64,000 nucleotides of DNA, from assembly GCA_973895155.1 (NCBI GenBank), contig OZ316894.1, forward strand, positions 11,463,892 to 11,527,891, in the 5' to 3' direction. Within the stretch, counting starts at the first letter, position 1; each line of letters starts with the position of its first letter. Both the position numbers and the translations under genes were made by a program. A model generated the notes under the pieces. The model had not been told where the DNA came from. It was given only the letters and a program-made list of their open reading frames with translations, and ran no database searches. Positions 1-64,000 of this stretch are shown one piece after another. The stretch comes from Marsupella aquatica. Taxonomy: Eukaryota > Plantae > Marchantiophyta.

Positions 1-1208
1 GTTTGAGTAGTTGCTGGCTGCTTCCAGGCACTCCTTCTTGACCCAAGTATATTCTTGACCTGCACACCCACCAATGGAACTTCGAATCCCTATGTATCCA
101 ATGTGTATTGAGAAAAATAAGAAGTCTAGGACAATATGTAAAATAAACACCCTCTTATGTCCTAAAAAGAACTTCTCCCAGTTCAAATGAGATCAAACTT
201 CTCCCAATTCAAATAAGCTCTTGAAGTGGAGTATTTATGGATACTTCTTCCAATATCCTCAAAAACAAGTAAGTTTTACAAGGGCTAATGAGATCAAACT
301 TTTCCTAATTCAGATAAACTCTTGAAATGGAGGATTATGAGGTAAACTTCTTCCAAAGTCATCAAGAACAAGATCCAGGATAATGCAACAATTTTTGAAA
401 CCATCACCTTGCACGGACAGGGTCAAGATGCTTTATGGGATTCTATTTTGGGGTGTTGGTTTTGACGTGTACACACCAGCAGCCAGAGCCATGAGAATGT
501 CCACACTGTGGAGTTACTCACGTGACTCTATGCGAAACAGGGCACATGCCTTGTATATGGCAACACATACTGTCTGCATGTGTGCGTCATTTGAACCCTA
601 GTATAGCTTGATTTTGAATATGGATCTTTGGAGGAAGTGAAATAGTTTTGGAGACAACCCAGAAGAATATTACCAGCCTTCTTGAAATTCAGGCAGGGTT
701 TGATAACCACGTAGTGCCAAATTAACCTGTGTTAACAAAGTCTTGATGACCCAAGAACTCTGGGGCCTCTATGGCTACTAGAGGTAGTATTACAGGACAC
801 CCATGTTGAATGACTAGTCCTCAGTCAAGATAAACTACTGTTGCTATTAACCATGGTGAAAATAAGGGTACGAGTAAGCTTATAAATCTGAAACTTACTT
901 TAGTTAACTTTTGGAGTGTGGTCGTAAAACCCAATACTTCATATAATGTGTTAGGGTCTTTGAGGAGCATTTGGCAAGAAGAAAGTTTAAAAGATCATCC
1001 ATGCTCATAAGGTAACTCAATTTAGGAACTCAAAAAGGAAAAATGCCTAGACCAGGGAAGGTTACACCTACTTGCTTAGGTACCAACTGTTTGCCCCCAC
1101 TTCACCTGAAGCCTTCCTACCCAACACAACCATCTCACCACACCTTTTACACACACAGCACTCTCCTAACCCAAACAACCATCAGGGAAACCAATATCAC
1201 CACACCTT

Positions 1209-1215
1209 CCCCCTC

Positions 1216-1246
<31 letters not shown>

Positions 1247-1248
1247 AC
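1209..1248. repeat. poly-C tract followed by (CA)n microsatellite
   Basis: Directly visible C-run then cacacacacacacaca. Confidence 0.9.
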
Positions 1249-1596
1249 CAACCCCAACAACCGTGTCACCACACCAACTACAATTTGGGTGGAAAATGTC
1301 ACAAGGGCGCCATTGCTGCCAGAGTTCTTGTTCTCAATCCTGTCACAGCCCGCTGAATGTCCACTTACATGCAAACTATCTCATCCCGCTAGGATGTCAT
1401 TAGGTGAAACCAGCACTTCCCATCCACTCCTACATTTCTACCCAACATACTCACCTTAGGTACTCTATGGTGTATTGTTTTCTCCACCATGCCATTTTTG
1501 TCTTTCAGTGCATTCTCTTCACCTTCCACTTGCCAAAATGGCTGTATCTCATACCCTCCCCCTCAGTATCAACCTGTCTCAAGCCCACTGTTGTCT

Positions 1597-1750
1597 CACC
1601 CTGAAACTTTCATCACCCCAAAGTGGTCTAGAGGTATCACATTGGACACCCTGAAATTTGCAAGCACCCCAGAGTGGTCTCGAGGTATCACGCTGGACAC
1701 CCAGAAACTTGCAAGCACCCCAGAGTGGTCTAGAGGTATCACGCTGGACA
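1597..1750. repeat. 51-bp tandem repeat, about 3 copies
   Basis: Unit caccccagagtggtctagaggtatcacgctggacacccagaaacttgcaag at 1614, 1665 and 1716 (partial); explains the repeated TPEWSRGITLD in ORF 1489..1782. Confidence 0.9.
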
Positions 1751-2974
1751 GTAGGCTCAAGGCTGCAGCTCTATGTGAATAGTTAGTTAGGTTGATGAAT
1801 GTGATAGAAACTGAATTTTCAGGAGTTGTATGCTTTTGGGTCCACTCAAATGAGACTGGCATTTTAATGTACCTCAATGATTCATTACTATTGCATCAAG
1901 GTAGGGGTGGAGAAATATCGTCCTAGATATAGGATCTCATGGAAACTTGTTCTACTGTGGAGGTACAATTCTTTGGCCAATTGATATGGTACAACACAAA
2001 TAATATATTTTCCCATTTAAAACAAATACAATATGCTTAAAAATAATGCATATGGTCGCAGACTAAAAACATTAAACGAAATCTAGGGTCATCACTATTC
2101 GAAGTGACCGACCAGCAATGTTTTATTTCAGTCAGAAAAGCTGTTCGTGCAGCTTCAAATTTTACCGAAATATCTTTTCTCGCAGTAAAATAAGGAATGC
2201 AATTATGCAAAGGATTTGCAGATGTCGAACTGAACAGCTAGGATAATTAAGCGGATATATTCTAAAACGCTTCATTTATTACGGTGTCGTTGTACTAAAT
2301 TATTGCTACTGTGACCGTACCAGTGTGCGCGACTTTGCTCGCGTGATAACATGCGAATGACGGAGAAGTAAGGTCATGTAAGTTATGTAAGTCTCCCGCC
2401 TCTGAAATTAATTTAAGACGCAATCGTATCTGAACTGATCGAATTCAATTTCAGCTGTTGGATCGCACATCCTAGCGGCTGAGGCGTGTTTGTAACTTAA
2501 TTTGTTTTGGGTCCGAAGGCATGATTTTACAGACAAATAATCCGTAAATTACTTAACTGCAGTTAGGCAAGACCCGTCGGCCGGTACGTTGATCATTACA
2601 CACATACGGTACTGAGTCGGAATTGACGAATTTGGAGTACGGGTACGGTGTGTATGGGCATACGCGCATCCGACGTGTAAAGTATTAGTGTAAAGTAAAA
2701 CCCTGCACAGTAGGGGCGTCTCAAAACTGAGATATGGTTTGAGTCATAATTTTTTCACAACGTTATGTAAATCATTTTTTCTTTTTTTTTGTTTCACCTG
2801 CCTTTACCTTGACTAACAATAATGGCATAAGACCAGTCCTTATCCTTAGGGCAAAAAGTTATGGACTATGAATTATGTGTGACTTGACTTTTTGTGTTCT
2901 TAAGCCATAATTAGGGAGTTAAGGTACATCTAAATGTCAGCTTGTAGACTCCCTAGTGAGTCCATTCTCCCAAA

Positions 2975-3588
2975 CAGCTTTTTACTAACTTGGTCCCCTA
3001 CTATCTGGATTTACTAAAGTGTCTCTCAAACAGATTCGTTTATTTACCTGACCCCATTCTGTATACGAGTTAGGACTGACTCAGTACAGGCTTGTGACTC
3101 TACCTTTGTCTCATTTGGTTTAGAACCTCCCTCTACCACATAGTGAGGGCCATTGGTTGCAGGCTTAACCTGCTCATCTCCCTGTTCCCCATGTTCCTTA
3201 CCAAACGTTCCAGGAAAACAAATGCAGCAGAATTATGCTTGGCCAAAAAAAAAAGGGAGACCCGGAATGTCCTTCTTACACAGAAAACCGTCACTTCCCT
3301 TCAAAAAACACATTTTTCATTCACAGAATGATTTTTTTGTCTTTATGTTCACAATTGTTTGCCCTGCAGCAGAGCGCTGGGAAGGGGGGGACAATGGGTT
3401 AATCCACAGCCAATTGTGCCTTGCCACGTGGCAGCAAGACGCAGCCAATGAGGTCAGAGGTTGAGTTATGTCTACTGAAGCAATGCTAACTCATAGATAA
3501 CATTGGGGTCAGGTTAGTAAATGAAATTGTTTGAGGGACACCTCACAAAATTCAGGTAGTTTCGGGGACAAGTTAGTAAAAATGCTGG
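2975..3588. mobile_element. Mutator-like MITE with long degenerate TIRs
   Basis: 2975-3118 (cagctttttactaacttggtcccc...tacctgacccca...gagttag) is an imperfect reverse complement of 3444-3588. Flanks tctcccaaa (2966-2974) and tgtcccaaa (3589-3597) look like a 9-bp TSD with 1 mismatch. Confidence 0.7.
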
Positions 3589-6500
3589 TGTCCCAAAAGG
3601 GTTTGTGAGATGTAAGCAAGTTACAAGAATTTTTGCTGCTGAAGAAGGTTACTCCTTGCAAGGCAAAGCATACTTCTAGCCTGTGACCAAATTCAGTACG
3701 AAATTTCCGAGTCTCTGGGGCACCCCTAACTCAGTGAGGTCACCAGGCTCCTACTATGGATTTTGAGCACATTACTGGGACTCCAGACAGTCAATAGGTT
3801 CCCTAGCCAAAACTGAAGTAAACAACTAGGGTTTTGTAGCAGGAAAAATGATCTGAAACAGAATCTGCTAGTGAAATGGTGGATATTTAGGGTTTTCTCT
3901 CGTTTTTGGCAAAGTATGGTGTTCAACCTATCTGTAAATTCTGAGTGGTGCATGCCTGGTACATGTTTCTGAAAAGAATTCACCAAGTTCTTAGTTTTGA
4001 TTTTGATCCAAACACAACTCTCCTAAAGGTTTCATTTTAGAAAAAACTTGTCATGCTCGATAGTTCCCTTCTGTATGACATGAAAGGACAACATGTCACG
4101 GGAAGACTGATGAATGCCCAGCGTCAACAATTCATGACCCTGGATTGTCAGGCTGTTGTAACAAATTGATGAGTTACCAGAATGAGCTTATTCCCACTAT
4201 TTCTTGAGATATTGTGTAGACTTCAGGAGATTTGGAACTAGCTAGGCAGATGTGTGCATAGACCCAACAAAATGAGCTGCATCAGATACATTGTTGGAGA
4301 GAAAAATTGAGTCAATTGATTGACCTGGAGTCAAAATTTGGTTGATCCTTCAAGGCCAGAGTCATGTGTGCGATGAGAAAAGATAGAGAGAATTTATGCC
4401 TGGAAAATTAGAGCATCATAATCCTATTAGGAAAATGCTTAGAAAAACTGGCAACTTGACGTATGGATATCATGTGTTGAGAGAGCTGAGTTTAGATTTG
4501 AAGTGCTCCCTAATGTAGAACATAGAGTGTCAGTGAAATCTGGAGGAAGAAACTGTAAACAATCAATTTTGTGCTATGTAAAAGGTGGAATGATTGGCCA
4601 TGATTTTTAGTGGGATTGTCAATCCTTGAGGGGTTCACTATGTACACAAACCATGTGCAAAACGAAAGAAACTTTAGTGACATTTGCAAACTTTTAGCAA
4701 GCACAGGATGTATAAGGAGAAAATAAAGGTAAAGGTACTTAGTCTATACACTCATATCTAACAATGTTCCCTAACTGATACCTTTTATATATACTAAAAC
4801 AAGCCTTGAACAGGAAAAATAGAGAACATTCTTAGATTTATTTTCTCATAAGATAAGGGTATTTAAAATAGCCTTAGATTTCACTTGGTATTCCAAAATA
4901 AACTCTTAGTTAAACACCTAACTGTCAACCTAAAATGCTGTCCACATATGTGGGGGTCAACTTTTAAGGTTTACAAGGACCGTGCAAAGTAAGGAATAAC
5001 ACCTTGCCAAGAGGGTGTTTTAGCATAGAATCTCCCAAAGACACCAGCCTGAAAATGAGTGTGGTTATATGTCTGAACACATTGTAATTTATAATAATCA
5101 CAGGTTTTCAATTTAAAGCATTGAAGAAATTTTCAAGTAAGTAAGTATTTCAGAAACATCAATTTGTCTAGTGAGTATGACATTCTTATCTTTGTGTGGT
5201 CATAAGGTGTTCTCATACTACATAAGTTAGCCATCTGGCCTGTCTATAATTTAGAGAGCATCAAGAACTACAAAGAGTAGATTCAGAGTGGTTAGAGAGT
5301 AGGTAATCTGTCCCCTTGAGAGGGTGACAGGTTGAGACTTTGAACATTGAGGATTGCACTCAAGAAGAAGTTCATGACACATTTATCCTCATGAGGGGAT
5401 GATTCAACTTGCATAAACGACTCAAAGCTTTTCTCTTCAGGATAATGATTATTTGCCATATCCCAAACGAGGAGGATGCATATTGAAATGGAGGTGTTAT
5501 TACACTAAAATAGAGACTAAAATCAAAATTTCATTGCACAAGGCCAAAGTTATATTGAGTAAACGGTCGCTACTTGTAGACAACATGTATGTGTGCAACA
5601 CCCAATGAACACACACAAAATTGACACAAGAGATATGTGGTTTACCTCTCCAAAGGTCACGTCTATGGGAACACACAACTGAGCTTTGGTTAAGTTTGAG
5701 TCCATTGGCTACACCCAGTATCCATAGACTAACCACTCCCTATCTATTAGATGGCTCGAGAACAATGAGCCTACAATTTACTCACAAGCTAAGTCCTGTT
5801 AGTGAATAAATAATAGTGACACATCCAACTTTAACCAATTATCTGACTAAATGCAGTGACATAATAACTCTAGACCCAAGAGTAAATAGGTAACAAGCTG
5901 GCTAAGGCTTGTGGCCCAACACTATCACAATACATTCAAAGGAAAATTATTCTGCTGTGTCAGGAAGAGAGTAACCCTTCCCCACAAGGGAATAAGGCAT
6001 TGTAGTCCTTGTTAACTATTGTACAACTCACTGAATGCTCGACCTGAGTAAATATCTGCACTGCATTGCATTGCAATCTCCTGGGGGCTTGGTGTTACAG
6101 CCCACCATCCCCCAAATGAATACTCTACCCAAAATTTGGGAAATGATTAATAAATTAAGGTGGGAATCGGGCCATCAAGGAATTAGCAGGGGAGGATGGG
6201 CAGTGCAAGGCACTGTTTCTGTTGGTCTGGAAAAACAAAAGTGACCTCAATAGAAGAAGACAGGGTATGAGCAAGGGAGGTCAAAAAGTAAAATCTTCAA
6301 ATGGCCAGACCAAAGGCAAAGGGCTAATAAATGTGCTCCCACCCAGACAAGCTGGTACTATGTGAGTAGAGAGCTCCAGTAGAGAACACAAATCTACAGT
6401 GAGACCTCAGTAAGTGCAAGGGCCCGGTTACATCCATCTTCTTGCACTTATCAAACATTTGCAATGGACTGATAATTGCAAGAAATCGGTAAGTGCACCA

Positions 6501-7121
6501 TATTGAACTTGACAAGCTCCTGATAAAGGCAATTCTTCTAGTTTGAAATTGTCAATCAAGAAACTGAGCGTCTCGGTTTCATTGTCTAATTTGAGAATTA
6601 AATATCTCTTACTTGCAAAAGACTACCAGATATGAGCGAAACTCCAATGTACTTGTTAACAGTTTTGCTACATAAAAATTTCTGCACTTGCAGTGGGATT
6701 TCCATTATTTAGGTCTCACTAGAACTACTTTACTGAGAGGGCCAAATGCAGGGGGCTCAACAATTTCAAATCCCTTGAACATTTATCAAACCTGGTTTGG
6801 TGAAAAAACTCTGGCGTTTGCCTTCAAGTACGAGGAAACAAAAAAAACCATCCAAAAATAATCGGAGTGAAAAAAATTATTCAACTGATCACATTATCAT
6901 GCTTAAATGACAAGACAGTTTCATTCATTGTCCATTGTTCCAGTTTCATTCATTGCCTAGGTGAATTCATACTATTGAATCCTTACCTGAACTCTCCGTA
7001 AAGCCCTTAGTTTGGTGAGTAAAAACCATTTGTACGGGTGAGTATTTTCCATTGGACTCAGAGGTTAGTTTAGTTGAAATAAGATGTTGAAGAGCTCATT
7101 GGCATAGCAAATGCAGCAAAC

Positions 7122-8597
7122 GAGGTATATGCTAAATAGACCCCCAAACAACAGTTTCAGCTTGATCAACCTCCAAAGTCCATTTGTTACCCAACAGACT
7201 TCCTATGGTAGTTCAGTTAGTACCCAATCAAACCTCTCTTATAGTTTCTGGTAAAATGTTCTCCTATGGGGCATTATATTGTGTACTATCAATAATGGCG
7301 CATGAGAATGTGAACCCAATTCATGGCATAACCGTGTAGAGCAATGGTAGTCTCCCTATACTTGTCCATGGGTGCAAGCGACTTGACCAAACTGTCAACG
7401 GCTTGGTTTCGGGCTGATCGAGACTATATATACCGTGGATTTCAACAATGTTATGAAGACAATATGTGTAACGTCTGTAAACATCCATTGTTAAATTGTC
7501 CTCACAAAACATGATCATAATCATGTTCATTCTTTCACATTTGTCACGACAACTCCTGTTTGTCATAAGGTTTGGGTGAATATATTGCGTAGGAGGGTAT
7601 TGGGAGGCTGAGTGTCTTTTGGTGAGCATTTACATGCTATTTGGATGACACTATAATGTTGTGACGTACACTTAGGGATATAAGTGGTTGGAGAGGACAA
7701 TGGCACTGTGCATCTCGGGGTGCATCTTTGGCAGAGAGGGCACCTGTGTGAAATGAACATTTTTGAATGTGACAGGTTACCACCACAGGATAGAGTGTGC
7801 CCAAATGAGACGTAATTGCACATGGATTTAGGTAGTGGCCAGGATACTTGATGGGAAAGCCCACAAGAAGGTGTGTAAGAATATCACGTAGTCATCAATC
7901 TGTCTTGATATTTTGTTGCTGATTCTCATGTATCCACTTCAAATCATGCGTATGTTCCTCACTGCTTTGTTGAAATTCATAATGCAAACCGTCTTCAATT
8001 GTTGACAGTGGAAGCAAATGTAACTCAAATTCAAAAGTGCAAAAGTTTCAAGGATTTTGAAGATTGAATTTGACAGGTTGTTGGATTCTTGGTTGTCATT
8101 AATGGTCCTGTGCTATAAAGGTTGAAACATTTTAGAATGTTTATACACAAGAGTGCAGATTTAGCAAAGTCTTTGTATGTGGGGGAGATCTTCATTTGTA
8201 TCCTAGGATCATTGTTTTCCTGGATACTAATGAAGATTCTCAACAAATCAATGATTAACATAATGGACATAGCAGCCCAGTTATACTACCTCTAAACTTC
8301 AGACTACTACTTCAGACCATACTAGTTTTGTTTTCAAACACAAAAGTGTGCACGATGGCATCCGTTGCCATACTTATCATGTGCAAATTGCGGGCGGACT
8401 ACTCTCTCGACACAATTGCAACATACCATGGGCTCATATCATAGAAAATTAGAGTTCACTGTGGTAAAGTCTCCCAGTAGGCTCCTCACAAGAACTATCT
8501 ATAAGAAACAGTCAGGGGGGTAGATGGGTAACACATGAACTTTGAGGGTTGATCTGGCAAAAAACTGTTATCTGGGGGTCTATTAAACATATACCTC
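7122..8597. mobile_element. Non-autonomous Mutator-like element (MULE), about 1.5 kb
   Basis: TIRs of about 80 bp: gaggtatatgctaaatagacccccaaacaacagttt...gatcaacctccaaagtccatttgttaccca at the left, reverse complement ending ...ctgggggtctattaaacatatacctc at the right. 10-bp TSD tgcagcaaac (7112-7121) / tgcagcaagc (8598-8607). Confidence 0.8.
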
Positions 8598-10974
8598 TGC
8601 AGCAAGCAACAATTTCTGGGAGAACAAGAGTGCGAACTTAGGTCAAGTAGGGGTCAATATTCATTTAAGCCAATTTGTTGTGGGCACTAGTGAGTCAGAA
8701 ACTAACTTCACAATTGAACAAGTCACCTTAAGGGCCCGCAAAACAAAGTGGAAGACTTGGCAGACCATCCCCTCTCATTTCAAATTTGAGGGTTGCCCTG
8801 AAGGGAGCAACCGCACTGATCTTCTCCAAGAATTTTGGAGTCTGGGTTGATTCCCTTTGGGGTTGATGGAACAGTCTCTACAGCCCTCGTTTTTGGGGGG
8901 GAATTATAAATCATACCACCTTTGGAATATAACCTATATATGTATTTTATATATCTTGCGGGTGCCCCTTTACATACGTGATTAGGCTTGCAAACAGGGT
9001 CTATGGGTAGAGATGAGGGCGGGAACAGTAAACGTAGGGCCTACCGGTGCCAGATTTCTAGCTACACAACTACTGTAGTGTCATTCTGGGTTGGTGCAAA
9101 AACTAATAATTATTTGTTACAAGTCTTGACTTGACTGACAAAATGTTTAAGGATCCTAGACCCCTCTGTAGCTACATCAATAATTACCATTCTTGGTTTG
9201 CGCAAAAAAATAGTTAATTATTTACACATTTTTGGTTTGACTGACAAAATATTACAAATCTTGATGCACACATTGACTTTGCAGGGGTGATATTATTTTG
9301 TAGATTAAATAAAACATGAAACAGTGACCATAAACATCTGGCCTTTTAGTATATTCTGTATACAATTTAAGTTATATACTGCCCTTGCCCTATACCTTGG
9401 AAAATAATTTTATTCATAATCTGGGATCGCCTCATACCCTGTGATCTACAGTAGATTTGGTTCATAATCTGGGCTTTACGGTGTATCCTAGGATAATAAT
9501 TTAAGTCATTGCTACATATGGTGGAAAATAATTTAATTCCTAGTCTGGGCTTTTGCCCTATCCCGGAAAACAATATATTCCAATCTATGGGGGAAAACAA
9601 TTAAATCAAATTTTGACCTGGAAAAGAATACTTATTTTCTGGGAAAAGTGAACCCCAGATAGAACACAGTGTTCAATATAACTTGCTGATTATTTAAATT
9701 TTATTTAAATTTTAATAATTTTCATTTTATTCCACGTGAAACCCACAGATGGGAGAACTTGTGATTGCAAAGGGCAACACAGCATCCAAAGGATGGAATA
9801 GGGAACAAAGAGTCCACAAAGGAACCTCAAGAAGGGACAGGGCACCCAAAAGTTAGCCACCCCAACCCAGTAAACTCTAGCATAGAGTAGCAAAGGATCG
9901 CCAATAACTTGCTGATTATTAGCCTTAAGATAATTAAGATTTTCATCATACTCATTCTCCTTTTTTCATCTTTCGTCCCCATACAAAAAAGTTCCTGGAC
10001 GGGAAATATTCACAACCGTTGGATTTGATTAGCTGTTTTTGTTGACCATTGATGAGAAAAATATATACCCTTGTCACATATTTGCTTCCCGTTGCCCCTA
10101 ATGCCCTGGCCAATCCCTATGAGCCTACCCTCCTTGCACAGGGCAAAAGCACTGGCATAGGGCTCATGATGAATAACTAAACTAAAAAGGTCAAAAATTC
10201 ATTGTCACTTTGATATAAGTGTAGCTTACTTACTCCTCTAGCACATACTCAACAAATATTAAATAAATTTGAGTTTATGAGAATCAAGTTATTAAAAATT
10301 AAATTTTGGGAAATGTGGTTCATGGAGGTTTCAAATGACCGACCACAATTTGTGGTCGGTCGATGGGAGTATCATTTTTCCATTTTCTGGGCCCTACATC
10401 TATCTTGGAAAGCAATTTAATTCATATTCTGGCCCTTGATGCGAGAGCCAGGAAACAACTGGATTCATACTCTTGCGCCAATATCATATCTCAAGTGGGG
10501 TCTCCCTTTGTCTTTTGATACACTATCCTTATTACTTTCTCAAATCTATTTTGTCTCAAGCACTTTTTGGTTCTCATCGCTATTGACGTTCAAAGAACTG
10601 GTAGTCGGAGCTAGTTTAATAAATGTTTCCCGCAGCAGTTGCGTGAACCGAAATGGCACTACGGTATACCTACCGTGCCACACCAGCACTCCAGCAGCCT
10701 TTGCTGGTGCTTCTGCTTTTGCTGCTTCTGCGGCAACTGTCTGCAAAAGCTGTGCAGCACAAATGGAGCGCAGGGGGAACAGAATAATGGATTTGGGAGG
10801 GACGAGGCAAGGCCTGGTGCGTGCAGCTCGATTCGAAAAAGTCCCGTTCGGCGGACGAAAGGATGGTGTGGGAGCAAGCGATGCGTGCGAAGCATTTGGT
10901 GGTCAGGTGCGCAGGCAGTCTCGAATCCAACCAGTCCAATCAGTCCACTACTCCGTCTCTGGGCTTCCCCTCAA

Positions 10975-11316
10975 GTTCAAATTTATAATCTCTTTTATTT
11001 ACAGCTATCACCTTTTTGGAGGGCCCCCCTCTGTCTGCTGCTGCAGCTGCAGAACTCGAGCTCTCAGTCTGCTGCGGCTGCCAAAATCATCCCTTCCATG
11101 CTCCCCCTCCAGCTGCTGCAGGCCTCGGCAGAGACACAGCGCTAGGAAGAGGGAAGAGCCGCAGTTTGTAATTTCAAATTCTCATCCCCGTCCCGTGCGC
11201 TGGTGTTGTAGTCTGCTCATCGCCTCATCTGCTGTGATGGAGGAGACTTTATGTACAGTAGAGAAGTGGAGTGTGAGAGAAAGAAGCAAAGCAGAGCAGA
11301 GCAGACTGTAGAAGAA
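10975..11316 (+). promoter_or_regulatory. Putative core promoter and non-coding first exon of the IQD gene
   Basis: TATA-like tttataat at about 10982, then a CT/GA-rich leader and a consensus donor GTAAGT at 11317; candidate acceptor gggcag at 12623, 97 nt before the ATG. Inference; no transcript data. Confidence 0.4.
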
Positions 11317-12720
11317 GTAAGTGATCGAGATGATGAACCTTTCTCACATAGTCACATTGGCCTCGGCGGGTCCACCGAGGACATCAGCCGCATTCACCAC
11401 GCAGGAGTTACGGTAGTTATTAGTCTGTCCCCCAGCAAAAGCTCTCCCCCATGACAGTTTAGCTTTTGGGTTTGAAGCCTCGTCACCGAAACTAGAATTG
11501 TGATGGAGTGATGGCCGTCACTTGCTCCTGCTGCTGTTTGTTCCGTTCCGGTCTTGATGAGGAGTGAATGAATGCAGTAGGAAAGTAGCTCCTGCCTGCT
11601 GCTGACTGATTTAAACTCGGTCTATGTTTTTTATTGACCGAGATATCGTGTCCTCCCGAGAAATCATCGGTCAGCTTAGCTCCTCGACTGTGGGCAACTT
11701 TCTGTATGCGCAACGATCCATTCACTGTACATGCATGCTCCCTCCCTCTCGCAGCTGCAGGGGCGATGGATCGATCGATCTCTAGCTTCTAGTGCTCACA
11801 TTTATCGTCATGGAACTTCCGCCTGCCTCTTGCTTCTGGGTATCGGCATGATGATCGAGATCGAGCAAGCTGTTGCGTGCCTCTTCGGCTGACTGACTGA
11901 TTCATTGTCGTAGTGGTCTAGATATGTGGCAACGAAGGAGATGACAGCGTGCACTGCTTGACTGCACCTAGATTTGTAAGTCTCACTCGCGGTCTGCCCA
12001 CCGATGAATCCACATTGAGCGTCGTCGGTTTCAATGAAGCGTGGGATTTCTGCTGGCATTCGACAGCCCAATTGTCCCAAATAGCTACAGGAGCTGGGTC
12101 CGTTGGAAGATTTGTCTTCACATTGACGTTGTTGTCGCTCTGGCTCGCTGTGAGATCTTATTCTGGTCCCTGTCGGTGGCCTCTCAGGAAATCTCATGCA
12201 GGTGCCATCACTGTTGGCCGCGGTTGCCAAAGCGAGTCGTTGACAATGCTCCTCGCCAGCACACTCCTTCCCCTGCATTGAAGAGTTCGAGTGGACATTG
12301 AGGTGGGGGTCGATCAAGGGGGCACATGGAACTTGGAAAGGATGAAAAGTCAGCTGGACGGCATCCACCAATTTGGTACGTGCGCACTAGTACCGGCTCT
12401 CGATTGAAATTTCCTCCTGCATAGTTCAGTGGACTCATTCATGCATGGCACGTAGCTCCCTCGGTTGTCCTTCCCAGGTGATGTTGTGGTATTGGTAAGA
12501 CGTTGCATTGTGTGAAGCGCCTGAAAACGGTCATTGCCTGCTGAGTACCGTCATCTCTGCTCCCTCTGAACTCTTCTGTCTGTCCGGTTGTCTCAAAATG
12601 CCTCTTTTACTGGTGTTGGGCAGGGAAATCAATTGCCTTTGAGGCCGTAATTGGGGCGGTGTCTCCTCGAGTGGCAGTAAGCTTAACAACTAGCGGGTGG
12701 TGCATGTCGAGGTAGCAGCG

Positions 12721-15700
12721 ATGGGTGCCACAAGCAAATGGCGGAAGACTCTAGCGAGTTTGAAGAGATCATCGAAATCAAGCCCAAATGAGAAGGTTGT
12801 TGGGGAAGCTAAGGAAGAAAAGGATTTGGAGAAGGCTGTTACTAGTGAAGCTGATAAGCAGGAAGTGACACCCCCGTCGCGAAATATTCTGTACAGGCTC
12901 AGCACATTCAAATCCCTTTCCATAGACAAGGACGAACCGGTAAGCGGCATCAAGCCCGTTGTGTGGGCCATTGGGTCTTCTGTCCTGTTTCATCCATGAA
13001 ACTGCTCCTTAATCATTCTCTTGAGCTTGCGATAACCTGCCTAAAAAATTCATCTATGGAGGTTAGTGATAAGAACTCCTTCCCCTCCGGAATCCAGAAC
13101 GGTCGACATTTCGTACGTGTCCTGGTCATAAACGTTGTAACGCCCTGTGCTGGCTTAAGCGCCGAACCTGATGCGTTCCTGAGAGTAGGACTGAAATTAT
13201 AGACCATTGAGCTCTAGTCATATTTTACCAGACATTTACCAGACAAAGCGTCTGTTGCTTCGATGCAGTTTGATAAATTGGATGAGTTCCCTCCCTGACG
13301 ATTCCGTGGTGAATGAAACTTCGTCAGGACAAGGATGGAACGCACACGTCGCAGAAGAAGCATCATGACAAGTCATCTAGGAGGTGGAGTTTGTGGAAGT
13401 CTTCCGTCGAAGATTATCAGGACGTGGAGGAGACACCGGTGAAATCCCCCCAGTCAGCAGCCATGCAAGCAGGGAATGTCAAAGTTGCCGCTGCCGTAGT
13501 GTGTCTCAAAAACTCCCCTGTAGCTCTTCAGTCGCTCCGAGAAGAACTCGCCGCCATCCGCATCCAAACTGCCTTCCGTGGCTTTCTGGTGAGAGCCTTC
13601 TGTCCTGATGGATTCTTTGATGGCTGCTCCACGGTTTGAACGCTTGTTGTGGACCGCTACCTCCAATCCCGACAGCAATGTATCCTTGAATTGTTGGTCT
13701 GGAACATGTTACAATTTCTTCTTCGCCGTAAACAAACTCCCTGAGTGAACAAAACTGGCCACTGAATTCTTGTCGAAGGACCTGACTTCCACGACCCACC
13801 TAAAGTTTGGAGGTTCTCACGAGACACGGCTGAAAGTCTTGAGAAAATGCTTGCGCCATCCTTGTCATTCATAAGAGTTGATTCCTGAAGCGATTTTTTT
13901 CTCACGAGAAATCGCCTCGTTCCTATCCTTCTAATGATCCAATGTTCTGTAGCATCCTTTGTTTTCTGACGGTACACTAAGTTGATGTGAAGTTCAGACA
14001 AATTTGTAGAGTGCAGTTCGATGATCACGTTGGTTGTGGGGGCCTTCCTGTTTCCATCTTTGCATCTTAGATCTGTGGTTGAGCCTCTTGTCCTTGCTGG
14101 GACTGGCTGTGTTGAGCAGGCAAGGAGAGCGCGCAAGGCTTTGAAAGGATTGGTGCGGCTTCAAGCTCTCGTCCGAGGGCACGCAGTGAGAAGGCAGGCT
14201 GCCATTACGCTACGCTGTATGCAAGCGCTAGTACGAGTGCAAGCTCGGGTGCGAGCTCGTCGGGTTCGCAAATCTAAAGAGGGGCAAGCTGTGCAGCGCA
14301 GAATCGACCAACGCCGTCTGCGCGAAGCCCTACTACGTGAATCCGAGGTTCGTTTTGCAACGACTTTCCGTCCAATCAACATACCTTCCCATGAAGTCTA
14401 CCGCTGTTATTTTTCGAGAGCCATAATCGAGTAATTTTAATTCAAAGAGCCGAATTGTATATATTGTCAACCACGAAGTTTAAGATCTCCATGAGATTGT
14501 CAGTAGATGAAGATGGTTGCCACTCTTCCCGTCCAGCGACGTGAGTGAGAGGCATAGTTAACTAGACGGCGGAGCAGTGAAGCCATGGGAATGGCACATT
14601 TGACCATCAAATCTCCGCAATTGTATCCATCTTGCTGCAGTTTTGCTAGTGCCTAAGAAAGACAGATGCGTTGCAACGGCTGGACCTTCCCGTTCACGAC
14701 TTGGTCTGTGCTGCGGGACTTCGAAATCCTCAACAATCAGATTAGAGCAAAAGCTGCATCGCTGGTCGTAGAAGGGTGGTGGGCGGTTGTAGAAGGGCCC
14801 ACATTCAACGTCAACGATGCATCTGAAGGTCCTTCGTTGAAAACGAGCTTAGCTTGTTCCGTGATTTCCTTCCCATGACAACAGGACATGGAGTTGGTCT
14901 CGGTTATTTTTAATGACATGTGCTCGTTTGCCGCATTGCATCGTGCAGGAAGGCTGGTGTGGAACCGCAGGATCAGTAGCACAAATCCAAGCGAGATTGC
15001 AACAGAAGCAGATTGGTGCTATAAAGCGGGAGAGAGCCAAAGCTTATGCGTTCTCACGTCAGGTAAGTGCATTAGTCTCCTCCAACCCAACGACGTCATG
15101 GATTTGAATTTGTGTGAAAGATGTCGGATGCTGGTACATGTAGCTGGCATCAATGGATTTATTCCGTGATTTGCGCATACGTGCCTTGCGGAGGGCATTC
15201 AGCTACTGCCATTTGCGCTCGCTTGCCCCTCGTACGTAATTAATGCGCCTCACTGAACATTCTGAACGGAGTTCAAACGATTGGGCTGGATTGTTTTCCC
15301 GTTGGATACTTGGGTGTTGGTTACGGACCCACCACCCTACAATCCCCGGCTGTAGCGTCGCCAAACAGTTTGAGCGCGACAGCGTTTTGATTCAAATTGT
15401 CAGCAATTGTTGCCGTATATTTTACTGCGCAAGGAGAGAAGCAGCGAAAGAGTCAAAACGGAAATGGAATTGTTTCATGTGAGAGTACTTTCTCAATTTG
15501 TGGATGTCACACGTTCACGGCATTCCAAACGCAGAAAAATCCGCCGAAAAGAACAGAAGAGGCCTCCGCATTCGTTTTGCTCGCGAATTTTGGCTCACGA
15601 GATGGAACTGACGGATTTTTCGTTTGTGTTGACCATGGTCGGTCTGGCGTGATTCAGTGGAGAGCGAGCTCGAGGTCGCAGCAGGTGTACTTCGACGAGG

Positions 15701-17810
15701 CAGGTGCGGAGAATCGGCATTGGGGATGGAGCTGGATGGAAAGGTGGATGGCAGCTCGGCCATGGGAACACAGAGCTCCAGCATCGTTCCGAGCGGACAC
15801 GGCATCGCACAAAGACGCAGCGTCCCACCGCGGTGATCCCACCGAGTCTCTCCACGAGGAGCCGGAAAGTGTTCTTCCGTTTTCGGCAGCGTCGTTTGCC
15901 GCCGCAGCACCGGAAACTCTCTCGTTTGCGGCTGCGTCTGCGGCTGCGGCTCCCCCGACCCAAGCCCCCGTGCTGCCGAGGAAGAGCTACCACAGGCCAA
16001 CCCCCAGTAGCCGGTCATCCCCCAGTAGCAGTTCCGTCCTGACGTTCGGCCACAACCACCCCGGCTCCCAGACCAGCATGCAACTCTCCGTCCATAGCTT
16101 CGACCAGCTCTCCGATTCGTCATCCACCCCTCGATCCGTTCCCGCGGCGGCCCCGAGCCTAGTGGCCGCGGCAGCTGTCGCTGCCGCCGCTGCAACAAGC
16201 ACCCGGACTGCTCTGACCGCGACCAGAGCCGTTTCAACTGGGACTGGGACTGCGACTGCAACCGCAACGGCGACGGCGACGGCGACAGCCACTGTGTATG
16301 CGCCGTTGGCGTCCGGGAAACGGAGCTACATGGCCGCGACCAAGTGCGCTCAGGCGAAGTCGCGGTCGCACAGCACTCCCCGGCAGCGGCCCTACACCGA
16401 CGAGAATTCCCGGCAGGCGTCAGCCAAGAAGCCGTTCTCCCGGCCCGCCACGCCGGACTCGCACAAAATGATTCACAATTCCAGGTACGCCTTCCGGCCA
16501 CCAACTGCCCTTCACATCCCCCTCGAAACGGCTTCCGTTCCTCCGGTGGGACTTGGACTTGGGACTGCTTGCAGTACCGTACTTATGTCCTTCCTGTTCG
16601 TAACGCTCGTGGTGTCCAAGTACTCTAGATCTCCTCCGTCATTATTATTATTTTGTTTTTGAACAAGTTTCTCTTCGTGCCTCTTCTACACCTGAGCTCA
16701 TTGCGCCTTTTCAGCTCATTTTGAGTAGAGCTTTAGTTCCTTTAGTTTGGACTCTTTGGCCTTAGCTTTCTCTCCCTTGATTGGGTTTCTTGCCTCTTGG
16801 ATTTTGTGCCCAGGTTGGGCGATTTTTGTTTTTGGCAGTTTGAAATATATTCTTTGGTTTTGCTCTTTGCTCTGTTTTTTACTTTTTTCCCTCTTGGTCA
16901 TGTAGACCTACTCTGCCATTATTTATTAATTTTGTGTTGAACATATATGTGTTGCGACTCCCCTCTGCTGTTTACTTAGGAGCCCAGCTTATCAGTTTAT
17001 TGCTGAGTAGGGTTTTAGTTCCTTTGTACTTCTGTATTGGGACACTGTTGGGCCATTTTGCTCTACTCAAGAGCTTTATCAACCTTAATTGCTGAGTAGG
17101 GCTTTTTTTTAGGTTCCTTTGCGCTTGTGTTACTCTTGATCCATTTTGCTCTGTCTTCTGAGTTTTCCCTTATTGTCTTCCTTTATTGGCTCTCCTGCTT
17201 TTGGGCTTTTGTTTCGCCCTTTCTGTTCTTTAGCAGTGTGATATATTTGAAAGGTAGCTTTTACTGAAAGCTGAGCCATTCCTTGAGCCTGAGATAATTG
17301 TCTGAGGTCCATAGTCTGCCGCTCTCGATCTGGGACTGCTTGAGCTGAATTGTGCACGGTCCCACTTCCCGATGGGCTATAATAGGGTCAATTGCTGAGA
17401 ATTCGTGTCGTGGACTGCACTGAGGGACTTGAGCAAATTGGTTTGGATCGAGTACTGCTCTCGGTTTTGAATCGTGCAGCTCGTTGTTGGTCGATCAACG
17501 TATCCTGCATTGGATGGGATGCGGAAACATTTCAGTTTTGAGAGAGGTGGTGGTTTAATGTGAAGCCAATTTGATTGTCCGCAGGTCTTCCAACGGACCG
17601 GAGAGGTTGGGAACTGGGGGAAAGGCTCTCCGAGTAAGGGGCAATCCCCTTTCTGAGCGGAATGAGCAGCATCAGAGCCTCGCGGCGCGGTCCATTCTGA
17701 GGTCCTACAGCAACAACGGCTCCAGTGGACGCCCCTCGGTCAAGAGTGGCGACTTCTCAACGCTGTCGAACCTCTCGTTCAACGGCGAACCTCGCAGGGC
17801 CTTCCGCTAA
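12721..17810 (+). CDS. IQD: IQ67-domain (IQD) calmodulin-binding / microtubule-associated protein, about 624 aa; exons 12721-12939, 13328-13588, 14120-14347, 14949-15062, 15658-16484, 17585-17810
   Basis: All introns GT-AG and frame-consistent (1875 nt). IQ67 domain [13 protein letters not shown]|[48 protein letters not shown] with the family-typical phase-0 intron. Also [30 protein letters not shown] and DUF4005-like [23 protein letters not shown] motifs. Confidence 0.93.
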
Positions 17811-20375
17811 GCGATCGTTGCTTGGGATTCATGTCCTTTGGCTACATAGGTAGCCCCTGCCCCTGGGTTTTCCCTTTTGTGTATAGCTTAATCAGAAAGG
17901 AGGATATTCGCGCTTCAGAATGAGCGCTAGGGAGATCTAATCGCTGGTCTTCTCCTGTAACGAATTCACTGGAGACTCAGGTACTTGCAAAATAAGACTT
18001 GATGAGTCAAGTGCGTGCTTGCCTAATCACATTTTGGAGTTACGTTAGTTTTAGGTCGACAGCAACTACTTCAGTACTTTAGCGTAGGTTTGCATTGCAG
18101 TTTCTAAGTTTTTCTTTTGACGCTGAAAAACCCACATGCCAGAGCCAAGCTTGGTTGGCTCACGCGGCATTTGAGTCCCGGATCTACTAGTAGTCTACCA
18201 CTACTAGAATGTACATTTATAAAAAATGGAGACCAGACACAATACTTCACCGTTTCAATGCGCACCACATTCGGATTTTAGTTGCTTCGTAGTGCAGAGT
18301 AATGATGTCCCAGAGTCCTGGCTCGGGTAGCTCGCCTTCTGTAAATCCAAACATTCTTACCTGCTTAGCAAAGCTTCTTGAAGTGTGCCTACATTAGGCA
18401 GAGAATGAGAGTGGAAGAGATAATGGGTAAGATAGCTCAATCTCGTAGTTATTTCTGTTCTCAACAACAATGAGGCCAACTTCTACTTGCTCCAGATCAG
18501 CTCTCACTGCGGATGGGCTCTCATCGCGATGGGCAGATTTACTCATACCAGCCAAACAGTGTGACCAAAGCATGTCCATCAAGAGCACCAACAGCAAAAG
18601 AATGATCTATCATTGCAATTACAGGAAGCGAATTTCATGCAGGATCGAACGCCTTGAAGAAATGGCGGTTCACGCTGGAATTTCACCTTGTGCCATGTTT
18701 TTGAGAAGGATTTCGTGGGCTTCCCTTCAATCTATAATTACCCATCATCACATGGAGAAGTGGCTCGACTTTAAGTGAGAATCTGTTATCTTCGCTCGAA
18801 TAAAGCTCGAATAAAATCGCACGATTGTAGCACTGTTATCTTCAGCTCTGAATGGGGATGGGATCTCCGATCAAATCTTCAACTCTGAATGGAGATCGAA
18901 GTTGGGCTGACAGGAACCTTGAAATTGAGAATGCATGACCGTAGCTATGTACTGGCAATCTAGTAAATCACGATTTTTCGGATTGGTACTGCGTCAAGAT
19001 TTTAGGTGCTGAATAGGACAACTCATGCGAAAAAATTACGATATCACATTCATTCAGGCAACCAAAACTTCCCCCATATGTATGGGCACTTGTGATTTAA
19101 TACTTCTGGAGTATCAAAGCAAGGTCTTCAGAGGAGAATATTACACAAGAGAGTATTGTTTGCCAACAAGAAGTCTTTGGGAAGTGTACAATGTCCCAAA
19201 ACTACACTATTGGGTGGCCATTATTTGGATTTTCTATGACACATAGCTTTCTACTTTACCCAGCCTAAATGGGCCTAGCATGTCATGGGGACCAGGAGAG
19301 ATGCAGTAAGAGACTATCAGCTATGATCAAATTATGATGGAAAAAAGATCCAGTGTAGTGTATGTATGCAGACCTGGTTGGGATTTGAAAGCAGGGAGGA
19401 ACCCTGCCCTAGCAGAATAGTAGTGGTCATGTGTGAATCCGATTAAGGGTGATGGTAGTGGGCATGTGTGAGGGCGATGGAAACTGCAGGATAGTTTGAG
19501 CGGACAATCTCAGGGCCATAAGCTCTATTGTCGCTAAAGGGGGTTAATCACTTAACCAGTAGTGGCATTGTAGTAATTATTCTAAAAAGTGGCTAGTCAT
19601 GATATTTGACAAAAACTGTGGCAATCAAACTAGTAAGTTTCTCACTAAGCCCGTGATTTAGGGAGCAAAGAGCACTTTTCGGGATGGGAGCGGGGACGGA
19701 CCTATTTTACATCATCTACCCTTACGTTCAGAGGTCTAGTAAAACCCAGATTAGAGAAATGCCTTTGCACAGTCTGTGATGGGCATTCTCCTCGATAAAG
19801 TACATATCACATTGCTAAGGAACAAGCGCTGTCAAACCTAGAAACAAGATACCAAAGATAAGAAACAACCCGACACCCCAGGAAAAACAAAGAGCCAAAA
19901 AGTCTAAAAGTCCCTAGCAACCGCAACATATAGCCTTATTGAGACCAAACTGAATACAAAGCTCCACAGCAAACTGCGGAGGAGGCTCACTAAGAGTAAT
20001 TTATCTAGAGTCTCTAAAAACAAACAACCTCTTCCATAAAGTACAGGAAAAAAGGAGGAATTTGTCTAGAAACACTAAAACCAACAAAATCTTCCATAAC
20101 CTAAATATAGAGAAGGAATTTGTTAGAGGACCTACAACCAAAACGTCTTACAGAAAGAACAGGAAAATAGGAGTAATTTGTGACGAGACCTTAAACCACC
20201 AAAACCTCTTCCTTATAGTACAAAAATATTGGAAAGCAAAAGTACTGAAAAAAGGAACAGAAAAATGGGAAAGGAGCATTATCTTCAAAGGATTTAATAG
20301 ACAATCTCAAAGCTTTAAAGTTATGGATGATGACATTTGGCCATAAGCAAATGACCATCACCTTTTGGCAGGGTT

Positions 20376-20656
20376 ATGTCCAAGTTTTTCTTTCTTTCTT
20401 TTTTACTAGTCTATAGAGTGACTTATGGTCATGGTATAAGACCAATCTTTATGGCAAATATGGATCATGAATTGGTAGTCCATTACTTTTTCTTTCAATA
20501 ACCTAAACTACCAAGCTAAGGTCCATCAATTTGTGAGGTGTGAGACCCCCTAATATATCAAACAAGTTGTTTAGATGCCCTACCTAAACCTCCTCCAGAA
20601 AGTACAGGAAAATAGGAGTAATTTGTGACGAGACCTTAAACCACCAAAACCTCTTC
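20376..20656 (+). repeat. 281-bp direct repeat, left copy (flanks LINE 5' end)
   Basis: atgtccaagttttt...ccaccaaaacctcttc matches 22785-23065 with no mismatch found by eye (offset 2409). Confidence 0.93.
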
Positions 20657-22784
20657 ACCCTGAGTGGTTGCAGGACACCGGATGCAAGATTGCCCAAAAA
20701 GGTGAGGTGTGTGAGTACCTGGGCTGTCCGATTGGCTACAAGGTTAGCCCGTCTCAGGAAGCGTTCTACCTATTCAACAAGATTAGGAAACGGCTGCATA
20801 CCTGGACCAACAGGAGTCTTACTCTCGCAGGTAGAGTGATTCTCTTGAAACATGTTCTCAAAGCCATTCCTACCTATCACTTCATGGTTATAGAACTGCA
20901 TAAAGCTGGATTTGAAGAACTGGAAAAAGTGTGCAGACGTTTTCTATGGGGGCGGAACCACATGGGAGGTTTTAAAAAACCTCTGATTGCGTGGAGTGTC
21001 GTGACTGCACCAAAGAATGTTGGAGGTCTTGGAGTCCAATCCTTCTATAAGCAAGCGGCAATTCTTAAGATGAGGCATGTCACTCAACTGATTGAGGGAG
21101 GACAGAAGGAGTGGATCTCGATCGCAAATGAAATCGTCATGAGAAGCCTCTGTGTGGGCCCCAACAAGAAGGAACGTAGAAAGTGGACTGTTTCTGAAGC
21201 ACTTCTCCTCGACCCTGACGTGAAAATCAGGGGTTCCTTCACCATCCGAGCTCTGGTCAATAGCTGGAGAGCTCAGACACCCAGATTGAAGTTCAATTTT
21301 GCAAGCAGCCAATTACCAAAACACTTGAGCATTGAGCAAATTGTCACGCTCCACTGCAGAGACCAAGTAATTCTAGAGAACTGTACTGACCTGCGCAGGT
21401 TTCTGTCCAACAGAGGAATTAAGACCGCTACCGATTTCACCACGGCACAGAACGACTGGATCGACAAGGATCAAATTATCAACTTGATTCGCAGCACACG
21501 ACAAGTCGGAGTGCAGGAATTCCACAAGTTCTACGACACAATGAGAAGAAATGATCCTCCCACTCAGATGACCCTTCACAGCAACAAAGGATGGACTTGG
21601 GAATGGCAACAGCGTCACCAAGGGTGGAAATATTCCAACAGGAGATGGGCCTCACAAACTGTGGATCCTGATGGACGGACGCCTCAACTCAACAGGAGAT
21701 GGGGACAAATCGGAATGCAGACGAATTGGAAACAACTATGGAGTAAACTGTGGGGCGGGTGGACTTTCCCTAAAGTCAGATTCTTTTTGTGGAGATTGAT
21801 CCAACAGGGGTTCTTCACGAATGGTAGGGCTAGCAGATGGGGCGTGTGCAACGGAACCTGTGAACGCTGCAACAATGGATATGAAAATATGGAGCACCTC
21901 TTCTACCTCTGCACCAAGGTGCACTCTAGATGGATTGAAATCCAAATTCTCCTCCGCCACACTACAACATTGAAGTATTTGGGACACAATCTCTTTGACT
22001 CGATGGTGTCTGCGCTCAAAGTGCAAAAACGTAACCCAGGGCCGGTTGTCCTTCTGACTGAACTGTGCAATACAGTCTGGAACGAGCGTAATGCCCAGGT
22101 CTATGCCCATTTCCTTGGCCGTCTCCCCAGTTGGGTTGTCTTGAAGAAAGCTAGTGACCACCTCAAAGGGATGCTGTCTGAATGTACTTCCACCAAGAAA
22201 GCTAGGAAGCTCCAGGTGTCTGTGGAGGAGCTTGATTTTGTCCTCCGCCCATGGGCCAACCTGGAGATCCCCTGCTCTATGACACAAAATGTTGACAATG
22301 AATAGGAATACCAACCCTTTGGATGATAGCAGCCTCCTGACCAGAAACAAACAATTCCACTTGCATTTTCCTCAGATGGAGCAGAACAGTCATGACCAGA
22401 ACTGGAGTCCTAAATTGTATAGTAGATACAGAACTTGTGGTAATCTTGAGATTTCTCCCTTGATTCTCAATTCTATCACCATTGAGGGTACTAAGTTAGA
22501 CCTTGCTGCTGCTAAGCATCTGATTCCTTACTTGTGTTGGATTTTTCCACCGCTTGGTCCCTCTGTGTAGCAGATTTGGCTTGACCGACTCGGTCGGGTG
22601 ACAGTGGCTTCCCCGCTGTTGCCCGTCTTGGGGCTGCTGTGCTGTCTCCCCCCCTTTTTTGGGTGTGGCCTGTCTTTGGTTTCCGGGCCTCTCCTGGCCT
22701 TTTGTTTTCTCTCTCGCGCGGGTGGTGCTGCCCCCGGCTTGTTTTAATTACTTTAAAAAAATATTTAAAATAAAATAAAATAAA
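20657..22784 (+). mobile_element. 5'-truncated L1-type LINE (non-LTR retrotransposon)
   Basis: Frame is open right up to the 5' junction (PEWLQDTG..). It encodes the post-RT part of ORF2, then a T/G-rich 3' UTR and an A-rich/(TAAAA)n tail at about 22752-22784; flanked by direct repeats. Confidence 0.9.
20659..22305 (+). CDS. LINE ORF2 C-terminal fragment (RT thumb region + zf-RVT), N-terminally truncated, no stops
   Basis: Motifs YLGCPI, LTLAGRVILLKHVLKAIPTY, IAWSVVTAPKNVGGLGV, PKVRFFLWR, CERC..E.MEHLFYLC, VWNERN, typical of plant L1 ORF2. Confidence 0.88.
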   Translation, partial: PEWLQDTGCKIAQKGEVCEYLGCPIGYKVSPSQEAFYLFNKIRKRLHTWTNRSLTLAGRVILLKHVLKAIPTYHFMVIELHKAGFEELEKVCRRFLWGRNHMGGFKKPLIAWSVVTAPKNVGGLGVQSFYKQAAILKMRHVTQLIEGGQKEWISIANEIVMRSLCVGPNKKERRKWTVSEALLLDPDVKIRGSFTIRALVNSWRAQTPRLKFNFASSQLPKHLSIEQIVTLHCRDQVILENCTDLRRFLSNRGIKTATDFTTAQNDWIDKDQIINLIRSTRQVGVQEFHKFYDTMRRNDPPTQMTLHSNKGWTWEWQQRHQGWKYSNRRWASQTVDPDGRTPQLNRRWGQIGMQTNWKQLWSKLWGGWTFPKVRFFLWRLIQQGFFTNGRASRWGVCNGTCERCNNGYENMEHLFYLCTKVHSRWIEIQILLRHTTTLKYLGHNLFDSMVSALKVQKRNPGPVVLLTELCNTVWNERNAQVYAHFLGRLPSWVVLKKASDHLKGMLSECTSTKKARKLQVSVEELDFVLRPWANLEIPCSMTQNVDNE

Positions 22785-23065
22785 ATGTCCAAGTTTTTCT
22801 TTCTTTCTTTTTTACTAGTCTATAGAGTGACTTATGGTCATGGTATAAGACCAATCTTTATGGCAAATATGGATCATGAATTGGTAGTCCATTACTTTTT
22901 CTTTCAATAACCTAAACTACCAAGCTAAGGTCCATCAATTTGTGAGGTGTGAGACCCCCTAATATATCAAACAAGTTGTTTAGATGCCCTACCTAAACCT
23001 CCTCCAGAAAGTACAGGAAAATAGGAGTAATTTGTGACGAGACCTTAAACCACCAAAACCTCTTC
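22785..23065 (+). repeat. 281-bp direct repeat, right copy (immediately after LINE tail)
   Basis: Begins exactly where the (TAAAA)n tail ends; same sequence as 20376-20656. Confidence 0.93.
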
Positions 23066-23564
23066 CTCGTTGTACAGAAAAATAGGAAAAGAAAATGGGA
23101 ACAGAGAAAGGGGAATAGAGCAAAATCTTGAAGGGATTAAATATATGCACAAACACCTTGTGGCATGGGCAACGACGATTCTATTCCTTCTGCAAAGTTT
23201 CGTTCGCAAACTAGGCATAATCGTCTCGGCACTAATATCTGTAGAGCAGAGCAGACATATATTAGTTGGAACTGAGGAATGAAGAGAGTGTGAACAAGGA
23301 AGGAAATCGTTAACAACCAGCGAATTCTGCAGTGTCAATGTTTATTAGCTCGGAACACTGAGCAAGAAGAAGAAGAGAGAAAGACGAAGAACGCGAGGGA
23401 AGGAAGAGGATAGCACTGAGGAATTGCAGGTTCTGTTGAAGAAGACGAAACTACAATCATTCTCGATTGTGTATCTCTTCCTCTCACCTTCGGTCGAAAA
23501 AACTCGTGCTGTGGATCAGCGGAAGCAGAAATTGGTGGATTTGAGTTGGCGGAAGGGCGACGGG

Positions 23565-26500
23565 ATGGCGAAGAACGGAGGTGGGGGAGGGCCTGAGGCT
23601 GCTGCAGCTCTGAAAGACGAGGGAAATTTGCACTACAAGAATGGGAGCTTCCTCAAAGCTGCCGCCGTTTACACCCAGGCAATCAAAGCTGACCCCTCCA
23701 ACGCAACACTCTACAGGTTGGTGGGCTGTTCCGTTCGATCGTTCTTGCTTTCCGTCCTTCTCGGTGGCGGGCTTGGCTTGGTCTTTCTGGCTCTGTCTCC
23801 TTGCAAACAGGCACCAATCCCTTGGGCGCAAAATTAGTTGGAAAATATTCCCACCTACGCTTTTCTTTTCATGGCTTGTCGTGAGATTTTCTTGAGATTC
23901 GTTGGCAGAGGGTTTAGCATCTTCTCGCACCATTCGTTGCGCTGCACTGTGCCCGCACAGATCGAGATGCTGGGTCTCTTGAGGCTCTAAAGCCCAAACC
24001 CCAGTGGAGGAAACAGTTGTCGGATCTTGTTGGGGCATTTTGACTAGACGTTTCCTCATCAAGGGAGTTTAGATGCGCCCTGGTGTATATTGATTTGAGC
24101 ACGAATAAGATGACACGGCGGAAATTTAATTCGACGGATGTGCACGACTATATGTGATTCTAGATCCCTAAGTCAAGCTTGAATCTGTTAGTACCCATCC
24201 TTTAGTCCTATTGACGAAATTGAGTGTAAACCCAAAATCCCACTAGTTCAATGATGTAAGAAGATAACTGAGTTAATTACTAGGGTTGAACGAGCTGCCA
24301 GATTGACGTACGAATCCGTCTCTTTAGTGGAATTTGTTAGGGTTCTAGCAATACATCACCTAAACGTGGACGGCAGGTTTGAATGTGTCGATATCGACTA
24401 GAGACATGTGCCAATACTTTCTTTTATTGAGTGGAATCGTTGTCGGGCTCCTTATTGGCAGTAAACCTGATCAGTGGAACTGTAAGAGTCTTGTGATATC
24501 ATATCATTCAGGTCGGGGCTTTTAATTACTCCCTACAACAGAAATCAGTATTCACTGCTTCTTGTCCGGTTGCAGTAATAGGTCCGCAGCGTTCTTGAAT
24601 CTTTTGAAAGTCACAAAGGCACTTGCGGATGCTGAGATGACGATTAAGCTCAATCCATCTTGGGAGAAGGTGCTCATCTTTAACCCTTCTGATGTTTCCT
24701 TCGATTCTTTATGGACGATCCTGATTTCAACAGCAAAGGTTGCAAAAGATGCATATTTTATGCGGTAGTGCTGTGAAATTGAAGCGCTGTGTTTGAGGAC
24801 ACAACAAGGTGTAACAGCAGCATTTTATTGGGTGCATTTGCTAGGGCTATTTCAGGAAGGGTGCTGCATTAGAGGGCGCTGAACGCTATGAAGAGGTAAG
24901 TTTTGTTAGTTATGACCAAATTCTGGGCAAAGTCGGTCATTTTGAGACTACACTGGTCAGATATTTGTGATTGTGTCGTGCAAACCCTGAAGATGTAGGG
25001 TCAGGTAGATTGAAATTTTAGAAGTTAGTTATCGCTCACTAAAATCAAGGATTGGATTTTACATATCCGAAGTCCTGAAGTTTAAAGCAAGGATCAAAGT
25101 TTTCAAGGAGTAATATAGCATTCATGAGATGTGAAAAAATTGTTTCATGTGATGTAAACGCGAAAATAATTATTTGTGGCATGGTTGTTGATTGTGCACG
25201 GTAGTTTTGTTAAGTCTAGCGGTACCAGACGCCAATGTCCACTATAATAATGCCAAGGTGTATTTCAATTTCTTCGGATGCAGGCTCTTGCAGTTTACCG
25301 GGAAGCTTTAGAGAAAAATCCGCAAAGTGCTGAAGTCACAACCAAAATCAAAAGACTTACTCAATTAGTCCGGGACAAGAAGCGGAACCTCGACAAACAA
25401 ACAGCAAAAGAGGATGGTACAAAGATGTTGACCGGTCTTGAGCAACTAAAGCTGGATCTGGTTTGTTCTGGATCCTCACCTGGCTGGCGTTCGGATTGAT
25501 GACACGCCATTTCGTTTGCTATTTCCTTCGAAGTGCTTTCTTTGACGTGTTATTTGGGCTAGGTTCTTTGTCTGTGTGGGGGAACCTCGGTCTTCCTTGA
25601 GTGTTTCTGCAACCTGAAGCTTCGATGTACAGTGTGCTGTTAATCATGAATTTAATTATTGCCAGTGTTTCCTCACAGGCTCAAGGAGCAGGTGCAAATG
25701 TGAACACTGAAGAGTTGTTCAATCTTCTAAGGGAGATAGTTGAGACTTCACTTCAAACATGGAACGTCACTAATGGAAAACTAGATCCAGTTGTGCGCTT
25801 TTCGGTTCCTAAAGAGGCGTCTTCGGCCACAGATTTTGTCCATGTGACTGTTGAGAAGGTAAGATATGGTTGCCAGCTTCAGGAAAGTATGCGCAGGATA
25901 ATACTGGTGACTGGGTGGTGTTTCGTGCGACCCTTTTGAGCAGATTTTTCGTGCTGTTTGTTTGAGAACATTCAAACTTAGTCCCAGAGTAGTGAAGGTC
26001 TTAAGAATGCCGATGGAAAATGCGCAACTGTTTCTGTTTTCAGCAGGCATTTTAAATATTTGTTACTGACGAATTCCTATGGAAATGAACAACACTGATT
26101 GGGTGCTTGGCAGGCATTTGAATCACCCGATACATTACACAACTGTGTGTTTTCGTTACAAGAATATGCTGTAGAGACTAAAGCAAAAGCGGCTTGTCTT
26201 GTGGTTGCGAAAAGAAGCATTGCATTCCCTCAGGTACACTAGTAATAATCTTATGTGGAAATCATTTTACCGCATATCATGGTGGTTGCAACTCCTTTCG
26301 GTGTTCTTCTTTAGGTGCTTCCTTTAGATTGCTTGAAAGATATGATTCTTTCAGACCCGCCTCTATAGATCTTGGCTGCCGTAGCTGCCAAGTTTTGGGA
26401 ATTCTTATTTTGTAGGATGAAAGAGTTTGAATGCCTTTTCTTATCATTTAATGAATTTCTGACCTTGGTTCTGACACAGTTGTTGGTTAAAATGCTTTGA

Positions 26501-27036
26501 TCTCCATGGAATTGCAGATCTGGAAGGGCCAAGGAAGTAGGAAATGGAAGGTCGGGAACTCAAACGGAATCTTTGTGCAGCTCGAGTCACCATCTCTAAG
26601 AAAAATTTGGTTTATCCCAAGTGTGGTGGAGAAAGGACAGAATGTCTGTAGGTATGTATCAAACTTGAATCCTGTTGTGCTTTTCATTCGTGTATTGCCA
26701 TTCGTTCCTGACATGTGACTCACGAATTACCTGGAATACCAGATGGTCCAAATCAGAACGTAGTGCTTACCCAAACCTGCACAACATAACTTACCTATCT
26801 TTTCTGTTCCCTGTGTCCTGAAAATCTAATTCAGTGAGGTGTTCTTAACCATGGTTAATTTTAAACTTATTCTTGGCTATCCTCTGTTCTGTTGGTTTTC
26901 TCTAAGGATATTTTTAGCAGCAGTACTGCGATCACTCTGAGACCTGACCTAGAAAATTTGTTTCCAAATGTGCAGGTTACCAGAGCTATTGGATCTGGAC
27001 GTATATGCAATTTTTCCACCACTGTTTAGATCATGA
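23565..27036 (+). CDS. TPR3: Carboxylate-clamp-type TPR protein, similar to Arabidopsis TPR3, about 322 aa; exons 23565-23716, 24576-24669, 24845-24895, 25284-25460, 25679-25858, 26114-26233, 26518-26651, 26976-27036
   Basis: All introns GT-AG, total 969 nt in frame. N-terminal 3 TPRs (LKDEGNLHYK..AAAVYTQAI..LYSNRSAAFL..ALADAE..WEKGYFRKG). C-terminal AFESP, PQIWKGQGSRKWK and FVQLESPSLRKIWFIPS are recalled as the TPR3-type C-terminus. Confidence 0.88.
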
Positions 27037-29412
27037 GTCTAGTACGTCCCTTTTTCGTAGAGTGTATTTTAGTTGCCTCTATATCATTCAACATTTTTGG
27101 AGTGTATCCGACCCACAGTTGTCTTAGGGTCTACATGCGAGGTTGAACTTGATATGCTACCGTTGAGACTAGGTCTCCTAATTGGACTTGCCAGGATCAT
27201 TCAGGTAGGAAGAGTGCAATCCATGAGTTTGCATACCTCAGTACTACCTCGTAGAAGGAGGGGACGGTTTGAGGCATCTGCTCAGAATTCATGGCAGTGA
27301 ATTATTGATAGCTTACGTCAACTGTTAATTGTTTTTGAAAGCCAGAAGGCAACACGATTAGGTGTTATGAGACTATTTGTACAGTCTGATCCTCACCTAT
27401 ACCATTGCGCGCTTTTCATACCCAAAGGTTGGACTCTGCAGCTCTCAATCTCCTAGAGCTGGCCTAATCGGCTGACATAAGTGTCTTTTGGCTTTGGTGA
27501 TGCAATCATAGCCTTTCTGCTGCCCGGTACTTCGCCCCACGATAGTCCCATACGTGGGAGGAAAGCACAGCTTGTGGTCATAGTGCTTCCTGGTCGGTTC
27601 AAAGGTAAAACAGCTTGTTTTTCGTCGTTGCACCGAGTAGTTTTCTGGTGAAAGCTGTAAATATACTTGTAACTTTGTACCCTATGCTTGTCCCAATCAT
27701 TGCATCGTTCACAAAGCAGCGACGAAGGACTGACCACTGTGTCGTTGACAAGCTAGTTCCTTGGAAACATGGATGCTTTGTCGATTGCTGGAAATGGCAA
27801 CTTCATGTATAATATTTGTTGCTGCAGAGCTTTGGACGGCTTGAATATCGTAAGAGATTGATACATGTAACCCCCAACACTTGATACTGGTACGCTCCTT
27901 CTCAGATTATGACAACTGGCATGAACCTAGGTGCACTCAGACATCGCTGAATATGCTCAACGATTTTTCTAAGTATCGTTAACGTTTTTGGAAAACTGAT
28001 GGCGCCTCACTTTGCACTTGAGGCATGGGCACGTGAAAGTAAGTGAACAAAAGGGATTAGCAATATTCGGTTCACAAATTAACGGCGGTTTGTATACAGA
28101 CTTGGGAGAGCACCAAGATTTCTAACAATGACTGAGGTATGGTTTTATGTTCTTATTTGGGCTTTGGGTGTCCAGTCTTGGAAGTGCACCTAAGTTTCCA
28201 AACTCAAACAATGGCTTTGAGATAAACATGTGCCATTGTTTGGACTTGGGTGCATAACTAGCAATGTGAAGGCTGTACATAGGAAATTGATGGGATGATT
28301 CCCAGAAGTCAAATGGTTTGTCCAAATATGCCAGGAGTAGGAAGTTTAGCAACTTGGGAGATGAGTTGCTCAAAAGAGTTGGAAAGACACATCCACCCCC
28401 TTGCCTGTGCACGATGAAATGCCCATATCACATGCAAAGAGAAAATGTCTGAAATGGTATAAGACCTACGACATAATGAGATGAGTTTATAGTCACAAAA
28501 CACTGAGTGCTATAGTGTTTACGTTTTTGGAGAATTAAGTTGAGCCAGCCGGTGACCGGTCTAGATTCTGTATGATAAAAAGCACTAGTCCATTTCTGTG
28601 CAAAGGTGTTGCACTCATCCTTGTTTGGCAATGAACACAGAGACCGCAGTCACCACGGAACCCCCCGTGGAACACTGAAAATGCACTAAACTGTACTGAC
28701 TTTTGCATAATAGGTCATTTTCGGCCAAATTGTGAGATCAAATTTCTGTGCTTAAGGATACCACAATAAGGGTGGTTTTACAAGACCCATAAATCTGAGA
28801 GGGAACAAAAGAAGCAATGGGCCCCCTACCAGCATTTCTTTAAGTGACAATTTTACTATATTCCCCGTCTCTGAAAAGCCTTACCCACTTTTGGTTAATA
28901 TTCTTCCATCTAACTGTTATCCTCAAATCGAGGGAGATCTGACTATCAGAAAGCAATCTAGAAAAATTAGTTTTAAGTAATATTCATAGCAATTCTCCCT
29001 CACACAAGGACATTCATCGCACTGACTACAAAGAAAAAACATTAATAGTTAGGCTTGACCCGTACCTCTTGTGAAGGCACCTTACTTCAAAGTATCACAA
29101 CCCCATCAATTACCAATCTCTCCCATCAGTCACTTGTCTGTGGAGCTTTCCTACTTAGAAAGACCGCCAAGATCACTCAGCGAGGTGAGCTGAGAGTAAG
29201 TTTTCCACTTCGGTGTGGTCGCCAAGAAAAGAAAAGAAAGCCCACCACAAAAACTGGTCAGTGGCTCCCATCAGTCACTTGTGTGTGAAACCTTTCTACT
29301 CAGCAACACCGCCCGAGAAAACTCAGCAACGTGAGCTAAGTGCCACTTCGGCAGGGCAGCCGAGAAATGAAAGTGCACCACTAAATTGATGTTCAATTTT
29401 GACTAGACGGCT

Positions 29413-29808
29413 GAGCTTCATTTTGGTGACTGATTAGTGATGTGGTTAACAAAGATTTCGGTGACTGATTAGTGATATGGTTTAGAAGGCTTCATTGATT
29501 GTGGTAACTGATTAGTGATGTGGTTAACAAGGCTTCATTGATTTTCGTGACTGATTAATTGATATAGTTAACACGTCATTGATTTTGGTGACTAATTAGG
29601 TTCAAAAGGCTTCATTGATTTTGTTGACTGATTATTAGTGATGTGTTTAACAAGGCTTCATAACTTCATTGATTTTGGTGACTGATTAGTGATGTGGTTA
29701 AGAAGGCTTCATTGATTTCGGTGCCTGATTATTAGTGATTTGGTTAACAACGCTTCATTGATTTCGGTGACTGCTTAGCGATATGGTTAACAAGGCTTCA
29801 TTGATTTC
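29413..29808. repeat. Minisatellite, about 43-bp unit, about 9-10 degenerate copies
   Basis: Consensus ggcttcattgattttggtgactgattagtgatgtggttaacaa repeated head-to-tail. Confidence 0.9.
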
Positions 29809-31290
29809 TCCCCTAATTCATTGATCTCTCGTATGTGAACACAGTTTGGAACGAGCTTTCGTTGCAATGAATCTCCGTGAGTCCAGTGAGAGACAATCTT
29901 CTCGTCACCAGGTGAGATATGCCGCACCATATTGCTTTTCTTTCGATTGAACGATGAGATTTTCTGAGTTGGCGTTCGTTTGATATAATTAATGCAGTGC
30001 GGGGAATCTTGGTTTTCGTTGCGACTAAAGGAATTCTGTGGCCGTGACAATCATTGCTTTCTGTTCCTGCGATTCAGCATAGGGTTATGTCGACAATCAG
30101 AAAGGAATGGCAGAACGATCGTGTCTCCGGTTGTTTTGTGGATTTTGGCTGTCGTTGTTGTTGTATCTCGGGGTCTTCGGATCTCCTTTTGGGTTTCGAG
30201 ATCTGATGCATTAGGATTGATTTGTCAAAGTGTAATGTGCAGTAGCTGAAGAGGCGTGCTAATCGGATCAGAGCTGGTGCAGTGGCCCGGTAGACAAGAG
30301 TCGACACAATGCCGGTACCAGTGGTGGCAAGGCCTGTTACGCAGGTAATTTTCTCGGAAGCGAAGCGTAACTGGCCTTTCGTGGCCGGATTTGGCACTAC
30401 CTTGTTCGTTGTGGTCAAGCTCAGTCTCTCCCTTGACCCGAAGGATGCGCAGAAGTCAACCATGATCAACCCTAATGCTCATCATTGAATGAAGCCGAGG
30501 AGGACGATGACGCTGTGATCGTGAAGGAAATGTGTGATAATCAGTTTGTGGAAAAATATGAATGGCCAAGAAATTTTTCTGGACGTAGGCATCCGAATCA
30601 GCCGAGGACCCTTGGCTCTGGTTGCTACAGGTGATTTTCAGAGACCAAAGAAAATGGAGATGTGCCATTTTTCTTCCTGCATTTTTAACTTTTCCATGAA
30701 ATCTTCAGGAAATAGAAAGATGACTAGTAATATTCAGGTACGAACACAGTTGTCTGGATTCATTTAATAAAGACTTGAGTCAGTCACGGTTGCTCCACTG
30801 GTGTTGCCGCCTGTTATGCCCTATATTAGATCAAGAATGATGCCATTTACAGGCCTTCGTAATTCACTTTTCCTTTCTTTTCCGTTTCAAGACTCTAGTC
30901 ACGAATCACTGCCTGTTATGTCTTCTCCTTCCCGACTCTCGACGCTGTCTCTACTGAGAAATTTTATACCTGTCGGATTGGATTGCAACTGCTGTTCTTT
31001 AAAGTATAACTTCTATTCCAATTCAGATATGTTGGAAATTCTGTTTGTCACAGAGGAGGTACTTCTGCCAAGCACTTTCACTATTAGTGAGTCAAAGTGC
31101 AATCTCTTTCTGTTCCTTGAATTCAATCTCCGAATCCTTCAGATAAAAACGATTAATTATCACTTTGTTTTGAAGGTTAACCATTGCATCTGCTCCTCTC
31201 AGTCATGATTATGCTGTTGCGGAGTATCACGCCCACTGCCTCAAAATTGTTGCAGGAGTTACATTGCTGTAGAAGACTTTGTTTGGGCTA

Positions 31291-31381
31291 GATTGATAAT
31301 CACTCAATAGCCACTCTCGTTAGCTCAGCTTTGGATATTGAGACTTTCGGAACGAGAGTGGCTATTGAGTGATTATCAATC
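31291..31381. repeat. Perfect 31-bp inverted repeat with 29-nt spacer
   Basis: gattgataatcactcaatagccactctcgtt (31291-31321) is the exact reverse complement of 31351-31381. Confidence 0.92.
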
Positions 31382-31396
31382 ACTCAATATCTTGAG

Positions 31397-31699
31397 GATA
31401 ATCCCACTTGCAAACCTGCTAATGCTGCAGACTGGTCTTAAATCGTTGAGATAGTCCAGCAGCAGGTCCTACTCTGCATCCGAATAGGAGCCTTCAGTAT
31501 GCAGCAGAAATACGAACTGCTGGATTTCCATATCTTCAGATAATCCCATTTGCAAACCTGCTAATGCTGCAGACAGGTCTTGTAGACCTACCTAGAGCTT
31601 CTCGGCTCCTGGCAATTGCTTGAATTGTTGGGATAGTTTAGCAGCAGGTCCAACTCTGTATCCAGGCACAAGCCTTTAGAATTCAGCAGAAATGCAAAC
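31397..31699. repeat. Diverged direct duplication, about 120-160 bp x2
   Basis: gataatccca[c/t]ttgcaaacctgctaatgctgcagac...agcagcaggtcc.actctg.atcc...cagcagaaat at 31397 and 31539; the second copy has an insertion. Confidence 0.8.
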
Positions 31700-32891
31700 A
31701 TCGCTTCATGTCCTTCAGCTACGATAGAGTGAAACGAGAAGCACTTGGACATGTCCGCTTCCGTTCAGGCACTTTGAGACAGCCTCTCGAGAATAATACC
31801 AAGTGAAGCAATGGTGTTTTTTATGGGGGCTTGGGCACAACTGAAGTGACCGAAAAAGATTGCAACAAGATGTCTGACGATATCGGTTTGGAAAGGCCCA
31901 CCCTTAAGTGTGCACGGGCTCATATAAATTCAATTTGACCCCTTTTGGAAGTGGTGAACTTGCAATTTGACTATGGAGGCAATTATTTGCTTCCACTGGA
32001 TGGGGTTCCGATCATGTAAAGGTTCCCTAAGTTGGTTGGAACGTGGGGGGCGTGGGGGGGGGTGGGGGCGGTGAAGGTCCAACCAAAAGTAGTTCGAGGG
32101 GACATCCCAACAGAACTGATTGGTACCAATTCCACCAACTTCATAATTTGACTATGGAGGCATATACACGCCACCAAACCCACCGAGTCTTTTGCTTTCC
32201 AATTAAACATGCCCCCAAATTAGGTCAACACTAACCTGCCCCCACAACTAGGTTGCCTCCTATTTTCTGTGGGTTGGTTTAACCAGCGACTACCCCAAGA
32301 TAATAGACAACAGATAACTGATCTGGTAGTCTAGAGACAAGTTTTAGGCTCATAATTGTAAATAAGGATTGCAAACGTGCCCCTTGTCCCTATCGGGTGA
32401 CACTCTCCTGTCCAATAATGCCATGGATGGAGTTTGTGGATAGTCCTACAGGAGGTACTTTTGAAAACACACTAATTAGTCCTATCCCAATATTATCCCA
32501 GGCAGCCATTTCTTTAGTATTTTGTTAGGAGAGGCGATGTGGCTATTGCCTCTTGCATAGGAGCTCCTTTAAAACTATTAAATAGATTCTTACCATCAAA
32601 TTTTCATGGTCCTAGCTGATGGGACCCTTGATTTAAGGTCTATCATCGGTTTGTATCACTCAGGGTCCCATCAAGTAATACTTTTTCTTTTGGGGGTCTT
32701 ACTAGCATATACTTTCACCAGTTCACCAGTAGTGTGTGCACACGCACTTTACATACACTCAATTGTAGGTTTTAGAGTTGTCTTTGGGGACAACATTATT
32801 AGAGTGAGCAAGGACTATGTGGGAGAGAAATAACACTTCCTTGCCTGGAGTAATAAGTACTCCTTGCCCCTCACTTTTCTCCTCGATCTTT

Positions 32892-33058
32892 GACCCTCTA
32901 TTTTTGCTTTTGACATGCTCACTCTTACCTGTCTTGTTTCCTGATTTTTTTGGCACTGCAAACATTAAAACTCATATGACGAGCCCCTCTATTTTTGCTT
33001 TGGACATGGCCACCCTTACCTGTCTTGTTTCCTGATTTTTTTGGCCCTGCAAACATTA
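32892..33058. repeat. About 75-bp direct repeat x2
   Basis: ccctctatttttgcttt.gacatg..cac.cttacctgtcttgtttcctgatttttttggc.ctgcaaacatta occurs twice. Confidence 0.85.
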
Positions 33059-36000
33059 CTCATACTATGAGCACAGTTTATCATTGTTTATTATCAGGAG
33101 TCTGCACTTCCACAGTTGTCATTTGACCTAAGTGGTTTCTGGGATGTTTTCACTTACAATAAGTGCAGAATTAGTGCAAACACCCCCCAAAGAAAAGGGA
33201 AGAACAGGAAGCCTTGCATTCATGGAATGTGCACTTTAGAAGAGAAAAGACTTCATGGAATGTGCACTTTAGAGAGAGACTACCCTGTCAGTAATCATAC
33301 ATTAAAATGTGGTAATATGAAATTGCACTCATTAATCTAAAGAATAATACAGGAGGGATATCATACACTGTATATGACTCGTGGATCTAAAGAATATAAC
33401 CAGGTTTATCTTGGTATGGAAGGATATCATATATGTCATATTTTGTTCCTGCATTTGCTGATCCATTCCACAAGAGACAAACCTCTATCATACACCAAAT
33501 ATGTCATCTTTTGTTCCTGCATTTTGCTGATCCTGCATTACGCATTTGCTGATCAATTCCACAAGAGACAAACCTCGTCATTCATCCAGTCATCAGTATA
33601 ATATGCGGATCCAATATCAATCCGCAACAGACAAACACCCACCGTCGAAATGATTTCGTCTTCTTCGTATAATCGTATCCTTATTCGTCAGTGCACTAAT
33701 AATAAAGCGCAGCACAGTCCAGCGACGTAGATTCCGCTCTACAATACTACAGATGCCGCAAACTCCCCCTCTGCTTTTGTGGCGACTCCGGCGACATCGG
33801 AGTGATCGGGGACTCGGGGGATAGGCTAATTAAATTTCTTCGCCAACCAGCATTGGACGGCGTAGATATTCTCACGAACACAGTGTCGCGACTGAGGCGT
33901 CGATCTTGTGGGCCCAATTGTCCCTCTTCATTTGTTTCGCGCCAAACAAAACCCTATGGCTAATCAGGGCGTTTTCAGTATTGAACGAGAAGACATGGTA
34001 CTATGCAAGTTATGAGTGATGAAAAACTCCGGACGGTCGGAGTTGTTCGGGTGTCTCATGGGTACTAATGAAAGCTTGTGATACTATGCGAGTTATGACA
34101 GAGCCAGACGGTCTGGACTTGTCGGCAGTGTCGTCGGTCCTGAAAGCAAACCTGTGGTGCTATGCGAGTTCGGATCTACAACTGACGGTCTGAGCTTTTC
34201 AGGTGCTGTTTTTTTATTCATAAATATCCAAAGGTGGCATGTGGTGGGCACTTTTTCCTTCCCTTGAAGTGGGAGGTAGATATGTTGATATAATGTTTGT
34301 AACACATTTGTTGTAGCCGTCTGATCTACCGTGCGTTAAATCTACGTCAACCATACAACCAGAACATAAACCAAGACACGTGTCATTGAAATCACTTGGT
34401 TTGTATTGATTTATGTTCTGGTGTACGAACCGCATTAACTTGACATAAATTTAACACGAGCGATCTTCTTAAATTTAAGGAACACCTTCACATTTGTTGA
34501 TTTGCTGCAGAACAACAGGATTGTTGAGATGATGATTTGCTGGATTTAGTCAACTTAGGCTTATTTCTTTTCTACCATCTCTCTAATTTTCCTAGATTTA
34601 AGGAAGATTGTCAACTCTGGGGATCAATTGTATTGGGGAGATAAGTTTTTGGCAAATTCAGTCACTAGACTTTGAACTTTTTTTCAACACATTTATGTTA
34701 AAAATGGCTGCAGAGAAGAAAGCCCCTTGTTTTGAATGATTTTTGGTCAAAATTCGAAGGGCAACTAACTCCATCAATAAGAGTCAGGCCAATTATTAAC
34801 ACCTATAATACAAGGTCCTACCACACCTATAATACAAGGTCCTACCTGTTTTGCAGAGGTAGTCTTACAAGTTTGCAGTGTCAATTTTTGGGGCGAAGGA
34901 ACCAAAGCAAGGAGGAGACCAACAAAAACTGGAAAAAGGAAAAAGAGATAGCAGAGAAAATGGAGTGGGGAGTATTTAGGAGTATTTGTCCTCCTACATC
35001 CTCCCACTTGTCAGGCTACTTTGCACCAATTACACAAAACCCCAAAAGTGGTCCATCCATGCCAGCATCCATGTCAATCCTGAGCATACTGTTTGTGACA
35101 TTTGCCACAAACTGAAATTGAACTTGTTTTTGTGAGTTAAGGGGGTTTTTGTGAGTTAGCCAATCTTGAAGGCAAAATATAGCCTCTTACCAGCCTACAC
35201 CTGAGTGCCTGCCTTTGACCTCTTGTACGCAACAATTCCTTTTAGATAACAATGTCTTTTCCTTCATGACATCTTGGAGTAACAATATCTTTTATGCAAC
35301 ATTTTTTAATGTTATGAAATCTTAAACACAACAATCTCTTTTGTGGAATGATCTAGTTTGTACTCAATGCATATTTTACACAAGTGTCTTTTAGCCCCAC
35401 TTTTGCCAAACAACTTGTGTTATGTAACAACATATTTTCCTACATGACATTAATGATATCTTTTCCGCAAGGACTTCTTTTATGCAACAACATTTTAGCG
35501 CATTGACATCTTTGCAAATAACAATGCCTTATGCATTGACATTTTTTATGTCACACCATTTTTTGTGCAATGCACGTGTAATGAGCTAGTTTAGTAATAA
35601 CAGCTTAATGTCTAGGTTAGCTTTAGAAGAATAGGGAGACCACATGTTGACCCATGTGTGCGGGGGGACATCCTGGAGATTGTATACCTCATAAAGCTTT
35701 ATGGGTGACCTTTTTCATATTTGCAGGGCAAATGACTGTTTATTACAGATCTTATCTATTTCCACTGCTCAACGTCCACACAAAGTGTATATTTTCCACA
35801 CAGAGTGGTATAAAAAATACACAAGAGGCACTCAACTCTCTTAATGAGACATAAAGTTTTGCACTTGAAAGTCACGGAGTGAATAAGGAGCATAATATAT
35901 CGACACACACGATAATATTTTGAAACTGCTATATGGTGAAGTGCACTTTCAAATTTTGTCTTATTTTCATAATTTTTGTGTTATGTATTTTTATTTCAAT

Positions 36001-36419
36001 GTGCTTTATCAAGGGGTACCCCTTTAATTTTTGGTATCTTAGAGAATTTTGAACTCATTTTGGCAGCCCTCTTAATTTTTAATCCCAATGACTTTAAAGT
36101 TTGTAGGTCTTCTTTGAGAAAAATGATTGTAAACAAATGTGAACACTTGGTGTCTTAAGTTCCCCTCATGACATTATTCCCTAAGTTTATGGTTTTTATT
36201 GAATTGGGTGTCATTAGTGAGGCACATTGAATTTGGTGCACAGATGGTAGTGTTGTTGTGTCATCGCACCTGGCTGTTTTTTTCATTGGTCATTGACTGT
36301 ACTTTTTATTGGTCACTGTGTGCTTTCTTTGCATGTCCTATTCTAGTTAGACTCTTTTATTTGATCGACTTACATATCACTACAAGACAAATATCAAGCA
36401 TGTCCAAGGGTGAGAATGC

Positions 36420-37030
36420 TATATCTACACACAGTTAAAGATTTGTTTTAGTAGTCCCCACCCACTTTGGTCAGACATAAAAGGAGCATAACTTTATCAA
36501 CACACACACTATTATGGTTTTTTTTTTGTAGTTCCCACTCACTCTAGCGAGAATTTAAGGAGCATAATATATCAACACACACAGTATTCAGGCTTTGTTT
36601 TAGTAGTTCCCTCTCACTTGGCGAGAATTTAAGGAGCATAATATATCAACACACACTACATAAAGATTTGTTTGACTAGTCAGTCAAGGATCTTAAAAAG
36701 CCCCTAGCAATGACAGAAACCTGGTTTCACCATTTTTAGTACATTTTCCCTGAAATTGTGGAGCAAAGTCTCACCATTTTAAATGTTTTTCCCTAAAATT
36801 GTGGAGAGAAGAATGTGAAAAAAGCCACTAGCCATGACAAAAATCTGGTTTCACCATTTTTAGTACAGTTTTCCTGAAATTGTGGAGCAAAGTATCACCA
36901 TTGTAACCATTTTTTCCTAAAATTGTGGAGAGAAGAATGTGAAAAAGAAAGAAGTCTTGGACACTCCTCCTTTTTATATGACTACCGGTAGTGGTGCTTT
37001 AAAGGAGCATAATATATCAACACAAGACAC
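36420..37030. repeat. Cluster of short degenerate direct repeats
   Basis: aaggagcataatatatcaacaca recurs at about 36481, 36557, 36631 and 37002 (also 35887); a block of about 123 bp is duplicated at 36700-36945. Confidence 0.75.
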
Positions 37031-37269
37031 ACAAAATTTGTTTTACTCCTAATTCTTGTTAGAAAGAAATGTTACCAGTGTGTAATTATTTTTACTAGAT
37101 GCTACAATTTCCATAACCCTGTGCCCGGAAAAATCTCAGGGGGTAATCTTTTTCCCAGGCAAATATTAGGTACAATAATGACTGTTTGGGTGGAGATTCT
37201 AGTGTGAACTTGTTCCCACAAACATTTCTGGACTGCATTTCTTCAGTTTCTGATCACAGGGTTACACAC

Positions 37270-37537
37270 CAGTAACCCCAGACCAAATAATATTTATAGT
37301 ATAGTAATAATTACCCTATACGTAGTCCCCATCTGCTTTGGCCAAAGTTCTGAAAGAAACAAAGGTCTCTCTCTCGCATATTCCTAATAACCCCAGACCA
37401 AACAATACGTATAGTATAGTAATTACCCTATACGTAGTCCCCATCTGCTTTGGCCAAAGTTCTGAAAGAAACAAAGGCTCTGTCTCTCGCTCATATTCCT
37501 AATAACCCCATCCCAAACAGTAATTACCCGTATAGTA

Positions 37538-37586
<49 letters not shown>

Positions 37587-37785
37587 TCCTAATAACCCCA
37601 TCCCAAACAGTAATTACCGATAGTAATTACCCTATACGTAGTCCCCATCAGCTTGCTTTGGCCAAAGTTCTGAAAGAAACAAAGGTTCTCTCTCTCACTC
37701 TCTTTCTCTCACATTACTAGTAACCCCAGACCAAACAATAATTACCGTATAGTAATTACGGGTATAGTTATGAAAGAAACAAAGG

Positions 37786-37816
<31 letters not shown>

Positions 37817-37952
37817 ATTCCTAGTAACGAGTAACCCCAGACCAAACAATAATTACGGTATAGTAATTACCCTATACGTAGTCCCCAGATCCCGTCTGCT
37901 TTGGCCAAAGTTCTGAAAGAAACAAAGGCTGTCTCTCTCTCTCGCATATTCC
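37270..37952. repeat. Composite tandem array (about 6 units of 90-130 bp with embedded variable (CT)n) directly upstream of cytochrome b5
   Basis: Unit taaccccagaccaaacaat..atagtaattaccctatacgtagtccccatctgctttggccaaagttctgaaagaaacaaagg(ct)n-gcatattcc, repeated with internal deletions. Confidence 0.9.
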
Positions 37953-38268
37953 ATTCTACTGCGACTCTTGCGCCGCTGCACCTTTCTTCCTTCACCGACT
38001 CCTCCTGTAGTAGAGTAGTAGTGTAGTAGTAGTAGTGTCGTGTAGGAGTGTAGTAGCAGTCGTCGCAACTCTTTTCCTGCCAACCACCAAGACTGCTCGT
38101 CGACTGCATTCGGTCGGTCGATCGTTCGTTTGCGTTGCTTTGCGTTGGGTTGCATTGCGTCGAGTAGCGGAGTCATTCGCGTGCGCGGTACGTGAGTCGT
38201 GTTGGAGCTTCAGTAGGCATCGATTCGAGCATTCCTCCATTACTGTATTGTTCACTTGTGTAGCACCG

Positions 38269-38271
<3 letters not shown>

Positions 38272-38299
<28 letters not shown>
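38272..38299. repeat. (GA)n microsatellite in the probable 5' UTR of cytochrome b5
   Basis: About 14 GA units directly visible. Confidence 0.9.
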
Positions 38300-38366
38300 C
38301 GAGTCGGTGAGTGAGATATCTCTCCGTCGTGCCCTGCGAGAGGGAGGAAACGAGCGAGTGAGCGAT

Positions 38367-39755
38367 ATGGCGAAGGTTTTCACTCTGGCGGAGGTGGAGA
38401 CGCACAACAACGCGAAGGATTGCTGGCTTGTGATCGATGGCAAGGTGAGTGAGACGGTGGGACTTGATTTCCTGCTCGGTGCGGTTCGTTGCTTCCGTTC
38501 TCGCGTGACGGTGGTCAGGTTTCTGGAAGAGTCGCTCGATTGTGTGAAATCGATGGGCTTCCCGGTGGAGCGATGTAACGCCGTGGTTGATTTGAGTGGA
38601 GTCGAGTCTAGATGTAATGGAGCGAATCGGGAGTTCGGAGGGGGTGAGTGTTGGATTTGTCGGAAATCCGTCTTTACGAGATTGGATCGCGAAAAAAAGC
38701 ACGGCGTTTTTGCCCTGCTCGGAATAGCTGGATAATGTAAGTGTCCGCCCTATTTGGAGGGGGCAAGTTCTTGTTCGTGTGAAGAACTCAATACGGAAAA
38801 GTCTACTTTTCTCCAATAGGGGGCGTGCGATGGGGGCCTGCCGGCCTAGTCTGGTCAGTGTGGAGCCTCACGGAGAGGTGTGAGCTGCTGTGAGCTGTGC
38901 GCAGTCTCCTCCGTCCAGTGCACCCTTGTTGTCCGCTATCAATCTTATCTGCCGTGATATGAGCTTAGTCATTACACGATAAGTACTGGATAGAGTAGAG
39001 GAGGACGGTGCCTACCACAAAACTCGTATGATGCTGGGACACTAGCATGCGGGGGTCATTCTTGCAGACGGTTGTAGGCACGATAAGTCTGTCGATTTCT
39101 TCTTTCTTTTCTCGTCTCTAAGAGCTGGGATTTGTTTGTTGTTCGTCGTGCTCTCTGTCTGTCCGTATTTCACAGGTTTACGATGTGACCAAGTTTCTCG
39201 AGGAGCATCCCGGTGGCGACGAAGTTCTCCTGTCAGCCACTGGTAGGGCTTTTCTCAGCCTCTCTCTTCTTTGTGGAGAAATTACCACTCTAGTTTCGCA
39301 TTGCATAGAAGATCTTGCTTAGCTTTGCTTTTTTTTAGCGAGCTGCAGTCTCTGTAAATGCCCGTCACATGCCTGCTCCGTTCGTGATGTCGTATTCTCA
39401 CTTGAGGGTGGAGGGCAACTGGACTTTTACCTCCTCGAAGAAGTGACATTGATTGTGAGCCTGATTTTCTTCGTGTGCGGCAGGCAAGGATGCGACTGAT
39501 GATTTCGAAGATGTCGGTCACAGTAACAGTGCTCGAGAGATGATGGCGGAGTACCTTGTCGGTGAGATCGATGCCTCAACTATTCCCTCGAAAGCCACCA
39601 CCGTCAACCGAGCCAGCGAGCCACAATATAATCATGACAAATCTGGCGAGTTCATTATTAAGATCTTACAGTTTTTGGTACCTTTGGCCATTCTCGCTTT
39701 AGCAGTGGCTGCCCGCTTCCTGACCAAGAAAGAAGAACCAGTCCCCGAGTTGTAA
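38367..39755 (+). CDS. CB5: Cytochrome b5 (tail-anchored), 138 aa; exons 38367-38444, 39176-39242, 39484-39755
   Basis: MAKVFTLAEVETHNNAKDCWLVIDGK|VYDVTKFLEEHPGGDEVLLSATG|KDATDDFEDVGHSNSAREMM...; heme-binding HPGG and GHS motifs, C-terminal TM FIIKILQFLVPLAILALAVAARF; GT-AG introns, 417 nt in frame. Confidence 0.96.
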
Positions 39756-42359
39756 GGAGTTTAGGGTTCCTGGTCTTCAAAGATCCGGTACAGATCTCTA
39801 CTCCCTTGCACGGAATCCGAGCAGGGTCAAACATTCAGTTCTTGTTCATAGTTGGCGTTTACCTGACCATTACGGAAATTTGGTTGTCGCTGCGGGCATG
39901 CCAAGGTGGAATTGGCAGCAGTGCTTCTCTCCACTATTCAACATTTGCGAAAATGCCTCTGGCTGGGGCAATATTCTTAATCAATTAGATAGGCTTAGCG
40001 TCGTGTGGATCACATAAGGAAAGTTTGCTTGAGAGAGAACACACGACCATTCTCTTTGTTATGAGTGCCTGGGAAAGAGAAACTCTAATTGAAGATTTGA
40101 GCAACAAGATGCATGCTTGTTCTTACGTTTTTCTCGAGGTGGCATTGCCGACCTTTCATGGAAATGATTGACGCGGTATGTGTTTCCAATATGCCCATGG
40201 TAAGATCTCTTTATCATGGATTTCTTCCCCGTCATTGCTTCTTACCATCTCCGTAAATGTTACGAGTGCTTTGCTGATACCTGTCGCTCGCTTACGAGAG
40301 GAGAATTTGACGTCCATGTCTAAGTCTCAGAATTGTCTTACGAAAGATGTCACATGCTCACGAAGATACCGGTTATGTGAAGTTTAAAATTGTTCGTCTA
40401 CCGTTTGAATAGTTACGAATGCTTGTGGCCACCATTGGCTGCAGTATATGGAGTAGAGCTCTCATCGGAACGTAAAGCCAGCCTTTTGGAACCAATTTTG
40501 CTATAAATGCACCGTGCTGTACTCTGGAATGGATCCTCTTCTATGAGTTCCTGTCCTTTTTGTTTGTAAGCAGTTATGTTCGCACAACTCCACTTCTGAG
40601 TCGTGTAGTGGAGATAAAATTACCTCGGCATGAGTGTAATTCGAATGGCATGTTATTGAGGTACCATTTATCTACGACTTTCTTCCAATCCTGTACCTGT
40701 CTCGTGCTTTCAATCCGAAGACTTATTCCCATCTCTCTAATCATATTTCGTCCTTCAAGGAGGCACTGATATCAGACCATTGTTGTCTACAATGCAGTCT
40801 TCGTAATGAAAGCCCGGATAACAAGGAATCAGCCTTGTTTCTCCATTTACCAGCGTTAGCCTTTCTGAAACCGGATGCAATCGTAGTCGAGTCCATCGCC
40901 GACCTCGTTCAACCCTCATCGGAAATAAATTACCTAACTCTTTTTGTTTATCTAGCTGATTCCCTTCTGGTGTCTTCATGAAGATGTGTCCAAGACATTA
41001 AGACATGGAAAGCCTCTTTGATACCTACCACGTGTACTGGAAAGTCATGTTGGGCAAGATAGTATGGAATCACAGGTGACAACAGGTGAAAACTGTGGTT
41101 GAGCTTCAGTTGAAGTGTGGGATTTTGTTTGTGGCTAGAATGTTTTCATCGTTTATTTCAAGATACGTGAATACCGAGTGGGAGTGAATGAAGACACAGC
41201 TCAAACTTGAGAACCGAAGTCGACCTTCCAAAATCACTTGCCAGTAGGGCGTGTTGGGCTTCTGCAATCTAATATCTCTTAGATGGCAGCTTCAATCAAT
41301 CTGCAGATGCATCGTTTGAGCTGCTTTGTTTTTGTTGTTGTTAGAGAAAGGTTTTTCCCAGAATGTATGTCAATCGGTGTTTGTTCACAAGAAGGACGCG
41401 ATGGTGGATTGTGAAGGGAGGAAACATAAGTATCCCTAGATGCAGTGTAACCATTTGTTGATTCAAACGTGTGGGCTAATGTCATTAGGAAATAGGAGAG
41501 CAAGAAGCTGGGTGGACTATTGAACTGAAAATTTGGGACAACAGTCGTCTAATTTTGCAAAGTACAATCGTCTAGAGCTGGACCCGAAGATTCCATTCTA
41601 AAGCTTTTTCGGAGTAAAAACAAAATTAAATGTGCCAACTTAGTCTGGTGAATCTTGACTAAGGCGGAAATTCCCACGTTGCTATTTAATTCTTTTGGGC
41701 GACCTGATCGATGTGGGGACGAAGCCCTTACTGGTGATCGTGCAAGCTGGCGTCACGAGAGAGAATCTCATTAAGCCGTAAAAGTTACTGTGAACGCATG
41801 AGGAAATTGTTCACAAAGCCATTTGTTTGAGCTCCTAGAGTTTTGAGGCTCATGTCACACGTTACCGCTGTTTGCCAAAATTCATTGCTGCCGTCAGTCC
41901 AGCTATATTATGTCCCCGTGGAATCAAAATAGGGGACACTACTATTTCTGATCCAACATTCCCTATATCAATTGGGGCATATTCACCCAACTGCCGAAAA
42001 ATGAGGCTGTTGATTTGGATCGGCAATTATAACAATTACAAAAATATTTGGGAGTCTTGTGACACTACCCTAGGCGTTATTTTCGCTGTTTTCCTGGACT
42101 GGCGCATAATGTCAAGGAAATGATTTTGGAAATGAGAAGGTGAGACGATTGAGAGCTGACTGTGTACATGTAGTTTGGGATCCTTCCCGAGGTGGTACAT
42201 GATGTGAATCTTTTGCAATCCTTGGCAGAGCATATGAGGAATGGGAAAAACATCACATATCATGTCCATTCCTACTAGAACCAGCCTAAAATGTAACACA
42301 TCACAGCTCCTCGAACTGTTGAAGTCGATCTTGGACTGTGTCTTCAATTTGATGTATTG

Positions 42360-42568
42360 TGTTGTAAAACACTTGCTCGTAAGTCACTTAGGAGATTAAG
42401 CTTTTCTCTTAGCTTAACCTGCACCTCCATTCTTACTTCCGGCCGCTCTCTTCCCTACTGTCGATCCTAGGTTACTACCTTCCCTCCGTTGATTCCCCTC
42501 TCCCTAAATCCTACTTATAGTGAGTCCTGCGCTCAGTCCTATGTAGCAATAGATTAGTGTTACCAACA
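42360..42568 (+). repeat. Copia 5' LTR (about 209 bp)
   Basis: TGTTG...CAACA termini (tgttgtaaaacact / agtgttaccaaca) abutting the PBS. The left boundary is inferred from the terminal inverted repeat because the second LTR is absent. Confidence 0.7.
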
Positions 42569-42581
42569 TGGTATCAGAGCC
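42569..42581 (+). promoter_or_regulatory. Primer-binding site for tRNA-iMet
   Basis: TGGTATCAGAGCC, the canonical plant iMet PBS. Confidence 0.92.
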
Positions 42582-42882
42582 ATGCTCTGATTAGCGTCCT
42601 CGGGTATCAAGCGTGTTCAGGTAGAAAGTTCCCTGACACTTAGTACCAGCAGCACTAGATTCTAGATTTACTCGCCGCGTACTCAGGTTGAAAGTTCCCT
42701 GACTAACACGAGCACTGCTTAGAACATTCCTTGCTTGATTAGAGCAACTACTGACATTCATAAGATTAGATTCGACTCAATCGACTCATTGCTTTGCTCA
42801 GGTTTGAAAGGTTCCCTGACACATCACTATTCTGCATTTTTTACCATTCTTCTCATTAGTGAATCAATAGTTTCTTTTTGCC

Positions 42883-45800
42883 ATGGAACTACTGAGGATA
42901 TTCTCCGACACCGATAAGCTAGATGGCACCAGTAACCACATGGCCTGGACCATTGTGGTTAAGAATCTTCTGAAAAAGGAAGACGTGTTTCATGAACTCA
43001 ACTTCAACGCCAAGCCTGACGCCAACGGCAACTTCATAGATGGCAGAGCCCATCTGACCGCCAAGGAGAAACAGAAGAAGAAGGACAAAGCTGTCGCCAT
43101 CCTTGCATCTACAGTGAAGTCCAAATTTTTGTCCACAGTGGACAAGTTCTCCGACGATCCAGCCAAGTGTTGGGAGCATTTTCATCAACGCTTTGGTGGA
43201 GATCTACTACAATGCCAGATGTTCCTGATGCAGAAGCTTCAGACTACACACATGGTCGAGGGGAGCTCTGTGGAACTCTACATCAACTGGATCAACGAGT
43301 TGGCCGGACAGCTTTCCAGCATCAACGCCGAAGTAGACGAAACGCGTCTCATGCATATCGTACTACAAGGCCTTCCGCTCAGCTGGAACGCATTTGTTTC
43401 TATTTTCAGTGCTGATCTCTCTCGTACTCCTAAACCAAATTTTTCTAACCTTCTTGAACGTTTGCAATCTGATGAATACTGGAGGAAGGCCAAACAGGCT
43501 CAAGCTGAGTCTCACGAAGAAGCTATGGCTGTTACACGTTCATTCACTCGTAGCCGGGGACGACTTTTTCATCACCCCGATTCTTATCCACCTCGCAACA
43601 ACTTCGACAACACTCCGCCTCAATCTCAATCTCGGCCCAATCCTGCTCTCTCAGTTGGACGTGGGCGGCGAATCGGCACCTGCAACTACTGTGGAAAGAC
43701 CGGTCACTGGGAACCAGAATGTGATCTAAAGAAACTAGATTCTCAAATCGCTGATCTTCAACTCAAAGCTGCTGGGATACGCAGGTACCAACCTCAAGCC
43801 AACAGTGTTGAGACCCCTCCTAACTACTACGATGGACCTAAGGACACCATAGAAGTCTACAACGACAATGAGCACGGTGAGTACTTTGAAGCAAACTACT
43901 CTGAGCTTGACACAACTAGCCATAGTCCTAGTGAGTGGATACTTGACTCCAGCGCAAGCACTCATGTTACATGAGACAGTTCTGTCTTCCGCACTATCAA
44001 CCCCGGCTCTCACTCCAAATCAGTGACTACTGCTAGCGGTACTCAGCTGCCTGTAGCTGGACATGGTACCATTTCTATTGATCGCAATAAAGAGATCAAC
44101 AAAGTTTTGTACGTGCCTGGTCTTCAACGGAACTTCTCTCCATTGGGTCCCTCACCGACGCAGGCCATCTCATTCTTTTCAATTCAAAATCCTGCTTTGT
44201 TTTTGACAAGGACAACCCGTCTAACATCTTCCTCAGAGGAGCTCGCGATCCTCGCAACCGCCTCTACAAACTGCGTCAACCACTGCCGCTCGTTCCTTCA
44301 CACTCATGTCATCCCGACTTACTTCAGCAGTCCCCTATTTTGCTCACAGAAGTCTCTCACACCGACCTTGTCGACCTCTGGCATCGTCGCCTCAATCACG
44401 TGAACTACCAGATGGTGCATCACATGTCCACGGGGTCCTTAGTCACTGGGATACCACCCCTTCCTCGGGTAAAACGGGTTTGCGACACCTGTGTTCTAGG
44501 CAAACACCATCGGGACAAAGCTCCCAAATATTCTCGCTCTCAATCTTCTCGACCTCTGGAACTCATTCACTCCGACCTTTGCGGACCAGTTCATGGGCCC
44601 GGTCCCACCAAGTATATTCTCACTCTTATCGATGATTTTTCACGCTTTACTTGGGTTAACTTCCTCGCTTACAAAAGTGATACGTTCGCAAAATTCAAGG
44701 ACTTCAAGATTCTTGTTGAAAACCAATTCAACCACAAATTAAGTTGGTTGTCTTCGCTCAGATCGCGGTGGGGAATACATGTCCGCAGAATTTCTATCTT
44801 TTTGCAGGCTCCATGGCATTCGACGTCAACTAACCGTAACTAACCGTAGCTGACTTTGCACACCAAAATGGCATTGCAGAACGCAAAAACCGCACCCTAC
44901 TTGAAGCTGCCCGGACCATACTAATTGATTCTGGTTTTCCACTGTCTCTCTGGACTGAAAGTATCCGTGCAGCTAATTACGTCCAAAATTGATCCGGCAC
45001 ACGCGCCCTTCATCAGACTACTCCATTTCAGGCTCTACATGGCTCCAAGCCCGACCTCAGCCACCTCCATGTTCTTGGTTCAACTGCATACGTTCTTATA
45101 CCGGCCTCTCATCAGACCAAGCTCGGCATCAAAGCCATCCGCACCACCCTTCTCGGCTATGACGATCAATCTAAGGCCTATCACTGTTTTGATGCTACAC
45201 GCCAACGCATTCTCATCTCCAAAGATGTTACATTCGACGAGAATACCATGGGCATTCACGTCACCAATCCTACTGCCGCTCAACTACTATTCCAATCTCT
45301 CCTCACTGATGATATTCCTACAGCTTCGCTCGCTCCGGCAATTCTTGCTCCAGAGGGGGAACCAGTGCCCGATCAAGCACCTGATCAGGAGCCTCCAGTT
45401 CTAGAAGAGGAGTCTGTCTGTGAACCTCTGGAACCAGTATGTGAACCAATTGTGCCTGAGCCACTTGTTATTAATCTTGTCCCACCAACACCTCAACCAG
45501 CGCTATGACACTCCCTTCAGACCCGACAACCACCACCTTGGCACAACGACTACGAAATGAGCAGCAATCTTGTCAAGGCCACTGGATCTGAATGTGGAAA
45601 TCTATCTGTCGAAGAGGCTCTCAAACACCCAGGATGGAAGAAGGCCATGGAAGATGAAATCAAATCTCTCCTCGACATGGGCACGTGGGAGCTAGTCTAC
45701 CTCCCTGCTGGACGACGCGCCCTCACAGCAAAATAGGTCTTTCGTGTCAAGCCCGACTCAACCAGATTTTGACTGAAAGCTAGGCTCGTTGCACGTGGTT

Positions 45801-47005
45801 TTGAACAAAAGTTTGGCATCGACTACAATGAAACCTTCGCCCCTGTAGTCAAATGGTCCACTCTGCGTGCTGTCATCGCCCTTGCCATAGCCAACGGATG
45901 GGAGCTACACCATATGGACGTCATCACTGCTTTCCTCAATGGCACCCTCACAGAAGACTCTACATGCAACAACCTCAAGGTTTTGAGACTCCTGGAAAGG
46001 AAACAATGGTCTGCCGCCTACGACGATCACTCTACGGTCTCAAACAATCTCCTCGGGCCTGGTACAGTGAAATCGACTCTCACCTTCGAGAAACTGGATG
46101 GACCCGTAGCACTGCAGATCCGAATCTCTACTTCTATCACTCAAATGGGGCGCTTCTTATTCTCATGCTCTATGTTGACGATCTCCTCATCACCGGCAGC
46201 GATTCTGGCAAAATTGCTGACATCAAATCCCATCTCCAACACAAGTACCAGATGAAGGACCTCGGCTTGGCCCAGAAATATCTTGGCATTGAGTTCCTCC
46301 AAACACCTACTGGCCTCATTTTACACCAAGCTACCTACTGCCAGGAGCTCATCAACGAATTTTCCATCACCACATCAACGTCAATTCCACTCCCTGAAGG
46401 CCACATCCTCACAACTGATACTAACACCCCGCCATTTGACACAAGTGCTTATTGCCATGTTGTTGGCAAACTTATTTTTTTAACTCATACTCGACCTGAC
46501 ATCTCCTATGCCGTCGGCATCGTCAACCGTTACATGAGCGCTCCACAACAACGACACTGGGATTCTGTTCAAAACATTCTCAAGTACCTACACGACACTT
46601 CTGACTATGGGATTACCTTTGTCAATACATCTACGACCTCCCTTTAAGGATTCACTGATGCTGATTTTCTTGGATGCCCGGAAACTCGTCGCTCCCGTGG
46701 TGCTTACCTGATTCAACTGGCGAACGGTCCCATCTCATGGTCCAGCAAGCTTCAAAGTACCGTCTCTGACAGCACCACTGAGGCAGAATACAAGGCACTT
46801 TCCGAAGGGGCTAAGGAAGCTGTCCATATTCGCAGACTACTTGCCGAACTTGATCCTCACTCCAAACTTACCGTTCCTCTCACTTCTTCAAACTCATCCA
46901 TTCATCACAATCTCTCCCATGCACATATTCCTACCTCTGCTGACATCCACTTACACTGTGACAACCAGAGATCTATCAAGCTCGCCAACAATCCCGTTTT
47001 TCATG
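42883..47005 (+). pseudogene. Copia gag-pol polyprotein with several stops and frameshifts
   Basis: UBN2-type gag (VLQGLPLSWNAF), zinc knuckle CNYCGKTGHWEPEC, protease WILDSSASTHVT, LWHRRLNH, integrase ELIHSDLCGP/IDDFSRFTWV/QNGIAERKNRTL, RT MDVITAFLNG/LYGLKQSPRAW/YVDDLLI, RNase H GFTDADF..STTEAEY..CDNQRSIKLANNPVFH. Stops at 43972, 44990, 45506, 45734, 45770, 46645. Confidence 0.93.
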
Positions 47006-47500
47006 CACTACAACATATTTTGCCCTTTTGCGAAGCTCATTTGAGTTCGGACACACGTTTGCGATTCCAGATGCTTCAAACCGTTGATGACTCAATACGC
47101 ATCGCAATTTGCGATACTTGTGGTATCGCAACTTTGGTCTTCCATGCGATTTGCATCGCAAACATTTTGCAAACTTTATTGTATCACAATAGTTTGCGAA
47201 ACTACAGAGATTACAAAACACATTACAAAGGCTCCGCGACCGCTCCGAAAGTCCGAAACCACGGTAACATTAATGATGCGAAATAATTAGTATTGGAGGA
47301 TGTTTGCGAAAAGGTTAGCTTCAAACAATTTGCGATGGGTTTGTATGGCAAATGTGCGAAACGATGTGGATGGTAAAGGTGGGATGGTCTGGATATCGCA
47401 AAATAGTGAAGCGTATAGTATGGAATAATTGAGAAACGGTTTAAATGGCAGAATTGCGATTTGGTTGGGATTTGTTTAGTTTCGCAAACAGTTCGCAAAC
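47006..47500. repeat. CACTA terminal inverted repeat and subterminal repeats (TTTGCGA/TCGCAAA in both orientations)
   Basis: CACTACAACATATTTTGCCCTTTTGCGA..., then at least 10 TTGCGA/TCGCAA motifs up to ttcgcaaacagttcgcaaac at 47481-47500. Confidence 0.88.
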
Positions 47501-48772
47501 GTTTATGTTAGACTTGTGTGTGCATCTAGGTTAGAGTTTGAATGGGGGAGGAGGAGGGAGGGAGGTGAAAGGTGAAAGAGGGAGGAAGGGAGTTGGAAGG
47601 TGGATGAGGGACGGAGGAAGAAGGGAGTCCAAAGAGGGTTTACTAAAAATAGGAGAGACTTTAGCGAAGAGGGAGGGAGGAGAAAAAGCTATGGAGTTTT
47701 TGGAAGAGGAAGGAGAGTTTGGGTTCAAAGAGCCCGGAGGAGGGATAAGGGAGGGAGTACCCATGTCACTTATATGCATGACCTCTTTTGAAAGTAGGAG
47801 TCCAAAATGAAAATACCTACCACACTAATGGTGTATGAAATATTAATTAAGAAACAACATGAACAATCCATGATATAGATTTTTGGTTTAAATATCCATA
47901 AGTGTCTCTCACACTTGCACTAGAAGAATCCGAGGTGAACTGAGACCGCAATATATGACTCATTTTGGCTCATGTGACTTCATTGTGACTCAACGTGACT
48001 TGACCCACGCTGTGACCCTTGGAGTTGCAAAAGTTGAGACCAAAAAATGGAAGTCACTATTGATACTGGGCTTTGCAACTTGCTTGATACCCATTTGTGA
48101 CTGATCTGTGACTTTATTGTGGAGTCTAGCCTTGTTTTGACGTGACTGCAATATGACTTCAGCGAGTCACATCATAAGTCACATACATGACTTACCCGCA
48201 TTCAACAACGACTAGCGTGTGACTGTTTAGTGTCACAGGAGAGACCAATGGAGACCTTGGCCCGCGTCACACAACAGAACCATTTGGGACTCTATATACT
48301 CATGTTTATAACTAATAAGGTTCACATGCAAGTTATAACCATGACTAATGAACACAGAGGGACAGTTCATAAGGAGAGATTGCACTCGACATTACAATAC
48401 ATAGAAACCTGATGTTCTAACTTTAGAAATATAACACATTGAATACAAGAAATGAACATAGCATGAATGACATCCACATGAAACAAAGCATCATATAAGC
48501 AGATCCTACATAAAACATTCATAAGAATTAAACACAATCACAATCTTGCTAAAAAATGAAGATCATTTGAATTCCAATGGAATAGTTTACAATGTGATCA
48601 ATGTAATTTAGACAAAACAGGAACTCATAATTGATGACTGTAGGATGAGATAACTGAAAGCACATGCATGATACTATGAATCTCCAAGAGGACATGATTC
48701 TTGTACTGCTTCTTGACATCTAAAATCTACATAACATGACTCACACTACAAACAAATAATGGCATGACATTG

Positions 48773-51700
48773 TTATGGATCCTCTATGAACTTGCTTGGC
48801 CATAATACCAAAGAACCTGCAGCATCTCCAAGTGTCTTTTGAGGAGGATCATCATTTGTGTTTGGAATGGGAAGGACAGCTTTAGGTTTCACTAGTAATG
48901 TGACTAACACTACTGAATAACCTGGGGGAATCCTCTTGCCATGGAACGTTGTGGAACCAACCTGCACTCTGGCAAATCCTACTCGTGTTCCACTCTCATC
49001 AACAGCTAACAAGCCACTTTGTCCCTCAGCATTAGGTGCTTTCCCCACTTCCACCTTAGATCTTTCTGCCAACACTGTTCTTGGAGGTTTGTATGAAACC
49101 TTTGACGTGGCTCTGCTCCCACCAGCAGACTTGCTTCGTGTGCGCATGCTTCCTCTCTTCACAGTAGTGAAGCTAGGCTCAGTAGGTTCCTCTGTTAGGA
49201 CTGTCACAGTAGCAAGTTCATCACCTGGGAGTGTCATACCAACTAACTCTTTGGTTGGATTTATCTCAACAAGAGGCACACCTGTCATTGAGAATGATAC
49301 ATTCTGCAAATCATTTATCTCTGCAATGGAGTCAAGATCTACATAGCATGAATCTGGCTCAATGGTATCATTGTCATGCTTACTGATATCCTCATTTGCC
49401 CCAACATTGATATCATCCACTCCCTTGCCAATGTCATCCTCATCCAAACATGGTTGACTGCCCTCTGTCAAACAAGTTGCTTGTACAGACTGCAACTTTG
49501 TTGCCTCTAAATTACAACGAGTATTTGCCAGGTTCTCATACTTCTTCTCTGTAGCACCTGTCTTATTCTCTATGGACACAACAACCACAATATATGTTAC
49601 TAAAAATAACACATTCAACAAACAATGTCAATTGAAACTATACATTTAATAATCATATCCCACACAGTTGTAAAGGCCTTACCTTCAAGCCTACATGTCG
49701 TTGGCATGCCAGAAGAGTGCATCAACTTTGCCACCTCAAGTGGTGATGGTGGAACTCCTACAGAATTGGAATCAATTTTATCTCTCACCGATACAACAGC
49801 TTCCATTAATGTCTTGAAGTTCACATGGAACAAGTCAGTCAATGAATTCAAACGTTCATTGATCTCTGGAAGACATGTTTCGACAGCCTTCAAACGACCA
49901 CTTATCTCTGTAAGTGAAGATCCACCTCCCTACATGACACAGGGGTATAGGTTCAATCACTCCATATGAAATGTTGGGCAATATATGCACAATCAATGTT
50001 ATATACAGTGTACACCTGAAATTCAACGCAGGTCATTCAATTACCAATCAGAACTCATATAACTTACATGCTTGGAGGATTCAGATGCACCCTCTTGAGC
50101 CCGGGTGTTCACAATTTCAGCCCTCAACTCTTCTTTTGAAGGGCTTTGCCCCAATTGGGTTTTCTGCACATGCATGGCAAACACAAGTTATCGATCAATA
50201 TTCAAGGAACGTACACTAAAAAACAAAGTTTACATGTATGGGTTTACACTAAAAAATAGTACATAGTGTAGCATAAATTACATAGCTAGGCCATTCATTC
50301 TTACCAAACGTTTAGCTGTCGGTGCAGTGCCGGTCCTTCCTGTCAGATTAGGGTTCTGAACACTCAACCTGGCCTCGGTCATCTGTGAACTCTTCTTTTT
50401 TGAAGCATCTGTTACAAAATAAGCTACTAACCTTGCCCACACTTTATCATCACAACTGGCTGGTGGAGGCATATCTGGCTTCTCCCCACCTTCCTTCCAA
50501 GCCTTATGCATTCTCCACCTCTCTTGCTTGATAATTTTACCTGCTGTACTCTCTAGGCAACCTATGTCCACGCCATCATCACTGCCCACATAATTCCATT
50601 TGGCAGCAACATTTTCACATACAGTCTTCCAATCTTTTGGATGCTGTTTTTTAAAATTAATAACACTCACATCTAACCAACGCAATACTTCAGCTTTCAA
50701 ATCAGCATGCCATCGGTTCTTGCGAGGACACTCAGCATCCACCCATTGTCTCTCATTCAACTTTACGTTCCCTTTCTTTGTCACCTCCCCTCGTGCACTG
50801 CTCTCGGTAGTACTGGGCGTTGTATTGGTCACCCCTTCATTCACCCTACCTGGGGTTCTGAAGCCACCTGGGAAAATACAATGCCATTCATGCTTGAGAA
50901 CTACATATAGCAGAATGGATGACGGCAACATTCAATGCTTCACTTCAAGAAAAATTCTTCAAACATACATACCTGTAGCTCTGCCTGTAGATGCCTGTGC
51001 AGGGACTGCACTCTGAAATTGTTGCGACCCTGGACCACCTGTCCAGCCTAGTATAGGGGCCGGATGATGTCACTTTCTAGGTATGTGTGTGCAAACATAT
51101 GTACTGAAAACTAAGTACAAATTGTAGGAAAACAACTGAACATTCACCGACATACCTGTCCCCCTTCCGTGCTGCATCTGCATAGGGGCATTAGTGAATA
51201 CTTGAGTCGATGGTTCGACTGTCCAACCTGCACACATACATTTTCTATCATTATACATGTGTAGAGTCCCCCCCACGTGAATGGACTCCACATATAATGA
51301 GTTCTTCCATTGCTGACAAGATCAGACATTACCTGCTCCTCTTCCAGCGTTTGTAGGTACTGAATTTTGATATCCCTGCCAATTACCTTCACCACCTTCC
51401 CAACCTTGTTCATTCCACGACCCACCACCATCCTCCCAACCTGGTTCAACCCATGTCTGTCCTTGTGGACATTGGAACTGATCATTACTAGCATTTGCCC
51501 AATCAGGTTGGGCAGAATCTGCATGCAATGGCAGGTGGACAGAATTTCATGTTGTTTGAATCCAATACATCCCAAACAATGTCAAAAATTGATATGCAGT
51601 CTGAAATTCAGGAGTGCCATGCCTTCACAAAGAACTGGCATATAGATATATACTCACATCCCCATGGTTGAGGTGGACGTCCATACCCACGAGATTGTGG

Positions 51701-52477
51701 GTTTGGACCTGCTCTGCCTCTACCACGGGCATAACCTAGAGCTTGCCCCCTGCCATAGTATTGGGCACCAGCCTGGGATCTACCACTACTACCACCTTGC
51801 CAACCTTGATCAGAGGTCAGCCCCCCTGCTGGTATGGTGCATGCACAGGCTTCGAAGGCAAAACAGAACTGGCAGGACGCTGCATCACATCACCAACTAC
51901 AATGTCAGGAACTAAGCAAGGTACATATGTGTAGTACTGAACATATGAAACCTCTAAACAAGAGTTTTTAACTCAAAACCTTGTTGGGAAAACTACTTAC
52001 ATGTTTCTTTTGGGGCTGCTCTGCAATGTATTCATCTTCATAACCCCCATCCTCATCCATTTCCTCTGGAAAATACTCATCATCTGCACGTCTTGTCTAG
52101 TGTTTGCACCCACCTGTGCAGCATCAATGTCATCTCCACATTCTGCCATTGTAGGTACGACCTTCTTGCTCAACCTATCACTCCGACGCACAGGCCCAGA
52201 GATAGTGTTGGTCACCCTTCTTGCGTACTCCTTTTGTTTCTTTGAAAATGCTGTGGCTCTGCGACATTCCAATATGAGAATACAATCACAATTTCAGTGC
52301 CACATTGAACTATTCATGTCACACAAACTCAGCGGAGGGGTGTAGTTGAGAATCGTTCCCTTACAATTCAGCCACATCCTTTTCCAGATCCAGTTCTGCG
52401 ATTTTGGCTTTCACGTATGCTCGTTGTTCCATAGCTTTCCTTTCATACTCACACATCTCTGTGTCACTCTGTTCCAT
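48773..52477 (-). pseudogene. CACTA TnpA/Tnp1-like multi-exon accessory gene (probably frameshifted)
   Basis: About 10 GT-AG-bounded exons from ATG 52477 (MEQSDTEMCEYERK..; RRSDRL). Includes Gly/Gln-rich exons, a Ptta/Transposase_24-like exon (PPPASCDDKVWARLVAYF..KKSSQMTEAR, 50867-50304) and a Tnp1-like C-terminus (TFHGKRIPPGYSVVLV..LPIPN..TLGDAAGSLVLWP). Apparent frameshift near 52090. Exon model approximate. Confidence 0.65.
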
Positions 52478-52633
52478 CCTACTGGACCACAAAAACATGT
52501 CATCTATGGTCACCCCATATAACACAATGCAACCACAATCACCAGGCATCCATCCATACATCTGTGTTGCTTCAGAATTACTTTATTACACATCCTTCCC
52601 CTCACTAATGTCCATGCAAACAATTCACATTAC

Positions 52634-55600
52634 TCATGGCACAGGCACACTGTTGGCATCTGCATCTCTGAATTCGCCTCCTTCAGCAAATGCATCTACC
52701 CTTGTCACAGGAATGAAGTCCCCGCTATCATGAACTACAGGCACTTGGTCTGAACGCCGACGATCAAAGGCACTATGAGAGTGTAAATGAAACTCAAGGT
52801 TTGATCCTTCCATCCGACGTTGCCTGGCCTGTTTATGACACACTACACGCCAACCTGGGGAGTCTTCCACATCCAGGAAGAAAGCTTGCTCCACCTGACT
52901 AGGAAACACAAATGGCTCAGACCATTCGGGCAATTTCCCTCTGAAATTGGCCAGCAAGAAACCGTCGTTGTCTCTCTTCATGGTAGCCCTGTTACCAAGC
53001 CAATCCTGCCGCACCCATGAACCTTTCATAAGAATCACAGGACTGGACACCGCCCCATAGTCCAGAGCCCATATGTCAACTAATTCTCCCACATATCCCA
53101 TCTCCATCCAGGCCCTGTCGTGATTGTGGCTCTGTTGCTCAAATACAGTGATGAGCCCGCAGTCATTCGTCACCCTGTAGGCACTGTCACCATCCTTCAC
53201 TCGGAAGTGATTCCCATATGCTCTCATCCGTTTGTAAGTCTTCACTTTCAGGCTAGGTGCATTAGACAGTAGGTAAACATCTGCATCCATGTCTGGGTGG
53301 GTCTCGTGATGCTCTCTAATTGCCACTCTGATCCACTCCATGAAACCTGGAAACGTTGTTCCTGCAGTGGGATGGGCCGCCTTCAATGACTCATACTCCC
53401 TGAACGAACAACCACACAGCATTAGCTTGGGTAAACATGAACAGGCTGAAGGAGAAAACCACACAAACACAACATTTAAGCTCATGAACTGGATTATAGC
53501 ACATGTATGCACTCACTGTATCCAGGGTTCCATCACCACAGTGTTGTGCAATACAAAGTCATGTGCCAAGTCTCTCATAGATATGGTCAGGTTCTTTGTG
53601 GTTGCAGCCCCTTCCAGTACTTCACCTATCACCCCTTCCTCCTCATCAGAATTCCACACCCTGGTCTTCACATGCTCATATTGTGCTATGTATTCGGTCA
53701 GAAATCCCAGAGTCTCATCCTTGATGTAACCTTTAGCCATGCTTGCTTCAGGTTTGTAATATGTTCTCACGTGACCTTTGAGTAGCTTCATGTACCGTTC
53801 CAAAGGGTACAACCAACGAGCACTCACAGGCCCAAATTGGTGTAGCTCTTCCACAACATGGACAAGTAGGTGGGTCATGACATCAAAAAATGCGGGAGGA
53901 AAATAAATCTCCAGGTCACACAGCACCTGAGCGACATCTTCTGTCAGTTGCGGGAAGTGTGTTTCATCCCAAACCTTCACACAAATACGACGAAACACAT
54001 CACTGAGTCGCATGATCACAGTACGAACAGGCTTCTGCAACAGGCCCCTCAGGCATAAAGGCAACACCTGTTGCATCAACATATGGTAGTCATGGCTTTT
54101 CATACTACCAAGCTTTCTAGTCATGATATGCTTCTTGAAAGCACTGCCATAGTTTGAAGGAACCTTCAAAGAACTCAACCTCTGCACAAATAGTTCCCAC
54201 TCTATGTCTGTCAGAACATAGGGCGCTTGGTACTTCAAGAGCACATCAGCTCTGTGGGCATGTGGCCTCAACCAAAGATGGGGTTTCATTCCCCTCTGTT
54301 CAAGATCCAATCTCACTGAACCAGTGTCTTTCTCTCCACACAAGAATCTGAGTAGACTCTCACAAATATTCTTTTCAATGTGCATAACATCAATGTTATG
54401 TTTGCTTGGCTCAAACTCCTGCATCGTTGCAATGCAAAAGCGTCAGGAAATGCCTCAAGTTTAGTCTCTCTCTTCGAAATGAATGCACATGCTCTGAACC
54501 AAAACATGTATCCCAATTAGCATCAACTCCAAGAGGCTTACCCTCCAGTACTTGAGCTCCAAGTACAATATGCTCAGTCTTTTTACACCATATCGCTTTA
54601 TTGGATCACTCACTCCATCTTCCCTGCCCCCTCGTTTGATATAGTCATCCCTCAATGCTCCCCACTGCCTGATCTCCTCTTTGGTCACTCGTGCCGGGGG
54701 TCCACGTTGCTCAATCTCATTGCCAAAGTGTGCAATCAGTGCCTGTCTTTCTCTGTAAGGGTGATCTGCCTTCAGAAAACGACGATGGCCCATGTATATC
54801 ACTTTCTGCAGGGCTCTGGAGTACTCACTGGTGACATTGCGCCCACAGATAGTACAAGCACAATATCCTTTTGTTGTTTGGCCTGATATCATCCCATGGG
54901 CTGGGTAGTCAGCTATAGTCAGAATGACAATGGCTCTAAGGATGAATGGGTTTAACCTCCCAAGCCTCTATAGGACATCATATGTGAGAACTCCTTCCTC
55001 CCAAAGCTTTCTCAATTCCTCCACTAGGGGAGCCAGAAACACATCTATGTTGGCAGATACAGCACTGTCTGGCCCTGGTATCAGTAGGACCATCAGAACA
55101 AAAAATCGCTTTGTAGTCATCCAAGGAGGAAGGTTATAATTCAAAATAGTTACAGGCCAGCACAAAAATTTGTTGTTCTTGTCTCCAAATGGGTTTACCC
55201 CATCCAATGACAGCCCAAGTCTGACATTCCTCGGCTCAACAGCAAATTCGGGATACATCTCATCTATGAGTTTCCATTGCCTTGAATCTGCAGCATGTCG
55301 TTGTAGCCCATCATCACTTTTCTTGTCAGTTGCCCAAGTCATCATCTCCGAGATGGCATGGCTTCTGAACATCCGCTGAAGTCTGGGAATGAGTGGAAAA
55401 TGACGAAGTACCTTGGCAGGAACCATAGACTTTCCTGAGTTCCGATACCTGTGCTTCCCACACTTAGGGCATGTCAACGATTCTTTATACTCCTTTCTGA
55501 AAAGAACATGCCCATCAGGACAGGCATGGATCGAATCATAGTTCAATCCAAGATTAGATATGCATCTTTTTGCCTTGTACATGTTCTTGGGCAAAATATT

Positions 55601-56365
55601 ACCATCTGGTAGCACAGTTGTTCGCAAGAATGCCAACAACTCAGAAACCAAAACGTTGGGGACATTGTGGTTGTCGCAAATGTTCAGGAACATGATGACA
55701 AATCCCAGTTTAGAACATTTGCTACCGGGGTACAAAGACTTCCTGCCTTCCTGTATTTGCAGGGGAGAGCCAAACATCCCATCATGCCCAGGGGTTTCCT
55801 GCCCTATCTCAAACTCATCAAGAGGCTCTTCGACAGGGGGCACACTTGCATCTGCAGCCGTATCCTCTTCGTTGTCCAGCCCATCATGAAATGCATCAAA
55901 GTCTTGGAAGATGTCTCTCACCATCTCGTCCACATGAATTCCTTCGTCACGTGGTGCTGCCTGAGCACCATCCCATTGGAGAGCTGACAACCCATAGAGA
56001 CCAGCTACAACATTTTCAAATGCACCAGGCAGAACCTCACTTGCCCGTCTTGCAGCATTGGCAGCATCAAATTCTAACCTCCACTCCTCGTCGGAAGAAT
56101 CTTCCTCTGCAGGATCATTCCAAACTCGATGTCGTGGATCTCTTCCATGAACCGCGATATGCCGCCAAACCTCATTCAGACCCCTGGTACGGGATCCTTG
56201 GTAGATTGCACAAGGACATCTCATCCTACTGGCTCCTGAAAGTCTGGTTCGTAACCTTTCACGCTGCCAAAGCTTATTATCATGGCGTGATATCCTTGTG
56301 GGATGATGCAAAGGCAGTGCCTGTGCCCTGGGCTGGGTCTGGGGAGGGTGGTGACCAGGGTGCAT
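52634..56365 (-). pseudogene. CACTA Tnp2/TnpD transposase; exons 56365-54542, 54418-53517, 53399-52634; one in-frame TAG at 54970-54968
   Basis: Transposase-associated CPC..V.RH motif, IHACPDGHVLF, LRHFPLIPRLQRMF, EPRNVRLGLSLDGVNPF, WPVTILNYNLPPW, IDVFLAPLVEEL, DYPAHG..SG, IDVMHIEKN, DUF4218 FPPAFFDVMTHLLVH..WLYPLERYM, DUF4216 EPFVFPSQVEQAFF. The frame continues across the TAG. Confidence 0.92.
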
Positions 56366-56798
56366 TGTAACAGGCTGGGAGCTCTGCAGTCATGGACAGC
56401 AGTGAACAAGGATGCCTAATGGTGGTATTTGTGTTCCATATATCCCTGACTGTATCTGCCAAAAGAGTTAACATAACGTGTACTAAATTCTCACAAACCC
56501 TAAACCACCCCAAAAGAAAAAAACAGGTTCGCAAGTAGTGTACCTATTGTCAAGTGAATGACACAAAATTCCTAAATGTTGGAGGGTGTCACCACCTCCT
56601 CCGCTGTCCTCAAATGTACCGCCTCTACATGTACGTTTACAGTGACACCCCCAGGCAGCAGGAAACAACAATCTGCCAACAGTAAAATAAGCCCAATTGC
56701 CACCAACCATAACAAGGTACATTAGTTCAAAGATCACATTTATTTCAATGATCTGATTTATACAAAAAAACTTGTGTCCAAACTGATGCTACTACTCC

Positions 56799-57678
56799 TC
56801 ACTCTGATTCAGAATCGCTAATGACCCATTCCTCACTTGTTGTCTCATAGTCCTCTCTGTAAGGATCCTGACCCTTCCGTGGCCAGGCCTCAAAAAGATC
56901 ATAGTCCATTGGGTTTTGACGCTTCCCAGCTACTACTGATTCCACAAGCCAAGCATATGAAACCACAAACACATTATGGGACATGACATAAAAGCGAATG
57001 TCTCCCTTCCCAAACTTGCGGCAGGCTTTGGGATATGACTTAGTAATGACATGAGTGGTGTCCTCTGTTATATTCTCCTCCACTGTCCACCTAGGTCAAG
57101 CACTGTGGACTTGTACACTTTGCACTTAACCTCTCCAATTCCCGCCTCCACAAATACCATGCTCAGCCCTTTCAGAATGGGGGTTGGTTGCTTCGTCTCC
57201 TCAGCCAACATACTCTTCAGCCTTGTAGAGCTCTGTCCTTTGTTGAGTACAGGTCCATATTGGAGATCAGCAAGCCGTGCCTTTGTGCTTCCCAGACTTC
57301 TTGTTCAGCCCAAGCTGATGCAGTAGCTTCTTCATCCTCCCACAACTCATATTGCTCAGTATCCTGTACAATCTTATGTGCTATGGAATCTGTGATCCAA
57401 AAGGCCTCAACTACTTTTAGGCCTTGCTTAGTAATTGTAGAATTCATGTAGGACCATGACCACTTCTTTATCACTGATAGCCATGTCCCTGTAACAACAT
57501 GTGTAGTCTCTGGAGTGATGTCCTGAACTACAGTGCCATGGAGCTCAGAGAATCGTTTCTGTACAATTGGCCAATGCACTTTGGTCAACCCATGCTGGCC
57601 ATGGACCAAAATCGCTCTGACCCCTGTAAACACTGCTGGGTGGTCACACTTTCTACGTTTACCAGGCTCCATGTACAC
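56799..57678 (-). pseudogene. Tandem BRCT-domain gene (two repeats), frameshifted, carried next to Tnp2
   Basis: Repeat 1: VFTGVRAILV..FSELHGTVVQDITPETTHVVT..VVEAFWITDSI..EQYEL. Repeat 2: ILKGLSMVFVEAGIG..VLDLGG/TVEENITEDTTHVIT..VVSYAWLVESV..MDYDL, with a 1-nt shift near 57087. G(G), THV and WxxxS hallmarks of BRCT. Confidence 0.8.
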
Positions 57679-58264
57679 ACACCCTACGTGATGACAGTGA
57701 ATTTTGGAAGAATGGGTTCACCTGACAATACAAGGACAACAAAATTCCTGCTTTTTGAGTTGATCTGGCCCACTGGTGCTCAGGTCCGATTTTGATAGGT
57801 ACAAGGGATATGTGAACAATACGTACTAGGCACCTACACGGATGCAGGACATTGTTTGAATATATACTACAAAATCCATATCCGTGGTGAAATGAAGTGC
57901 AACCAACTTGTCATGGCACATACATATTTTGTTGTAAAGGAGGATACATTCAATGACAAACTTATAGGGCAATTTGATTAATTGCATGCCTGATAATTTA
58001 TACGCTTACAACTTAGAAGTCCTGTTTTAATTTAGCAGTCTGATGAAAGTGTTTATGAAAATGACCACTCAGCCTAAATACTTCCAAGAAGGCTTGTAAG
58101 GATAAGTTTGTATAGGCATGTACCCAGCCACTGACGCCAGAGCACAAGATAAGTGCTGCCTATATAAACTCGCCTACCCAACTCCTTTTCAAAATTGGAA
58201 TCTCTGCAATCTCAAAAAATAGTACATCCACATCAGGTGCACTGTGCATGTACAATGTTCAGCT

Positions 58265-58945
58265 TCACAGCCAAGATATGTGATCTCTCACAGGAGTGCG
58301 CGAGGTAGGATCAATGGCATGGCGATGACAATAAAATATCCATCGATCAACACCATGTGCAGAGTGATCATAGATTTCTCTGTCACAAGCATAACCCTCT
58401 GCTTGATGATCTTTCAGGCAATGATAGTGCCACATAGTGGGACACCTAGCACAGTGGACTATGTCAGTCCAGTAGTCATCATCATGCTCACCACATGCCT
58501 TGCACCTATGAAGTGGGCAAGCTGTGGCATGAGTAGGCAAACACTCAAAACAGAAAAATCTCACACAAAAACGGTCTGGACATTTCCTAACATTTGCTGT
58601 AGCATCAACAGAGCCCTTATAGGACCCCAACTTCCCACACTGTGCACACTTAGCCTGCTTCTCCAAACAATCAGTGCACATCCAGTCTCCCTGGTGTGTT
58701 GACGGGAGGCCCACCCCTGGACAGTTGTTTTCTACAGCAAGGTCAGACTCCGGGTTGAGGTGGAAATGCCTCATGCAAGGGCCCTCACAAATGACCAGGC
58801 CCCCACCATCGTCACAAATGGCACAACAATGAGCTGCCTTCTGGAAAATCTGACTTGCAGAGAAGTTAGTAGCATCTGCCCCAAGTACACCTGTGTTTCT
58901 CACCTCAGTCACACGCTTTTTGGCTTGAATTTTAGGCCGTGCCAT
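58265..58945 (-). CDS. Stand-alone EDM2/NSD-type PHD-finger cluster protein, 226 aa, intronless
   Basis: CAICDDGGGLVICEGPCMRHFH...W.CTDC....AKCAQCGKLGS...C....C..FF...C...CPLHRCKAC...CARCPTMWHYHCL...IFYCHRHAID....TPVRDHI follows the recalled EDM2 PHD module in order. Splice acceptor gcgcag 2 nt before the ATG. Confidence 0.82.
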   Translation of the reverse strand: MARPKIQAKKRVTEVRNTGVLGADATNFSASQIFQKAAHCCAICDDGGGLVICEGPCMRHFHLNPESDLAVENNCPGVGLPSTHQGDWMCTDCLEKQAKCAQCGKLGSYKGSVDATANVRKCPDRFCVRFFCFECLPTHATACPLHRCKACGEHDDDYWTDIVHCARCPTMWHYHCLKDHQAEGYACDREIYDHSAHGVDRWIFYCHRHAIDPTSRTPVRDHISWL

Positions 58946-58956
58946 GCCTGCGCATG

Positions 58957-59100
58957 AGATAGACTCTACAATTTAGCAGACTGCACAGAAAGTAAAATAT
59001 ATTTAGCATTTAAGTTACAAAGGCATTTAGATAGACTCTACAATTTAGCAGACTGCACAGAAAGTAAAATATATTTAGCATTTAAGGTACAAAGGCATTT
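58957..59100. repeat. 72-bp tandem duplication, 1 mismatch
   Basis: agatagactctacaatttagcagactgcacagaaagtaaaatatatttagcatttaag[t/g]tacaaaggcattt x2. Confidence 0.92.
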
Positions 59101-59715
59101 GCTACTGCAATGAATTGGAATGGCCACACAAGGATGCAGAGCACACATACTTTTGGTATGTTGAGCCCACACACAAAACTGATCCCCTAATACAATTTCT
59201 CCACCAACACCTCAATTTTAATTGTGGCTATGATTCACCAAAGGAGATCTGCAACAACATTTCATGCATTTGAATCACATACAATAGTCGTGACATGTAA
59301 AACAGGCATTCTTTGAAGAGGATTGGTATGAAGCAGTGTCATAAGGGTTGAAATTTATACATCCTAAATAGGTTATGATAGTGGCTGAGACAAATAAGTG
59401 AGGCATAAATCATTTTGCATATTATCACATGGCCCATTAATTCATTCAACGTTGCAATGTTCACCAGGTTAAAGCAGTCATGAAAGCAGTCTTTCAATAG
59501 AGACTTTTATGCGAGTTTGCTAGCCTCTTAAATTAGGATATTTTGCTTAGTGCAGGCATAATAGGATATAAGTTATGTACTGTTGACCCTAAACCCTGGA
59601 CCCAAAATTGCTCATACATCAAAATTTTAAGTAAATATCCTCTGTGTTGAAGTCAGAGTGTTAAGCTATAGGTCAATGGTATCTGGTCTGTGCATGCGGT
59701 GTGACAAGTGGTCCT

Positions 59716-60165
59716 CTAGAGCATGTGATCCAAACATGTGTAGACACCAAAGTCACCGGTGGTGGGGTCTAGGAGGGCAGGACAAGTGACATCACCAGGC
59801 ACACTGCAGGATGGCGAGTGGTTCCAGATGATACATTGTGCTCTATGCAAAAATCGGCATCCAAGAGAACGGTCATCCAATTCTGGGCCAGAAGCCCTAC
59901 AGGCAGGACAGTCATATTGGCAACTGTGTACACACCCTTGGCACCTAATTTGTGGCGGGTCATGTACAAGAGACACAAATACCAAGGATGTCGGGAAGGG
60001 TACTGAAGCAGGTAGAGGCCGGCTGTAGTTATTCCTGGAAACAATAGGGTACTCAAAGTACCATGCAGACTGGGCTGGAAGGATCCCAAGTCTGACATAC
60101 TCAAGGCGCAACATCTCTGCCTTGCGTGCAAGTCGCACATGTTCAGCGTTGCGGGTCCTCACCAT
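59716..60165 (-). CDS. Orphan Cys/His-rich protein, 149 aa (putative Zn-binding)
   Basis: ATG-initiated ORF co-oriented with the other element genes; basic N-terminus MVRTR; CxxC-x3-C-x3-CxxC...GC-x3-H-x3-C...TCxxH. No family recognised. Confidence 0.45.
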   Translation of the reverse strand: MVRTRNAEHVRLARKAEMLRLEYVRLGILPAQSAWYFEYPIVSRNNYSRPLPASVPFPTSLVFVSLVHDPPQIRCQGCVHSCQYDCPACRASGPELDDRSLGCRFLHRAQCIIWNHSPSCSVPGDVTCPALLDPTTGDFGVYTCLDHML

Positions 60166-61173
60166 AAGTGTTGCTTTCGTTGTGATGTCCTCTGTTCACG
60201 TCCTTTGATGAGCAAGGTGAGCAGGAGGTCGACTTGCCTCGCCAACAGCAACCACCTAAACTAATTAGTTCCCACTCATTGTCTTGGTTCCAACTACAGG
60301 TCATAGTATACACATAGCATGAAACGTGCATAGTACATATTTGATTCTGAGTTTATGAGTTTCCTAAGACAAAGAGCTTGGTGATAAACCCATATTCTCG
60401 ACGGACATGTATATCAATCATATTAAACTCCTGTTTTTTCATCCAGAAAGACCGAAAGTCTCACCTTGCAGGTTGCAGCAAAGAGAAAATTCACTGGTTG
60501 TCGTGTTGTGCAAGTGAACCTCCACTGATGCCCCGGTGTAGCCCCTCAGATGCAGGTGACACTTACCAACTCCCAAGTTGCCTGGTCTAACAGAAAATGC
60601 TTATATCTTCAAAACTTTATAGAGCAAGTACATGATCACATACTTCTGGATCTATTCATATTTGGAACTCTTGCCAACTACAACTCCCATTATGCACAAG
60701 CTCACATCAACAGAGAAAGATACAGAATGCATACTTACTATGGCTCTAAGCACCTTCACTACCTTGTTGAACCCAGTCCTGAAGTCTTTTCAGCGTGTTT
60801 GTTGTGCTGTCTCCTTTGGCACCCGACACCTTAGTCCTTGATGTAACAGAATGCGATTTTACAAGTTAGATGCTTTGGAACCTTCTATGGTCTTAGCTGA
60901 ATTGATGTCATCGTAAGTGGTGAAAGACAAGGAAGACGAAAGCTGGTTGAAGAGCTGTGGACAACACACTAGCATGAAGTGCTTCAACCAATCCACTGCC
61001 AAACGGAACTCTTACACAGTCACATTCTTTCAGTAAACAGAAACTCAGTCAAACTTCATAATCAAAGTACAGACTCTGAAGGACCAAAGGAGGATGTTGT
61101 GAGTTTCTCTGTTGTTTAATGTGTTACCCTTCTAGTTTCGAAGTTAGCAAATGCTGAATAATGTGTCTACCAG

Positions 61174-61511
61174 ATCTTCGAAAAGAAGCCCACCACAATT
61201 AAGAACTTCGGTATCTGGGTGAGGTATCAGAGTTGTACAGGTTATCCCAACATGTACAAGAAATATCGTGATACCACATTAAACAACCACACAGTAGATG
61301 TATGATGAGATGGCTTCTTGTCATAGAGTTCGGTTCCCTTGCATCCAGATCATCAAGACTACGACAGTCCCTGTCTCTCTGTGCAAGCGAGAAAGTACCA
61401 AGCAGTTCCATGATTCAAAGATCAAGTTCCTTGACGTACCGCAAGATTCAACCTCCATCGCGAAAGCTAAAGACGACTTACAAGGCCACCAAGCCCAACA
61501 CATTTGTTTGA
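61174..61511 (+). pseudogene. RPL18a: 60S ribosomal protein L18a (eL20) C-terminal exon fragment, two frameshifts
   Basis: cag|[37 protein letters not shown] / [44 protein letters not shown] / [25 protein letters not shown]. The N-terminal half is absent. Confidence 0.9.
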
Positions 61512-64000
61512 GTAGTGCGGGTGCAGGTTCCCAATTTTGAAACAATTTGGCTCATTTTATGTCCCGAGGGACTCCAGGAGTTTATGTATTGAGTTTCTAG
61601 GTGAAGATGCTTAATATAAGGAAATTCAATTATCACTTCGTTCCCAACTTCTATTAATTGAATATACACAAGCTGGAAGCAAGAAGACAAGCCACAATCT
61701 AGCATCTTAGCCAAACACAATCGTTCCGACAAAGCAAAACTCAGCTGGACAGAAGTCACTCGGATCCACAAAAAATTGAAGATTCACCTCCAAGCCGGAG
61801 GCCGATCACTTTAGTACAGCAGCTTCTGGATGGAACAAACTCTGCTCAGCCCCACAGAAACACAAATGTTAAGGCTCCAAGTCAGAGCTCACAAACAGAA
61901 ACTCAGATAAATAACATTCAAAATCTGTCCAGGTTTGTGCAAAGTGTACATATTCATTCTTCTGGAATGAACACGCAATCCATAAGAACGAAAGTAGGAA
62001 GGCAAGCGCACGGGCCACCGAGAAAAGTAAAGGATGCATGTGTTAGTGGGGAGGGATCTTAGCAAAAACAGGGGAAAGCAAGGGAACTTGCTGCTAAAAT
62101 CAGCTGAACGATTGCACGGTTCCTATAATATTTAGTGGACCTTAAGGCCGTCTGTTCACCCCCCCACCCCACCGCCAGAGCATGGGGCACAAGGCATGTT
62201 CTGATACAGGGAGGAGCGAAACAGTCATGTCAAGCAAGAAGTGTGGAGAGACCAATCAGTAAGCAAAAATAGGGGAGAACATACATACATCAGCAGCAGC
62301 AGGAAACAAGAAAGATGATTTTGGGTGGCATCTTAGGGTCGGGGACACCACTGCAACACCGGGACTTAGGATATGACTAAATGTAAGCTACACAGTCCTC
62401 CGTTCTCTTCAACAATTACCTTAAACAGTGAAGTAATCTAAATGGATGTTGATCAAAATCAATTGCAACTACGCGGCCCTTGGTTCTGCTGTGGCTACAG
62501 TAGCCAAGAGAACAACTCAGAGCCTTGATTGAAGACTGTGCTCTCAAACTAAGCTAAAGACAAAGAGATATAGAGAGAGACAAAAAAAAGTTGACAGGAG
62601 TGCAAAGCGAGAACCCACTCCCGTTCTTTCAACACCCTAAACCCCGCTGCCTGACTTAAGTTGCATGGCGACAGAAGCAGTCATTGAAAACTTACCTTGT
62701 GATGACAAAAACGCTCTGGGATGGGCTGCTACTCCCAGGACTATCCCACACTCTTAGCGCCCCGTTGCTATTGAGCCACACTTCAGTTCAGCCGCGCACG
62801 CTCAATCTTTGTCATTCAGCTAAGTTCAGCTCCGCAGGGCCTGGACTCACTCTCATCCAATTTCAGTTGATCAGTATTGCAGCTCTCTGCTCCCAAGAAC
62901 AGGTCCTTGCGTTTGTTGAGCGCCTCTATAGACTCACTTACCTCCAAAAACACTGAAAGTTTTTATCTGCATTACAATGAGCTCTAAAGACCAAAAACAT
63001 TCCCGCCTAAACTGAAATAGAGTCCGCAACTACAAGCTTTGCAGCTCAACTCTCTGAGCTCTCCCAGCTCAAAGGTATCAGCATGTTGTACCCACACTTG
63101 ATCGAACGCTCTTCCAATGCTCGCTAGGTTGATCTTCCAATGCTCACGGTAAGCTATGGACACCAAGCTCAGAAGACCGTGGGGAGACAACTAAACTTGC
63201 AGCGACGTAGGACCGCAAAGATAGGGATTACAGCTTTACCTGGGGTGATGCAGCACCAAGCCGTGCTGCGTAGCAATCCGCAGCAAGAATAGTCCAAATG
63301 CAAGCCAAGTGACAAGCTCCTGGTTCTCGATCCCAAGTTGCAACTGAATATCGAATTCACTCTCCTAGCTTCAAGGAATGAGTGTCTATTGAATGTTGAA
63401 TTAAATTCTCGCAAACTCTTCACAGTGCTTCCCGTAGTGCCTATTGTCGATGCAACACACAATCACTCTTGATGCCTACTACTCACATTCCCTTTTCTCA
63501 ATGCAACACACACTCGCTCTTCTTGCCTCCTACTACTCACATTGCCCAACGATCAACGAAAGCAGAAGGACAGGACAGGGAGAACCCTTTTGCAGCTCAG
63601 GACGGCAAGGCTAGGAGTGTATACACATCGGGCCGCAATAAGGTCCAACCTCAACTTCAAAAAGTGCAACGCCAAAACTGGAAGTCGGGTCCAATAACAG
63701 TCGTTAGTAGGATGTGAAAAAACCCCTAAAGTTGCAGCATTGCCATACTCTACTTCCTCACCCGGTAGCGCTAGGCATTCGACCTCTCTCTTCCAAAGAC
63801 CTCGATGACCTCCCACCAGCTCAATGACGATGGCACGCAAAGCTTCCGTTTGGCTTGCAAACCCTTGAGGCAAACCAACTCCCTTGGAGACCCTTCCCAA
63901 AACCCTATGCGGGAGAGAAATGCCGAACGTGAAGACCACTCACTTGTCTTCCCATTGAAGTGGAGACATTAGTTCACAAAAGAGACACAAAAGTCTATGA

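Follow-up and report, generated by a model that had tools for sequence, protein, structure and literature searches.

A CACTA element of Marsupella aquatica carries three ORFs upstream of its Tnp2 gene, on the minus strand: a Cys/His-rich ORF, an EDM2-type PHD cluster and two BRCT repeats in a row. Judged from sequence comparisons, there is about an even chance that these ORFs are selected accessory genes of the element, with the PHD protein acting against silencing and its H3-like N-terminal tail engaging host readers and writers. The window (the whole stretch of DNA analysed) comprises 64,000 nt of contig OZ316894.1 (GCA_973895155.1), positions 11,463,892 to 11,527,891 of the forward strand. 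The order, strand and position of the three ORFs agree with an earlier note made on this DNA and, as that note had also claimed, a Pfam scan detected no catalytic domain in any of them. The genes are single-exon, as it states, only in their coding parts; immediately ahead of both the PHD start and the BRCT start there are AG acceptors. A 72-bp tandem duplication with an intron-acceptor-like tract (58957..59100) is also located just upstream of the PHD start.

The terminus of the cargo element, its 3' end relative to the genes, starts with CACTAG (47918..48500, plus strand). GTCAC/GTGAC subterminal motifs are concentrated here (4 in bin 47501-48000 and 10 in bin 48001-48500, versus 0-3 in every other bin between 46501 and 64000), and this cluster and a step in contig depth together identify the 47918 end as a CACTA terminus with subterminal repeats. 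The multi-exon TnpA-like gene (48773..51900, minus strand) has a Transposase_24 match within 50281-50880 (E 1.3e-4, below the curated cut-off). We take its last exon (48773-49594), which had no Pfam match, to resemble the TnpA C-terminal domain. The Tnp2/TnpD transposase gene contains introns (52634..56224, minus strand) and is interrupted in the window copy by a stop at 54968-54970. Its matches to Transposase_21 (E 2.4e-42 and 3.1e-22), DUF4218 (4.6e-28) and DUF4216 (1.2e-4) place the element in CACTA/EnSpm; it also matches Transpos_assoc (0.039). Upstream of the cassette, 60166..62348 (minus strand) is a presumed promoter and 5' UTR, with depth near the element level to about 62300; the four ORFs tested there are without a Pfam match. 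The sequence at 62352..64000 (minus strand) is LTR-like, probably an LTR, and interrupts or replaces the 5' end of the element. No CACTA/TAGTG pair or matching terminal repeat fits as a second terminus within the 64-kb window. On the other side, 47006..47917 (plus strand) is the end of a different CACTA element, which starts with CACTAC, has 16 TCGCA/TGCGA motifs in 47001-47500 and hosts the nested cargo element. This end itself lies inside a Copia element, at its RNase H region, and Copia domains were detected. The window copy is nested in other transposons, a position that says nothing on insertion preference.

Contig data support the cassette genes being part of a repeated CACTA family rather than single-copy host DNA, in line with the assignment of these genes to the element in the earlier note. 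A rise in contig depth coincides with the CACTA end at 47918, and the level remains high to about 62300; summed depth at this terminus increases about 10-16-fold in all four runs. In run X1, contig depths (which are not copy numbers) are 1554-1799 on Tnp2, BRCT and the BRCT-PHD spacer, versus 378 on the 47006..47917 side and 132-139 on the 62352..64000 side, and one flank contig piece terminates at 47917. The Tnp2 stop is missing from the contigs that cover that site in all four runs. None of the listed contig pieces spans Tnp2 and PHD together. In run X10, contigs of 86-93% identity are present for the start of Tnp2, for BRCT1 and PHD, and for the Cys/His ORF, the last of these covered gap-free with 38 differences in 526 letters. 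Run X7, whose organism label differs, has contigs over the Tnp2 core and over parts of each cassette gene. In runs X8 and X9 the cassette is covered only by contigs of 151-227 letters at depths of 2-20 that closely resemble the window; these possibly represent carry-over and were therefore left out of the count of further species. Spacers with little or no coverage in X7-X9 were given no weight as evidence. The three ORFs also show TE-like CpG loss, with observed/expected ratios of 0.24-0.40, compared to 0.38 for Tnp2 and 1.07 for a host exon. Locus searches of viral and prokaryotic collections found no relative. A metagenome scan returned 13 loci with EDM2-like or unrelated PHD genes, and no transposase-like ORF among those of at least 150 aa, judged by reading.

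The PHD gene (58265..58945, minus strand, ATG at 58945) encodes a stand-alone EDM2-type PHD cluster of 226 aa. It has three weak matches to NSD-type PHD Pfam families (E 5.5e-5, 6.2e-5 and 0.004, below curated cut-offs) and matches the NSD2/NSD3 PHD cassette (E 3e-12). The three-finger Cys/His pattern and the closing YC..H...DH motif of the EDM2-type cluster are present, which bears out the family assignment of the earlier note; 116 of 173 stored proteins passed a filter for this motif. The long proteins named among the matches are EDM2 or EDM2-like (nine top matches looked up). This PHD cluster, with its closing YC..H...TP.RDH, also occurs in EDM2, which is part of the ASI1-AIPP1-EDM2 complex, and in an EDM2-like paralogue from liverwort (MARPO_0005s0286, R1sor_003797), but these proteins are 600-1600 aa long. 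A domain scan found no RFD domain in the 226-aa protein, and the long C-terminal region is also missing. By its domain content, the PHD protein is not an EDM2 orthologue.

Stand-alone homologs form a separate, unnamed clade with 37-81% identity. In a tree of 51 rows, nine stand-alone rows fall on one side of a branch with 100/100 support. The clade lies on a long branch away from all host rows, yet its zinc ligands are kept: ten stand-alone homologs retain 20-22 of 22 ligand columns, while neutral simulation to 40-53% identity retains a mean of 8-11 and at most 16. These 22 columns were chosen from the alignment; when every Cys and His from residue 41 onward is counted, 26-29 of 35-36 are kept at 38-53% identity. 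Members share their start and a second-finger ligand swap, from the His of EDM2 to Cys with a deletion beside it, and complete rows also share their end. A liverwort EDM2-like paralogue was considered as the donor; it was nearest in a first tree, which carried a long-branch warning, and not when outgroups were added. With NSD-like outgroups the tree leaves the donor of the clade unplaced. The predicted fold of the window PHD protein has a mean pLDDT of 48, too poor for a fold search. All 42 host rows have acidic residues ahead of the first Cys, and none of the eight stand-alone rows does. Because this acidic patch is missing, the PHD protein may no longer read the mark of EDM2, and the reading of heterochromatin marks proposed in the earlier note, which rests on EDM2 ancestry, is not supported as stated.

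Unlike EDM2, the PHD protein has an H3-like N-terminus (A1-R2-x-K4, A7, K9), a feature absent from the earlier note. Its start, A-R-x-K...K, matches histone H3 residues 1-9 in spacing and is retained in the stand-alone clade. Across 18 rows, K4 is conserved in 16, A7 in 10 and K9 in 10; positions 1-2 were demanded by the anchoring pattern. At positions 10-20 no single residue occurs in more than five of the 18 rows. Twelve rows have Met at the tail anchor, ten of them with K4, and six further rows have Thr there. In these 6/18 rows the H3-like motif comes after Thr and within the called protein; it may therefore be a plain nuclear localisation or DNA-binding patch. The window protein fits the sequence definition of H3TMs, proteins that mimic the H3 N-terminus (initiator Met, small residue, R, x, K). 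Of about 21,000 human proteins, 48 have an N-terminal M-small-R-x-K, and the H3TMs in the available portion of that source are human host proteins, with in vitro tests only and none transposon-encoded (PMC8166343).

The two-repeat BRCT gene (56799..57672, minus strand) has about 289 codons. Repeat 1 is above its Pfam cut-off (22.7 vs 21.3 bits) and repeat 2 is below (E 0.011); aligned with each other the repeats score 92, compared to a maximum of 48 in 500 shuffles. In the window copy, frameshifts near 57284 and 57086 spread the gene over three frames, a correction to the earlier note. In most family contigs, by depth across the four runs, both frameshifts are missing and the frame is continuous. 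Each repeat resembles the first BRCT repeat of BRCA1, and the best PDB matches are BRCA1. Repeat 1 has His, Ser and Trp at the positions of the Ser, Lys and Arg of BRCA1, which we take to be the phosphoserine-pocket residues. The Ser-Gly plus Thr-x-Lys phosphate pocket of the BRCA1/MDC1/BCP4 type is not kept in repeat 1; repeat 2 retains the pocket Lys with Ala at the Ser position. The predicted BRCT1 fold has a pLDDT of 39, likewise too poor for a fold search. No BRCT homolog was found among longer proteins (0/435 candidates). With the pocket not kept in repeat 1 and no homolog found among longer proteins, the break-repair adaptor that had been proposed is not borne out, and a repair-adaptor reading is weak. 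The Cys/His-rich ORF (59716..60165, minus strand) encodes 149 aa of no known family, likely a zinc-binding protein. Its two homologs, with 54-56% identity, have the N-terminal motif and Cys/His pattern in common. Pfam and PDB searches gave no match, and neither did comparison of its profile with the PHD profile (0.6%), and its proposed role as a chromatin reader is not supported. The homologs of both families support conservation of the PHD and Cys/His proteins as stand-alone proteins across deep divergence. The accessory kit of the earlier note stands in that its genes belong to a repeated family and two of them are conserved, but not in the mark-reading and break-repair roles as stated.

The state of the coding sequence bears on whether the cassette is Pack-CACTA-style neutral cargo, host fragments that were captured, carried along and are decaying, which we regard as improbable. 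Only 3 of 18 listed cassette substitutions are synonymous, compared to 11 of 25 in Tnp2 (Fisher p 0.10) and a neutral expectation of 26-31%; there is no synonymous excess and no support for selection from this count. Six of ten non-synonymous PHD changes yield the residue of P0001 or P0002, so these changes may be decay of the window copy. The BRCT gene of that copy is frameshifted, and many database homologs are truncated. However, the listed indels in 56250-60250 avoid the ORFs: leaving aside the two window-copy frameshifts, 12 of 13 are non-coding and one is an in-frame 3-mer (p 0.002 among listed indels, with 50% of the interval coding). Neutral cargo also fits poorly with a PHD clade that keeps its ligands, its His-to-Cys swap and a common start and end on a long branch, and with a Cys/His ORF that has no named host counterpart, yet has homologs at 54-56% identity. 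In the available portions of the literature (PMC6379663, PMC13317346), Pack-CACTAs resemble the window family as CACTA elements with host-derived sequence, but they are non-autonomous and carry host DNA fragments. The window family has Tnp2, a TnpA-like gene and an old conserved cargo clade; its transposase is present, with the stop absent from family contigs, and the cargo is far from host rows.

Selection could also act on target-site choice, a reading close to the second half of the inference in the earlier note. Here the PHD protein would bring the transposition complex to one class of chromatin, and the BRCT pair would connect that complex with Tnp2/TnpA or with donor-site repair. This is unlikely, though it draws on the same family-membership and conservation evidence, on the NSD2/NSD3 match and the BRCA1 matches of both BRCT repeats, and on Rehavkus transposases, which contain PHD fingers according to the part of the source available (PMC6446971). 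The loss of the phosphoserine pocket in BRCT repeat 1 counts against it, and targeting leaves the conserved H3-like tail unexplained. There is little probability that the three ORFs belong to a single En/Spm-style transcription unit as exons or alternative 3' ends, spliced into larger proteins with TnpD or TnpA. All genes share one strand and the AG acceptors would suit such splicing, but a stop codon ends each ORF, PHD homologs begin at the same Met and finish at the same motif, and a transposase domain occurs in none of 39 PHD matches scanned (P0003-P0005 and 36 of 150 listed) and in neither Cys/His homolog. It is very improbable that the PHD family is made up of host genes, whether ordinary or domesticated, one of them recently acquired by the element. 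Short EDM2-like genes with a similar start do exist in a grass (P0033, Eleusine coracana); however, none of 16 stand-alone clusters looked up has a named plant accession, which long EDM2-like proteins do have, and the cassette ORFs show TE-like CpG loss.

The earlier note knew of no description of such a combination. A reader-only kit was not found in the literature searched, but CACTA/EnSpm chromatin accessory cassettes have been published (bioRxiv 10.1101/2025.02.11.637652). As far as the accessible part of that preprint describes them, Plavaka elements (EnSpm/CACTA) of red algae are likewise large and carry a conserved three-gene cassette, PAG1-3, with one gene without assigned function and two chromatin-related genes. 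PAG2 (N6-adenine methylase and SET) and PAG3 (ParB-like and 2OG oxygenase) are predicted enzymes, whereas the window cargo is non-catalytic, and the scanned window ORFs had no SET/N6-methylase or 2OG-oxygenase Pfam match. Unlike Plavaka, the window cassette adjoins a land-plant Tnp2/TnpA pair. VANC/KIU of VANDAL elements are a proposed parallel, in that the element itself encodes an additional gene directed at its own family's silencing (available portions of PMC6446971 and PMC13317346). VANDALs are Mutator-like and belong to another superfamily, and VANC recognises DNA motifs with demonstrated activity, whereas for the window cassette an anti-silencing activity is predicted. No Pfam match to a VANC or Ulp1 domain was found in the window ORFs. 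BRCA1-type tandem BRCTs and plant BCP3/BCP4 also have two BRCT repeats per chain, going by the excerpts available (PMC11014961); in the window protein both repeats are like BRCA1 repeat 1, the linker is ~55 residues and the first-repeat pocket residues are replaced.

Under the anti-silencing reading, an ancestral element would have taken an EDM2-type PHD module and shed the other domains of EDM2. Once the Met is removed, the tail could be a decoy that host H3K4/H3K9 enzymes and readers take as a substrate or ligand, and the PHD cluster would keep the protein on chromatin. Tail and PHD together could allow a long multi-gene transcript to be made through methylated chromatin, an aid to transcription that would correspond to the job of host EDM2 at TE-containing introns. 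For the BRCT pair we predict a phospho-independent scaffolding role, and for the Cys/His protein that of a small partner that binds zinc. Production of full-length transcripts is promoted by EDM2, which binds H3K9me2 chromatin (PMC7529245, PMC7472560), and COPIA4 transcripts are almost gone in edm2 (PMC3632883). EDM2 represses Mu1 as well (PMC3632883), which counts against the anti-silencing reading. We put forward only tentatively, as rather doubtful in its full form, the proposal that an old land-plant CACTA lineage encodes an H3-tail mimic and EDM2-derived PHD decoy that captures H3K4/H3K9 writers and readers, within an enzyme-free three-gene anti-silencing kit, unrelated to VANC, whose other members are a BRCT scaffold and a new protein that binds zinc. 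If true, this reader-plus-histone-mimic kit would be a different transposon route against silencing. Its source would be EDM2, the host module that lets transcription cross heterochromatin, and the PHD protein may serve as a natural variant for asking what the PHD cluster of EDM2 reads.

The three ORFs that the earlier note had placed upstream of Tnp2 on the same strand were confirmed in both order and orientation. A Cys/His-rich ORF (60165-59716), an EDM2-type PHD cluster (58945-58265) and a BRCT pair (57672-56799) are followed by Tnp2 (56224-52634) and a TnpA-like gene (about 51900-48773), all on the minus strand. This row of genes is closed by a CACTA terminus at 47918 with its own subterminal motif cluster. 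No second terminus matching this end was found within the window, and LTR-like sequence begins near 62352. The terminus is surrounded by the end of another CACTA (47006-47917), itself inside a Copia RNase H region. The interval 42871-47917 is a three-level nest, in which a Copia element (gag, integrase, RT and RNase H) is cut at 47006 by the end of the first CACTA, which is itself interrupted by the cargo-bearing CACTA at 47918. The gap from Tnp2 to the TnpA-like gene contains two short minus-strand ORFs without a Pfam match (51997-52582); contigs of the family have a single-base difference at 52088, so this stretch may hold an extra small gene or exon. Host-like genes and a LINE fragment are located left of the nest (13991-16662, 23349-23837, 38217-38735 and 20629-22305), including a TPR protein, cytochrome b5, what we take to be an IQ-motif protein, and a zf-RVT domain in the LINE fragment, together with tandem arrays of 43-bp, 75-bp, 124-bp and about 112-bp units (29425-29807 and 36418-37953).

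Assembled contigs from four sequencing runs (organisms A, A, B and C; 679 to 12,930 aligned contigs per run) were aligned to 46000-64000; run X1 or X4 may derive from the source of the window itself. In every one of the four runs, summed depth jumped roughly 10-16-fold at 47918 and returned to lower values near 62300. In one run (X1), the long contigs on Tnp2 had depths of 1775, 1782 and 1554, and those on the BRCT pair and the BRCT-PHD spacer had depths of 1799 and 1641, far above the flanks (378 and 132-139). The cassette genes belong to a repeated CACTA family, as opposed to single-copy host DNA, and they behave like members of the repeated unit of Tnp2, although contig depth does not count copies and was compared only within this region. 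None of the contig pieces listed covers both Tnp2 and the PHD cluster. In a second alignment, X10 contigs (86-93% identity) reached across the whole Cys/His ORF, BRCT1, the beginning of Tnp2 and the greater part of the PHD cluster, and contigs of X7 (organism D) across the Tnp2 core and stretches of each of the three cassette genes. Summed contig depth at 58020-60423, the PHD and Cys/His region, exceeds that of Tnp2 in X1 and X2; derivatives that carry the cargo but no transposase are one possible cause, summed depth being non-diagnostic. The window copy is decayed. None of the four runs shows its Tnp2 stop, and, weighted by depth, most contigs (49-100% in each run) are free of the two BRCT frameshifts, so that about 289 codons can be read through. 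The observed/expected CpG ratio is low in the three ORFs (0.24-0.40), as in Tnp2 (0.38), compared with a host exon (1.07), which would fit a prolonged history of methylation.

The PHD cluster has five full-length stand-alone homologs (37-81% identity). A profile search returned 569 matches at E up to 0.001, of which the best 150 were listed; the long matches looked up were EDM2 and EDM2-like proteins, and several proteins of liverworts are among the top-scoring long relatives. The host itself is a land plant. Five database proteins (P0014, P0017, P0019, P0025 and P0030) represent a second liverwort EDM2-like protein with its PHD cluster at the C-terminal end. In a tree of 51 sequences (9 stand-alone, 9 named hosts, and every third other sequence passing a motif filter), the stand-alone proteins formed one side of a branch with 100/100 support. 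They still grouped when four NSD-like outgroups were added (SH-aLRT 97), in a tree that singled out no donor. Named plant accessions were found for none of the 16 stand-alone clusters looked up, and many of these proteins are truncated, as expected of decaying transposon copies. The clade shares a replacement of the second-finger His ligand by Cys with an adjoining deletion, and a common N-terminus. It also differs just ahead of the first Cys: the preceding six positions include one to three acidic residues in all 42 host sequences and none in 8/8 stand-alone sequences. In AIRE-type fingers, such residues hold unmethylated H3K4.

The shared N-terminus has the spacing of histone H3 residues 1-9. 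Among the 18 clade members with this region (excluded were P0157, nearly identical to P0009, and three sequences with later starts, P0010, P0072 and P0103), R2 occurs in 17, K4 in 16, A7 in 10 and K9 in 10; the anchoring pattern demanded positions 1-2 and left K4, A7 and K9 free, and the sequences are related by descent and are not independent. No residue at positions 10-20 occurs in more than 5 of the 18. A Met immediately precedes the motif in 12 sequences (twice at an internal site of the called protein), ten of which have K4. R2, K4 and the 7-10 motif of H3 are given in a published study, whose H3-mimic definition 48 of about 21,000 human proteins satisfy (PMC8166343). By sequence, the ten Met-anchored K4 proteins fall within that definition. 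In six sequences a Thr precedes the motif and the called start is farther upstream, which weakens strict mimicry; the tail could possibly be a nuclear signal instead. P0033, a short EDM2-like protein from the grass Eleusine, also starts with M-A-R-x-K. It falls with the EDM2 of flowering plants in the tree, so the combination of tail and PHD cluster may have originated twice, and the same start in this protein and two relatives may be convergence. The short EDM2-like PHD proteins of grass type that begin this way are P0033, P0040 and P0057 and those at two loci (L004, 541-1662; L005, 137-1276). The Cys/His protein has two homologs (54-56% identity), and all three have an M-V-R-T-R start (in P0007, inside the called protein), a second basic N-terminus; with Lys instead of Arg at position 4 it would fit the definition of an H3 mimic.

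For each of the two BRCT repeats, the match is to BRCA1 repeat 1 (E 1.6e-4 and 0.011), with an unrelated cytochrome bc1 subunit scoring similarly in the repeat 2 search. The repeats align to each other with a score of 92 (shuffled maximum 48), suggesting an internal duplication. Repeat 1 has His, Ser and Trp at the positions of the phosphopeptide-binding Ser, Lys and Arg of BRCA1. Where plant tandem BRCTs lack part of the pocket, as in BCP1, they are reported not to bind phosphorylated H2A.X (PMC11014961). With the pocket replaced and this precedent, a reader of break signals is unlikely, and a scaffold would be the better guess. The interpretation in the earlier note is partly supported: the assignment of the genes to the element stands, and the BRCT pair as a break-repair adaptor finds no support. 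No BRCT homolog was found among the longer proteins searched, making long-term conservation least supported for this member of the cassette.

Evidence for selection is mixed. In its favour are the homologs of the PHD and Cys/His proteins, the retention of zinc ligands and the placement of indels. Among the best-supported indels listed in 56250-60250, omitting the two BRCT frameshifts of the window copy, 12 of 13 fall outside the ORFs, the remaining one being an in-frame 3-mer (p 0.002 for a stretch that is 50% coding). The substitutions point the other way. Among those listed, 3/18 in the cassette are synonymous, versus a neutral 26-31%; the corresponding count among those listed for Tnp2 is 11/25 (Fisher p 0.10 against the cassette). 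Of the ten non-synonymous PHD changes, six yield the amino acid that a close homolog carries, and a single short contig of run X9 accounts for three of the rest, so this list is skewed toward decay of single copies. The listed substitutions give no support for selection. Across the 22 PHD ligand columns, which were selected from the alignment itself, ten homologs retain 20-22 and one truncated sequence 20/20, while neutral simulations to 53% or 40% identity retained means of 10.7 or 8.1 (maximum 16; 500 runs). Counting every Cys and His from residue 41, distant complete sequences retain 26-29 of 35-36. Stop-free frames in database proteins are circular as evidence and were excluded. We consider it probable that the three ORFs are selected genes of the element.

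En/Spm families of 16-20 kb with 4-5 ORFs have been reported in Chondrus (PMC6431247), and Plavaka PAG1-3 (bioRxiv 10.1101/2025.02.11.637652) and VANC (PMC6446971, PMC13317346) are known precedents, the former for accessory genes. No description of PHD, BRCT and Cys/His cargo in a CACTA was found among the titles and abstract openings searched; Repbase, subscription journals or the table of accessory-gene elements in the Plavaka preprint could hold an earlier mention. Host EDM2 binds H3K9me2 chromatin and permits full-length transcripts across TE-derived heterochromatin (PMC7529245, PMC7472560, PMC9910501), and in edm2 COPIA4 transcripts go down and those of Mu1 go up (PMC3632883). Because the acidic K4 site is missing from the stand-alone finger, the tail would more likely address host proteins than the element's own PHD finger. 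An anti-silencing role for the cassette is the reading we favour, at about even odds; its own version of EDM2 would benefit an element that spans more than 14 kb and has five or more genes in one orientation.

Follow-up and report, generated by a model that had tools for sequence, protein, structure and literature searches.

Plant EDM2-type proteins possess a cassette of atypical PHD fingers, namely a C4HC3 finger followed by a C4HC2H finger, as described in the accessible portions of PMC3776765 and PMC7529245. According to the available part of PMC3632883, EDM2 both promotes and represses transposons, with opposite effects on different ones. Transposons are also known to reuse host chromatin genes. 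VANC, which is MAIN-like-derived, is a transposon reuse of a host chromatin gene against silencing in the account given by the accessible sections of PMC13547354, and fungal TET/JBP genes in EnSpm and other transposons are a further case of such reuse, as stated in the available text of PMC12730594. Accessory genes that DNA transposons have derived from host chromatin genes are therefore a known kind (VANC, TET/JBP). An EDM2-type PHD gene in a CACTA element was not found in the literature searched, which included the accessible parts of PMC13317346, PMC13547354, PMC12730594, PMC6446971, PMC11982613 and bioRxiv 10.1101/2022.09.21.507229, with Repbase, subscription journals and supplements outside its scope. 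In this study, we focus on a stand-alone triple-PHD gene in a 64-kb stretch of liverwort DNA, analysed as a whole and hereafter called the window. The explanation that we prefer, with a probability of about one half, is that it is a conserved, captured PHD gene kept by selection as an anti-silencing adaptor or decoy.

The CACTA element around the PHD gene

The element, including the probable interruption at its right side, is composed of the following features (window positions):

47918..48270, plus strand: terminus of the CACTA element (CACTAGAAGAA) and its cluster of subterminal GTGACT/ATGACT/GTCACA repeats
48773..52600, minus strand: TnpA-like gene, multi-exon, with a Transposase_24 match (E 1.5e-4, below cut-off) in 50278-50931
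52634..56389, minus strand: CACTA transposase (Transposase_21, DUF4218, DUF4216)
56799..57672, minus strand: tandem BRCT accessory gene, BRCA1-like
58265..58945, minus strand: stand-alone triple-PHD ORF of the EDM2/NSD type, 226 aa, intact in the window copy
59716..60165, minus strand: Cys/His-rich accessory ORF of 149 aa, starting MVRTR, without a Pfam family
62349..64000, plus strand: lower-depth sequence starting CACTG, CACTGCAACACC, with weaker CpG depletion

The transposase is recognized by Pfam with E values of 2.4e-42 and 4.6e-28 (Transposase_21/DUF4218). Its frame carries a premature stop at 54968-54970 in the window copy, where contigs from the public runs have another base, and two other breaks in the frame resemble introns. 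The tandem BRCT gene is nearest to the BRCA1 BRCT among solved structures (E 1e-4), has a TATA-like box at 58166, and shows His-Gly at the position of the phosphate-binding Ser-Gly of BRCA1. Its frameshifts near 57086 and 57284 are absent from most of the contig depth in runs X1 and X2, and no BRCT cargo in CACTA elements was found in a literature search. The PHD ORF stands between this gene and the MVRTR ORF. Two unnamed homologues of the latter (56% and 54%) share its MVRTR motif and end in a similar way; it lies in the region with the top contig depth of the whole element and appears to be a third conserved accessory gene. The window copy of the element is decaying.

At the right side, no partner terminal inverted repeat was found in 48.5-64 kb, and a 3-bp target duplication is likewise absent from the window; the right CACTA end probably lies outside the window, the element being apparently interrupted by another insertion at 62349. 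The sequence from 62349 is likely a nested CACTG-type element hiding the right end; an LTR end with a primer site was considered as an alternative, but contigs beginning exactly at CACTG suit a nested element better. Contig depth in four public runs is high over 47.9-62.35 kb and about tenfold lower past 62349, with a summed depth in run X1 of 1500-8500 inside the element versus 167-314 beyond it. Contig depth is not copy number, and the four runs were found with 56.7-59.2 kb as the query; read in this way, the pattern is what would be expected of a multi-copy element that a further insertion has broken up. Over 58.1-60.25 kb the depth is 2-5 times that of the neighbouring sequence in three of the four runs, and the PHD cassette may also be carried by other elements.

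The ratio of observed to expected CpG is 0.25 in the PHD ORF, 0.24-0.45 in other parts of the element and 0.93-1.03 in two host genes, and CHG is not depleted. The CpG depletion shows that the PHD ORF has long resided in methylated repeat DNA. Depletion at CG only, taken together with the named homologues, suggests that the host is a liverwort. The claim of the initial annotation that the gene lies in a transposon span is supported by the CACTA end at 47918, the transposase, the TnpA-like exons and this CpG depletion, with one terminus identified. The two CpG controls belong to three host-gene lookalikes recognized by eye (an IQ67-domain protein, a TPR protein and a cytochrome b5) at 10400-17000, 23349-23837 and 38217-41000. 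Elsewhere in the window, a broken Ty1/copia retrotransposon at 42871-47000 (plus strand), left of the CACTA end, retains pieces of gag, integrase, RT and RNase H that carry frameshifts and stops, and a 558-aa ORF at 20376-23065, by eye like a C-terminal LINE ORF2, is flanked by a 281-bp exact direct repeat.

Structure of the PHD gene

An uninterrupted 226-residue ORF with a basic leader and a Cys/His array, ending four codons after TPVRDH, had been annotated initially, and it reads as described: on the minus strand, 226 codons run without an internal stop from the ATG at 58945 to the TGA at 58265, beginning with MARPKIQAKKR and ending with TPVRDH-ISWL-stop. Its parts, all on the minus strand, are as follows:

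58947 and 58980: putative 3' splice acceptors of a 5'-UTR intron, within the 72-bp tandem duplication 58957-59100
58826..58945: leader, residues 1-40, basic MARPK... and then the family motif F[ST]xxxxxQ[KC][AS][AP]H
58667..58825: PHD finger 1, C41-C93 (C4HC3)
58508..58648: PHD finger 2, C100-H146, with Cys132 as fifth ligand (His in hosts) and about 20 residues deleted in C135-C143
58319..58504: PHD finger 3, C148-H209 (C4HC2H), with RCPxxWH and [WY]xH as in a liverwort paralog
58265..58318: EDM2-type C-terminal motif TPVRDHI and conserved stop

Three NSD-type PHD families of Pfam are matched in order, PF23011 (E 5.8e-5), PF22908 (E 3.6e-3) and PF23004 (E 7e-5), each below its curated cut-off. 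When the ORF is aligned with plant EDM2-type proteins, Cys or His is found at all 24 zinc-ligand positions, so that the ligands are retained as first annotated, and the YC..H.I...TPxRDH motif at the C-terminus of EDM2-type proteins is present. The AlphaFold2 model based on a 70-sequence alignment has a pLDDT of 89.8 and a pTM of 0.86, a model from only 6 sequences (pLDDT 48.4) having been set aside. In fold searches, the former resembles NSD PHD-C5HCH, PZP and double-PHD domains, although the matches cover it in part and score modestly (best Z 5.1). When 56.4-62.35 kb was resampled 500 times under a first-order Markov model, two of the resamples contained an ATG-initiated ORF of at least 226 codons; the length by itself is unusual only to a moderate degree. 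The ORF is regarded as real because full-length relatives align as one HSP in one frame: when 10 PHD proteins were searched against the window by tblastn, each of the nine full-length relatives gave a single HSP in a single frame, and no second copy of the module was found within the 64 kb.

On an approximate donor matrix, the best GT donor in the last 140 bases of the ORF scores -0.3, compared with 5.6-7.0 for evident donors elsewhere in the element, and no upstream donor scoring above 3 with an ATG-bearing frame was found before the ORF. T-rich AG acceptors lie 2 and 35 nt before the ATG and make a 5'-UTR intron plausible, so that the label 'intronless' holds for the coding sequence and is too strong for the 5'-UTR. 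A coding upstream exon is disfavoured because the start Met is conserved. Two candidate connections were rejected: splicing from the PHD to the BRCT gene, for which 26 in-frame GT-AG joins exist in principle, each relying on a poor donor by the same approximate matrix, and the PHD stop as a by-product of a GTGA donor, since the relative P0004 ends in Ile-stop and the donor scores -4.7. No longer fused form of the family was found among 2795 candidates (weak evidence), the three longer proteins obtained being one grass EDM2-type protein and two NSD proteins. The ELP methyltransferase-like, acidic, PGR and proline-rich domains of EDM2-type proteins are absent from the ORF. Its description as a stand-alone gene is upheld by the lack of a usable splice donor near its end and by the family-wide start and stop.

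A family of short PHD relatives and its origin

A word-based search gave five homologues of similar length (217-245 aa) among 102 candidates, with 81, 74, 52, 37 and 38% identity over 97-100% of the PHD ORF; MAR stands about 34-41 residues ahead of Cys1 in all five, and the stop directly follows H[IV]SW[LI] in four. Searching 1.84 billion representatives with a profile yielded 569 matches at E 0.001, and among the best 150 of these the top matches are further short proteins from separate 50% clusters, several of them frameshifted and resembling decayed transposon copies. Among the same 150, these are followed by liverwort EDM2 and EDM2-like proteins and then by other plant EDM2; the best matches listed outside the family are thus EDM2 and EDM2-like proteins of plants, in keeping with the EDM2-type assignment made at the outset. 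Ten of the short relatives were looked up, and none has an informative name. The genomic context is known for the window copy only, the relatives being protein sequences. Twenty family members were tried and 18 scored, two not matching the pattern, and M[AT]Rx[KED] is found 33-49 residues before Cys1 in 11 of the 18.

A metagenome scan yielded no family member among 13 loci, which gave a grass EDM2 and grass short EDM2-like genes that served as references, and none was present among 53 candidate stretches from prokaryote collections and 15 from viral ones. The grass short EDM2-like host proteins (L002-L007, P0034, P0041, P0044) are barely more than the PHD cassette, and PHD-only forms arose more than once, because these proteins fall outside the transposon family. 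A further short and very divergent PHD-only protein, P0156 (JGI/IMG, 226 aa), is devoid of the MAR leader and sits on a long branch with unsure placement.

The transposon family forms one clade with a long stem in three trees (support 93; 100; 100/100), namely a quick tree of 67 rows, a quick tree of 46 rows from which 21 of the 67 had been dropped (long branches and near-redundant hosts), and a careful tree of 33 rows with 34 dropped. It is nested inside liverwort paralogs with C-terminal PHD in the 67-row tree; in the 46-row tree this nesting is not kept and the sister is unresolved; in the 33-row tree the family is sister to the liverwort C-terminal-PHD paralogs with support of 69/75. AU tests (LG+G4, 33 rows), with groups chosen after the first tree was seen, rejected a clade with three angiosperm EDM2 rows (p=0.0157) and rejected neither a clade with liverwort full-length EDM2 (p=0.32) nor one with NSD-like outgroups (p=0.34). 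The best trees place the family within the plant EDM2-type radiation, in agreement with the motifs below, whereas the outgroup grouping is not rejected (p of 0.34); an origin inside this radiation is a tentative reading, and the sister group is weakly supported.

The motifs are more telling. The Trp of RCPxxWH is present in 11 of 11 family members, in 7 of 7 liverwort paralogs (two of them near-duplicates) and in 8 of 112 other hosts, and [WY]xH in 9 of 11, 5 of 7 and 2 of 112, respectively. The median tail past the last ligand is 17 aa in the family, 20 aa in the liverwort paralogs and 629 aa in other hosts, and the paralog proteins end 3-45 residues after the C-terminal motif. An origin from the liverwort paralog, weak in the trees and clearer in the motifs, is what these comparisons favour, and the donor was likely a liverwort-type EDM2-like host gene captured long ago. 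Because the liverwort paralog itself ends just past the motif, a domain-precise C-end can arise without precise trimming, and the tidy C-end of the PHD ORF was probably inherited from the donor. The initial annotation had read the domain-precise ends as an exact capture of the EDM2 reader module; that interpretation of the ends is not supported, and of the capture claim the EDM2-type cassette stands, whereas a clade with flowering-plant EDM2 is rejected and the module has been remodelled.

A remodelled module

Within the eight residues before Cys1, Asp or Glu is found in none of 18 family members versus at least one such residue in 127 of 127 host proteins. His occupies the -2 position from Cys1 in 17 of the 18, the AIRE Asp aligns with His39 of the PHD ORF, and the leader motif F[ST]xxxxxQ[KC][AS][AP]H stands where host proteins have their acidic stretch. 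The PHD ORF is thus without the acidic residue(s) before Cys1 that are the hallmark of a canonical H3K4me0-reading PHD finger, and it has His/Gln/Ser at the cage Trp position of K4me3 readers. In finger 2, all 12 family members scored use Cys as the fifth ligand, where 115 of 116 hosts have His, and the linker that follows it has 7 residues in the family versus a host median of 27. In NSD2 PHDV, unmodified H3K4 is bound through such an 'acidic hallmark', and mutants of it no longer bind, as reported in the accessible part of PMC11724302. The fixed changes of the family are hard to reconcile with an EDM2 reader in its original form and point to adaptation to a new task. With its acidic anchor gone, the protein could also simply have lost histone binding.

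Signs of selection on the PHD gene

At least 40 variants are listed for 58150-59050 in the four runs, of which 36 fall in the PHD ORF: 15 synonymous, 21 nonsynonymous and no stops, against an expected synonymous share of 26% (p=0.032), giving an approximate dN/dS of 0.5 among the variants listed. Without the five variants private to the window copy, 14 of 31 listed variants are synonymous (p=0.018), and the three indels listed for the interval are all outside the ORF. Four of the five private changes are nonsynonymous, as is expected after insertion. The synonymous excess is a modest signal of selection, and the preservation of start, stop and ligands at 37% identity is the stronger one; together they are evidence of the purifying selection that the initial annotation had asked for. 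Because the ends are conserved, the family is a single clade and synonymous changes are in excess, this is likely a selected stand-alone gene and not a fresh neutral capture. That the PHD gene is a selected, stand-alone accessory gene of the transposon is the conclusion that we hold with high confidence.

Proposed role and competing explanations

In the scheme that we propose, the C-terminal PHD cassette of a liverwort-type EDM2-like paralog would have been captured long ago, all effector domains of the donor would have been lost, and a basic leader would have been added for nuclear import. The resulting protein may take the place of host EDM2-like proteins on their partners or at their chromatin sites while bringing no effector domain with it. 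A changed histone specificity or a non-histone partner would be likelier than a plain H3K9me2 shield, because the acidic K4 anchor is gone. Such a nuclear adaptor or decoy, blunting host chromatin silencing of the CACTA element, is a credible yet tentative assignment of function. Since EDM2 promotes as well as represses transposons, the sign of any effect of the PHD protein could go either way.

In the main rival explanation, the PHD protein would assist transposition by tethering the transposase complex to chosen chromatin, with the BRCT protein handling the excision break. The RAG2 PHD tethers RAG1 in a comparable manner. It fits this explanation that the PHD ORF adjoins the BRCA1-like tandem BRCT gene and lies near the transposase, but the gene is separate, without fusion to the transposase, and its product has neither the acidic K4me0 hallmark nor the K4me3 cage Trp. 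Even with the motifs that EnSpm transposases have in common with Transib and RAG1, according to the available text of PMC12730594, a role as transposition helper is doubtful.

A broader and rather unlikely version of the counter-silencing idea is an old liverwort-type CACTA lineage with a host-derived chromatin kit, in which the PHD protein would act as a counter-silencer on histone readers and its N-terminus might be a histone mimic. The members of the kit are the EDM2-type triple PHD, the tandem BRCT and the new Cys-rich protein. The histone H3 tail is ARTK. The family N-terminus (58934-58945, minus strand) is ARPK, with ARTK in P0014 and TRTK in P0048, and resembles that tail; a MAR[TVA] start is also found in many liverwort and algal-type EDM2-like hosts. 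The H3-like N-terminus could be a histone mimic or merely a common basic start. To probe the mimic idea, the leader (2-31) was modelled in complex with the PHD module (24-226), with scores of 0.32, 0.15 and 0.32 (mark 0.34).

According to another explanation, that of the initial annotation, the module is still the EDM2 reader in unaltered form; it would bind H3K9me2 and serve as a decoy or recruiter of the ASI1-AIPP1-EDM2 complex, allowing the long transcript of the element to be completed. EDM2 itself does bind H3K9me2 and favours the production of full-length transcripts across transposon heterochromatin, as given in the accessible sections of PMC7529245 and PMC9292364, and the PHD ORF keeps all of the ligands and the TPxRDH end. 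The explanation is nevertheless improbable in view of the missing acidic residues before Cys1, the His-to-Cys swap, the shortened linker, the rejected clade with flowering-plant EDM2 and the absence of every other EDM2 domain.

The PHD and MVRTR ORFs might also be part of a cassette or nested element of their own (58.1-60.25 kb), or of a multi-copy host family, and lie in the CACTA span in some copies only. Depth over this interval exceeds that of both flanks, a run X3 contig departs from the window just downstream of the stop (loose end 58221), and the grasses provide short PHD-only EDM2-like host proteins. A 549-base contig with a depth of 1641 and one mismatch, however, spans 57663-58211, so that it reaches from the start of the BRCT gene to within 54 bases of the PHD stop; no joint skipping the cassette is present among the 15 of 102 joints listed, no termini were found around 58.1-60.25 kb, and the CpG depletion matches that of the element. 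A host family is countered by the placement of the grass short proteins elsewhere in the tree, and we regard both forms of this explanation as very improbable.

Neutral Pack-CACTA cargo, i.e., an accidental host-fragment copy intact only through young insertion, could draw on the neutral decay of the window copy with its mostly nonsynonymous private changes, on the transposase stop and two BRCT frameshifts in that copy, and on Pack-CACTA capture as known from the available part of PMC13317346, but it is largely refuted by the preservation of start, stop and ligands across 37-81% identity, by nearest named host proteins that are just 31-34% identical, by the family-wide derived features, by the synonymous excess and by the transposase that the element itself encodes.

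Comparison with known systems

The PHD ORF has in common with Arabidopsis EDM2 and plant ELP proteins the cassette of atypical PHD fingers and the TPxRDH end, its module being 31-34% identical to that of six plant hosts. Unlike them, it has no acidic residue before Cys1, carries the His-to-Cys swap and a 20-aa deletion in finger 2, and resides in a transposon. The liverwort EDM2-like paralog (Marchantia MPTK1_1g03210, Riccia R1sor_003797, Calypogeia CAM6087769, M. paleacea Mapa_015239) is the best-scoring named single-module protein among the matches listed. Like the PHD ORF, it ends soon after the PHD cassette and has RCPxxWH and [WY]xH; unlike the ORF, it is 620-770 aa long with a long N-terminal region, and it has retained the His ligand, the long linker and acidic residues ahead of Cys1. 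A literature search gave no functional study of the paralog, and the present locus points to it as a likely player in transposon control. The NSD1/2/3 cassette is also related, since the family profile matches NSD2/NSD3 at E 5e-12 to 4e-9 and the NSD PHD-C5HCH fold resembles the PHD model (Z 5.1, rmsd 2.6, 75 aligned). In contrast to NSD proteins, the PHD ORF has no SET or PWWP, and the NSD match ends before the EDM2-type C-terminal motif, with scores far below those of plant EDM2-type proteins.

The CACTA ends around host-derived sequence recall Pack-CACTA elements (PMC13317346, accessible portion), one end being identified here. Unlike these, the present element has its own transposase, and its cargo is an old, conserved and full ORF. 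As a protein of 226 residues, the PHD protein is easy to test, and the natural variants within its family reveal which PHD surfaces are retained in a transposon and which are given up.

The VANC genes of VANDAL Mutator elements and the fungal TET/JBP genes resemble the PHD gene most in kind, each being a separate, host-chromatin-derived accessory gene that is intact in a DNA transposon (available parts of PMC13547354, PMC12730594 and PMC10398659). Their folds are unrelated to that of the PHD protein, which is a non-catalytic zinc-finger module; VANC recognizes DNA motifs, and TET has enzymatic activity. Anti-silencing has been demonstrated for VANC and, by analogy, is only proposed for the PHD protein. 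The counter-silencing known in plants (VANC) works through DNA binding in flowering plants, and a remodelled histone-reader module in a CACTA element would, if true, be a second route, acting at the level of histone readers in an early land-plant lineage.
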